Source: a virus
Reading direction: 5' to 3' (one strand)
Virus record (IMG/VR): IMGVR_UViG_3300045988_158900
DNA length: 37,614 bases
Part shown: positions 1-37,614 of the stretch, one piece after another
Layout: each line of letters opens with the position of its first letter
Position numbering within the stretch: position 1 is the stretch's first letter
Program-made: the position numbers and the translations under genes
The notes under the pieces: generated by a model
What the model was told of the DNA's origin: nothing
What the model saw: only the letters and a program-made list of their open reading frames with translations
Databases searched by the model: none

Positions 1-325
1 AAGCCAATTTTACAAATGCTTGCTATCCCGTTACTCCCGCATCTAATAAATTTTTAGATAATTTAGTTACATCTGTCTAAGCTCTATTTAAACTTGCATT
101 AAGTTTACTTAAATCATAATTGCCAGTAGCTGTATTATAAGCTTCATTTAAATGAAATGCTAACTATCTGGCCGCCTCAGAAGCTTTTTGCATCTATTCT
201 GGTTTAAGCCCTAAATCAGTACTATATGAAAGTTTAGTTAATAATTGTTGTAATTCTTGAATAGACTATTTTGCTTGAGTAGTATTTGCAGTAAAATCTA
301 ATGCAACATTTAATTGTTTTGCCAT
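1..325 (-). CDS. Structural protein, N-terminal portion only (gene runs off the window start). Possibly the tail tape-measure protein. TAG-recoded.
   Basis: ATG at 325-323 on the minus strand follows a GGAG RBS. The frame stays open to position 1 only if about 5 in-frame TAG codons are read as sense. The product is Q/A/L/N-rich and repetitive, and sits where a tape-measure gene is expected after the tail genes. Confidence 0.4.
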
Positions 326-354
326 AAACGGGACTCCTTTCTCTCATAATATAA

Positions 355-393
355 ACAAAAAAAATGGGTGTGAGAAATAATCTTCTCACACCC
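355..393 (-). terminator. Intrinsic terminator of the upstream minus-strand gene
   Basis: Hairpin GGGTGTGAGAA..TTCTCACACCC at 366-393, followed on the minus strand by a T-run (plus-strand A-run 355-364). Confidence 0.6.
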
Positions 394-440
394 ATACACT
401 TGATTATTCCTATTTAATTTTAAAAAATTAAATAGTTTAA

Positions 441-965
441 TTATCCCAACTTGGTCAAAACATCTTTTAGTAATCCTAATGTTTCAGGATTCTGAATATC
501 ATTAGTTAATTGTTCCATATCAAATGTTGTATCTTTATAATCGGTTGAAATAATATCTAAAATACCTGCTGCAGAATTTTTATACTCATAAATTGAATGA
601 ATAGTTTCTGCTACCCAACTTTTAATTTGAGCATATTCTCCTGGATTAATTTCTCCAAATACTTTAGCGGAAAAACCAGACCCTACTACCAAATCATATA
701 ATTTCTTTGGGTCTTCTTTTTGCTTGTCAGTAAAACTTACATTTGTATATGCCATAATCATTTTTAAAATCGTATGAAGATATACACGAGCAGGATTATA
801 ATAACCATTTTTATCAATAGAATCATTAATAATTTCTGAAATAAGATTTAACTTATCTCCAATAGGAAGATAATCCTTGACCTCAATAATCTAATCTTCC
901 CATTCAAAAGTTGATACTTCTGTATTTTTACTTAAATTTAACTTTGAAAATGCTACTTTTGCCAT
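441..965 (-). CDS. Hypothetical tail-region protein, 174 aa, with 1 in-frame TAG
   Basis: RBS AAGGAGGG lies 6 nt before ATG at 965. The track ORF 441..761 extends upstream in the same frame through a single TAG. Stop is TAA at 441. Confidence 0.55.
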
Positions 966-1008
966 TTCAAAACCCTCCTTTTACACTTATTTATATTATA
1001 CTAAAAAT

Positions 1009-2043
1009 TTAGTTTATTGTCAAGTTGCCTTTTGAATTATAATAAACCCCAACTGTTGATATTTTTGAAGAAATAGACTCATTTGAATTTTTCATCATAA
1101 CTTCAATAATTTTTTTCGTACTTCTAACAATTACTTTTTCTTTCTCTCTATTATTAATAATTAAAAATTTTGGAACTTCTGTCATGCCTACAATTCCGCT
1201 AGAATTAACTTGTAAATCACCTGCACCCACTAAAGCATTAATTTTTATCATATGCGTTAAATGAATTAAAAAAATATTTTCCTAATCTTTTTCTAAATAA
1301 TATTTATACATATGAATAATTCCTTTGGGAGTGTATCGTTTATCCCGATTAGTTAAATATTGCACCATACTAGCATAAGCCTATACTGGAATAACATTTC
1401 CTAAATGAACTGGGAATTTATAATAATTTTTCGCTGTAAATGAAGCAGATAATATTTTAACTATTTTACTATTTATTTCTCCTTCTAAATTTATAGACAT
1501 AGTTAAATTATTCCAATTAACATCCGTTTTTAACTACTTAGGTACTGTTGGTTTCATTGTATCCTCTACTGCTGATTTATATATTTTATTTTTAGAAAAA
1601 CGAATTTTTTTATCAGTATTTTTATAAAAATTTTTAACTAATTCATCAGGAAGAGCAACTATTCGCTAATCCTACCCTGTAATTGTTTGATTTTGAAATA
1701 ATGTTAAATCATTTATACTATTTGGGTCCACTATCATCTAACCTACAATATCTATCAAATTCTCTAATAATACTCCTGTTTCATTCTAATTTTTACCCGA
1801 TAAAGAAGATAAGTCTCCTAAAAAGGGAAAACGTTTCTATAACTAAGACTATAAAAATAATCTACTTTCTTCATTAAAAAATTCTAATAATACTTGTGTA
1901 AAAATATTATCAGTATTTATTTTTTCTTTTTTATCATAAATTAAATAATTAAATAAATCTTCTAACGCTTCAGCAATTTTTTCATCTTCTGTTGAATTTG
2001 AAAATTTATTTAAAATTGTATTATGCAATGTATTAATATCCAT
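1009..2043 (-). CDS. Hypothetical tail protein (assembly/chaperone region), about 344 aa, with about 12 in-frame TAG
   Basis: Track ORFs 1849..2043 and 1009..1251 are in the same frame (coordinate mod 3 = 1). Hand translation of 1252-1848 shows no TAA or TGA, only TAG. RBS AGGAGAAG precedes ATG at 2043. Stop is TAA at 1009. Confidence 0.5.
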
Positions 2044-2061
2044 TTAGAATTTCTTCTCCTA

Positions 2062-2100
2062 AAATAAAAAAAATGGGAAGAGGAATAAATCCTCTCCCCA
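2062..2100 (-). terminator. Intrinsic terminator after the major-tail-protein gene
   Basis: Minus-strand hairpin GGGGAGAGGATTTATTCCTCTTCCC followed by a T8 run. Confidence 0.6.
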
Positions 2101-2118
2101 TAAAAATTTTTAATTAAA

Positions 2119-3195
2119 TTACCAATTATAACTATCATGAGATTTCTGGTGAACTGTACTATGACGATGTAAATCCTCATTATCCAAATACTCAATTACT
2201 TGAATTGCAGCCAAAACTTTCTTACTATGATCGAAACGAGTATAATCAGGGAATGCATCTAAGGTGAAAGTAAATGTACTTGGGTCACCAGAAGAAGCCA
2301 TAGTAAAGGTGAAGTTGGACTGAATCTTGCAGTTAGGAATAATGAACTCAGCAGGCATGTCTACACCGTTAGTATCACGGAATAGAGTAGAAGCCTCAAG
2401 ATAATAATTACCACCAAACTTATCAGCAGTAATTTCCATTTGAGTAGCACCAGACTTGCGCTCAGTGTAGTAATCAACTAATACAGAATCGAACTTTAAG
2501 CGATCTGGTAGAGTAACTACATCATAAGCAGTATCGCCGCTTTCACTTTCATATTTATGTCCTTTATTCTGCTCATCCTCATAAGAAGCCAAACCAACAT
2601 ACATTTTATGATCCATAACAGCTACACGATAATAAGTCTTACCATCTACATCAATTACAGTTTCGGGCATAGCCTCACTATCAATAGCAGTATCATCACC
2701 CTCATGAACAGGAATGTAAGGTTCAGTAGTGATTTCGCCATTCTTCATAAACATTACATAAGCGAAGTTATCACCAGCATTAGCAGGTAGATAAGGCTTA
2801 TTTTCAGTATAAACAGCAAATTTAAATCCAGTAGCATCAAATCTGAAACGTAAAGAATCGCTTGCATCAACAGTTTCAGTTACATGTTGATAAATTGGCT
2901 TATCCTTATTAGCAGCAATTAAACCAGCGCCAGAAAGAATCATAAATCCTTCAGGAGAAATTAAAGCATCCTCCATAGTAAAGGTTAGAGTTCTTTCACC
3001 TTCCCATGCTACCAAACGAGAGTTACCACGACCACCTTGTGCATATACAGTGGTAGCAGCACCTTCTAAGCTAGAAGTTTTTAGGGTGTCAAAATAAATA
3101 ACAGGTTCACCAGCATAGAATACCTTATTACCGATTTTCTGGGCTGACTTAGCCTTTAGTACAACATCACAAATTTCGCGGACACCGAATTTCAT
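2119..3195 (-). CDS. Major tail (tube) protein candidate, 358 aa, with no internal TAG
   Basis: Complete ORF in the track. Strong RBS AAGGAGGAAATAACACT-ATG. It lies between the neck genes and the tail-assembly genes and is followed by a terminator, consistent with a highly expressed tail tube gene. Assignment is by position and size only. Confidence 0.4.
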   Translation of the reverse strand: MKFGVREICDVVLKAKSAQKIGNKVFYAGEPVIYFDTLKTSSLEGAATTVYAQGGRGNSRLVAWEGERTLTFTMEDALISPEGFMILSGAGLIAANKDKPIYQHVTETVDASDSLRFRFDATGFKFAVYTENKPYLPANAGDNFAYVMFMKNGEITTEPYIPVHEGDDTAIDSEAMPETVIDVDGKTYYRVAVMDHKMYVGLASYEDEQNKGHKYESESGDTAYDVVTLPDRLKFDSVLVDYYTERKSGATQMEITADKFGGNYYLEASTLFRDTNGVDMPAEFIIPNCKIQSNFTFTMASSGDPSTFTFTLDAFPDYTRFDHSKKVLAAIQVIEYLDNEDLHRHSTVHQKSHDSYNW

Positions 3196-3222
3196 AGTGT
3201 TATTTCCTCCTTGTATTTTTAA

Positions 3223-3951
3223 TTAATGAATGTTTTTCATCCAATTATCCGGGGTCCCTTCAGGTTTACCGCCAGCTAAACGCTAGCGCACATCCAGGTC
3301 CCAAGCAGTATATAGCGTATATCTCTCCATTAAATCATATAATTGGAACATTGTCAGATTTGTCAAATCCTATAATGACATTGAACCTAATCCAATAGTC
3401 AAGATTGACATATACTAACTAAAAACACTTACATTCGAATTACCGTTTTGAGCGGCAACTCGCTGTCTCCCTCGCATTAGCTTTTGAGCAATCTCACGAG
3501 CCTTATCGTTGGCAGGATTGAAAGCCTACTAATCCATCGGGCCATTATGCATACAAAAGATTAAACGCAACACTTCTTGTAATGCTTCAAAATTATTTCC
3601 ATCTACAATAATAGGAGGAACACCTTCCTTTATAAATAATAATGAGTTTGGTGTCACATTTATTTTATATAATGGAAATAATAAATTTAAAACATTTAAA
3701 ATGTTAGCTTTTTTATCCTTTGTTTCATCCTATAACATTATCGTCATAAATATCTAAAAATTATTGATACTGTCTAGAATAGTTTTGTCCTCTATAAACA
3801 TTGTTTTATGCAAACAGAGGGTCTATGCTCCAATAAAAAAATCAGATTCCCCAATAAATGAAATTTCTTTTATCCTTGGTTGATGAGCGACTAAATTACA
3901 TTCAGGAATCAACATATCAGTTCCGCAAATTAAATTTAAGCGGTAATCCAT
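3223..3951 (-). CDS. Head-tail joining/neck region protein, about 242 aa, with about 8 in-frame TAG (including a TAG-TAG pair)
   Basis: Hand translation from the ATG overlapping the upstream TAA (TAATGG at 3951) down to TAA at 3223 is protein-like only with TAG read as sense. Confidence 0.4.
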
Positions 3952-4553
3952 TATTTACTAATATAGTCCTTAAATTCTTTAATAAATTGTTCCTCTTTAA
4001 TTTTGCCGCTATTTTTATCAGGATAAGTTGGCATATATTTTTCATCTTCACCGCCATGAACAGTGCGATACATCAAACATAACCCAGCAAATTCATCGGT
4101 TAAAACAATCTAAGTAGCACCCATAAATTCCAAATAACCAATGCCAGTTAATTTTTTCAAATTAAACATTGAATCAATTTCTCCAGCAATTTTATATGGG
4201 CGTAATGCATAATCTCTTAAATTCCATTGGTCAAAATGACATACAATATGAAATTGAATAGTGTTATCTCTAAACTCTGGATTTTCACTGGGAGTAAAAT
4301 TATCAAAATTAATTAATATATAATTTAAAACAGAACCATCAACATATAATTTAGGCACTATTTTAATATTAGTTCCTAGTAAACTTAAAGACTAATCTTC
4401 AGTAAGATTAGGCTTTTCCATAGCATCACTAGTAGTATAATATAATAATTTTTTTAAACGATTATTTTTTAATATTTCATTAACAATAATCCCAGTATCT
4501 TTCTCCATAGATAGAAAACTTGATTTTGGAATATGATATCCATCTATTCTCAT
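3951..4553 (-). CDS. Hypothetical neck/tail-terminator region protein, 200 aa, with 2 in-frame TAG
   Basis: RBS AAAAGGAG precedes ATG at 4553. Track ORF 4110..4358 is an internal fragment in the same frame. Stop is TAA at 3951. Confidence 0.5.
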
Positions 4554-4575
4554 GTTTTCAATCTCCTTTTACTCA

Positions 4576-5730
4576 TTAGAACAATGATTCTACTACTATA
4601 GTTTTTCGGCTAGTCCCATATACTAAATCAAACTAACCACTATAAGTAGAGTCCCATTTAAGTTTAATTGTTGAAAATCCTTTATCATTAGTCCCTTCAC
4701 TAATAATTCGAACAGGGACATCATTGCCTTCAATTTTCCAAGTTCCTCGAACATTTTTAATATTTAAATTAAAATCATATTCTTTTTTAGGCTTAATAAA
4801 GGTTTCACCAACTATATTTAAAATTTTATTATTATCTTTGTTATTATCTATAATTTTACGTTTTAATATTGGATCTGGTATTTTAAATACATCAGCTAAT
4901 CCTGTATCTCGGTCATCTGTAAATTCATTAGCATAATATTCAACAGCGTTTACTTCAATAACGCCAGTCATACTAATATTATTTACAGCTTCAACTCTCC
5001 AACAGGTATCATAAACTGAACCATCTTCCGGCCAAATATAAAACTTCTAATAACGTTTAAAAAATTTCAAAGTTTTTTCATTTTTAGGAATTAATAAATT
5101 TAAAGAATAATTTGGATTATCTATACTAATAGTATGTTTTTGAATATAATCAATTTTAGTTTCTACTGGACCTCGGTTAGCCACATAAACTACATTTAAT
5201 TCATCATCCATCATAAATGGAATTTGATAAGTACATCTACGAACGTCTCCACGGAAATAAGCTAATTCATCTAAATCCTATAGATAAATTAACCAATAAG
5301 TTCCAGTATTACACCATTCAAATACATCTCCACAATTAAATTTATGTTCAAATCCAATTGAAATAACTTTATCATCATAATCCTATTTTAATTTATTAGG
5401 ATTCATTAATGCTCGAACAGGAGGTAAAATATTTTTTTCTTTTTTAGTTTCTACCTCTGTAGCCGCACATTTACGCACCCAAGCTGCCTAATAAGAATAT
5501 TTAGTAGCTTGGTCTAACGAATGTCGTTTATCTTTGATCATTCGCTACTGTTGGGCAAAACCACCCGCACTCATTAATCTTTTGGCCATATCTAAACTAC
5601 CATCAACTGAATCTGGCTAAGGAATTTTTATACTTGTATCACCTAAACGGGCCCCTACGAGATTTACACTTTTATTAGTATTTAAACCATAAGGCAATAA
5701 TTTTTCCATTTTTTCTGGACGCTTTGGCAT
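4576..5730 (-). CDS. Hypothetical structural protein, about 384 aa, with about 8 in-frame TAG
   Basis: ATG at 5730 overlaps the upstream TAA by 1 nt. Track ORF 4633..4971 is an internal fragment in the same frame. Stop is TAA at 4576. Confidence 0.5.
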
Positions 5731-5990
5731 TACTTTTTAATCTCCTATAATAAACTAATGCATTCGAATACAGTTTTTCTATAAATTGAAAACTCAATAT
5801 CATTTAAAACATTTAGTCCTTCTAATTTACTAAGCAACTATAAAAATCGCGGGTCCTAAATAAAAATTTCATTTAAGCCCGCAATTTCAATAATAACTGT
5901 ATTTAATTGTTTATCCCAATCTTCTTCATTTTCTCTCATAGGGATTAATTTCCACAGTTGATTAGTTAGTCTTACTATATTTTTCTCCAT
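5730..5990 (-). CDS. Small head-tail connector-like protein, 86 aa, with 3 in-frame TAG
   Basis: ATG at 5990. Continuous protein-like translation down to TAA at 5730 if TAG is read as sense. Confidence 0.4.
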
Positions 5991-6018
5991 GACTTCATCA
6001 GAAATATCTGTATGGTAT

Positions 6019-6606
6019 TTAGTTATCATAAGGATAATTCTTATAATGAAATACGCCCCAATTGGATTCGTATTTCCCTTCTACTAATTTACGACGTTTA
6101 TATAAACGTTGCATATGAAATGATTGTCTCTAACATTCACTTAATAAAGACATCAATTTTTGTAAATGATTAGCCTATGAAGTCATTTTAAAATCTGAAC
6201 CACTATATTTCATACGAGTGTGTTCAATAGAAGTGACTTGGCGTTGTACCCAATTCACCATCATCAATATAGCTAAAATATTAATTTCCTCCGGTGTTAA
6301 TTCAGCTCCAAAAGATGAATGTTCTACCATTACACGAGGAGGGCGGATTTCTGATTCTTCATCTTTTTCATCTTCCCACAAAAGACCAATTACAAAATCA
6401 TCTTCTAATATTTCATTTTCATATTTAATTTCCTAATCAATAGTATAGTCATAAATATCAAATCTAGGAAATTCAAATTCAGGTAAAATATTTAGAAGTA
6501 TTGCACGTAAATCTTTAATTGTATCTTCTGGAGTTAATTCAATATAAAGGTCATCAGTAATTTTCCCAAGGAAGCGATTATAAATATCAGTGAATTTAGT
6601 TCCCAT
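6019..6606 (-). CDS. Hypothetical acidic protein, 195 aa, with 4 in-frame TAG
   Basis: RBS GGAGG precedes ATG at 6606. Track ORF 6175..6381 is an internal fragment in the same frame. Stop is TAA at 6019. Confidence 0.5.
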
Positions 6607-6627
6607 GATACGCCTCCTATTTATTTA

Positions 6628-7215
6628 TTATTCAGCAGATTTAGTTTCAGTTTGCTTTACTACTTTGTAAGCATTTTCAGATGTACGACGTCCTGCGGGA
6701 GCAGATTCTGTAACACGTCTTTTAGCTGGTTTATCTGCGATAGTTTCCTTTTTATCATCTTCTTTACTAGCGCGGTCATTTTCAATAGCCTTATCTACGT
6801 CAAAACCAGTTTTAGCTTTTAGAGCTTCACGCTTAGCCATATCAGTAATGGGTAATTGAACAGACATAGTTTTAATCAAATCAATAACTCCAATAGGAGC
6901 AAAATCAAGAGCATCTAAAAATGCATCAATAGAACCACTAAGAATTAAATCACGCACTTGCTCTTCTGACATATTATATTCAGGCTCACGATGGACATTT
7001 AAATCATCAGTAACTTCATTTTCCATAATCTGTAAGAAATTAGCAATTAACTCACGACCGCCAGGTTGGTAAGTCAATTTTTCTAGCTCCCCAAATGGAA
7101 TGCGCTTCACCTCACCGGGCGCCCATTCGCGTCTCAAATTACTCTCAGGAATTCTATATACAACAACACTAGTACTTCTATTTTTTACATTAAACATATC
7201 TTCAGAACGAATCAT
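6628..7215 (-). CDS. Hypothetical head-associated protein, 195 aa
   Basis: Complete track ORF. RBS AAAGGAGATAATAA-ATG. It lies directly downstream of the capsid gene. Confidence 0.55.
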   Translation of the reverse strand: MIRSEDMFNVKNRSTSVVVYRIPESNLRREWAPGEVKRIPFGELEKLTYQPGGRELIANFLQIMENEVTDDLNVHREPEYNMSEEQVRDLILSGSIDAFLDALDFAPIGVIDLIKTMSVQLPITDMAKREALKAKTGFDVDKAIENDRASKEDDKKETIADKPAKRRVTESAPAGRRTSENAYKVVKQTETKSAE

Positions 7216-7236
7216 TTTATTATCTCCTTTTTCTCT

Positions 7237-7275
7237 AAAAAAAATAAGGGGAGAGGGAGTAAATCCCTTCTCCCC
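7237..7275 (-). terminator. Intrinsic terminator after the capsid gene
   Basis: Minus-strand hairpin GGGGAGAAGGGATTTACTCCCTCTCCCC followed by a T8 run. Confidence 0.6.
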
Positions 7276-7303
7276 TTAAATGAAATCTATATTAAGGTTT
7301 AAA

Positions 7304-8410
7304 TCAAATTTGTCCACTTAGACGTCCATCATAGGTAACAACCTTACCAGTTACACCATCATAGTTCCAAGTATACATCTGACCCATTAATGAAGTATCA
7401 ACATAAGAGCAAATGTTGTTAGCCAACATACAACCAACGCCGACCTTCTTATAAACCTGAATCTCACGAGAACGATCGTAATTGTTGAATTCATCAACAA
7501 TAGTTCCACCCTCGAAAGCAATCTTTACAGGCTTGCCATCAACACCAGTAGGAATAATCCAAGCGTAGCCAGGATCAATAACCTTACGAGTATTACTTTC
7601 ATCTTCGAAGCCCTGCTCTAAAATAACAACCTTGGTTCCCTTATAGGTAGCCAAACGGCCAGTATTCCACAACTCAGTCTTCATAGCTTCAGTATAACGC
7701 CAAGCTTCATTAGGAATCATACGAACAGCAAATTCATAAGTACAATAAATAGTAGGAGTACCATAAGCAGAAGCAATAGTAATCAAACGATCCATAGCAC
7801 CTTCATCAAAACCTGCTGCAGCAACACGGTTAGCAGGAGGTAGCTGATTGATAGAAGACTTCAAAGCCAAAGCAACTTCCTTGTAAATCAGTTCATCCAT
7901 ACCATCCATAATAATCTTGATAACTTCAGCAAAATCAACACGACCATCTAAGAACTCTTCGAAGCCGATTTGAGCAGCTCCACCGATAGCAGAGGTACGA
8001 ACCTCGAAGCTCTCGCTCTCAGCAGGTCCCAGCTTGAAGACTTCATAGATACCAGCCAGTCCAACACGAGTCACAAACTGCTTAGCACGTGCGCGTGTAT
8101 TCAGAGGACGACGGAAAATGGGCTTATCACCCTGAGCAAACTGCTTAACTTCAGCAAACTGCTCATAAGATTGAGAAACCTTCTTAGGAAGAACTTCATC
8201 CAAAGTCTCCTCAATCATTGAGAAAATTAAATTTTTATTTTCACGATATAGAGCATTAGTACCAGCTAGCTCATTCATCTCATTACGTAAAGTATCGTTC
8301 AAAGCCTCATAAGAAAGGTTCTGACCATTATAACTGTAAGCCACAGGAGAAGAAGGAACAGCCTTAGCAACAGTCTTCATTAAAGCAACTAAATTGTTTC
8401 TATCTAACAT
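7304..8410 (-). CDS. Major capsid protein candidate, 368 aa
   Basis: Complete track ORF with RBS GAAAGGAGAGAAGAATA-ATG. Size, position after the scaffold/decoration genes and the following strong terminator fit a major capsid protein. No motif-level proof. Confidence 0.45.
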   Translation of the reverse strand: MLDRNNLVALMKTVAKAVPSSPVAYSYNGQNLSYEALNDTLRNEMNELAGTNALYRENKNLIFSMIEETLDEVLPKKVSQSYEQFAEVKQFAQGDKPIFRRPLNTRARAKQFVTRVGLAGIYEVFKLGPAESESFEVRTSAIGGAAQIGFEEFLDGRVDFAEVIKIIMDGMDELIYKEVALALKSSINQLPPANRVAAAGFDEGAMDRLITIASAYGTPTIYCTYEFAVRMIPNEAWRYTEAMKTELWNTGRLATYKGTKVVILEQGFEDESNTRKVIDPGYAWIIPTGVDGKPVKIAFEGGTIVDEFNNYDRSREIQVYKKVGVGCMLANNICSYVDTSLMGQMYTWNYDGVTGKVVTYDGRLSGQI

Positions 8411-8427
8411 TATTCTTCTCTCCTTTC

Positions 8428-9363
8428 TTACGCAATACGTAGAATCTTAGCGCCACGTTGTCCATCAGGCATAGTATATACCTTAACAACCTGCCACTTC
8501 ATATCCTGACTCTCATCTTTTACAAGAATTCCGTCAGCAGCTGCTGGAGCTAAAATATCACCAACAGAAACACTATCTTCATTAATCATATTAGTAGTAT
8601 AATGATCACCAACATTAGTCTTGAAGACACGAGGAACCATTGCAGTACCTGGAGTCATGCGCTTCTCATGATAAACACCAAGCTTCTTATATGGATCATT
8701 AGTCCAAGTCAGCTCTTCGTAAATGTCAGCAACATCAGTTAGAACTTTATCATAAGCATACTTTACAGGCACAGGAGTCTTAGTCTGATTGGTCTTAGGA
8801 TCAATCTCATACTCTACACCATTATAAGTAAACTTATTGTCCTTAACATCATAAACTTCGCCAGCGATGGTAACAGTCTTTAGACCCTGGTCTAAGGCAA
8901 CAGTGTGCTCAAGCACCTTGTGATCAGCACCAGTTTCATCAACACCATTCCAGAAACGTCCACCATATTCAACCTCAGTATGCTCCCAATCATATGGAGA
9001 ATAAATACGAGCCTGATAGTCGTCCTTTAGCATAGCAAATTCGCAATCCCACTGCTTAGTTCCATCAGGATGATCACGATATAACTTAATCTCATTATAA
9101 ACTAGCATCCACTCACCCTTGCCAGTAAAATTCACTTCACCAATACCATTGGCATTAGCAGCATAATCATACTTGACAAACTGGCCGTTTTCAAGAATAT
9201 TAATATCCTTGTTAGCAGGCAACTGAGCATAAATTTGAGCGGTTCTTTGTGCAGACAGGTGATTTGGCTCAACCTGACCATAACCAAACTCAACATACTT
9301 AGCCTGTGACTTAGGTGGATTTTTACCAACGCCTAAATGAGAATTTAAAAAATCCTTAAACAT
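8428..9363 (-). CDS. Capsid-associated structural protein (decoration protein or alternative capsid candidate), 311 aa
   Basis: Complete track ORF with RBS AAGGAGGACATACTTAA-ATG, immediately downstream of the scaffold-like gene. Confidence 0.35.
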   Translation of the reverse strand: MFKDFLNSHLGVGKNPPKSQAKYVEFGYGQVEPNHLSAQRTAQIYAQLPANKDINILENGQFVKYDYAANANGIGEVNFTGKGEWMLVYNEIKLYRDHPDGTKQWDCEFAMLKDDYQARIYSPYDWEHTEVEYGGRFWNGVDETGADHKVLEHTVALDQGLKTVTIAGEVYDVKDNKFTYNGVEYEIDPKTNQTKTPVPVKYAYDKVLTDVADIYEELTWTNDPYKKLGVYHEKRMTPGTAMVPRVFKTNVGDHYTTNMINEDSVSVGDILAPAAADGILVKDESQDMKWQVVKVYTMPDGQRGAKILRIA

Positions 9364-9381
9364 TTAAGTATGTCCTCCTTA

Positions 9382-10971
9382 TTAGTTTTTATTGGCTGAT
9401 TCTAGAACAGCCTTGACCCAAGCTGGCATCCCAGCATCTCTGTCATCATCTAAATTGCTTAAATTATAGGTAGTTGGGCCTTTATCATTATTATCATCAT
9501 CAAGGTTAAAATTAACCTTGTTGCGAACACAAATAACAGAAAGCTTTGCTTCAATATCATCAACAGAATACTTATCAATGTTATCAATAACATCTTTCTT
9601 ATCATCATCAGACAGCATATAGAATGATTGAATCATAGCTTCTTTATCCTTACGTTCAATACTATTTTTAAACTCAGTTAAAGAAGTATTAGTTTCACTT
9701 AGAGTCTTATTTTCCGCCTCTAGCAAACTAAATTTATTCTGCAACTCTTCATACTCTGCCTTTAAGCTAACATATTCTTCAATTTCATCCAAGGAATACT
9801 TTTTCTTTTTCTTTTCATCCTTATCATCTTTTGAAGGATCGTCATCTTCATTTTCTGACTTTTGACCATTATTTTTAGAAGAACCATCATCTTTTTTGTT
9901 CTCAGGGTCGCCAAAATTATCGCCCTTATCATCGTTTGACTTTTTATTTTCTTCTTCTTCTTGCTTTTTCTTAAATTTGGTTTCATATGCTTCAACCGCA
10001 TCTAAAGCAAACTGAGGCTCTGCTGCTGGAGTATAAGATTTAGTCACTTCAATTAAACCTTCACCAGGAACAAGACCATCAGAATCACTCAAAGAGAAGT
10101 TTAAACGATAATATTTCATATCTCCGCGGTCTTGAAGAATAGCAAATTTTTGACTATTATCTTCAAAAACACCATCAATACGATATTTAGAGCAATAATT
10201 GTTAGAGCCATCAGGGAAAGCTTTATTTACATATTCCCATAAAGCACTCCATAGAGAATCTCCGATTTCTACGGCATATCTATTAAACACTTTTGCTCCT
10301 CCTTCTTTTAATAATTCTTTTAGTTCATTCATCATTGAGTATAGTTCATTTTTAAAACTATCATCAAATGAAAGAGAAAACTTTGTAATAGAGGAGCCTT
10401 CGAAGCAAGGTTCACACTCTTCTCCTAAAATACAAAGTTTAGAAATAATTGCTTCATTAATAATGAAAAACTACGGCTTTCCATTATTATCTTTCGTCCA
10501 AGTTCCATCTAAAGTGCCTTCATCGAGCTCCATAGAATGATTATTGCCTTGCTCAATGATGCGCTTACATTCTGGATATTGGCCGGTCCATAAATATCCT
10601 TCAGTCATAAGATATTCATGTTCATTAACGCCATCATCTAAAAATTTCTAAAACCAAACCTTGGCACCTAAATCTACAAAACCGTAAGGTTTAGTAGTGT
10701 CTTTCATTTCAAACTTTCCGTTTGAAATATCAATAATTCTATTGTGTTCCTCAAAATCTCCATTAGATTCATTGTAAAAACCAACAATAGGACTGCCAGG
10801 GAGACTATTAGCCATCTCCCTTGCAGTTTCTTTAGAAATAATGCTTCGATTGCGATTTGGTTCATCCCCAACGTAGCAAACTTTAATTTGGCATTTAGAA
10901 ATCAAAGGATTAATAGGAGTTACATTAATAAATTCACAAGGCGTTTCAAGTTTAATACTTTGATGCTTCAT
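9382..10971 (-). CDS. Prohead protease/scaffold-like fusion protein, about 529 aa, with 2 in-frame TAG
   Basis: Track ORFs 10648..10971 and 9382..10335 share a frame. Hand translation of 10336-10647 shows only TAG codons (at 10648 and 10471) and no TAA or TGA. The C-terminal 200 aa is a K/E/D-rich coiled-coil typical of scaffold proteins. The N-terminal domain is possibly a protease; this is a weak call. Confidence 0.45.
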
Positions 10972-11093
10972 GATTTACCTCCTTAATTCATTGACTCTTT
11001 ATTTTTTATGGTTTTTTCACTTTTCTAATCATCAGCCTTTTCAGGTCGCCCAGACTATTTTGTTTCAGTAGTCTGTTTTGTAGTAGTCTATTG

Positions 11094-12644
11094 ATTACTA
11101 CTTCCTGAATTATTTTGTGTTTTATTCTAATTGTTTGAACCTTTATTACCCAAAACATCTTGACTACTCATAGTAGAAGACATTAATGGTGGGATCATAA
11201 TTTCAGTTAATTTCAACACATCATTTTCAAATACCGCAGTATTTAAAATAAAACTCTAAGAGTGACCAAGAGCAATTTGAGGTAGCATCTTAGAATAACC
11301 AAGTTGCGTCTGTTCTTTATATAATTTTGACATTTCTTTATAATTATATTGTGTAGTTTCAAGCATATAAAATTTAAAACTATATTTCTTATTGTTCGCA
11401 ACTTTCATCTTTACTATTCTATCAAAAAAAATGTTAAATTGCAACAACAAGTTTCTAACAGTTGATTCATCATTAAGAATAGACTTCTCTAATGATAAAT
11501 TACCATCAGTATTAAATAGATTTTGAGAAATGCCTAAATTATTATAAACAGTACGTTCAACTTTTGCTAAATCATCTGTAGTAGTTGTAGTATTTTTATC
11601 TGATAAATCAATAGATTGAACATCAGTAAATGTTGTTAAAACATCAACACCAATAGCTCTTGATAACATAGCAACAGCATTATTATGTATGTCACGAGAT
11701 TCATCAATATCAAATATTAAATCGCCATTTTTATCCATCGGAAGTTTTTGAACAATAATTTTTAACAACTTCTACATTTGTTTTCTGCGGTCTAAATCTT
11801 GAGCAGCATCTAAATCCATAAGAGCAGGGATAGAATTAATAAATGGTGGGGCATCACTACCATTAAAATTAAATTTCACACTTAATTCTGGAGATAGTAA
11901 ATACCAACTTCCACTATAATCTCCCTTAATATCAGGAAGTAATTTTCCTTTCTTATATAAAATATATCCGCGCTAAAATTCTTCGGGGAATAATTTTAAT
12001 ACGCGCATACGATAATTAGGATCTGGAAACTAATCAAAAAACCGCATATCAAACTCAATTGCTGGCATACCAGCCACAAAGTATCTAGAACGGCAATAAC
12101 TAGCAGGTAATTCTTGTAACATTAAGCTATTTGCAGATTGTACTATATATCCATAATAACAACCATTTTTCATAATACTTTGAGCAATATCACCGCAGAT
12201 TTTTTTAATATAAGTATTATCTAAATAATTTAATAATTTTGAAAAATCTTTTAAAACTTTTTCATCTTTTACTGTATCGTCTAAAATCTCTGGAGCAACA
12301 TACCAATCATATCTATACAAATAAGCAAAATAATTACATACTCGCTCATAAATACCGCTAATATCATAAAATAAATTAGAAATTCTACGCATTTCAACAA
12401 TATCACGATTTATCATAGCTCGTAATACATCATTTTTAGTGACCATGCGACATGGTCCACGACGATTAGGATATAGCCGAGCAAATGACCCTAAATCTAA
12501 TACAGCATCATCTAATGTTTGAACCCCAACTTTTATTTTACGATATTCTGTTGGATCAGCAGTTCGATAATCACTTGTTCCATTGCTGATATTAAATCCT
12601 TTGGAGTGGATGATTTCCTAACGTGATAATTCTTTAGTATCCAA
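11094..12644 (-). CDS. Portal protein candidate, about 516 aa, with at least 3 in-frame TAG and a TTG start
   Basis: RBS AAGGAGGTGGAATT-TTG at 12644. Track ORFs 12030..12446 and 11256..11768 are in-frame fragments. The frame continues through TAG codons to TAA at 11094. Position between terminase and scaffold. Confidence 0.45.
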
Positions 12645-12656
12645 AATTCCACCTCC

Positions 12657-13013
12657 TTAATATCCAGCTAATTGCATTATATAATCATATGTAATAAGAT
12701 TTTCATCTGTATAAGGAATCTCTATTAATTTAAAATCGTGTAAAGCACAAAAACGTCGTTTTTGATTATCATTATATTGTTGTTGATATAAACCTTTTTT
12801 ACCACCAAATTTCGCGCTAGGCTCATAGTGCTATTTACCCTAATATTCAATAATAAAATCAATTCTACCATCATCATCAAAAACGACAAAATCGAAACGT
12901 AAGGGTCTGCCACTTGGTGCCTTCAAATCTGGGAAAATATACTCCATCTTAAACGGTAATTCAGCTTGTCGCAAAATCTCTTCAATTTTAATTTCGCCTC
13001 TAGACGCTCTCAT
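12657..13013 (-). CDS. Small PD-(D/E)xK endonuclease (DUF559/Vsr-like), 118 aa, with 2 in-frame TAG
   Basis: Translation MRASRGEIKIEEILRQAELPFKMEYIFPDLKAPSGRPLRFDFVVFDDDGRIDFIIEYQGKQHY... carries the RFDF..(8-10)..IEYxGxQHY signature of DUF559/Vsr-type endonucleases. It is inserted between terminase and portal like a free-standing homing-type nuclease. Confidence 0.5.
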
Positions 13014-13023
13014 AATTACCTCC

Positions 13024-14757
13024 TCAATTCAAGAAACACCAATCTTTAGCATTAAACTTTTTACGTTTCTTCTTTTTATCTTCTTCTAATTTTAAATAAT
13101 ATAGTCCATATTCAAAAGCAGAAAATTTATCTTTTCGGATACTTTTATTTGCTTGCTTCAGGATAATATTTACTCCTTCAGTTTCTTCACGCAAATTCAT
13201 CATTTCTTCTTTTAATATGGAAGTTAATGTAAATGGTTTTAATTCTTCTGCCCTCTATTCTGGAGTCATAGTTTGACCTTTCTTTTTAGCAAGAAGTTTA
13301 TTTTTTGCTACGCGTTCATCAATTAAAAATTTTACTTTTCCAGAAGCAAGTTGTGATTTAGCAATCGCATGGGCCTCTGTATTAAGCGGCGCATTAGCTT
13401 TTATAATATACATAGCATCTAATACTGTATTAGATGTTTTATATTTTTTATAAAATAAATCATCATCATTAACAACACCAAAATCAGGGAAAATTTCATT
13501 AGTTTCAGGATCAATCTATGTCTTAACCATATAATCAATTAAACCAATTCCCAAACCATTACCATCAATTACAATTCTATCAGCGTTATATTTATAATAT
13601 AATTTTTTTAATTTAATAGTTTGGTCTTCAAAGTGTTCATCAGATAATGTATATATATTCACTAGACTTTTAATCGAGCCACCTTGTGATTGTGGAGTTA
13701 CTTTAAATATACAAATAACTGAATCGCATCCTTTACGACCAACGTCGACAGCAAGTACATAAGATGCTAATTTTGAATTACGCCCAGACGCTTCATATTC
13801 AGGCTAATTTAATATTCTATTTCTGTCAAATATTTCAGCATTAAAAAATGCATCTTCTACAGTGCCAGACCATTTACTTTCATACTCTCGGTCAAATGAA
13901 CTTTCATTGAACGTTCCATCCATTTTTAAGTCTTTAATAAAATTCGCATCTAATAATTTCATTAAAACAGGAATACGATAAGTACCACCCATAATAATAG
14001 ATTGCTAAGGTTTAACAATCTCCCAAACTAATAATTGGATTAATTTATCATAGGGGAAAGTATTTTTATATCCAGCAGTAGTAATATAAATTTGAGATTT
14101 ATTAAGAGTTTCATCAGGTTGAGTAGTACCATCCATACACATACGAGAAATATTCATTGTAGGAATAATAACTTGTGATAAAATATCACCATCAACACCA
14201 ACGCACTCTTCAATTAAACCACCATGGCGACGTTTACCACGAGAAGACTCTCTTGCGGCAATATTATCAAAATATGAACCATTTTTAAATACATATTTAA
14301 CATAATCTTTGCCTTCAAGTGTCTAACCACGGTGCCAATCTATTTCTTTCTAAAATGCAGGAATAAGAGTACAAATTTCTTGAACTTTTTCTTTTACAAT
14401 TCCAGCCGCTTGCTCTTTACCACCAGAAGTAATAAATAATTTACATCTAGGATATAGAATCGCACGACACATTAAGACCATTATTGATAAAAAAGATTTT
14501 GAATAAGCACGAGGGAATACAGCATAAATATATTTATGACGCATCGCAGCGCGCAAAAAAATTCTCTAATAAAAATAGAGTTTAAAATGTTGAGGGCCAC
14601 CATCAGGTCCTGCCATAAAGTCGATAAACATATCTGGATATTCTCTCCAAAAGGCTATGTACTATCTTGCTTCTGGTATAATCGCACGAAGACGGTCCTC
14701 TGAAATTCCAATCTTTTTACGCTTCTAAGATAAATCAAGTAAATCCTATAAAGCCAT
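13024..14757 (-). CDS. terL: Terminase large subunit, about 577 aa, with about 10 in-frame TAG
   Basis: ATG at 14757 follows the upstream stop. Track fragments 14350..14556 and 13804..13992 are in the same frame. Hand translation shows a P-loop-like segment (YAVFPRAYSKSF) and RNaseH-like nuclease acidic segments (VLAVDVGRKGCD, IVIDGNGLGIG). The 3-prime end (TGA near 13024) is uncertain by a few nt. Confidence 0.75.
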
Positions 14758-14758
14758 A

Positions 14759-15955
14759 TTATCCTTCTAAATTCCTTAAAGTCTGAGCATCTATTTCAGA
14801 CTCTTCCTCAAGGAAATCATTATATTCAATTAAATCTTCATCTTTAAGATGATCGATTTCTTCCATCGTTAAATCTTCTTCAATATCTTGGTCTTCTTCT
14901 TTATTTTCTTCTTCTTGCATTTTCTTAATAGCCCCTTCAATGAGATTACCTAGATTCATCTCTTCGGTGACTAATGTATGTGTATAGTTCTTTAAATCTT
15001 GTAGAGTTTCGTCAACTTTATCTTTTGGACCTTCTGTATAATACCGAGGAATAAATCCTTCAGTCTCACACATGGCCACTAATTCTCCAATAGAATCAAA
15101 TGCTTCTCCTGTATCTGCTTTATTTTGAGCGGCGGTGAAATTACCTGATTTCATTAGACTATCATAAACCTTGCTCATCTTTTGGAAACCTTCGATATCA
15201 CCAATATCGATCAACTAGTTTGCTTTTAAGGATGTCTTACAAATTAATTTTAATGTATCAATATGACCAGCGCCGCGGATATCATAAGAACTCATCATTT
15301 CTTCATAGAGTTGCTCTAGTTTAACCCATTCTTCGGGTTTATATGCTTTACCCCACTTCATACGAAGATATAAAATATCTTCTTCTGTTAAATCGAGGCC
15401 ATCTGCTGGGTCATGCTCAATACCATTCTATTGATCAAAATAATCATCACCATCTCTAAAACGTTCAGGCAATTCAGGAGTATAAGGTTTTAATTCTTCT
15501 TCTGGAATAGCGACAGTAGATTTAGCAATAGCTGTTGCTATTTGCTAAGCATCATATCCTTGACGTTTCATAGTTTGCTCTAATTTATTATTAGCCACTT
15601 CCTATAAAAACTCAGAATCTTTCCATCGATAATCTTTATATTGTTTAAGTTTCATTTTGGACAAATATCTACCTAAAATACTCATACCAGTTAATTTAGA
15701 TTTATCTTGTCCATATTTTACCATTAATTTACTCCACTCATCTGGAACATAAGGTACATCAATTTCTTGTAGAATCCACATATAAGTTTCTGGATTCCAG
15801 TTATCTACAAGCATTGTAATACATTTTTTACATTGAGGGAGTTTTCCATCATTTGGATATTTTTCTAAGTTATTAGATGTATAAAACTGGTCAGCGCCCA
15901 TAGTTCTATTACATCGTTCACAATAATATACTTTTTTATCATTATCTACAGTCAT
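14759..15955 (-). CDS. Zinc-ribbon plus acidic C-terminal protein, 398 aa, with 4 in-frame TAG (terminase small subunit or DNA-packaging accessory candidate)
   Basis: Track ORFs 15602..15955 (CxxC...CxxC) and 14759..15214 (acidic) share a frame and are joined by a TAG-only stretch. RBS AGGAGGAAAATT-ATG. It lies immediately upstream of terL. Confidence 0.45.
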
Positions 15956-15997
15956 AATTTTCCTCCTTATATCTATCCAATAACAGGCATCTCAAAA

Positions 15998-17062
15998 TTA
16001 TAACTGTTTGCCCTTGTTTTTGGCATTGCGGCATTTTTTACAAATACTGTAATAACCATCTTTGCTGGTTTTATTTTTGCTAAAATATTTATTATGTGCT
16101 AATTTAATTTGCCCACAACGGCTACATTTTTTATATTTACCTTTTGCTTTATGTAAATAATAATCATATAGGTATTGGTCTTCAGCCGCAGAGGCGATTA
16201 GTTTTGGAATTTTATTACGCCATAAACTAGAAATATATTCTAAACTATGAGTAATATTAAATTCCTTTTGAATTTTCTTTTGAATGTCTATATTCTATAA
16301 TCCATCAATTTTATATTCAACTATTCTATCATATAAGGGATAATCTTTAAGAGCAATGGTACATAAATTATCGAAATCTTCCATAATATACCATAAATCT
16401 CTTTCAAAATCTCCCCAACTATCTTGCTTTAAACGAGAATAATTACATAAAATTGCAGAACATACTCTAGGGTCTAATAGTGAAACGCCATCCGGGATTG
16501 GATAACCATCATCATCAAAAATGCAAGTCGTGTCCTCTAATGGAATAAAATTTCTTGAACGAGTAATTTTAGTCATAACAATTGGACGACGAACTGCATT
16601 TTTAATAACATACTAATCTTTACGCATTTCAATAATAGCACGTTTAATTATAAATGCCTCGCGTCCTTCGCTAACTCGTAATTTGGCTTCCCAAGTAGTA
16701 ATGGCGTCTCTTAACTATTTTAAATGAGGTATTTCTTCTATATCTTTTTTAGTAATTGTAATTTTAGGCTAAAATATTGTATTTTTATTTTCAGTAATTA
16801 AATTATAAATTCCATCTTCGCCATTCTCAAATTGGGAAACAAGACCTTCAAAAGATGTTTCACGTTTATTAACTGTTGCCATACGATTATCAGTTAATAA
16901 TTTACGCTCCTTTTTCTCTTGTTTCTCCATACAAAGAATGATATAGTCCCCTAATATTTCTAAATATCGAGGAGAGGGGTCTGGGGTTTCCTCTAATATT
17001 TTCTTGACTAATTCATTTCTTTCTTCTGGAGTTTGTAAGGAATAGTCTAATTTTATCATCAT
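15998..17062 (-). CDS. First gene of the late operon, 354 aa with a C-terminal CxxC..CxxC zinc ribbon, about 4 in-frame TAG
   Basis: Track ORFs 16769..17062 and 16295..16576 share a frame. The TAG-only linker was translated by hand. Stop is TAA at 15998. Function unknown (regulator or packaging candidate). Confidence 0.45.
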
Positions 17063-17087
17063 TACCTCCAGATTTTTTTACGTCTTC

Positions 17088-17116
17088 ATTATACAAAAAA
17101 TTTTTCCAGGTGTCAA
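17088..17116 (-). promoter_or_regulatory. Late-operon promoter (sigma-70/sigma-A consensus with extended -10)
   Basis: Minus strand TTGACA(17111-17116)-N17-TGTATAAT(17088-17095), upstream of the first late gene. Confidence 0.55.
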
Positions 17117-17171
17117 ATTTTAATAAATGCATTTAAAAAATTTTTAGACAATACTATTAATTGGGAAAAAT

Positions 17172-17200
17172 TTGACAATAAAAAAAATTTTTTGTATTAT
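17172..17200 (+). promoter_or_regulatory. Divergent promoter for the plus-strand small-gene block
   Basis: TTGACA at 17172, an AT-rich 17-nt spacer, then TATTAT/TATAAT-like -10, followed by AAAAGGAG RBS and ATG at 17231. Confidence 0.45.
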
Positions 17201-17230
17201 TATTATAATAAAAAATAAAAGGAGAAGTTT

Positions 17231-17629
17231 ATGGTAATTGCTATTATTATATTAAGTATATTATTAATATTATCTATTATATATAATATATTATTTACAA
17301 AAGGAGTCGCTAAACTTCTTGATCCTGAAAACATTGAACAAAAATATAATTTAATAGCAGATTATTATGGAGATGCAAATAACATTGAAGAAAGTTTTCC
17401 TTGTTGTTTACTATTACATCTCCAATTTAATGCGAAGGAATCCACAAAAATCACAGACTTCTCTAATTATGAAAATTCTAATATAATCGCTTATTCAGTT
17501 TTGTCCAAGGGCCCACCACCACCTGGATACGCCAATCAATTAGAAGAAGACGGCTCTATAAGAATATTAGTCCGCAATGTTCGAGTAAATAAATATAAGG
17601 ATGGTGAATATTTTTGGGAGCCTATGTAA
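17231..17629 (+). CDS. Membrane-anchored protein, 132 aa (N-terminal TM helix)
   Basis: Complete track ORF with RBS AAAAGGAG and a hydrophobic N-terminus MVIAIIILSILLILSIIYNILF. Confidence 0.6.
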   Translation: MVIAIIILSILLILSIIYNILFTKGVAKLLDPENIEQKYNLIADYYGDANNIEESFPCCLLLHLQFNAKESTKITDFSNYENSNIIAYSVLSKGPPPPGYANQLEEDGSIRILVRNVRVNKYKDGEYFWEPM

Positions 17630-17820
17630 TTGTTATCTTTTGGATAATCATTTCAGCATTAGTAATGTTTGAATATATTGATGCAATTCAAAGCGCCGGT
17701 GAAAATAAATTAATTGTTTGTTTAATATTTTTTATTGGTGGCCCAATATTCGCTGCGAGTGATTTATTACAAAGAATTTTAGATATATTTTTACCAGAAG
17801 GGTGGAATGGTGATGACTGA
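17614..17820 (+). CDS. Small two-TM membrane protein, 68 aa (holin-like topology, TTG start)
   Basis: Track ORF with two hydrophobic segments and a charged C-terminus. Overlaps the upstream gene end. The function call rests on topology only. Confidence 0.4.
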   Translation: MGAYVIVIFWIIISALVMFEYIDAIQSAGENKLIVCLIFFIGGPIFAASDLLQRILDIFLPEGWNGDD

Positions 17821-17839
17821 AAAATAGATTAAATATATT

Positions 17840-18139
17840 TTGAAAAATTTTAAACGAGGCACTACTATTCTATTTATGGGTGTATCATTTAATCAATATA
17901 TTAATCTTGAACAATTAACTGAAGCAGGATATACTTGTATCCTATTAGGTGAAGGCCAAGATTATTGGCCATATATTCAAGATAATATGATTATTTATGT
18001 GGATAATATTGATATTAAAATTATGCGATTAAATTGTTATCCATTACATTGTCCAATTTTTGTATATGATAAAAATCGAGTAATGAATGCAGAAAATAGA
18101 GACGTGCGCGTTTGGGCAGAAGTGTTAAAAGAGGAGTAA
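17840..18139 (+). CDS. Hypothetical protein, 99 aa
   Basis: Complete track ORF in the standard code, with RBS AAACGAGG. Confidence 0.5.
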   Translation: MKNFKRGTTILFMGVSFNQYINLEQLTEAGYTCILLGEGQDYWPYIQDNMIIYVDNIDIKIMRLNCYPLHCPIFVYDKNRVMNAENRDVRVWAEVLKEE

Positions 18140-18140
18140 T

Positions 18141-18434
18141 ATGAAAATTTATAAATATTTAATTGAAACTCCAGGGTCAACTCATATTATGGACCATTTG
18201 ACTGATATTGTATCTACTGGATTAGACGTAAATAATAATCCATGTGTATGGGCAGTTTATGATGAAAAAGCACCCAAAAAATATTTTCAAATTAATGCTG
18301 TTGGTACAGGTTGGGAATTGGATAAATATGTAAATAATAATGACAAGTATTTAGGAGTTATTAATGATGGTGAGTATATTTGGCATATCATTAAATCCTC
18401 TGGAGAAAAATGTCATATAATGGAGGAGAAGTGA
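18141..18434 (+). CDS. Hypothetical protein, 97 aa
   Basis: Complete track ORF with RBS AAAGAGGAG and ATG overlapping the upstream TAA. Confidence 0.5.
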   Translation: MKIYKYLIETPGSTHIMDHLTDIVSTGLDVNNNPCVWAVYDEKAPKKYFQINAVGTGWELDKYVNNNDKYLGVINDGEYIWHIIKSSGEKCHIMEEK

Positions 18435-18438
18435 TTTT

Positions 18439-18756
18439 ATGGAAGATGGAAAAAATTATTTTGATATTGTAATGCGAGAAGGCCAAGCGATAGTTCATAA
18501 TGAGGGTTCTATTCATTAGGTTGATAGTTTAGGCCGCCTTGTTTTTCCTAAAAATTTAAGACAAAAATATGGTATTGCTCCTGGTGACCGCATGGAATTT
18601 TATACTATTGAATATAATGATGAAGTTTATGTTGGAGTGCGAGTGAGTAAACGATATGGTAGTAGAATAGAGTATTTACGCGCTAAAGAGGTATTAGATG
18701 ATTTAGGAATCGAAATTCCTCAAAAACTAACTGATGCTATTAATGGAGTAATGTAA
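18439..18756 (+). CDS. AbrB/MazE/SpoVT-family (swapped-hairpin) transcriptional regulator, 105 aa, with one in-frame TAG at 18517-18519
   Basis: After the TAG the frame reads VDSLGRLVFPKNLRQKYGIAPGDRMEFYTIEYNDE, which matches the AbrB N-domain core (VDELGRVVIPIELRRTLGI..D.LEIY). The TAG lies inside the domain N-terminus, 26 codons after the ATG. No alternative in-frame start exists downstream of it. Confidence 0.6.
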
Positions 18757-18757
18757 T

Positions 18758-18901
18758 ATGCCTAAGTATAAAAGTTTTGGAAATGCCCTCGCTGCTAAAA
18801 TGCAGAAAAAGGCTAATTATTATGCTACTAAAGCAGTTCATCAAATTGTATGGGGTGAAAACCCTAAACGTGGTCGCCCTAAAAAGGAGGATAAAAAATG
18901 A
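18758..18901 (+). CDS. Small basic protein, 47 aa
   Basis: ATG at 18758, 2 nt after the AbrB-like stop. K/R-rich C-terminus. Stop TGA overlaps the next ATG (ATGA). Confidence 0.4.
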   Translation: MPKYKSFGNALAAKMQKKANYYATKAVHQIVWGENPKRGRPKKEDKK

Positions 18902-18981
18902 TTCTTGAAGCATTAGCATTAATAGGATTAATTTTATTTTTTCCTATCTGGTTTTTTAGTAGAAATAAAATTAAAAAGTAA
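18898..18981 (+). CDS. 27-aa hydrophobic peptide
   Basis: RBS AAGGAGGATAAAAA-ATG. Sequence MILEALALIGLILFFPIWFFSRNKIKK. Confidence 0.35.
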   Translation: MILEALALIGLILFFPIWFFSRNKIKK

Positions 18982-18985
18982 TTCT

Positions 18986-19034
18986 TACCATTATCTGAAT
19001 TGAAAAATATTCTACCGTTATCTGAATTAAAAAA
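18986..19034. repeat. Two 22-bp direct repeats (TACCATTATCTGAATTGAAAAA / TACCGTTATCTGAATTAAAAAA) at the left edge of the GC-rich island
   Basis: Visible direct repeat spaced 27 bp apart. Confidence 0.6.
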
Positions 19035-19355
19035 AGTTTTGGTGAGAGTTTGTACCAGCCAAACAAAAAAATAAAAATCAAAAAAAATTTTTTCCCGAAA
19101 CCCACCCCCCCCGGTCGGTTTTTATCTGAGAAAAAATCTGAACACTATCGAGGCCTTCTTGGGCTTGGCGCACGCGGAAAGGCTAGACCATCCCCAATAC
19201 AGCCCCTCAACTCACAGGACCGCGAATGGCTGTCGCGGTCCTCATTCGCAATAAATACAAACTCCACAAAAAATCTCTCGCAAATTTGTGTATTCTACCA
19301 ATAGACACGCATCCTGAAACGTGGTATAATAGCATTATCAAAGGAGGAATAGTCT

Positions 19356-19451
19356 ATGTCTATCATCTACAAAATCGTGCGCTTCATCGTTGCGGTCGCC
19401 GCTGTCGCGGGCATTGGCATCTTGATGTGCCTCATCTGCCTCCCTCACTGA
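19356..19451 (+). CDS. 31-aa hydrophobic peptide (MSIIYKIVRFIVAVAAVAGIGILMCLICLPH)
   Basis: Promoter ATAGACA-N17-TGGTATAAT and RBS AAAGGAGGAAT lie upstream. Terminator follows immediately downstream. Confidence 0.5.
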   Translation: MSIIYKIVRFIVAVAAVAGIGILMCLICLPH

Positions 19452-19463
19452 GGGAGGTTTTTT
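19438..19463 (+). terminator. Intrinsic terminator
   Basis: Hairpin CCTCCCTCACTGAGGGAGG followed by TTTTTT. Confidence 0.7.
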
Positions 19464-19474
19464 GTTGCCCTAAG

Positions 19475-20266
19475 ATTGTTAAAAATTTAACGATGTAGCA
19501 AGATTGTTAAAAGATTAACAATGTAGCGAGATTGTTAAATTTTTAACAATCACTCAACCAAGAGAGGACAAGGACACACACGGCATAGTGGACAAGGAGA
19601 GCGAGCCAATGAGCGAGCGACCAACAGACAAAGAGAACAACACACAACACAACACAATGATAGATACATTGTTAATGTATTAACAATGTAGTATAGTAGT
19701 ATGGTATGGTAGTAGATGGGGCAGGGGTGGGCTATGGGTAGTGGGTAGGGAGAGAGAGTAGACCGACAATAAGAGATGCGGACGCGCTTCCCACCGGTCG
19801 GCTCACCGGGAACCGCGCACCACAAATCTAATGTAGGTATTCTATTTCTCTTTTGAGTTCATCATCGTTAACGGCCCTAATCGCCCAAGAATAAGCCCTC
19901 GCACAATTGCCAAACAATACAGCGGCGCAGGCGCTGAACAGCGCGCATCCCGCAACACACAGTCCTCACAGAGGGGCGAGCAAGATTGTTAAAAATTTAA
20001 CAATGTGAGAGCCAAGAGCAAGAGAGTAAGGAGTGCGCTTGCACAGGTAGCAAGGAGGACACGCACGGCACTGTTGATACATTCGCTGACCGAGCAAGAT
20101 TGTTAAAAAATTCACAATGTGTGGATGTAGTGAATGTGCTGTTTAATTGTTAAAAATTTCACATTCGCTGTTGGATGCCGAACACGGTCGCCGCGCTCCT
20201 AACTTCACCACGTTAAAGTGATAAAGAAAAAAAATCGCAAATCCGATTGTTAAAATAATCACAATC
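19475..20266. promoter_or_regulatory. Array of 8 palindromic operator-like sites, consensus ATTGTTAAA-N2-TTTAACAAT, with a ninth copy at 21108-21126
   Basis: Sites at 19475-19494, 19503-19522, 19530-19551 (perfect 10-bp arms), 19666-19689 (ACATTGTTAAT-GT-ATTAACAATGT), 19985-20004, 20099-20118, 20145-20165 and 20246-20266. Several are preceded by GAGCAAG. The whole 19453-20290 region is non-coding. Confidence 0.7.
19718..19750 (+). other. G-quadruplex-forming motif within a C-depleted G/T/A tract
   Basis: Six runs of G3-4 within 33 nt (ATGGGGCAGGGGTGGGCTATGGGTAGTGGGTAGGG). The flanking 19685-19761 stretch has only 2 C. The preceding 19555-19657 stretch has only about 4 T. Confidence 0.5.
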
Positions 20267-20306
20267 TCTGTCCCGAAAATAAATAGGTTATTTTTGAAAA
20301 AACCTC

Positions 20307-20335
20307 TTGACAAATTGCCCTATGTGTGCTACAAT
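20307..20335 (+). promoter_or_regulatory. Consensus promoter (TTGACA-N17-TGcTACAAT)
   Basis: Exact TTGACA at 20307, 17-nt spacer, extended -10. Confidence 0.6.
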
Positions 20336-20365
20336 GATTACAGTAAAACAAAGGAGGACGATACA

Positions 20366-20602
20366 ATGTCTAACATCTATGGAGTCTGCTACACCACGAA
20401 AGAGCCTGTTGTCTACAACAGAGGGACACAGTGGGAGAAAACCTGTTCCGACTTCCTGTTCGTTCAGGCAAACAAGGACAATGGCACAAAGCTGGTGGAT
20501 AAACTGAACGCTATGCTTGCCGAGGGTGTGGAAAAGTACGAACTGCTGGACATGACAAAGATTGACCATTTCTATCTTGACAAGTCCGAGGAAATGTATT
20601 AA
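20366..20602 (+). CDS. Hypothetical small protein, 78 aa
   Basis: RBS AAAGGAGG lies 7 nt before ATG at 20366. The track frame carries a 5-prime extension that lacks an RBS. Confidence 0.6.
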   Translation: MSNIYGVCYTTKEPVVYNRGTQWEKTCSDFLFVQANKDNGTKLVDKLNAMLAEGVEKYELLDMTKIDHFYLDKSEEMY

Positions 20603-20615
20603 GGAGGAAATGACT

Positions 20616-20804
20616 ATGACACGCACTATCGCTAATACCTACATCTGTATCAACGCCGAGGGGCAGACGCTCTCCATCATCGCCCGCACGGGCAACGAAG
20701 CCCACAACATCGCAATAGGGTTTTTGCGGAAAGCCAACATCGTGAGCGTTCGCCGTGTATTCAAGTCCGGCAAGCTGGGCAAGGAAATTCTGAAAATTAA
20801 ATAA
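20616..20804 (+). CDS. Hypothetical small protein, 62 aa
   Basis: RBS AAGGAGG lies 8 nt before ATG at 20616. Terminator follows. Confidence 0.55.
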   Translation: MTRTIANTYICINAEGQTLSIIARTGNEAHNIAIGFLRKANIVSVRRVFKSGKLGKEILKIK

Positions 20805-20808
20805 CATA

Positions 20809-20834
20809 AACAGGGCGCAAGCCCTGTTTATTTT
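20809..20834 (+). terminator. Intrinsic terminator
   Basis: Hairpin AACAGGGCGCAAGCCCTGTT followed by TTATTTT. Confidence 0.7.
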
Positions 20835-20843
20835 GAAAAAACT

Positions 20844-20872
20844 ATTGACAAACACAAATAAGCGTGTTATAA
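20844..20872 (+). promoter_or_regulatory. Consensus promoter (TTGACA-N17-TGtTATAAT)
   Basis: Exact -35 and -10 hexamers with extended -10. Confidence 0.6.
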
Positions 20873-20905
20873 TAAATACAGAAATTAAGAAATGAGGTAC
20901 GCAAA

Positions 20906-21094
20906 ATGAAGAACATCTATGAAATCGAGAACATCATCGACGAAATCCCCGCTGATGACTGGGCTGGCATTTGTAATCTGATGGACTACTACTATCAGTC
21001 GAATTTCTCCGCTGACGCTGAACAGAGACTGGCAAGGGCAATTGCTCCTTACGGCTTGACCGCAGAGGAAATCCTGGCCTGGGACGCTGAGTAA
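20906..21094 (+). CDS. Hypothetical small acidic protein, 62 aa
   Basis: Track ORF with RBS AAATGAGG upstream. Confidence 0.55.
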   Translation: MKNIYEIENIIDEIPADDWAGICNLMDYYYQSNFSADAEQRLARAIAPYGLTAEEILAWDAE

Positions 21095-21138
21095 GCGTCC
21101 TATTTTTTTGCGGTTGGATTGTTAAAACTTTAACGAGC

Positions 21139-21203
21139 ATCGTCGCGCTCATCAGGCACGTGGCGCCCCGAAATATTATACCACAACAGCCCACCAGTTG
21201 TCA
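21139..21203. repeat. Half copy (right arm plus hairpin) of the palindromic promoter element, carrying a leftward consensus promoter
   Basis: Minus strand reads CTTGACA-ACTGGTGGGCTGTTGTGG-TATAAT, facing a GC hairpin. Confidence 0.5.
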
Positions 21204-21324
21204 AGAGAAAAATGCGAAAATTTTGCACAAAATTTGCTATCCCGATTTGTGTAGTTTGCCAATAGACAAAATGAAATAAGCGTGTTATAATGAATACAAC
21301 AAAAACAACAAAGGAGATACACAC

Positions 21325-21633
21325 ATGATTAACATTCGTTCTATCCGCAAGCTGGGCAATAATGACGGGCTGACCCTCAAAATGGGCAAAAAGGTAAACT
21401 ATAAATCCGGCTGGCAGGTTGCCACAGAGGGCATCGAGTGTAAGACCGCACAAGAAGCCATTGACGCGGTGAGAGACTACGGCGGCAATTGTGGCGTGTG
21501 GTTCAGCGAGGGCATTTATTACATCGACAAAAGCAAGCGCGTGGCGACAAAGCGCGAGGCTATGGAAATCGGCAAAGCGTGCAATCAAATTTCCGTGCTG
21601 AAATGGGCGACTATGACGCTTGCCTACTGTTAA
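21325..21633 (+). CDS. Hypothetical protein, 102 aa
   Basis: Track ORF. Promoter ATAGACA-N17-TGTTATAAT and RBS AAAGGAGA upstream. Terminator follows at 21638-21670. Confidence 0.6.
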   Translation: MINIRSIRKLGNNDGLTLKMGKKVNYKSGWQVATEGIECKTAQEAIDAVRDYGGNCGVWFSEGIYYIDKSKRVATKREAMEIGKACNQISVLKWATMTLAYC

Positions 21634-21637
21634 AATA

Positions 21638-21670
21638 ATAGGGCGAAAGCCCTATTTTTTTTTTATTTTT
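21638..21670 (+). terminator. Intrinsic terminator
   Basis: Hairpin ATAGGGCGAAAGCCCTAT followed by a T-run. Confidence 0.7.
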
Positions 21671-21742
21671 TTTGAAAAAACTATTGACAAATCGCGTTTA
21701 ACCTGCTATAATTAAACCATCAAAAGAGAGGAGCTAAACGCT

Positions 21743-21934
21743 ATGACAAACTTTGAACAGTATCTCGAAAACCTGATGGGCATGAAGAAAGCGGAAATCA
21801 TCAACGAGGGCATCACCTGGGGCATCTGGGCGAACACCGAGGGCAACAAAGCCGAGTTGATGAAATGGAAAAAAGTTCTGCTGGCGCGTTCCCTCGCCGA
21901 CCGGCTGGAAAGACTGGAAAAGCGGGGCTACTAA
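21743..21934 (+). CDS. Hypothetical small protein, 63 aa
   Basis: Track ORF. Promoter TTGACA-N17-TGCTATAAT at 21685 and RBS AGAGAGGAG. Terminator at 21936-21962 (ACAAGGGCGAAAGCCCTTGT followed by T8). Confidence 0.6.
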   Translation: MTNFEQYLENLMGMKKAEIINEGITWGIWANTEGNKAELMKWKKVLLARSLADRLERLEKRGY

Positions 21935-22008
21935 GACAAGGGCGAAAGCCCTTGTTTTTTTTATATGGCATTATGCCCATAATTCGGTTGGAAATTTTGG
22001 TGATTTTG

Positions 22009-22112
22009 CCTATTGACATCCTGCCCCATTTATGTTATACTCGGTCGCGCGCCCACGGCCCTGGCGCGCGAAATTTACCATTATACCATGTCCCAGCAAT
22101 TTTGTCAATAGG
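22009..22112. repeat. Palindromic promoter element copy 1 (PE1): face-to-face consensus promoters flanking a GC hairpin
   Basis: CCTATTGACA...TGTTATACT on plus, a GC hairpin (GTCGCGCGCC cacggccct GGCGCGCGA), and the reverse complement of TTGACA-N17-TGGTATAAT on minus, ending ..TTGTCAATAGG. Confidence 0.65.
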
Positions 22113-22140
22113 CAAATCAAACAAAAATCATACATTCTGA

Positions 22141-22164
22141 ATCCCGAAATTTGTGCATTTTGAC
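22141..22164 (+). promoter_or_regulatory. Conserved upstream box ATCCCGAAATTTGTGCATTTTGAC preceding a class-2 promoter. Example of about 9 copies.
   Basis: Variants of the same motif recur 20-40 bp after each palindromic element, at about 21247, 23192, 24978, 26877, 29294, 30933, 32235, 33892 and 34989. Confidence 0.5.
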
Positions 22165-22224
22165 TATTGACATTCACGCGCCCCTGTGCTATACTGTATA
22201 CATAAAACAGAGGAAGTCATGAGT

Positions 22225-22497
22225 ATGACGCGTGAGTACAAGGTTCGGTTCATCGACAGCGAAGCCCAGCATAGCGAGACTGCCACTATCCAGTGGGATG
22301 TTGATACCAGCATCTGCGACCTTATCGAGGAACAGCTCTATATCCTGTGGGAGTTGCGCCCTTTGGAGCGTGAGTGGCGGAGACAGTTCTGTACCAATGG
22401 TTGGACGCGGTTTATATATGGCCTATATGAGCAGTTTTCTGTGTCCTATCCCTGGGATAATTCCAATATCATCACCGTTGAAAAAATCCAGGCTTGA
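22225..22497 (+). CDS. Hypothetical protein, 90 aa
   Basis: Promoter TTGACA-N17-TGCTATACT and RBS GAGGAAG lie 8 nt before ATG at 22225. Terminator CCAGGCTTGACCTGG followed by a T-run overlaps the stop. Confidence 0.55.
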   Translation: MTREYKVRFIDSEAQHSETATIQWDVDTSICDLIEEQLYILWELRPLEREWRRQFCTNGWTRFIYGLYEQFSVSYPWDNSNIITVEKIQA

Positions 22498-22577
22498 CCT
22501 GGATTTTTTTATTTTATGCTTGACAACAACCAATAGGTGTGCTATAATTGTATTATCAAATGAGGGAGGTATTCAAG

Positions 22578-22799
22578 ATGGAATACAGTGTGGTAGTCAA
22601 TAATGTTGAGGTCGTGCGCGTGAGCGGTGATGAAGCCGCGTGGAACAAGTTTGAAATGGCGTGTGAGTTGGTGCGGCTGATGCTGGCTGATGGTGGCTTT
22701 GGTGAAGCGTGGGCTGAACTCCGCGAGATGAACAGCGAACCTATCGCCCGCTTTGATGAAAAGGGTATGAGCGAGTGCGGCGCAGTCCGCGGAATGTGA
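22578..22799 (+). CDS. Hypothetical protein, 73 aa
   Basis: Promoter CTTGACA-N17-TGCTATAAT and RBS GAGGGAGG before ATG at 22578. Confidence 0.55.
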   Translation: MEYSVVVNNVEVVRVSGDEAAWNKFEMACELVRLMLADGGFGEAWAELREMNSEPIARFDEKGMSECGAVRGM

Positions 22800-22809
22800 G
22801 GTGCGACAA

Positions 22810-23007
22810 ATGAACGCTAAGGGATACACATTTTGCGGCGGAGCTGATGAACGGGATGTTCTCCGCTATGGCGAGTACCTGACCGATGAACAGTATACCA
22901 CATGGGACAAGCACTATTACCGCCTGCGCGCTATCCGCTACAACGGTAAACTGTACTGGCACAAGATGGTGGACGGCGAACTGGTTGAATTTAAGGTTTT
23001 GATTTAA
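22810..23007 (+). CDS. Hypothetical protein, 65 aa
   Basis: RBS GAGGTG lies 7 nt before ATG at 22810. Terminator GAGCCAAAATTTGGCTC followed by T7. Confidence 0.5.
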   Translation: MNAKGYTFCGGADERDVLRYGEYLTDEQYTTWDKHYYRLRAIRYNGKLYWHKMVDGELVEFKVLI

Positions 23008-23050
23008 TAATAAATGAGCCAAAATTTGGCTCATTTTTTTGTGCATTTTG

Positions 23051-23153
23051 CCTATTGACAAAATAGCATTTTTATGGTATAATTTTGGCCGCGCGTCTAC
23101 GACCCTGACGCGCGGAAATTCCATTATACCACAGCCCAGCCAATTTGTCAAGC
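23051..23153. repeat. Palindromic promoter element copy 2 (PE2)
   Basis: Same architecture: CCTATTGACA-N17-TGGTATAAT, hairpin GGCCGCGCG tctacgaccctga CGCGCGG, then reversed TATAAT/TTGACA. Confidence 0.65.
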
Positions 23154-23269
23154 ATTTTGTGTTCGGTATTTTCAACAATTTTTTATCCCGAAATTTGTGC
23201 AATTTGACGGTTGACAATGCTCAGTAGGTATGCTATACTTATACCATCAATTAAAGGAGGTCATTCACA

Positions 23270-23446
23270 ATGGCTACTATCGCAATCCTCGCAATCCTCG
23301 CCCTCGCTGGCTTTGCTGGCGTTCAGTGTGTCGGCGGGTATATGGTCTATCGTCAGACGCACGACTGGCACTTCCTCATTGGCTCTATCCTATATGGCGT
23401 TGCCTGTATCGGTCTGGTGCGCTTCGTGTTCAATATGGGGTGGTAA
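23270..23446 (+). CDS. 58-aa small membrane protein (MATIAILAILALAGFAGV...)
   Basis: Promoter GTTGACA-N17-TGCTATACT and RBS AAAGGAGG lie 8 nt before ATG. Two hydrophobic segments. Below the track length cutoff. Confidence 0.55.
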   Translation: MATIAILAILALAGFAGVQCVGGYMVYRQTHDWHFLIGSILYGVACIGLVRFVFNMGW

Positions 23447-23447
23447 T

Positions 23448-23771
23448 ATGGAAAACTACACTATGTCGAACCATCTGACAGAGGAGCGGGCTAACCGACT
23501 CGCCCTCTTACAGGAATACCTCGGATATTCCGACCGCGTGATGATTGAGGTCATTGACCAACGCCAAACCGCCCGTCTGCGTTTGCTCTCGACTGGCATC
23601 ATCTTGGTGCTGGACTTATATGAGAATTTCATCATCACCGCATACCCCGCAACTTTTGAACGGGCTGTCGCTATATACAAGAGTGCGGGCAAAAACCGTC
23701 TGCCCCAGCAGTTGGTCAAACGCATTCGCAAGAATGAGGAACGCCACCCTGAATTTTATGTGGTGAAGTAG
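23448..23771 (+). CDS. Hypothetical protein, 107 aa. The only island gene ending in TAG.
   Basis: ATG lies 1 nt after the upstream TAA. The 5-prime part of track ORF 23211..23771 overlaps the membrane peptide and lacks an RBS, so the start was moved to 23448. Confidence 0.5.
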   Translation: MENYTMSNHLTEERANRLALLQEYLGYSDRVMIEVIDQRQTARLRLLSTGIILVLDLYENFIITAYPATFERAVAIYKSAGKNRLPQQLVKRIRKNEERHPEFYVVK

Positions 23772-23842
23772 AAAATTGGGGCTTGACAAACAAGCCCCTA
23801 TCTGCTATAATAAATAATACCAAGAGAAAGGAGAATACCAAA

Positions 23843-24073
23843 ATGGAATTTATTGAACCCCCTATCTATGTCAAGTTGAGCGATGAAGAGCGCAATTCAC
23901 TCCATGAAGCCTATGTTATTCTAAATGACCTCGCGACTGCCGCCGAAGAAGATGACAGCGAATACATTGGCAACCCGCTAACTGGTGATGGCTATGGGCG
24001 GTTTGATGTGAGCCAAGCCGCTGAAATCTGCCGAGTGTTCGCGCCTGCTGAAAAACTGGAAATTAGTAATTGA
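23843..24073 (+). CDS. Small acidic protein family, copy 1 of 3 tandem paralogs (76 aa)
   Basis: RBS GAAAGGAGAAT. The segment EPPIYVKLSDEERNSLHEAYVILNDL aligns with copies 2 and 3. Confidence 0.6.
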   Translation: MEFIEPPIYVKLSDEERNSLHEAYVILNDLATAAEEDDSEYIGNPLTGDGYGRFDVSQAAEICRVFAPAEKLEISN

Positions 24074-24087
24074 GGGAGGAAAACAAA

Positions 24088-24315
24088 ATGGAAGTTATTA
24101 AACCCCCCATCTATGTCAAAATGACAGAGAAGGAGCGGAAAACCCTGCGCGATGCCTATGATATTCTGAATGAACTGTATGACGTCATCGCCGATAATGA
24201 CTGCGAGTATGTGAGCGATACTTGCGGGAATAACTATGACAGAGTGGACGTTGCGCTTACGGCTAATGTGCTTCAAATGCTTGCCCCCACTGAAAAAGTG
24301 GAAATCGGCAAATAA
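24088..24315 (+). CDS. Small acidic protein family, copy 2 of 3 (75 aa)
   Basis: RBS GAGGGAGG. The segment KPPIYVKMTEKERKTLRDAYDILNEL aligns with copy 1. Confidence 0.6.
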   Translation: MEVIKPPIYVKMTEKERKTLRDAYDILNELYDVIADNDCEYVSDTCGNNYDRVDVALTANVLQMLAPTEKVEIGK

Positions 24316-24330
24316 AAGGAGGTAAAACAA

Positions 24331-24561
24331 ATGAACATCATTACCTCAAACGTTCAGGTTCAACTCACCCAAGAGGAGAAGGACAAACTCCAAGACGCCC
24401 GCGAGGTTATTTCTCACCTGTTTGATTTGATGTATGACTACGAACAAGAATACGCTATTTCCAACATTGGCGAAAAGTATTCTATGGGCCAAGTCCGTGA
24501 TACCTCAAACCTGCTGGCCGCGCTTATCGGGTCTGATAAAATGCGGTTAGAAAATAAATAA
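24331..24561 (+). CDS. Small acidic protein family, copy 3 of 3 (76 aa)
   Basis: RBS AAAGGAGG. Same length and conserved ..LT.EE...L.DA..V...L..... pattern. Terminator at 24567-24591 is directly followed by the next -35 hexamer. Confidence 0.5.
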   Translation: MNIITSNVQVQLTQEEKDKLQDAREVISHLFDLMYDYEQEYAISNIGEKYSMGQVRDTSNLLAALIGSDKMRLENK

Positions 24562-24649
24562 AAAAAATGTGGGAGAAATCCCACATTTTTTATTGACAAC
24601 ACAACCAGTAGGTGTAGTATAATGTAGACAATGAAACAAGGAGGTAACA

Positions 24650-24856
24650 ATGACCACATTTCAAATTCGAGAGGAACTGGCGAACCGCTACAATTTAGAA
24701 ATCCGCAATGTCTGCTGTTATCACTGTGAATACTGGGGCTACAACCGCGGCAAGGTGCTGAATAGCGTGGGCGAGAGTAAATGTATGAAGCGCAAGAACG
24801 AGCGCACTTGGTGTCGTCAATTCTGCCGGGGTTTCGTTCCGAAATCAGGAAAATAA
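24650..24856 (+). CDS. Cys-rich zinc-binding small protein, 68 aa
   Basis: Track ORF with RBS AAGGAGG. Cysteine pattern CC-H-C ... C..C...C. Sequence MTTFQIREELANRYNLEIRNVCCYHCEYW... Confidence 0.55.
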   Translation: MTTFQIREELANRYNLEIRNVCCYHCEYWGYNRGKVLNSVGESKCMKRKNERTWCRQFCRGFVPKSGK

Positions 24857-24907
24857 ATCATTTGGGCTGGATAAACAAAAATCCAGCCCAATTTTTGTAT
24901 AATTTTC

Positions 24908-24966
24908 CACTTGACATTTTCGGCCGCGCGCTCACGAATGTGGCGCCCGGCATTTTTGTCAATAGG
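24908..24966. repeat. Palindromic promoter element copy 3 (truncated: arms plus hairpin, without -10 boxes)
   Basis: CCACTTGACA, hairpin, then ATTTTTGTCAATAGG. On plus the hairpin is followed by T5, so it is terminator-like. Confidence 0.5.
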
Positions 24967-25068
24967 TATACTTCACAAATTTTTCACCGCAATTTTGTGC
25001 ATTTTGACGATTGACTTCTATCCCGTAATACGGTATAATGGCTATACTGAAACAAGGAGGTAAGAACA

Positions 25069-25287
25069 ATGGAGTTGAAGAAAGCGTATCAGATGGTTTT
25101 CAGCGACCTGCATAATTGTCCTATGTTCCAAGGGCGGTATGACGCCATCAATGGCAATCCCTACTTTATGTTCGGCATTGAGACGGTTATGGAGGTAATC
25201 GCCAATCGCGCCTATGATGATGATTTTACCGAGAATTTCTCCAATGAATTTACTGACAATATGTTAAGGAGTAGAGAAAGTGTTTAA
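25069..25287 (+). CDS. Hypothetical protein, 72 aa
   Basis: Box plus promoter GATTGACT-N17-CGGTATAAT and RBS AAGGAGG. Track ORF. Confidence 0.55.
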   Translation: MELKKAYQMVFSDLHNCPMFQGRYDAINGNPYFMFGIETVMEVIANRAYDDDFTENFSNEFTDNMLRSRESV

Positions 25288-25465
25288 TATTGTATTGGCA
25301 CTAATCGTCGTAGGCGGGTGCGCGTGGGCGATTATCCACTTTATCCTCTGGCGAGACGAGAAATACTTATCCACCGAGGAGCAAATCCGCGAAATGATGG
25401 ACGAAACGTCCATTCCCACTGACACGCTGTGGAGTATGTATAACAAACTGACAGAGGGGCGTTAA
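25280..25465 (+). CDS. Small membrane protein, 61 aa (GTG start)
   Basis: RBS AGGAGTAGAGAAA-GTG. N-terminal TM helix MFNIVLALIVVGGCAWAIIHFILW. Confidence 0.45.
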   Translation: MFNIVLALIVVGGCAWAIIHFILWRDEKYLSTEEQIREMMDETSIPTDTLWSMYNKLTEGR

Positions 25466-25601
25466 TGCCCCTCTTGTTGGGTTTAGTCCTGGCTAACTAC
25501 ACGGAACAAAAAACTAATCCTGTGAGAATATAACTACAACAAAAATTTTTCTTGACATTTTCAAATAAATGTGGTAATATTATTATACTGAAAAAGGAGT
25601 G

Positions 25602-26078
25602 ATGACTGTGAACGCAATTATTCTATTCATTGTCTGTACCGCTATCAATGTGGTGCTGTCCACCATTAAGTCTATTTTGACTGTCAAAGGCAATAAGTGG
25701 ATTGCCGCCAGTATCAATGCGCTGACTTATGGCTTCTATTCCTATGTCATTATCCTGACCAACATTGACGGCGTTTCTACGTTGGCAAAAATGGGCATCA
25801 CCGCCGCCTGTAATTTCGTTGGTGTGCTGGCGGTCAAGTGGGTCGAGGAGCTGGCGCGCAAAGAAAAGTTGTGGAAAATCGAAATGACTGTTCCTACTAA
25901 GTATCGAGCCGCTGTGGATTTTGACCTGCGAGACATTCCCCACTCATACATTGAGATTAGCAACAAACATACACTATTCAATTTCTATTGTGCCACGCAA
26001 GCCGAGAGCAAAAAGGTCAAGGACATTGTAGCACAGTATGGCGCAAAATATTTCGTAGCAGAAAGCAAAAATTTGTAA
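25602..26078 (+). CDS. Membrane protein with three TM helices and a C-terminal soluble domain, about 158 aa. The start may instead be GTG at 25608.
   Basis: Promoter CTTGACA-N17-TGGTAATAT and RBS AAAAAGGAG. Hydrophobic N-terminal half. Function unknown (superinfection-exclusion-like topology). Confidence 0.5.
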   Translation: MTVNAIILFIVCTAINVVLSTIKSILTVKGNKWIAASINALTYGFYSYVIILTNIDGVSTLAKMGITAACNFVGVLAVKWVEELARKEKLWKIEMTVPTKYRAAVDFDLRDIPHSYIEISNKHTLFNFYCATQAESKKVKDIVAQYGAKYFVAESKNL

Positions 26079-26144
26079 AATAGGGGTTGACAAATCAGCC
26101 CCTATGTGTTAGAATGGTATCATCAAATAAGGGAGGATAACAAA

Positions 26145-26294
26145 ATGGAAATGATTAAAGTTTTCAATGACCACACTGGCGAAATCCTTGAAAAGACGTT
26201 CGTAGACCCCGCGGACGCGGACGACTTCGAGTTCATTCTCGACTTCCTTGAAACGAGATACGAACGCTACCACAACGGCGAACAAATCTACTAA
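26145..26294 (+). CDS. Small acidic protein, 49 aa
   Basis: Hairpin-embedded promoter ATAGGGGTTGACAAATCAGCCCCTAT..TGTTAGAAT and RBS AAGGGAGG before ATG at 26145. Confidence 0.5.
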   Translation: MEMIKVFNDHTGEILEKTFVDPADADDFEFILDFLETRYERYHNGEQIY

Positions 26295-26307
26295 GGAGGG
26301 CGCGACA

Positions 26308-26505
26308 ATGGAAATCAAAGATGTGTACTACAACGTTGAGTGGTGGGGCATAACCACTTGGGGCGAACGCTTCACTAATAGCGAATGGTTCAAGGATGAA
26401 AATGAAACTCTGTCGTTCATCGCGAATGACCTGGCGAATGACCCGCTTGTTCGCGGAGCGACCTTCACCACACACAAAACCATCGTATTTAAGAGAGGAG
26501 AATAA
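26308..26505 (+). CDS. Hypothetical Trp-rich protein, 65 aa
   Basis: RBS TAAGGAGGG before ATG at 26308. Sequence MEIKDVYYNVEWWGITTWGERF... Confidence 0.5.
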   Translation: MEIKDVYYNVEWWGITTWGERFTNSEWFKDENETLSFIANDLANDPLVRGATFTTHKTIVFKRGE

Positions 26506-26507
26506 AA

Positions 26508-26705
26508 ATGTTTACTGCTCTGTTTTTGGTACTGGTATGCCTTGGCATCGACTTCCTGTTCTCTGCTGGCTTCTCCCCGCCATTGGCATCGTGTCCATCG
26601 GCTCTTTCGTTATCGCGTTCTCGTGGAAACTGGTGCTGGTGTTTTGGCTCATTGTCGCAATCCTGCGTTCCATCTTCCGCGTCACTGTCAAGAGTTAATA
26701 AATGA
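26508..26705 (+). CDS. Small membrane protein with ambiguous frame. The ATG/RBS frame (26508..26705) and a -1 frame (26540..26698) both look coding.
   Basis: RBS AGAGAGGAG before ATG at 26508 gives a TM start MFTALFLVLVCLGIDFLF followed by a low-complexity tail. The -1 frame gives two clean TM helices (MPWHRLPVLCWLLPAIGIVSIGSFVIAFSWKLVLVFWLIVAIL). Possible frameshift or indel. Confidence 0.35.
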   Translation: MFTALFLVLVCLGIDFLFSAGFSPPLASCPSALSLSRSRGNWCWCFGSLSQSCVPSSASLSRVNK

Positions 26706-26745
26706 AAAATCTCCCAAATTTGGGAGATTTTTTTTGTTTATTTTG

Positions 26746-26848
26746 CCTATTGACAAAAACCCCTATTTGTGGTATACTCGGCCGAGCGCCCACGGCCCTG
26801 GCGCTCGAAATTTCCATTATACACCCTGCCAGCAATTTTGTCAATAGG
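26746..26848. repeat. Palindromic promoter element copy 4 (PE4)
   Basis: CCTATTGACA-N17-TGGTATACT, hairpin CGAGCGCC cacggccct GGCGCTCG, then reversed TATAAT..TTGTCAATAGG. Confidence 0.65.
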
Positions 26849-26985
26849 TAAATTGAACAAATTTACCCAAGCGCGCATCCCGAAAGTTTGTGCGAAATGA
26901 CCAAGAGCAGAATTGAAAAAAACTGTTGACAAATCGCGTTTTATCCTGTATAATAGCATTACAATCAAGAAAGGAAGTTGATACT

Positions 26986-27432
26986 ATGACTATCTATCTG
27001 GACATGGACGGGACTATCGCCGACCTGTATGGCGACCCTAACTGGCTGGCAAAGCTGGAAGCCGCGGACACGAGCGTATATGCGGACGCCCGCCCGCTTG
27101 TCCACTTCTCCACCCTCGCCCGCTATCTGAACCGCTTACAGGCGCGGGGCTACAATATCGGCATCATCAGCTGGCTGTCCAAGAGCGGAACGGATAAGTT
27201 CAATGCCGAAGTTGCCGAAGTCAAGCGCGACTGGCTGGCAAAGCATCTCCCCAGCGTGGAATGGGATGAAATTCATATTATCCCCTATGGCGTTCCTAAG
27301 TCCAACTGTGCGACCTGCCCCAACGCGATTTTGTTCGATGATGAACAGCGCAACCTCAACGAGTGGACGGCAAACACCCACAATATGGCATACAACGCCG
27401 ACCTTCTAATGGAAATTCTGCGCAACCTGTAA
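26986..27432 (+). CDS. 5-prime(3-prime)-deoxyribonucleotidase, HAD superfamily (NT5C-like), 148 aa
   Basis: N-terminal HAD motif I IYLDMDGTIADLYG and later ILFDDE. Box plus promoter TGTTGACA-N17-TGTATAAT. RBS GAAAGGAAGTTGATACT-ATG is shared with the two cassette A genes. Confidence 0.65.
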   Translation: MTIYLDMDGTIADLYGDPNWLAKLEAADTSVYADARPLVHFSTLARYLNRLQARGYNIGIISWLSKSGTDKFNAEVAEVKRDWLAKHLPSVEWDEIHIIPYGVPKSNCATCPNAILFDDEQRNLNEWTANTHNMAYNADLLMEILRNL

Positions 27433-27544
27433 AAAAAATAGCAAATAGGGGTTGACAATCTCACTCCTATTTGCTATAATATGTAATGTAATTAAGGTAT
27501 GGGACACGATGGTAAGCCCAACCAAGAGAAAAGGAGAATGAACA

Positions 27545-28201
27545 ATGAAAAATATCTACTGCACGCTGGATACTGAAACGGTAGGCGGCGCGGCTCGCCC
27601 CACGGGAATGTATAATGTGGGCGCGATTATCCACGACCGCAAGGGCGAAATTCTCGCCACCACTTCCCTGCTGGTGATGGAGCATTATGACGAAATCGCC
27701 CTTGATGGCTACGCCAAGAAGAATTTTCCGGTGTATGCCGAACGGCTCAAAACTGGCGAAATCTCCGCTATCGCCACGGAGCGCGAAGCCTATGAGGTAG
27801 TCAAAAACCTGTGCGACCATTACGGCGTTCGCTATGTGATGGCATACAATTCCGGTTTTGACTTCTGCAAGACCTGTTTCCGCGACCTGCTGGATAATTT
27901 CGAGTTCATCGACTTGTATCTTATGGCACTGGAAACTATCACCCACAAAAAGTCCTATGCGGAATATTGTCGAGAACACGGCAAGCGTTCCAAGAATGGC
28001 AAGACCTGTGCAACCTCTGTCGAAGCGGTGTATGGTTATCTCCACGATAATCCTGACTTTTCCGAAGAACACACCGCCCTGTCTGACGCTATGCAGGAAA
28101 TGGAAATTTTCCTCGCCTGTCAGAAGATGCACAAGCGATACACCAAGAACGTCCACGCATGGGACGCACCTTTTGAGGTAAAATGTTTTCCCAAGTTTTG
28201 A
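27545..28201 (+). CDS. DEDDh-family 3-prime-5-prime exonuclease (DnaQ/RNase T-like), 218 aa
   Basis: Exo I CTLDTETVG, Exo II YVMAYNSGFDFCK, Exo III HTALSDAMQEMEI (H-x4-D). Preceded by a 10-codon uORF MVSPTKRKGE (27508-27540) inside a conserved leader. Confidence 0.7.
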   Translation: MKNIYCTLDTETVGGAARPTGMYNVGAIIHDRKGEILATTSLLVMEHYDEIALDGYAKKNFPVYAERLKTGEISAIATEREAYEVVKNLCDHYGVRYVMAYNSGFDFCKTCFRDLLDNFEFIDLYLMALETITHKKSYAEYCREHGKRSKNGKTCATSVEAVYGYLHDNPDFSEEHTALSDAMQEMEIFLACQKMHKRYTKNVHAWDAPFEVKCFPKF

Positions 28202-28268
28202 GATTGGGGCTTGACAGCCCCTTTCTCATGTGGTATAATGACTATACTAAGACAAGGAGGTAAGCGAA

Positions 28269-28484
28269 ATGCCTATTAAGCAAGTGCTTTTTAAGGGCGA
28301 CCATTCTGATGGTGTTCAGGCTGGCATTCAGCTTGAAAATGGTTTCGTAATCTGTGCCTGTTGCGGCGGAGTATTTGAGCCTGATGAAATCGAAATTCTC
28401 CACGTGTTCGATTATTGGGTTGACTTCTCCGAATGGATTGGCGACCCTGACCTGACTGAATACCGTAAGCACGACACCCCGTAA
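28269..28484 (+). CDS. Hypothetical small protein, 71 aa (4 Cys)
   Basis: Hairpin-embedded promoter GGGGCTTGACAGCCCC..TGGTATAAT and RBS CAAGGAGG. Track ORF. Confidence 0.55.
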   Translation: MPIKQVLFKGDHSDGVQAGIQLENGFVICACCGGVFEPDEIEILHVFDYWVDFSEWIGDPDLTEYRKHDTP

Positions 28485-28558
28485 AAAAAGTTTGGAATGG
28501 GGGTTGACAACGCCCCCATTCCATGCTATAATAACATTACAAATTCAAGGTAGGGGAA

Positions 28559-29089
28559 ATGATGGTAAGCCCCACCAACAGAAAAGGAGAAAAAACTATA
28601 AAAGCTCGCTATGCTAACCTGACTAACTTCAATCGCGTGGTCAATACCTACAAATGGATGGTTTCCAAGTTCGGAAGTAAGGAGTTCTCCTCTGAGGACT
28701 TTAAACAGGCAAAGCGCAAGTATCGGCGATACACCTACAATTCCCTTGCGTTTCTGCGGGACGAGGGTATCATCAAGGTAGTCCGCACCGAACAGACCAC
28801 CAAGGAAATTAACCTGTCTCCGTGGGAAGCGGACATTTGGATGATTGACAAGGATGGCAGCGCCCTGATGACCGAGTATGACTGGGTACGTTTGCCGGAC
28901 GTGGCGCAGAACGCTCTGCGTGCTCTGAATGGACAGAATTTCCGCACGGAGCGCAAGGACACCAAGACTGTGGAAGTGGAAAAGTCCATTTACACGGTCA
29001 ATCCTGATGGTATGCTGGCATGCGCAAGAGGTATGGGCGTCTGTTGGCTGAAAGGGCTGACGCGCTGGCGGGCGAAATCGCAAACCTGA
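28559..29089 (+). CDS. Hypothetical protein, 176 aa. Its N-terminus MMVSPTNRKGE is homologous to the uORF of the exonuclease leader.
   Basis: Promoter GGAATGGGGGTTGACAACGCCCCCATTCC..TGCTATAAT. The leader is about 85% identical to the 27480-27545 leader, but here it is fused in-frame to the ORF. Confidence 0.5.
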   Translation: MMVSPTNRKGEKTIKARYANLTNFNRVVNTYKWMVSKFGSKEFSSEDFKQAKRKYRRYTYNSLAFLRDEGIIKVVRTEQTTKEINLSPWEADIWMIDKDGSALMTEYDWVRLPDVAQNALRALNGQNFRTERKDTKTVEVEKSIYTVNPDGMLACARGMGVCWLKGLTRWRAKSQT

Positions 29090-29172
29090 ACGAAAAGCGG
29101 GACGCATTTCTCGCTTGTCAGTTCTAACAAAAATGAGGGGAGTTTTCCCCTCATTTTTTTTGTATAATTTTC

Positions 29173-29274
29173 CCTATTGACAAATGCGCCTGGACATGGT
29201 ATAATGGCCGGCCGATTTCGCGCGTCTCGGCCGGAATTCACCATTATACACCCCGCCAGCAATTTTGTCAATAG
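29173..29274. repeat. Palindromic promoter element copy 5 (PE5)
   Basis: CCTATTGACA-N17-TGGTATAAT, hairpin CCGGCCGA tttcgcgcgtc TCGGCCGG, reversed promoter ending TTGTCAATAG. Confidence 0.65.
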
Positions 29275-29365
29275 TTTTTTTACACAAATTTTTTTATTTA
29301 TTTTTCCCAAAACTTGTATAGTTTGCCTGTTGTAATCCATGCCCACCTGTGCTATACTACATAAT

Positions 29366-29925
29366 GTCAAGAGGGAGTGAGACCCCGTGGGCTGGGCTAA
29401 TGGTATGTAATGTCCCAAGTGTAAGTGAGAGCGCGCCGTACTGAAAAAAAAGACCAAAATTCCCTCTTGACAAACTCCATCAAAGGTGCTATAATGGGTA
29501 GTGTCAAGAGGGGAACGGCACGGCAGATGCGTCTAATGTGTCGCCTGTGTAGACAGGTTTCAGAAATTTGGAAAAATTTCAAAAAACCTCTTGACAAACC
29601 CCAACACCTGTGTTATAATTGATAATGTCAAGAGGGGAACAGCCCCACCCAAGAAATCCGCGGGTCGCGAACCGTGAGAGAGTAAAGGAAGTAAGCCCTA
29701 TACCAGCGCAGTAATCCCAAACGATGAACGAAAAGTGAGTGGATTGGTCAGTTCGTCCATGCGCATGGAAACGTTGAACCAACAAGCAACACCTTATTCG
29801 TCAGGCGAGGTTGTAAGTCGTTGTGAATACTTGTGGGACGTTCCCCTGTTGGCACTATTAAAAAAAATCAAGAATTTTGAAAAAAAGTCTTGACAATCCC
29901 AGCGTAAGCTGTTATAATAGATAAT
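29366..29925 (+). ncRNA. Tandem array of three promoter-driven small structured RNAs (about 105, 85 and 265 nt) with a conserved 5-prime AAUGUCAAGAGGG(G)AAC leader
   Basis: Promoters at 29318-29359, 29467-29495 and 29591-29619, each TTGACA-N17-TATAAT. Each transcript 5-prime GUCAAGAGGG can pair with the CCCUCUUGAC that forms the next -35 region. No ORF longer than 10 codons. Tiny GTG-started ORF (M)GWANGM at 29387-29410. Confidence 0.5.
29890..29918 (+). promoter_or_regulatory. Consensus promoter of cassette 1 (TTGACA-N17-TATAAT)
   Basis: Exact hexamers. The transcript begins AAUGUCAGGAGGGCAAAGCCCUC (5-prime hairpin) before the RBS. Confidence 0.6.
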
Positions 29926-29974
29926 GTCAGGAGGGCAAAGCCCTCAAAACCAAATGGAGAAAGGAATTGATACT

Positions 29975-30355
29975 ATGGCTAACACTAACACCACCACCCG
30001 CAAGCCCACCAAACGCGACAATTTCACCGCCCTGCTCAAGCTGTCCGAGGTCAAGGCTGACCCCAAGCTGGTGGAGTTCATCACCCACGAAATCGACCTG
30101 CTCGACCGCAAGAACACCGTGGACAAGAAGCCCACCAAGACCCAGCAGGAGAATGAGGCCATCAAGACCACTGTCCTGTCCGCTATGGAGAGCAACCGGC
30201 TGTATTCCATCAGCGAGATGCTCAAAGAGTTCCCCGTCTGCAAGGACATGAGCAATCAGAAGCTGTCCTCTCTGGTGCGGCAGATGGTGCTGGATAAGCA
30301 GGTGGAGCGCGTGGAGGACAAGCGCAAGGCGTTCTTCCGCAAGGTGAGCGCGTAA
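29975..30355 (+). CDS. Cassette protein A1, 126 aa (paralog of A2)
   Basis: RBS GAAAGGAATTGATACT-ATG. Conserved with A2: TKRD.FTALLK, ELLDRKNTVDKKPT.TQ, SNQK.SSLVRQMVLD.Q..R.EDKRKA.F. Confidence 0.6.
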   Translation: MANTNTTTRKPTKRDNFTALLKLSEVKADPKLVEFITHEIDLLDRKNTVDKKPTKTQQENEAIKTTVLSAMESNRLYSISEMLKEFPVCKDMSNQKLSSLVRQMVLDKQVERVEDKRKAFFRKVSA

Positions 30356-30406
30356 ACCTCAAAGGGTGGGGAGCAATCCCCACCCTAACCCTGAAAGGAG
30401 TACCGC

Positions 30407-30763
30407 ATGACTGACCGAGTTGCCGACCTCATGCGAAAGCTGGATTGTACCGAAGCCGAAGCCAAGGACATTATTGTTCAAGATGCTATCATCGACAAGG
30501 GCGGCAATCCATTTCCGCTGACCGAGGAACAGGAAAAGGCAAGCAAGAAAGCGCGGGGAGTAGGACGCCAGCCGACCGCATACAAGTTCGCGCCAAAAGA
30601 AAGAAAGGCTAATCTCACAAAGCAGGGCATTATCACCCTACTGACCGAGACACTGACCACATACGGCGCGACTGACCTGAACGTGAGCAACGTGGAGCGC
30701 GAATTTTTATTCACGCTTGATGGAACAAAATACAAGGTTGTGCTGTCGTGTCCGCGCAAGTGA
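30407..30763 (+). CDS. Cassette protein B1, 118 aa (paralog of B2)
   Basis: RBS GAAAGGAG. Conserved with B2: PTAYKF..(K/R)ERKAN.TK..II..L. Terminators flank the gene. Confidence 0.6.
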   Translation: MTDRVADLMRKLDCTEAEAKDIIVQDAIIDKGGNPFPLTEEQEKASKKARGVGRQPTAYKFAPKERKANLTKQGIITLLTETLTTYGATDLNVSNVEREFLFTLDGTKYKVVLSCPRK

Positions 30764-30801
30764 GGGAGAGAAATTCTCCCTCATTTTTTTTGTGTATTTT
30801 G

Positions 30802-30903
30802 ACTATTGACAAATTTGGGCGCGTGTGGTATAATTCGGTCGCGCGTCCACGTATGTGGCGCTCGAAATTTCTATTATACACCCCATTGGCAATTTTGTCA
30901 AGC
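30802..30903. repeat. Palindromic promoter element copy 6 (PE6)
   Basis: GACTATTGACA-N17-TGGTATAAT, GC hairpin with loop CCACGTATGTG, reversed promoter ending TTGTCAAGCG. Confidence 0.6.
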
Positions 30904-31013
30904 GTTTTTTTACACAAATTTCAAAGATTGAAAATCCCGTTTTTTGTAGGTATTGCCTATTGTAATTCTCCTGTAATGTGCTATAATGATGATACTGAAA
31001 GGAGCGATGAACG

Positions 31014-31697
31014 ATGGAGTTTCCGAGAGTTCAGGATTTTATCCTGACCATTCAGCAGGCGGTGTCTAAAAAACCGCGTTTGGTCAACCGCGCTGATGAC
31101 CTGTGCCGAGTTATCCACAACACATACCCTGATGTCAAGATAATCACCAGCAACGGCGCAAGCAAGGAATGTCTGGTGTTCCCTGAGTTGGGCTATGTCC
31201 TCAAATGGTCTATGGAGACGCGGGACGCAGAGCGCGAAGTGGCTGTGTATCAGAAAGCCGTAGACGCAAACCTCGCTGATTTTTTCCCCGCCACTATGCT
31301 GGCTGGCTACATTGTTCCCCCGCGCAAGTGTGATAATCCTGTTGCATTTACCGCACAACAGATTATTAACACCAGTGCCCATAAAATCCATTGGAGTAAG
31401 GGCGGGTTGAAAACTCGTCTTTCGCGTATCGCACAGACTGTCCCCGATTGTCGTATTTCTCAGATTGAACGGCAGTTCCGCAAAGCTGATGTTAATGGCT
31501 ATGGGCGCGACCTCGATGGGCTATGGGCGAAAGTTGCCGTTTCTATCTACGGTAAGCGCAAGGTTATCGCCCTCTGTGAGTTCGTTAAAAAGTATCACAT
31601 CAATGACCTCCACGGCTCAAATATCGGCTACATTGGCATCTTTCCTGTTATCCTCGATTTCTCCGGCTATGGCGTCTGTGATGGTTTAGAGTTTTGA
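31014..31697 (+). CDS. Hypothetical protein, 227 aa
   Basis: Box plus promoter TATTGTAA-N17-TGCTATAAT and RBS GAAAGGAG. Track ORF. ATG at 31005 in another frame gives only 20 aa. Confidence 0.55.
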   Translation: MEFPRVQDFILTIQQAVSKKPRLVNRADDLCRVIHNTYPDVKIITSNGASKECLVFPELGYVLKWSMETRDAEREVAVYQKAVDANLADFFPATMLAGYIVPPRKCDNPVAFTAQQIINTSAHKIHWSKGGLKTRLSRIAQTVPDCRISQIERQFRKADVNGYGRDLDGLWAKVAVSIYGKRKVIALCEFVKKYHINDLHGSNIGYIGIFPVILDFSGYGVCDGLEF

Positions 31698-31741
31698 AAA
31701 AAACTCTTGACAAACAGCCCCGCCTGTGCTATACTAACATC

Positions 31742-32095
31742 GTGAGGTGAGAAAAATGAAATGGCGATTGTATCGTCCCCCTTAGTAATCAATCTATGAT
31801 TATTGATTAGATATATTTATAGATTGATTAAGACCCCAGCCAAGATGGAGTTTAATAGAGTGTTTGTCCCACTCAATAATTTCTTCTCAACCGCCATCTT
31901 GAACCCCTCGTTAGAAATTGGGACTGGGTACGAAGTTCTAACCACATTCACCGTGTGCCGAGAAAGACCCTCCATAGTGGGCTTTGCGCCCCGGTTTTGG
32001 GTCTACTGTGTAGAAGTGGGCTGGCTGTCCGGACGGCTGGCGAACATCAACAGGGGAACCAGCGTAGTAGCCAACTACGCTGGTTTATTTTTGTT
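31742..32095 (+). ncRNA. About 350-nt promoter-to-terminator non-coding transcript with a 9-codon leader ORF MKWRLYRPP (31756-31785, TAG stop)
   Basis: Promoter TTGACA(31707)-N17-TGCTATACT(31730). Terminator CAGCGTAGTAGCCAACTACGCTGG followed by a T-run at 32060-32100. Only a 9-codon ORF has an RBS (GAGGTGAGAAAA-ATG). The track ORF 31803..32132 lacks an RBS and reads through the terminator. Confidence 0.45.
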
Positions 32096-32102
32096 TATTT
32101 TG

Positions 32103-32203
32103 CCTATTGACAAATGCGCTCGAATGTGTTAAAATGGGTCGGGCGCTCACGGCTGTGGCGCCCGAAATTTCCATTATACCACGTGGCACAAATTTTGTCA
32201 AGT
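32103..32203. repeat. Palindromic promoter element copy 7 (PE7)
   Basis: CCTATTGACA-N17-TGTTAAAAT, hairpin TCGGGCGC tcacggctgtg GCGCCCGA, reversed TATAAT..TTGTCAAGTG. Confidence 0.65.
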
Positions 32204-32294
32204 GTTTTTTTGCACAAATTTTGAATGTTGAAAATCCCATTTTTTGTGAGTATTGACTATTGTAATTTGCCCAAGGGTGTGGTAATATATAATT

Positions 32295-32440
32295 GTTCCA
32301 AGGGAGAGGGTAAGACCTCCGGCGGGGCGTGTACCTTAAAAAAAAATTCCACAAATCCGAAAAAAAGTCTTGACAAGGCTTCGGATATGTGTTAGAATAT
32401 AGATGTTCCAAGAGGGAAACAACAATATGGTGGGCGACAC
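32295..32440 (+). ncRNA. Two tandem small RNAs with an UUGUUCCAAG(G)GAG leader variant and a 5-codon uORF MVGDT preceding cassette 2
   Basis: Promoters at about 32253-32289 and 32370-32398 (TTGACA-N17-TAGAAT). Same organisation as 29366-29925. Confidence 0.4.
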
Positions 32441-32466
32441 CTAAAAACGCAGAAAGGGTTGATACT

Positions 32467-32919
32467 ATGACTGCTATCACTTCCACCGCTAACCGCCGTA
32501 TGACCAAGCGGGACTACTTCACCGCCCTCAAAACCTTTGCCGAGGTGGGCGAGTTCAAGTTCCCCATTTCCCAGCGTATCGGCACTTCCGAGGACTTCGA
32601 GACTGTCTATGTGGACATTTCTCCCGCAGAGATAGCGGAGTTCGCCAAGCATGAGCTGGAACTGCTCGACCGCAAGAACACCGTGGACAAGAAGCCGACC
32701 GCCACGCAGGTGGCAAACGAGGGTATCAAGGCTGACATCAAAGCGTTTCTGGACGCCCACAAGGGCGAGAAGTACACCGTGTCTGCTCTGATGAAGTCTG
32801 TTCCCACTATCGCCGATGCGTCCAATCAGAAGGTTTCTTCTCTGGTGCGTCAGATGGTGCTGGACGGTCAGGCAGACCGTATCGAGGATAAGCGCAAGGC
32901 GTATTTCACCGCCAAGTAA
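32467..32919 (+). CDS. Cassette protein A2, 150 aa (paralog of A1)
   Basis: RBS AAAGGGTTGATACT-ATG, identical spacing to A1 and the NT5C gene. Terminator GGGGGGGAGATATTCTCCCCCC follows. Confidence 0.6.
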   Translation: MTAITSTANRRMTKRDYFTALKTFAEVGEFKFPISQRIGTSEDFETVYVDISPAEIAEFAKHELELLDRKNTVDKKPTATQVANEGIKADIKAFLDAHKGEKYTVSALMKSVPTIADASNQKVSSLVRQMVLDGQADRIEDKRKAYFTAK

Positions 32920-32977
32920 GGTATGGGGGGGAGATATTCTCCCCCCTATCCCCTAAAATCTGAAAAGGCGGTGTTTT

Positions 32978-33376
32978 ATGGCTGAAATCTCCAAAACCGA
33001 ATGGCTGAAAAACGCTATGGCGAAAATGGGCTGGACTGCCGATGAAGCGGAAGCCGTGTGGAACTCTGACCGAGAAATCGACAAGGGCAAGGCACAGGAT
33101 TTTGACCTGTCGAAAGAACAGCTCAAAATTGCCCAAAAATTCGCCAAGACTGGCACTCGCAAGACCCCCACCGCATACAAATTCACTACGAGGGAACGCA
33201 AGGCAAATCCCACGAAAGCGTCCATTATCGCTGAACTCGCAACATTTTTGACCGAAAACAGCGAAAATGCCTGCGAAAATGTGGAAATTACCAACAAAGA
33301 GCGTCAAATTGCGTTCAAAATCGGTGAAAATTCCTATGAACTGACTCTTGTGCAGAAGCGCAAGCCGAAAAGTTGA
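32978..33376 (+). CDS. Cassette protein B2, 132 aa (paralog of B1)
   Basis: Track ORF. Conserved PTAYKFTTRERKANPTKASIIAEL with B1. Confidence 0.55.
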   Translation: MAEISKTEWLKNAMAKMGWTADEAEAVWNSDREIDKGKAQDFDLSKEQLKIAQKFAKTGTRKTPTAYKFTTRERKANPTKASIIAELATFLTENSENACENVEITNKERQIAFKIGENSYELTLVQKRKPKS

Positions 33377-33426
33377 GAAAATGGGGGAGAAATCCCCCAT
33401 TTTCCCCAGAAAACGAGGAAAAAAGT

Positions 33427-33771
33427 GTGAAAAACAAGGAATTTTTGTATGTAGGGCACTATTATGATGAAAATGGCGTATACATTCTGAAAATAGGCAC
33501 TACTAATGACTTAAAGCGCAGACAGCAGGAACACACGAGAAACTACCGCAAGACCGCCGTTCACCGTTTACCGCACAATTCTGAATTTATTTACGATTTT
33601 TCGCTACCGCTTTCCAAGTATAATACTTTGCGATACGAGGACAAAAACCGTGAGAAATGGCAGAAAATGGGATACGGTGTGTTTGTGAGAAATGACAGAT
33701 TTGCATGTCCTGTGAAGCCAAAATCTGTTGAAATTACCATTCGTCGAACTTACCAAATCGCTCTCGATTGA
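33427..33771 (+). CDS. GIY-YIG domain protein (T5orf172-like), 114 aa, GTG start
   Basis: RBS GAGGAA 6 nt before GTG. Motif LYVGHYYDENGVYILKIGTTNDLKRRQQEH matches GIY..(10)..YIG.T.NL.RR..EH. Confidence 0.55.
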   Translation: MKNKEFLYVGHYYDENGVYILKIGTTNDLKRRQQEHTRNYRKTAVHRLPHNSEFIYDFSLPLSKYNTLRYEDKNREKWQKMGYGVFVRNDRFACPVKPKSVEITIRRTYQIALD

Positions 33772-33794
33772 GGGCGATTTTTTTATTCAATTTG

Positions 33795-33870
33795 ACTATT
33801 GACAACGCCCTCTGACTGTGGTATAATGGGTCGGGCGCTCACGGATGTGGCGCCCGGCATTTTTGTCAAG
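33795..33870. repeat. Palindromic promoter element copy 8 (right arm truncated)
   Basis: GACTATTGACA-N17-TGGTATAAT, hairpin CGGGCGC tcacggatgtg GCGCCCG, then CATTTTTGTCAAG. Confidence 0.55.
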
Positions 33871-33994
33871 ATACATTTTCAACAATTTTTCCGGCGAAAA
33901 TTTGTATAAATTGACTATTGCATTTTGTCCCGAAATGCGCTATACTATAAACAATCTGAGGGAGCTGGAACCCACCAACAGCACGGAGGCATTT

Positions 33995-34606
33995 ATGAAT
34001 AAGAGCCAGTTTTTTGACCACGAAATCGAGTTCATTCAGTCCGAGGATTTGCGCTCATTCGTGCGCTACTACTTCGACTGTATCGTTCCCGACTATTTCT
34101 GGACTATCGGCGCAAGTTCTTCCGGCAAGTTCCATCCGGCTATGAGCCAAGGCGAGGGCGGTTTGGTGCGCCACACTAAGGCGGTCGCGTGGTTTTGCGA
34201 GGAATTGCTCCGCATGAGCCAGTGGGCGTATCTCACTGACGAGCGCAAGGACTACGCAAGAGTTGCCTGTCTGCTCCACGATACCGCCAAGTATGGCTTA
34301 CACGAGTTCGACAAGGAGTTGTACCCCAAGCACGGGGCTATGGCGGCTGACCAAGTTCGCCGTTCGTGGCTGGTATTTTTCGAGAATGACTGCCCCTATG
34401 AGTTGACGCAAGCCATCAAGTCCCACATGGGTCAGTGGACTACCGACAAGGCGGACAGACCTTTCACTCCTATCGACAGACTGGTACACATGGCTGACTA
34501 TGTGGCAAGCCGTTCGTTCATCGACATTCCGGCAATTAACGCTGACTATAACGACAAGGCGGAACTGGACGAAATTTCGCCTGAACTGCCGTGGGAGGAG
34601 GAATAA
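33995..34606 (+). CDS. HD-domain metal-dependent phosphohydrolase, 203 aa
   Basis: H..(about 35)..HD motif (FHPAMSQGEGGLVRHTKAV ... CLLHDTAKY). Box plus promoter ATTGCAT-N17-CGCTATACT. The leader contains CCCACCAACAGCACGGAGG, related to the exonuclease leader. Confidence 0.65.
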   Translation: MNKSQFFDHEIEFIQSEDLRSFVRYYFDCIVPDYFWTIGASSSGKFHPAMSQGEGGLVRHTKAVAWFCEELLRMSQWAYLTDERKDYARVACLLHDTAKYGLHEFDKELYPKHGAMAADQVRRSWLVFFENDCPYELTQAIKSHMGQWTTDKADRPFTPIDRLVHMADYVASRSFIDIPAINADYNDKAELDEISPELPWEEE

Positions 34607-34608
34607 TC

Positions 34609-34743
34609 GTGACCCCTAAATTTTACTTCAACGCTGACGAGAATGTATGCGCGAGTGAGCACTGGGTCATCCAGTATCTCCACATACAAAATCCCGACAT
34701 AGACGAGGATGAAATCGAGGGCGAACTCCACTCCCGCCGGTAA
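34609..34743 (+). CDS. Small acidic protein, 44 aa, GTG start overlapping the HD gene stop
   Basis: RBS GGGAGGAGGAATAATC-GTG. Sequence MTPKFYFNADENVCASEHWVIQYLHIQNPDIDEDEIEGELHSRR. Below the track cutoff. Confidence 0.4.
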   Translation: MTPKFYFNADENVCASEHWVIQYLHIQNPDIDEDEIEGELHSRR

Positions 34744-34837
34744 TATTTCGGTTGGTATGAGTGTCAAATGTCCGATGACATTTTCAACAACTTTTGTTAA
34801 AGGTGGAGAAATCCACCTTTAATTTTTGTTCATTTTG

Positions 34838-34950
34838 CCTATTGACAACGCGAGCCCAGTGTGGTATAATAAAAGGGGAGGTGCAACGGGCCGAGCGCGG
34901 GCGCTGCGGTCCGAATTTCCATTCTCCCACCCCATATGGAAAATTTTCCG
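34838..34950. repeat. Palindromic promoter element copy 9 (degenerate right arm). Followed by three CATATG-containing palindromes at 34933-35010.
   Basis: CCTATTGACA-N17-TGGTATAAT, GC hairpin GGCCGAGCGCGGGCGCTGCGGTCC, then GAATTTCCATTCTCCCACC. Confidence 0.45.
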
Positions 34951-35144
34951 TGATTCTAGCGGCCTTCATATGCGCCCATATTTTCCCGAAAATCCGAGCC
35001 CCGCTCGGTACTCATATGCCGCCCGGTTTGACATAAAAAAAAATTTATGTTATAATGATAAAAAAAACCATTTTTTTTCTCACTTGACTTTTAAAAAAAT
35101 TTTTTGTATAATATATGTATACAAAATGAAAAGAGGTTATTTAT

Positions 35145-35519
35145 ATGAATAAGAACGATATTCTGACGCGCTTAATGAATGGCGAGAGCGCTGAGGATAT
35201 TGCTAAGGAAATGACTGCGATGCTGAATGACGCCACTAAGGCATATGCTGACCAGAAGAAGGACAAGGAAAAGATGGCCCGAGCGGAAGCGGTTGCCGAT
35301 ACTATCAACGACTATGCGGCCTACGTCGGCTATAAGGGCGCAGAGTTGAAGGGTGAGGACGTCATTAAGGTTATGGACAGTTTCCTTAAATTCTACAAGG
35401 ACCCAGGTAATTTCAAAATTGAACTCCCCGGTTTCCGTTTTGAAACAAACTCTAAGGGTGCGATTAAGAAGGGCAAAACCGTTGATGAAATCATCAACGA
35501 CTGGATTTCTCGCATTTAA
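35145..35519 (+). CDS. Hypothetical protein, 124 aa (last island gene, with an AT-rich promoter)
   Basis: Track ORF. Promoter CTTGACT-N17-TGTATAAT and RBS AAAGAGG. Strong terminator at 35533-35595. Confidence 0.55.
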   Translation: MNKNDILTRLMNGESAEDIAKEMTAMLNDATKAYADQKKDKEKMARAEAVADTINDYAAYVGYKGAELKGEDVIKVMDSFLKFYKDPGNFKIELPGFRFETNSKGAIKKGKTVDEIINDWISRI

Positions 35520-35532
35520 TTTCGAATAACGT

Positions 35533-35595
35533 GTCGGCCCAGGTATTTTTCATTTGGGAAATTGGCAATTAGAATACCTGGGCTCGACGTTTTTT
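35533..35595 (+). terminator. Strong intrinsic terminator
   Basis: Long hairpin GTCGGCCCAGGTAT...ATACCTGGGCTCGAC followed by TTTTTT. Confidence 0.7.
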
Positions 35596-35677
35596 GGAAA
35601 GGGTGTCTCGAAAAATTCAGAAGATGACGATAACGATAAAATTGAGTGATAAATTGATACCGAGCGGGGGGCACCAA

Positions 35678-35791
35678 ACTCCCATCATTTTCTTTCACTC
35701 CCATCATTTTCTTTCACTCCCATCATTTTCTTTCACTCCCATCATTTTCTTTCACTCCCATCATTTTCTTTCACTCCCATCATTTTCTTTC
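35678..35791. repeat. Perfect tandem repeat, 19 bp x 6 (ACTCCCATCATTTTCTTTC), at the island right boundary
   Basis: Six identical head-to-tail units with no spacers. Confidence 0.85.
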
Positions 35792-36019
35792 AAAGTTATT
35801 ATCATTATCAATTTCTAACATTTTGTTATTAAGAGGAAACATTATAAGGTTCCATTATTCGTTGTTTACAATTATATTCATCAAACCCCGCTAATAGGTT
35901 TATTTAATTATGATTTAGTTTTTGTAAAGGTAAAACAATAATCAAACCTCAGATTCAAAAAAACGTTATAAGTCAAAATGCATTAAAAAAATGGAGTGGT
36001 TTATCGCCACTCCATTTTT

Positions 36020-36385
36020 TTATTCCTTATACATTAAATCACTTAAAATATCATTATACGCTGATTCCAGGAGAGAATCAACCAGAGTTGAATCAACCTT
36101 CACTTCACTCTCCACTTTCACTCCAACAGGCGGAGCATAATACTCCTCATCACGAGTAAGTTTAACCCAAGGCGTTGCCTTTCTATGACTCAGACTACCA
36201 TCTTCATAAATAGTCGCAATCCAATAGCCATCAACAATAAGGGCGTTGTTATAATCATATAGAATATATACATTATCACCCAGGTCATCATACTTAGAGC
36301 GCACAATCACATCTCTACCTTTATAATTTCCAACTCTTTTACTATATTTATTTTTCAGTTCATCATAAGTAAATTCATTTTTCAT
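36020..36385 (-). CDS. Hypothetical protein, 121 aa
   Basis: Track ORF with TAA stop. A bidirectional terminator GGAGTGGTTTATCGCCACTCC flanked by A- and T-runs lies at 35985-36025. Confidence 0.5.
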   Translation of the reverse strand: MKNEFTYDELKNKYSKRVGNYKGRDVIVRSKYDDLGDNVYILYDYNNALIVDGYWIATIYEDGSLSHRKATPWVKLTRDEEYYAPPVGVKVESEVKVDSTLVDSLLESAYNDILSDLMYKE

Positions 36386-36448
36386 TTTTTCATTTCACTT
36401 TCTAAAACGTTCCTTAATGTTTTGAGATAGTGCCCCAATTTTTAGATG

Positions 36449-36630
36449 AATATCCGGTCTCAAGCGCCGACGGGCTTAGGGAGGTTTTTGTGGCATAATT
36501 AATAGAATTACTAATATTTACACTATTATCATTCTAATAATATCCGGTCTCAAGCGCCGACGGGCTTAGGGAGGTTTTTGTGGCATAATTAATAGAATTA
36601 CTAATATTTACATAATTATCATTCTAATAA
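36449..36630. repeat. Tandem duplication, about 90 bp x 2 (2 mismatches), covering the 3-prime end of the adjacent gene
   Basis: TATCCGGTCTCAAGCGCCGACGGGCTTAGGGAGGTTTTTGTGGCATAATTAATAGAATTACTAATATTTACA(C/T)(T/A)ATTATCATTCTAATAA occurs twice head-to-tail. Confidence 0.8.
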
Positions 36631-36932
36631 TACCCAGAAGAATAAGGGTCTAATGAACGAAAATTTACATTTAACTTTTGATTGTCCTTTCCGCCATAAA
36701 TAACACCCTCGGGAGGTGCAGAGGGGCGGAGCTCCTCTGCGAAACAAATCTTTACAGGCTTATAGTTGCTAGGTAATACAAAATAGATTGTATCATCTTT
36801 TAAATATGTTTCTACTTTAATTGCCTTTTCAGGCACTTCTTCTTTACAGCATCTTTTAAAATGCGCTACATTCTTATTATTTACTTCCACAGGAATATTA
36901 TATTCCCCATTTAATCCACTATGATAACCCAT
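36567..36932 (-). CDS. Hypothetical protein, 121 aa, with 1 in-frame TAG (at 36624)
   Basis: Track ORF 36624..36932 continues 19 codons through a TAG to TAA at 36567. The extension lies inside the tandem duplication. Confidence 0.4.
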
Positions 36933-37289
36933 TTTTTATTTCTCCTTTTACCTATTTATAATTTTTCTAATTAAATTCAAATAAAAAGTAAGTATGCGCT
37001 TATTTCTTATTTTTATATATTAAACCCATATATTTCATTTATATTATCATTTAAAAATGGATTCTCTACGTCCTTATTTACCCTTCCTGCTTCCTCAATA
37101 CAAAAATATAAATCATTATTATTAGTTAAATATATATTATCTATTTTCTAAAAATTTAATGCTTTACTTACTAAATTCTCATAAGAACCTTTATAAAATT
37201 TTATCATACCCATATACATCCTTTTTATATATTATATTTATACATTAATAGGAACTTTTTATTCCAAATTTTCCATTACTGCCACTTTT

Positions 37290-37614
37290 CAAGTGCCACA
37301 ACGTGCGGTTGTATTTATACAACCACACCATTATTTATATTTATATTTATATTTATATTTATATTGCGGTTGTAATGGTTGTAATGGTTGTATTTAAATG
37401 TTTTTGGTTGTAAATTTTAATTCAAAATGGTTGTAATGGTTGTATTTGGATAAAAATGGTTGTTAAGTTGGTTGTAAAAATCATAGATTTTTATTTAGTT
37501 TTAACAACCATTTTACAACCATTTTACAACCATTTTACAACCAAATTGTGTGAAACAACCATTTTTGGTTGTAAAACAACCATTTTAGTTGTATTTATAT
37601 AATTTTGGTTGTAT
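37290..37614. repeat. Iteron field: at least 12 direct and 7 inverted copies of heptamer GGTTGTA (TACAACC), with a palindrome GGTTGTATTTATACAACC and (ATTTAT)x5 at 37332-37365. Extends to the window end.
   Basis: Visible repeats GGTTGTAATGGTTGTAATGGTTGTATT..., then TTACAACCATTTTACAACCATTTTACAACCATTTTACAACC (11-bp unit x4) and AACAACCATTTTTGGTTGTAAAACAACCATTTTAGTTGTA. Confidence 0.75.

Follow-up and report, generated by a model that had tools for sequence, protein, structure and literature searches.

The window, by which we mean the whole 37,614-nucleotide stretch of viral DNA analysed here (IMG/VR record IMGVR_UViG_3300045988_158900), falls into regions of different composition. Its left 17 kb carries late genes for virion proteins on the minus strand at about 30% GC, and the tiling of open reading frames there is unbroken only if TAG is read as a sense codon, which identifies these late genes as TAG-recoded. 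One 368-aa protein of the late block (a PHROG member, function unassigned) is related to proteins of phAss-1, a TAG-recoded gut phage for which Clostridia hosts have been proposed (PMC10607447), and of Enterococcus EF1-type siphoviruses. The window probably derives from a TAG-recoded gut phage with a Clostridia host. From about 19.0 to 35.1 kb the GC content climbs to 45-50%, the standard code is used, and the sequence is organised in cassettes of small genes, every cassette having its own promoter and terminator. The relatives of the window are IMG/VR contigs of 100-198 kb; a megablast search of positions 27000-35500 against GenBank phages gave no match. The region studied here lies in what appears to be the early part of the phage genome. 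It and its surroundings comprise the following features:

29129-29158: symmetrical intrinsic terminator at the end of the upstream gene (fold and terminator scan)
29177-29271: cassette-junction element, made up of a perfect plus-strand promoter (29177-29205), a GC hairpin (29207-29234) and a perfect, facing minus-strand promoter (29243-29271)
29330-29358, plus strand: promoter P1, the first of the array; TTGTAA, 17 bp, TG, TATACT; 9 of 12 positions match
29364-29472, plus strand: unit 1 (alpha); predicted 14-bp closing helix between leader AUGUCAAGAGGGAG and UUCCCUCUUGACA in the next promoter; z -3.17
29467-29495, plus strand: promoter P2; perfect TTGACA-17-TATAAT with TG extension
29501-29596, plus strand: unit 2 (beta); predicted 10-bp closing helix with the promoter P3 -35, three internal hairpins; z -4.85
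29591-29619, plus strand: promoter P3; perfect, with TG extension
29625-29854, plus strand: unit 3 (gamma RNA), about 230 nt; RNA elements closing helix P1, hairpin P2, long-range helix P3 and hairpin P4
29855-29889, plus strand: A-rich, UP-element-like spacer ahead of promoter P4
29890-29918, plus strand: promoter P4, the last ahead of the gene; perfect, with TG extension
29924-29974, plus strand: final leader and 5' UTR; AUGUCAGGAGGG, local hairpin at 29931-29945, then the ribosome-binding region GGAGAAAGGAATTGATACT
29975-30355, plus strand: gene A1, 126 aa; predicted N-terminal helices and C-terminal winged helix
30407-30763, plus strand: gene A2
30758-30786, plus strand: first plus-strand terminator beyond the array (terminator scan)
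32260-32466, plus strand: two-promoter region of cassette 2 (promoters 32260-32288 and 32370-32398), upstream of the A1 paralogue B1
32467-32919, plus strand: gene B1, paralogue of A1

Perfect TTGACA-17-TATAAT sites are strongly over-represented in the window (25 observed vs 0.03 expected), and nearly all of them carry the TG extension. The original prediction described four consensus promoters ahead of A1; this is correct for promoters P2 to P4, which are perfect, but overstated for promoter P1, which agrees with the consensus at only 9 of 12 positions. Judged by the known consensus, the A-rich spacer at 29855-29889 may serve promoter P4 as an UP element. Promoters also occur upstream of these four, namely the perfect plus-strand promoter at 29177 and the minus-strand promoter facing it at 29271, both within a junction element of which the window holds seven copies. 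The terminator at 29129-29158 would also stop RNA started from that minus-strand promoter. Some unit bodies and junction hairpins show a possible resemblance to CRISPR repeats (ATTGAAAC-like; GTCGCGC-hairpin).

The four promoters of the array point in one direction, and no terminator-like site was found on the plus strand between 29158 and 30758. Nothing of this kind therefore marks the ends that the original prediction had placed at each following -35 sequence, and discrete RNAs of 80-270 nt are not supported: read-through into A1-A2 is to be expected unless the transcripts are processed. The units have a promoter of their own, as a classical bacterial small RNA gene does, and lack the intrinsic terminator that would give such a gene a defined 3' end.

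A common leader follows every promoter of the array, as had been claimed. The motif (A/G)TGTCA(A/G)GAGGG begins 5 nt past the -10 of each of promoters P1-P4, and one direct-repeat family (D2) lines up all four copies of promoter plus leader. With up to three mismatches, the 15-mer TGTCAAGAGGGGAAC occurs 8 times in the window vs 0.58 expected. Read as its reverse complement, the leader gives the consensus -35 together with the adjoining flank. A minus-strand promoter that would use the reversed TTGACA in the leader was considered and rejected because no -10 lies at the correct distance. A parallel array had also been described ahead of cassette 2; two promoters with the leader TTGTTCCAAG(G/A)G are indeed present at 32260-32466, but the first unit there is not predicted to fold (z +1.5). 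The variant leader of that cassette, (U)UGUUCCAAG(G/A)G, could fold into a local hairpin.

The promoter-leader combination is widespread. The exact 15-mer matched 37 loci on viral contigs, in 22 of which it lies 5 nt after a -10, and the same combination is found on about 12 contigs assembled with genomes of Oscillospiraceae, Ruminococcus, Lachnospiraceae and other Clostridia. In many of the 15-mer loci the leader is upstream of homologues of A1/B1; the same modules also precede unrelated genes and, in one locus, a tRNA. Starting instead from the protein, relatives of A1 (40-99% identity) were located in 25 viral loci, and all 25 have two to five tandem promoters in the 1.1 kb upstream, of the form aaaaaaCCTCTTGACA-17-TATAAT, about 90-300 bp apart and followed by AAGAGGG-type starts. 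The system is thus kept upstream of one gene family in phages whose proteins are only 40-50% identical, and the view that this is not spacer DNA stands: it is a conserved, modular, non-coding system found across divergent phages. In strains whose A1 is 94-99% identical to that of the window, whole units have been inserted, deleted or replaced exactly at promoter boundaries (the differences from loci L038, L039, L040 and L044 are whole units). The shortest spacing between promoters is 87-100 bp.

The leader and the next -35 are complementary in the window at 12 of 12 positions for unit 1 (29365-29376 with 29461-29472) and at 10 of 10 for unit 2, where the leader of promoter P2 (29502-29511) matches the promoter P3 -35 (29587-29596). 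The -35 and flank of promoter P2 are thus also the 3' strand of the unit 1 helix, and in unit 2 the minimum-energy structure coincides with the centroid. The original prediction had extended this complementarity to every unit, which does not hold for unit 3: the next -35 (GTCTTGACA) offers only about 8 bp, and the leader closes instead on a 3' segment of the unit itself, GTTCCCCTGTTGGCA, at 29840-29854. The last leader before the gene forms a local hairpin, in other phages as in the window; the hairpin that had been described ahead of A1 is present as GAGGGCAAAGCCCTC at 29931-29945.

To see how far this pairing holds beyond one phage, 136 distinct units were collected, of which 90 contain no ORF and 38 remained after near-duplicates were dropped. 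A closing helix, defined as at least 6 pairs between the first 12 nt and the last 14 nt in the minimum-energy fold, is predicted in 30 of these 38 non-redundant units, which come from many phage contigs. Stability relative to shuffled sequence averages z -2.97 for whole units vs -0.81 for their interiors, so the closing helix is the main structural signal. Given a start 6 nt after the -10, the helix would lie within a few nucleotides of the 5' end, as in a 5'-terminal stem. Positions 2-7 of the helix pair in 52 of 52 distinct combinations of leader and partner, positions 8 and 9 have three mismatches each, and three combinations, taken from three contigs, have G-C instead of A-U at position 8. 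Those mismatches apart, wherever only one strand has changed within positions 3-9 (C to U or A to G), the result is G·U, a pair that can form only in the plus-strand RNA. Array-first promoters lack the CCTC flank, and their leaders pair over 8-9 bp with the next flank vs 5-6 bp with their own; within arrays, however, a leader often matches its own flank at least as well, and among 35 informative units it pairs better with the next flank in 17, with its own in 11 and equally in 7. Double changes in the helix number three in each test, most of them from one or two lineages, and shuffle controls are generous when sequences are related. Covariation is thin and the helix core nearly invariant because the 3' strand doubles as a -35 hexamer. 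As judged from these comparisons, the pairing of leader and -35 as an RNA helix is well supported but not proven.

Pairing does not appear to be all that constrains the leader. Locus L019 has a leader without a visible partner, ahead of ordinary genes, and the sequence GGAAC is conserved beyond the paired part of the leader, where it is often unpaired, so the leader must be under some constraint besides pairing. Other promoters of the window that are equally perfect lack the motif.

Unit 3 offers a second line of comparative evidence. Its closing helix (P1) joins 29626-29640 with 29840-29854, within arms of 27 nt that are 78% complementary (repeat I1), and the predicted fold has z -3.1. A pattern search recovered 29 distinct homologues of 140-245 nt, of which 18 non-redundant ones were aligned. 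Conservation in all of them covers the first 70 nt and the last 40 nt, with a variable centre in between. Most close on the next promoter (CCTCTTGACA), which supplies the 3' strand of helix P1; members of the window's subtype have a closing helix that matching 6-nt insertions (GGGGAAC / GTTCCCC) make longer and whose 3' strand does not form a promoter. Compensatory changes occur in hairpin P2, long-range helix P3 and hairpin P4, so that all four gamma helices have either compensatory changes or matched insertions. Across the alignment 99.2% of cells are paired vs 28-47% with slid partners; three pairs show a compensatory change, and the observed covariation score was reached by no shuffle, with the double changes stemming mainly from one split between two subtypes and so counting as a handful of events, not dozens. 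This comparative evidence places unit 3 in a family of structured RNAs that is conserved, and the genes downstream of gamma differ from phage to phage. Contigs assembled with bacterial genomes share a second conserved family, whose members are 167-229 nt long. No Rfam 15 family matched anywhere in the window at the gathering threshold, and with E values up to 10 across 29100-32500 nothing was found on the plus strand within 29290-29965; tRNA and tmRNA scans gave nothing relevant. With no match to any Rfam model, identities as a 6S-like RNA, riboswitch or ribozyme were rejected.

We propose that promoter-plus-leader modules, non-coding and exchangeable, are arrayed here in one direction, feed A1-A2 and give transcripts whose 5' ends are hidden in a helix, and we give this reading a probability of about one half. 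The promoter of each module would be a near-ideal site for host sigma-A polymerase, composed of an A-rich upstream tract, TCTTGACA, a 17-bp spacer, TGn and TATAAT, with transcription starting about 6 nt past the -10, at the predicted positions 29364, 29501, 29625 and 29924. The first bases of the RNA would then be (A)UGUCAAGAGGG(G)AAC, the reverse complement of the consensus -35 and its flank. Once polymerase had copied the next promoter, the 5' end of the RNA could pair with CCUCUUGACA and close the unit by a helix starting 1-2 nt from the 5' end. In unit 3 of the window the partner would be a dedicated segment, GUUCCCCUGUUGGCA, and the last leader, with no promoter downstream, would form its own hairpin instead. 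Since all promoters face the same way and the first terminator lies at 30758-30786, all are expected to feed the A1-A2 operon; their outputs would add up, and expression may be high. All sites could be occupied at once, because a spacing of 87-100 bp is about one polymerase footprint plus an A-rich upstream element. Because the leader complements the promoter consensus itself, modules could be exchanged by recombination and would still close on any downstream promoter, in keeping with the shuffling of units seen between strains.

As to function, the 5'-terminal helix would most likely shield these extended untranslated leaders, in a Firmicute host, against decay that depends on the 5' end (RppH, RNase J1). 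With the helix 1-2 nt from the 5' end, and with precedents for 5' structure in Bacillus subtilis, protection of the leader is the most economical role that could be assigned to it. Stabilisation leaves the conservation of bodies such as gamma unexplained, and these bodies may have a separate function.

In a second reading the units are free-standing small RNA genes whose products are released by processing, for example at the A-rich spacers or the closing helix, and work in trans, whether as regulators, sponges or decoys. Function would then reside in the variable bodies, with the constant ends serving as a clamp that stabilises them. We consider this possible, although somewhat unlikely, and it is compatible with the array model. 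Each unit has a very strong promoter of its own; gamma is conserved, structured and found upstream of different genes; the second family, on contigs assembled with genomes of bacteria, is conserved too; the predicted fold of unit 2 is sharp (z -4.85); bodies that vary greatly between constant ends fit a clamp with a payload; and abundant, uncharacterised non-coding RNAs are known from Firmicute phages (PMC7698491). However, the array has no terminators, most interiors are scarcely more stable than shuffled sequence (mean z -0.81), and the shortest units leave only some 20-30 nt between the leader and the next A-rich tract. A search of the window for antisense targets of the units returned only the expected self-matches, and the lack of any Rfam match also counts against the idea. 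A more far-reaching version, which we think unlikely, is that the units form a new class of phage RNA genes in which the -35 hexamer of each promoter also supplies the 3' strand of the helix clamping the RNA before it. Processing would release the closed "beads" as stable early RNAs whose bodies are diverse (gamma and other families), and their action in trans would be directed at the host, where they might be, for example, decoys for ribonucleases, RNA-binding proteins or RNA-guided defences.

Unlikely to a similar degree is an explanation in which the leader is an optimised initial transcribed sequence, or a 5' stabiliser resembling a ribosome-binding site, and its complementarity to the -35 is incidental. 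A purine-rich start would aid escape of the polymerase or, by analogy with the SP82 polypurine and STAB-SD sequences, would bind 30S subunits. The start region of the T5 N25 promoter is likewise purine-rich. In the array the start (AAGAGGGG) is purine-rich and fixed relative to the -10, the conserved GGAAC fits, and leaders without a partner exist ahead of ordinary genes, as at L019; a polypurine 5' stabiliser is on record for phage SP82 (Hue et al. 1995, listed in PMC3997798). But GAGGGG is a poorer match to the anti-Shine-Dalgarno sequence than the real sites of the window (AAGGAGG, GGAGG), the TGTCAA part, the exact reverse of the -35, is not rich in purines, and the compensated changes and matched insertions also count against the idea, as does the absence of the motif from other equally perfect promoters of the window.

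The complementarity could instead act at the level of DNA, with a repressor bound to TGTCAAGAGGGGAAC, which covers the start site, and to the inverted copy of that motif in the flank of the -35; this repressor, possibly A1, could shut very strong promoters after the early phase. A1 itself has no family in Pfam or PHROGs, and sequence searches of Pfam, PHROGs and the PDB with A1, A2, B1 and B2 were uninformative. In its AlphaFold model (pLDDT 84), helices at the N-terminus are followed by a C-terminal winged helix, which superposes on the domains of MecI, MarR and PadR at about 2.4 Å over about 64 residues; as a lead from the fold search, A1 is a putative winged-helix protein and a candidate regulator. 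An operator would also suit the strong link of the leader to A1/B1-family genes, the position of the motif from +1 to +15, which is a classic place for a repressor, the conservation of GGAAC though often unpaired, and the leaders without an RNA partner. We nevertheless regard it as quite improbable. The same leader stands ahead of unrelated genes and a tRNA; promoters within arrays carry both arms of the inverted repeat, but array-first promoters have one half-site only, the upstream one being missing; and changes in the leader are transitions of the G·U type, which keep RNA pairing and break DNA symmetry. The gamma partner is about 200 bp away, is not a promoter and has been lengthened by a matched insertion, final leaders swap the distant partner for an adjacent RNA hairpin, and the Foldseek E-values of A1 are weak (0.007 at best).

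Protein coding, whether as small proteins or leader peptides in the standard code, leaderless from the leader ATG, or in a code with TAG as sense, is very improbable and was rejected: the leader ATG or GTG does open mechanical frames of 26, 11 and 29 codons, contrary to the statement that no ORF exceeds 10 codons, but these have no ribosome-binding site, relatives carry ATT or GTG in place of the ATG, the conserved 5' region of gamma contains indels of 1 nt and 8 nt, TAG-, TGA- and TAA-sense codes yield no long ORF, and no PHROG family matched any mechanical ORF. A protein-coding gene in an alternative frame or code was thus looked for and not found. The tiny ORFs (M)GWANGM and MVGDT exist as described and are not conserved in relatives, where the MVGDT stretch is a hairpin without an ATG. 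With no conserved leader ORF and no terminator in the array to attenuate, the suggestion of a leader-peptide or attenuation module falls, and so does a riboswitch. The start of A1 at 29975 is preceded by a ribosome-binding region (GAAAGGAATTGATACT; GGAGAAAGGAATTGATACT in the list above) that is conserved in relatives, and the in-frame ATG at 29924 that some gene callers pick is not conserved.

If the array of promoter-plus-leader modules is the correct reading, it is a case of compact dual coding, in which one 10-nt element is both promoter DNA and a strand of an RNA helix, and it would give phages a way to build, shuffle and stabilise long untranslated early transcripts. In a large group of uncultured Clostridia phages from the gut, the leader motif marks putative units of early transcription, and at least one new structured RNA family (gamma) is defined. 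The four predicted starts, the helix and the candidate winged-helix regulator provide handles on early gene control in TAG-recoded phages, and the promoter-plus-leader module could become a strong, self-insulating expression part for Firmicutes.

The nearest parallel in promoter layout is coliphage T7, where the tandem early promoters A1, A2 and A3 feed the early operon; similar clusters occur in T5 and SPO1/SP82. As in these phages, the window has at least two strong co-directional promoters for the host polymerase, without intervening terminators, upstream of what is probably an early gene, and the spacing is alike, the T7-type promoters lying about 100-130 bp apart ahead of the first early gene. 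Unlike the T7 promoters, those of the array all have the same invariant leader behind them, reverse-complementary to the -35, the RNAs between them are predicted to fold into closed units whose number varies among strains, and one unit holds a conserved structured RNA of 230 nt.

In modularity the array resembles the PeSL (promoter-early stem-loop) cassettes of T4-type phages (PMC2839356, PMC4122927), in which short repeated early-promoter sequences flank small variable cassettes and mark the break-points of indels and replacements between close relatives. The array likewise has a repeated promoter-containing sequence at the indel boundaries of close relatives. PeSLs, however, are composites of terminator and promoter between protein genes of Gram-negative myoviruses, whereas the modules of the window enclose non-coding RNA without terminators, and their stem would form between the leader and the next promoter. 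A terminator-then-promoter composite is absent from the tandem units and present in the junction element (29129-29271).

For the helix, the closest precedents come from B. subtilis, where 5' structure, sequences like ribosome-binding sites and a 14-bp duplex between 5' and 3' UTRs govern the access of RNase J1 and RNase Y (PMC3997798, PMC5737220). In ermC, the SP82 polypurine and hbs, a structure or ribosome-binding-like sequence at the extreme 5' end, or a long-range duplex of about 14 bp, limits these enzymes in a comparable way. In the window, by contrast, the partner strand is a promoter element and the design is serially repeated, and stabilisation is suggested by analogy with these cases. 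Staphylococcus Kayvirus, also a Firmicute phage, has dozens of early promoters of the same sigma-70-type form (TTGACW-17-TRTGnTATAnT, with starts 6 bp after the -10), together with highly expressed non-coding regions and abundant long non-coding RNAs to which no role has been assigned (PMC7698491). It belongs to a different phage lineage and, unlike the window, has no reported tandem leader modules or complementarity between leader and -35. As far as the literature we searched shows, the arrangement in the window is real, conserved and previously undescribed, and the most fitting description is a combination of tandem early promoters and 5' leader structure, with at least one new structured RNA family.

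The genome is sharply divided in both composition and coding. The late and structural genes (window 1-17077, minus strand) have a GC content of ~30% and can be read only if TAG codes for an amino acid, whereas the promoter-rich cassette region (19000-35100) has a GC content of 45-50% and uses the standard code. A search of the window for a suppressor tRNA found none. The GC-rich region and related contigs carry the following repeated or structured features, the L-numbers denoting loci in those contigs.

Repeated and structured features of the window and related loci
19466-19550, 19985-20005, 20096-20170, 20246-20268, 21118-21136: palindrome GATTGTTAAAAATTTAACAATG, multiple copies
22013-22108, 23055-23151, 26750-26844, 29177-29271, 30806-30901, 32107-32201: repeated element of ~110 bp, six copies
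33799-33850: half copy of the same element
27481-27545, 28533-28600: second conserved leader, AAGGTAnGGGnnAnGATGGTAAGCCCnACCAA, also in L007 and L159
32428-32445: conserved small hairpin GGGYRGCGACCNACCGCC, also found ahead of A1 homologues in L011, L013, L027, L045, and other loci
31707-32092: candidate non-coding RNA region (promoter TTGACA/TATACT, ~345 nt, terminator)

The palindromes occupy an otherwise non-coding kilobase where the GC-rich region begins; they look like iterons or operators, which makes this kilobase a possible origin, partition site, or repressor array. The ~110-bp element lies after cassette terminators and consists of a plus-strand promoter facing a perfect minus-strand promoter, with a GC-rich hairpin between them, whose stem covaries among copies and which is followed by GAAATTTCC. 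From the minus-strand promoter at 29271, a predicted RNA of ~115 nt would stop at the symmetrical terminator at 29129-29158, and its fold stability score against shuffled sequence is z -3.6.

Downstream of the promoters at 27452 and 28504 sits the second conserved leader, which in relatives encodes a mini-ORF, MVSPTK*, upstream of the main gene; in the window it yields MVSPTKRKGE* at 27509, overlapping the ribosome-binding site, and at 28559 the mini-ORF is joined in frame to the ORF. The small hairpin lies immediately upstream of the ribosome-binding site in A1-family genes of other phages (A1 being the predicted winged-helix gene that follows the tandem promoter-leader units), and variation in its stem is compensated. 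A ribosome-binding site with its spacer, GAAAGGAnTTGATACTATG, recurs in the window at 26968, 29958, and 32449.

A promoter-leader array of the same kind occurs in L173, a contig binned with a Treponema genome, at ~3679-4000, where the final element is a tRNA gene. Its anticodon loop, TTTTAAT, holds the anticodon UUA, and such a tRNA would decode TAA, a stop codon.

The region at 31707-32092 is a candidate stand-alone non-coding RNA: the ~345 nt after its promoter contain no credible ORF and are closed by a strong terminator (32056-32086), and the fold z-score is -3.95. Rfam returned no match for this region. The candidate RNA differs from the tandem units upstream of A1 in having a proper terminator, which those units lack.

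Follow-up and report, generated by a model that had tools for sequence, protein, structure and literature searches.

The replication origins of SaPIs carry short iterons directly behind the 3′ end of rep, and these flank an AT-rich region from both sides with opposite orientations (PMC9371898). In phage lambda, gene O contains four 18-bp iterons with an adjoining AT-rich stretch of 38 bp (PMC3349717). At bacterial origins, double-strand boxes guide the initiator onto an adjoining periodic motif (PMC8287927). The locus described here is a dense field of GGTTGTA/TACAACC repeats at the end of a viral DNA of 37,614 nucleotides (IMG/VR record IMGVR_UViG_3300045988_158900; this whole stretch is referred to below as the window). 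It resembles each of these designs in part, and we estimate the probability that it is an iteron-type replication origin, with origin function included in the claim, at about 0.4.

The window derives from a gut phage with a genome of about 195 kb, in which TAG is decoded as glutamine. Between positions 441 and 17077 of the minus strand, a clean tiling of long ORFs was obtained only when TAG was treated as a sense codon, with 0 to 10 in-frame TAG codons per late or structural gene. Since the TAG codons of the helix-turn-helix (HTH) gene described below sit on invariant Gln columns of its family, also in comparison with a non-recoding relative, the codon was assigned to Gln (code 15-like). No suppressor tRNA was found in the window, and Rfam and tRNA scans of it returned nothing. 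The late ORFs include those for the large terminase (TerL), the portal protein, a virion structural protein and a sigma-like protein. Judged by the terminase, the nearest cultured relatives are large Firmicutes siphoviruses, namely Enterococcus EF1/H1, Geobacillus E3 and the TAG-recoded gut phage phAss-1. Directly upstream of TerL, the minus strand encodes a 398-aa zinc-ribbon protein (14759-15955) and a sigma-factor-like protein of 354 aa (phrog_5767; 15998-17062) whose C-terminus is a zinc ribbon; no small terminase was recognisable. A scan of GTDB genomes retrieved three MAG contigs, and the host is uncertain, because these fall in Faecalimonas and 'Treponema' bins.

Code usage and GC content switch together along the window and give it a sharp two-state composition. 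The late genes (1-18900) are TAG-recoded and have about 30% GC, and the early genes (19000-35500) are small, lie on the plus strand, use the standard code and have 44-51% GC. The field belongs to a low-GC, TAG-rich island of about 3.3 kb (35500-37614 in the window) that has the opposite orientation and is placed inside the GC-richer early genes. At the start of the early region, past a terminator-like hairpin, three 28-bp units with the inverted repeat TTGTTAA...TTAACAA were found (19472-19550), and a 27-bp repeat present in 2.3 copies (18969-19034) precedes them closely on the upstream side; the two are candidates for operator arrays at the boundary between late and early genes. Another repeat, a perfect 19-bp tandem (ACTCCCATCATTTTCTTTC, 6.1 copies, 35678-35792), occupies the non-coding gap between converging operons, and its copy number differs in a scaffold that is 99.9% identical (L001).

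Within the window, 17 exact copies of GGTTGTA or TACAACC were counted, 14 of them within 37307-37613 and the other three scattered (7429, 24740 and 29809), as compared with a mean of 3.7 and a maximum of 8 in dinucleotide-preserving shuffles of the whole window. Five additional copies in the field carry one mismatch, namely GGTTGTT/AACAACC at 37458, 37503, 37554 and 37575, and AGTTGTA at 37587. The first-pass annotation had reported at least 19 copies of the heptamer in both orientations within 325 bp, a count that we reproduced as the sum of the 14 exact and the five one-mismatch copies, with a 20th cut by the end of the window. The tandem units, the fourfold 11-bp array, the palindrome and the AT-rich microsatellite that it listed also agree with the sequence and, the palindrome apart, with the output of Tandem Repeats Finder, i.e., (TATTTA)5.7 at 37332-37365, GGTTGTAAT in 2.8 copies at 37368-37392, and an 11-bp unit in 4.0 copies at 37500-37543; its (ATTTAT)5 is the hexamer tract of Table 1.

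The whole field could be read in L002, a near-identical 35-kb contig from another sample that crosses the window end without a break. It contains 31 copies in about 510 bp (37307-37815 in extended coordinates), and not a single GGTTGTA or TACAACC was present in the 8.6 kb of L002 beyond it. As the copies are dense in the field and at chance level elsewhere, we regard it as one site and not as a dispersed promoter element, that is, one site per genome region, as is expected of an origin, a packaging site or a centromere. Alignment of all copies gave an 8-bp core, T-GGTTGT-A/T, in an A/T context, with the T at -1 present in 28 of the 31. The centres of the copies are phased at 10.0 bp somewhat above random positions (amplitude 0.54 versus 0.47 for the 95th percentile of the latter).

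The order of the elements is given in Table 1. The distal inverted repeat contains the palindrome GGTTGTA-TTTA-TACAACC (37307-37324). The minus strand of the adjoining hexamer tract, which is the sense strand of the HTH gene, consists of A and T only, save for the first C. The repeats of array A are at 37368, 37377, 37386, 37406, 37429, 37438, 37458 (GGTTGTT) and 37470, and those of array B at 37503 (AACAACC), 37514, 37525, 37536 and 37554 (AACAACC). The mixed palindromic part runs for about 200 bp further in L002, where it encodes the C-terminal tail of the HTH protein.

Table 1. Position of the repeat field, its elements and neighbouring genes (window coordinates unless marked as extended)
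Feature	Position	Strand	Remarks
Large terminase (TerL) gene	13024-14757	-	22.5 kb from the field
Bidirectional terminator hairpin, strong	35984-36022		closes the operon and parts it from the converging early genes
121-aa ORF	36020-36385	-	last gene of the minus-strand operon; relative at the same position in L139
172-aa ORF	36414-36932	-	two in-frame TAG; 90-bp tandem duplication at 36449-36632
68-aa ORF	37013-37219	-	immediately downstream of the field; one in-frame TAG; not conserved, replaced in L125
Distal inverted repeat pair	37303-37328		GTGC-GGTTGTA-TTTA-TACAACC-ACAC; 10/11 arm positions complementary; read from the sequence
Hexamer tract	37331-37366	-	CAATAT (AAATAT)x4 AAATAA; 36 bp; sequence and Tandem Repeats Finder
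Array A	37368-37476	+	eight repeats in GGTTGTA orientation; spacings 9, 12 and ~20 bp
Spacer between converging arrays A and B	37477-37502		26 bp, 3 G/C
Array B	37503-37560	-	five repeats in TACAACC orientation; 11-bp period in four
Mixed palindromic part, start	37567-37614		copies at 37567 (+), 37575 (-), 37587 (+) and 37607 (+)
HTH gene	37684-38256 (extended)	-	last in the conserved RHH, 61-aa, HTH operon

Beyond the field, L002 carries three minus-strand genes (in window orientation) that are transcribed toward it. They encode a 49-aa ribbon-helix-helix (RHH) protein (Pfam DUF6290 / RHH_1, Arc/CopG-like), a conserved 61-aa protein and a 190-aa protein with a sigma-70 region 4 / LuxR-type HTH at residues 94-131. 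The operon comprises six genes, with the RHH gene first, and is transcribed divergently from the early genes. In its distal part, the 90-bp duplication adds 30 residues to the 172-aa ORF; it is present as a single copy in L002, and contig L003 ends at it. The last ~45 codons of the HTH gene are the repeats themselves. In-frame TAG codons in this gene number seven in L002 and 11 in L140, and there are none in L139.

More than 1,000 metagenomic proteins without a name form the family of the HTH protein, and many are encoded by contigs 90-200 kb in length. In AlphaFold, the C-terminal tail of the family is disordered, and 99 of 121 proteins end in Phe after it (for example DDLWSKF, SFNDF, GFRF and KYDF), from which we conclude that the reading frame through the repeats is kept. 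Members ending in ...LVIL are apparently gene calls truncated at TAG. Similar C-terminal Phe tails are known from SSB, from gp2.5 and gp4 of T7 and from clamp-binding peptides. No ATPase or helicase domain was detected in the HTH protein, and its fold matches were to generic HTH regulators only. Its sole match in NCBIfam was sigma-70 region 4, and a PDB sequence search with a profile gave nothing below E = 0.006. When the N-terminal domain alone was used as a query, it retrieved short proteins or fragments exclusively, and not one fusion to a replication domain. The only other architecture was a fusion of this domain to a PD-(D/E)xK nuclease in place of the HTH (P0012 and P0014), and the same nuclease domain is present in a homing-endonuclease-like ORF of the window (12657-13013, minus strand) between the genes for the large terminase and the portal protein.

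The comparison covered 12 loci that represent seven lineages or more, and the HTH proteins encoded there share 34-46% identity with the present one. All of the loci have one order, HTH gene, repeat array, hexamer tract and inverted repeat, with the array (4 to ~40 copies) overlapping the 3′ end of the HTH gene. The tract, CAATNN(WAATNN)n with three to seven units, follows at a fixed distance past the last repeat, its AAT always on the HTH-sense strand; in L134 the first unit is a variant. Beyond the tract, every relative has an inverted repeat with arms that resemble the repeats of the array, TTGT[A/G]...[C/T]ACAA, and a GC-rich centre, which is often followed by a GC-rich hairpin. The repeats of all lineages have the core TTGTA in common and differ in step with the recognition helix of the protein: QQT[IV][AS]K occurs with GGTTGTA, QQTVSY with TACAAAC and TACCAAA, QQ[IM][IV]SY with TACAAAA, and QQLVSS with TACAAA[AT]. 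Because of this co-variation, the HTH protein almost certainly reads the repeats, and we consider it highly probable, on the strength of the sequence comparison, that the field, with its 31 copies overlapped by the gene of the putative binder, is the binding array of that protein. The 36-bp tract, flanked by repeats on both sides as in all loci, is the predicted unwinding element. Of the initiator-binding iterons proposed in the first-pass annotation, the binding thus appears sound; the initiator and origin part is plausible from the layout. The RHH protein was also considered as the reader of the hexamer tract, and this candidate was weakened by L126, which retains the tract without an RHH gene.

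These features suggest how the field could work as an origin. The 8-bp repeats, with their phase of roughly one helical turn, would be occupied by many copies of the HTH protein. The last of these repeats would lie at its fixed distance from the strand-specific CAATNN(WAATNN)n tract, with the inverted repeat pair closing the far side, and the bound array would then open the A+T-rich hexamers. The disordered, repeat-encoded tail, which ends in aromatic-x-x-Phe, may recruit a replication partner. The proposal draws on three parallels, namely a binder gene that overlaps its own sites, as in lambda O (PMC3349717), an A+T-rich element between opposite repeats 3′ of the binder gene, as in SaPIs (PMC9371898), and a fixed junction from a double-strand site to a periodic tract, as between DnaA boxes and DnaA-trios (PMC8287927). 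A wider generalization, which we regard as rather unlikely, is that an extensive group of gut Firmicutes phages without cultured members (130-200 kb) uses an undescribed kind of origin. In such an origin, a small sigma-4-type HTH protein without an ATPase would polymerise on dozens of 8-bp repeats, and the last of these would set it on the (WAATNN)n tract, in parallel to a DnaA box and its DnaA-trios. The aromatic-x-x-Phe hook of the repeat-encoded tail would recruit the replisome, and in recoded lineages the TAG-to-Gln recoding would gate the HTH protein and so tie a replication step to the code switch.

The resemblance to each described system is partial. As in SaPI origins, the gene of the reader is directly followed at its 3′ end by short repeats (SaPIs 5-6 bp, here 7-8 bp), and an A+T-rich stretch is flanked by repeats facing in opposite directions (PMC9371898). 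The SaPI reader is, however, the C-terminal winged helix of a hexameric helicase and not a 190-aa HTH protein without an ATPase, and there are 6-12 repeats in SaPI origins, which lack a hexamer-periodic tract, versus 31-40 here. With lambda, the field shares repeats that are inside the initiator's own gene, encode a linker and adjoin an A+T-rich stretch (PMC3349717), and transcription runs across the site in both cases. Unlike the dozens of 8-bp repeats found here, lambda has four 18-bp iterons, and its O gene is followed by that of the helicase loader P, for which no counterpart was seen as a neighbour of the field; neither sequence nor fold similarity of the HTH protein to lambda O was found. 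In the satellite phage P4, ori and crr contain the octamer TGTTCACC in direct and inverted copies that are read by the C-terminal DNA-binding domain of alpha. The field is similar in having short repeats in both orientations read by a DNA-binding domain, but alpha is a primase-helicase fusion, whereas the reader in the present phage is a stand-alone protein. The likeness to DnaA boxes and DnaA-trios, a double-strand site separated by a short, constant distance from a strand-specific repeat with a short period (PMC8287927), is one of design only, here without a known ATPase: DnaA-trios have a period of 3 nt and are read by the AAA+ domain of DnaA, whereas the period here is 6 nt (WAATNN) and no cluster of DnaA boxes is present. 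In numbers, DnaA boxes (TTATCCACA, up to one mismatch) occur 15 times in the window versus 12.5 expected, and one of them lies in the field, which speaks against a DnaA-dependent (oriC-like) origin.

A search of viral contigs for the GGTTGTA motif itself led to an unrelated contig, L032 (IMGVR_UViG_3300031357_000003), in which GGTTGTA arrays converge on an A+T-rich centre, as arrays A and B do on their spacer. Its region 7820-8170 contains 13 copies of GGTTGTA/TACAACC in two converging arms bracketed by alternating (GC)n inverted repeats. It lies directly 3′ of a gene for a primase-helicase (CHC2 zinc finger and AAA_25), between this gene and that of an SF2 helicase. At its C-terminal end the primase-helicase carries an HTH, ...VSQQYISK, in which Lys occupies the position that is paired with GG/CC in the HTH family; the similarity of this HTH to the family is weak (hhalign probability of 83% over 30 residues). 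We count L032 as an independent case in favour of the origin reading of the present field. Region 7820-8170 is likely an origin, and it matches the SaPI arrangement far better than the present phage does; its reader, as in P4, is part of a primase-helicase. When viral contigs were scanned for GGTTGTA in three spaced copies, more than 120 matches were obtained, mostly coding repeats or unrelated arrays, of which only L032/L056 were informative. Comparison of the HTH segment with ORFs around these arrays (phmmer) revealed no significant match outside L002. Intergenic clusters of TTACAACC/GGTTGTAA in both orientations were seen in L012, L017/L098/L029/L054, L024, L120 and L122.

Several observations speak against the origin reading of the present field. 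In the ~10 kb to each side of the field (window, L002, L136 and L137), we recognised no gene for a helicase, primase, polymerase or loader, which is a weak negative, since many neighbouring genes are unannotated. The first-pass annotation had named replication genes beyond position 37614 and GC skew as checks of its candidate origin; neither came out in its favour, the skew being local only and keeping its sign across the field. The layout keeps that candidate plausible, against which stand the lack of a recognised replication gene within ~10 kb and of a local change in the sign of the skew. Unlike initiators accompanied by a helicase, loader or primase, the HTH protein has neither an ATPase nor a recognised replication gene beside it, and 30-40 sites are far above the copy number of known origins. 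The argument from L032 is weakened by the low similarity of its HTH to the family and by the fact that the contig was retrieved with this very motif. According to the published recoding model, TAG-rich genes are expressed after the code switch, which suggests that the TAG-rich HTH gene of recoded lineages is expressed after it too, late for an initiator. This objection is softened by the HTH gene of L139, which has no TAG, and by the report in the recoding paper that replication genes are variably recoded.

The end of the window required separate consideration. The window stops at the centre of a 16-bp palindrome inside the field (TGGTTGTA/TACAACCA, the slash marking where the window stops), and its last 11.6 kb are 99.7-99.96% identical to the first 11.6 kb of L001, a 194,444-bp ENA scaffold (XIEH16-1_SAMEA3449300_METAG-scaffold_63) found by protein look-up, which begins at the exact base where the window stops. 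The field is, however, internal in at least five other contigs (L002, L125, L126, L136 and L137). In L125, a 197,697-bp IMG/VR contig (IMGVR_UViG_3300045988_140174) with an HTH protein 94% identical to the present one, it lies about 70 kb from the nearer end and measures about 675 bp, sub-units of 60-80 bp being duplicated. The break in the window is surrounded by duplications of 40-80 bp as well. Given the internal position of the field in these contigs, the end of the window is best explained as a contig end caused by assembly failure in nested repeats and not as an end of the genome, so that the genome terminus suggested in the first-pass annotation finds no support. The field is a recurrent cause of assembly breaks in these genomes.

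Other explanations of the field were weighed against an origin. It could be a regulatory array that the HTH protein, with the RHH protein, coats for the control of transcription and that has no role in replication, acting either as a roadblock or silencer in its own six-gene operon or as part of an early-late switch. An HTH of the sigma region 4 / LuxR type is used by transcription factors, an Arc/CopG-like RHH repressor heads the operon, which diverges from the early genes, and TAG recoding would delay production of the HTH protein; moreover, in the small phage L134 the module lies upstream of the genes for HNH, TerS and TerL, the usual place of a late activator. Regulators, however, seldom need 30-40 sites, the field of the large phages is not ahead of structural genes, and the other intergenic regions that were seen do not contain the motif. 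Promoter-like sites in and around the field are not enriched (14 versus 13 expected), and control of transcription would explain neither why the junction to the hexamer tract is constant nor why the Phe tail is conserved, which makes a purely regulatory role unlikely in our judgement. A sigma factor or activator with a promoter array was rejected for related reasons (three chance-level copies outside the field in 37 kb, no promoter enrichment), and so was a T5-like injection-stop signal, as its binder cannot be made before the code switch in recoded lineages. The idea that nothing functional is involved, the field being a repeat expansion or an assembly artefact, could draw on the copy number that differs between strains (~510 bp in L002, ~675 bp in L125) and on the tendency of assemblies to break there. 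It is effectively refuted by the comparative data and retains hardly any probability, since the ordered layout and the junction recur in at least seven diverged lineages, from independent samples and assemblers, with repeat sequences specific to each lineage.

In SPP1, P1 and lambda, for example, the small terminase is an HTH protein whose repeated binding sites are close to its gene, and the HTH protein of the present phage might likewise be a site-specific partner of the terminase, with the field as a packaging site (the pac/cos-proximal repeats of the first-pass annotation) or a physical terminus. This direction is indicated not only by the type of protein but also by its HTH, which weakly matches (E = 0.0024) a small-terminase PHROG, and by the late-type TAG recoding, which fits a late function; so does the common end of the window and L001 point to it. 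The latter is not independent evidence, since the near-identity of the two and sample names of the same format suggest one assembly pipeline, and the break lies among duplications. Besides the internal position of the field in the other contigs, which speaks against a genome end at the site, TerL is not adjacent but 22.5 kb away, and 1.3 kb downstream of its field L134 encodes a separate small terminase (phrog_2538, E = 1.7e-21), so we consider a packaging function improbable. An end of the protelomerase (N15) type was also examined: the palindromes of the field are only 14-16 bp long, and no large recombinase-like gene was present within 10 kb. Plasmid centromeres are composed of dense short repeats in both orientations with helical phasing and adjoin RHH or HTH genes, and the phased two-way repeats beside the RHH and HTH genes resemble them (R1 parC/ParR, pSM19035 omega heptads and tubC/TubR). 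A partition centromere or anchor of a plasmid-like phage, bound by one or both of these proteins, would also agree with weak matches of some family members to RepB, KorB and ParB-type HTH models. Those three systems, to our knowledge, always have an adjacent partition NTPase. No ParA, ParM or TubZ-type NTPase gene, in contrast, was found beside the module in any of the 12 loci, the HTH family had no match in 72,556 plasmid records, and L126 keeps its field though the RHH gene is missing; we thus hold a centromere to be very improbable.

A description of the module was found neither in the literature, in which a search for DUF6291 returned no papers, nor in collections of phage and plasmid records. 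BLAST of the field region against 50,697 phage records gave no match, and neither did tblastn of the HTH protein against phage records and the plasmid records mentioned above; the Pfam models that touch the module are domains of unknown function. In its design, an iteron array with a cognate binder, the module appears to be of a known kind. What is unusual is the very high copy number, the hexamer-periodic tract, the tail encoded by binding sites and the putatively TAG-gated expression. No member of these stop-codon-recoded gut phages has been cultured, and in several clades of this kind the origins could not be located by published skew analyses. A conserved cis site together with its cognate binder and a readable helix-to-base code offers a concrete handle on these phages, and the field can be used for finding starts of replication or packaging in metagenomic coverage and as a marker of the phage group. 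If the field is an origin, double-strand boxes combined with a periodic opening element would also exist outside DnaA, and there would be an initiator with a linker encoded by the sites that it binds; otherwise, the field would still be a striking case of a protein co-evolving with its binding sites.
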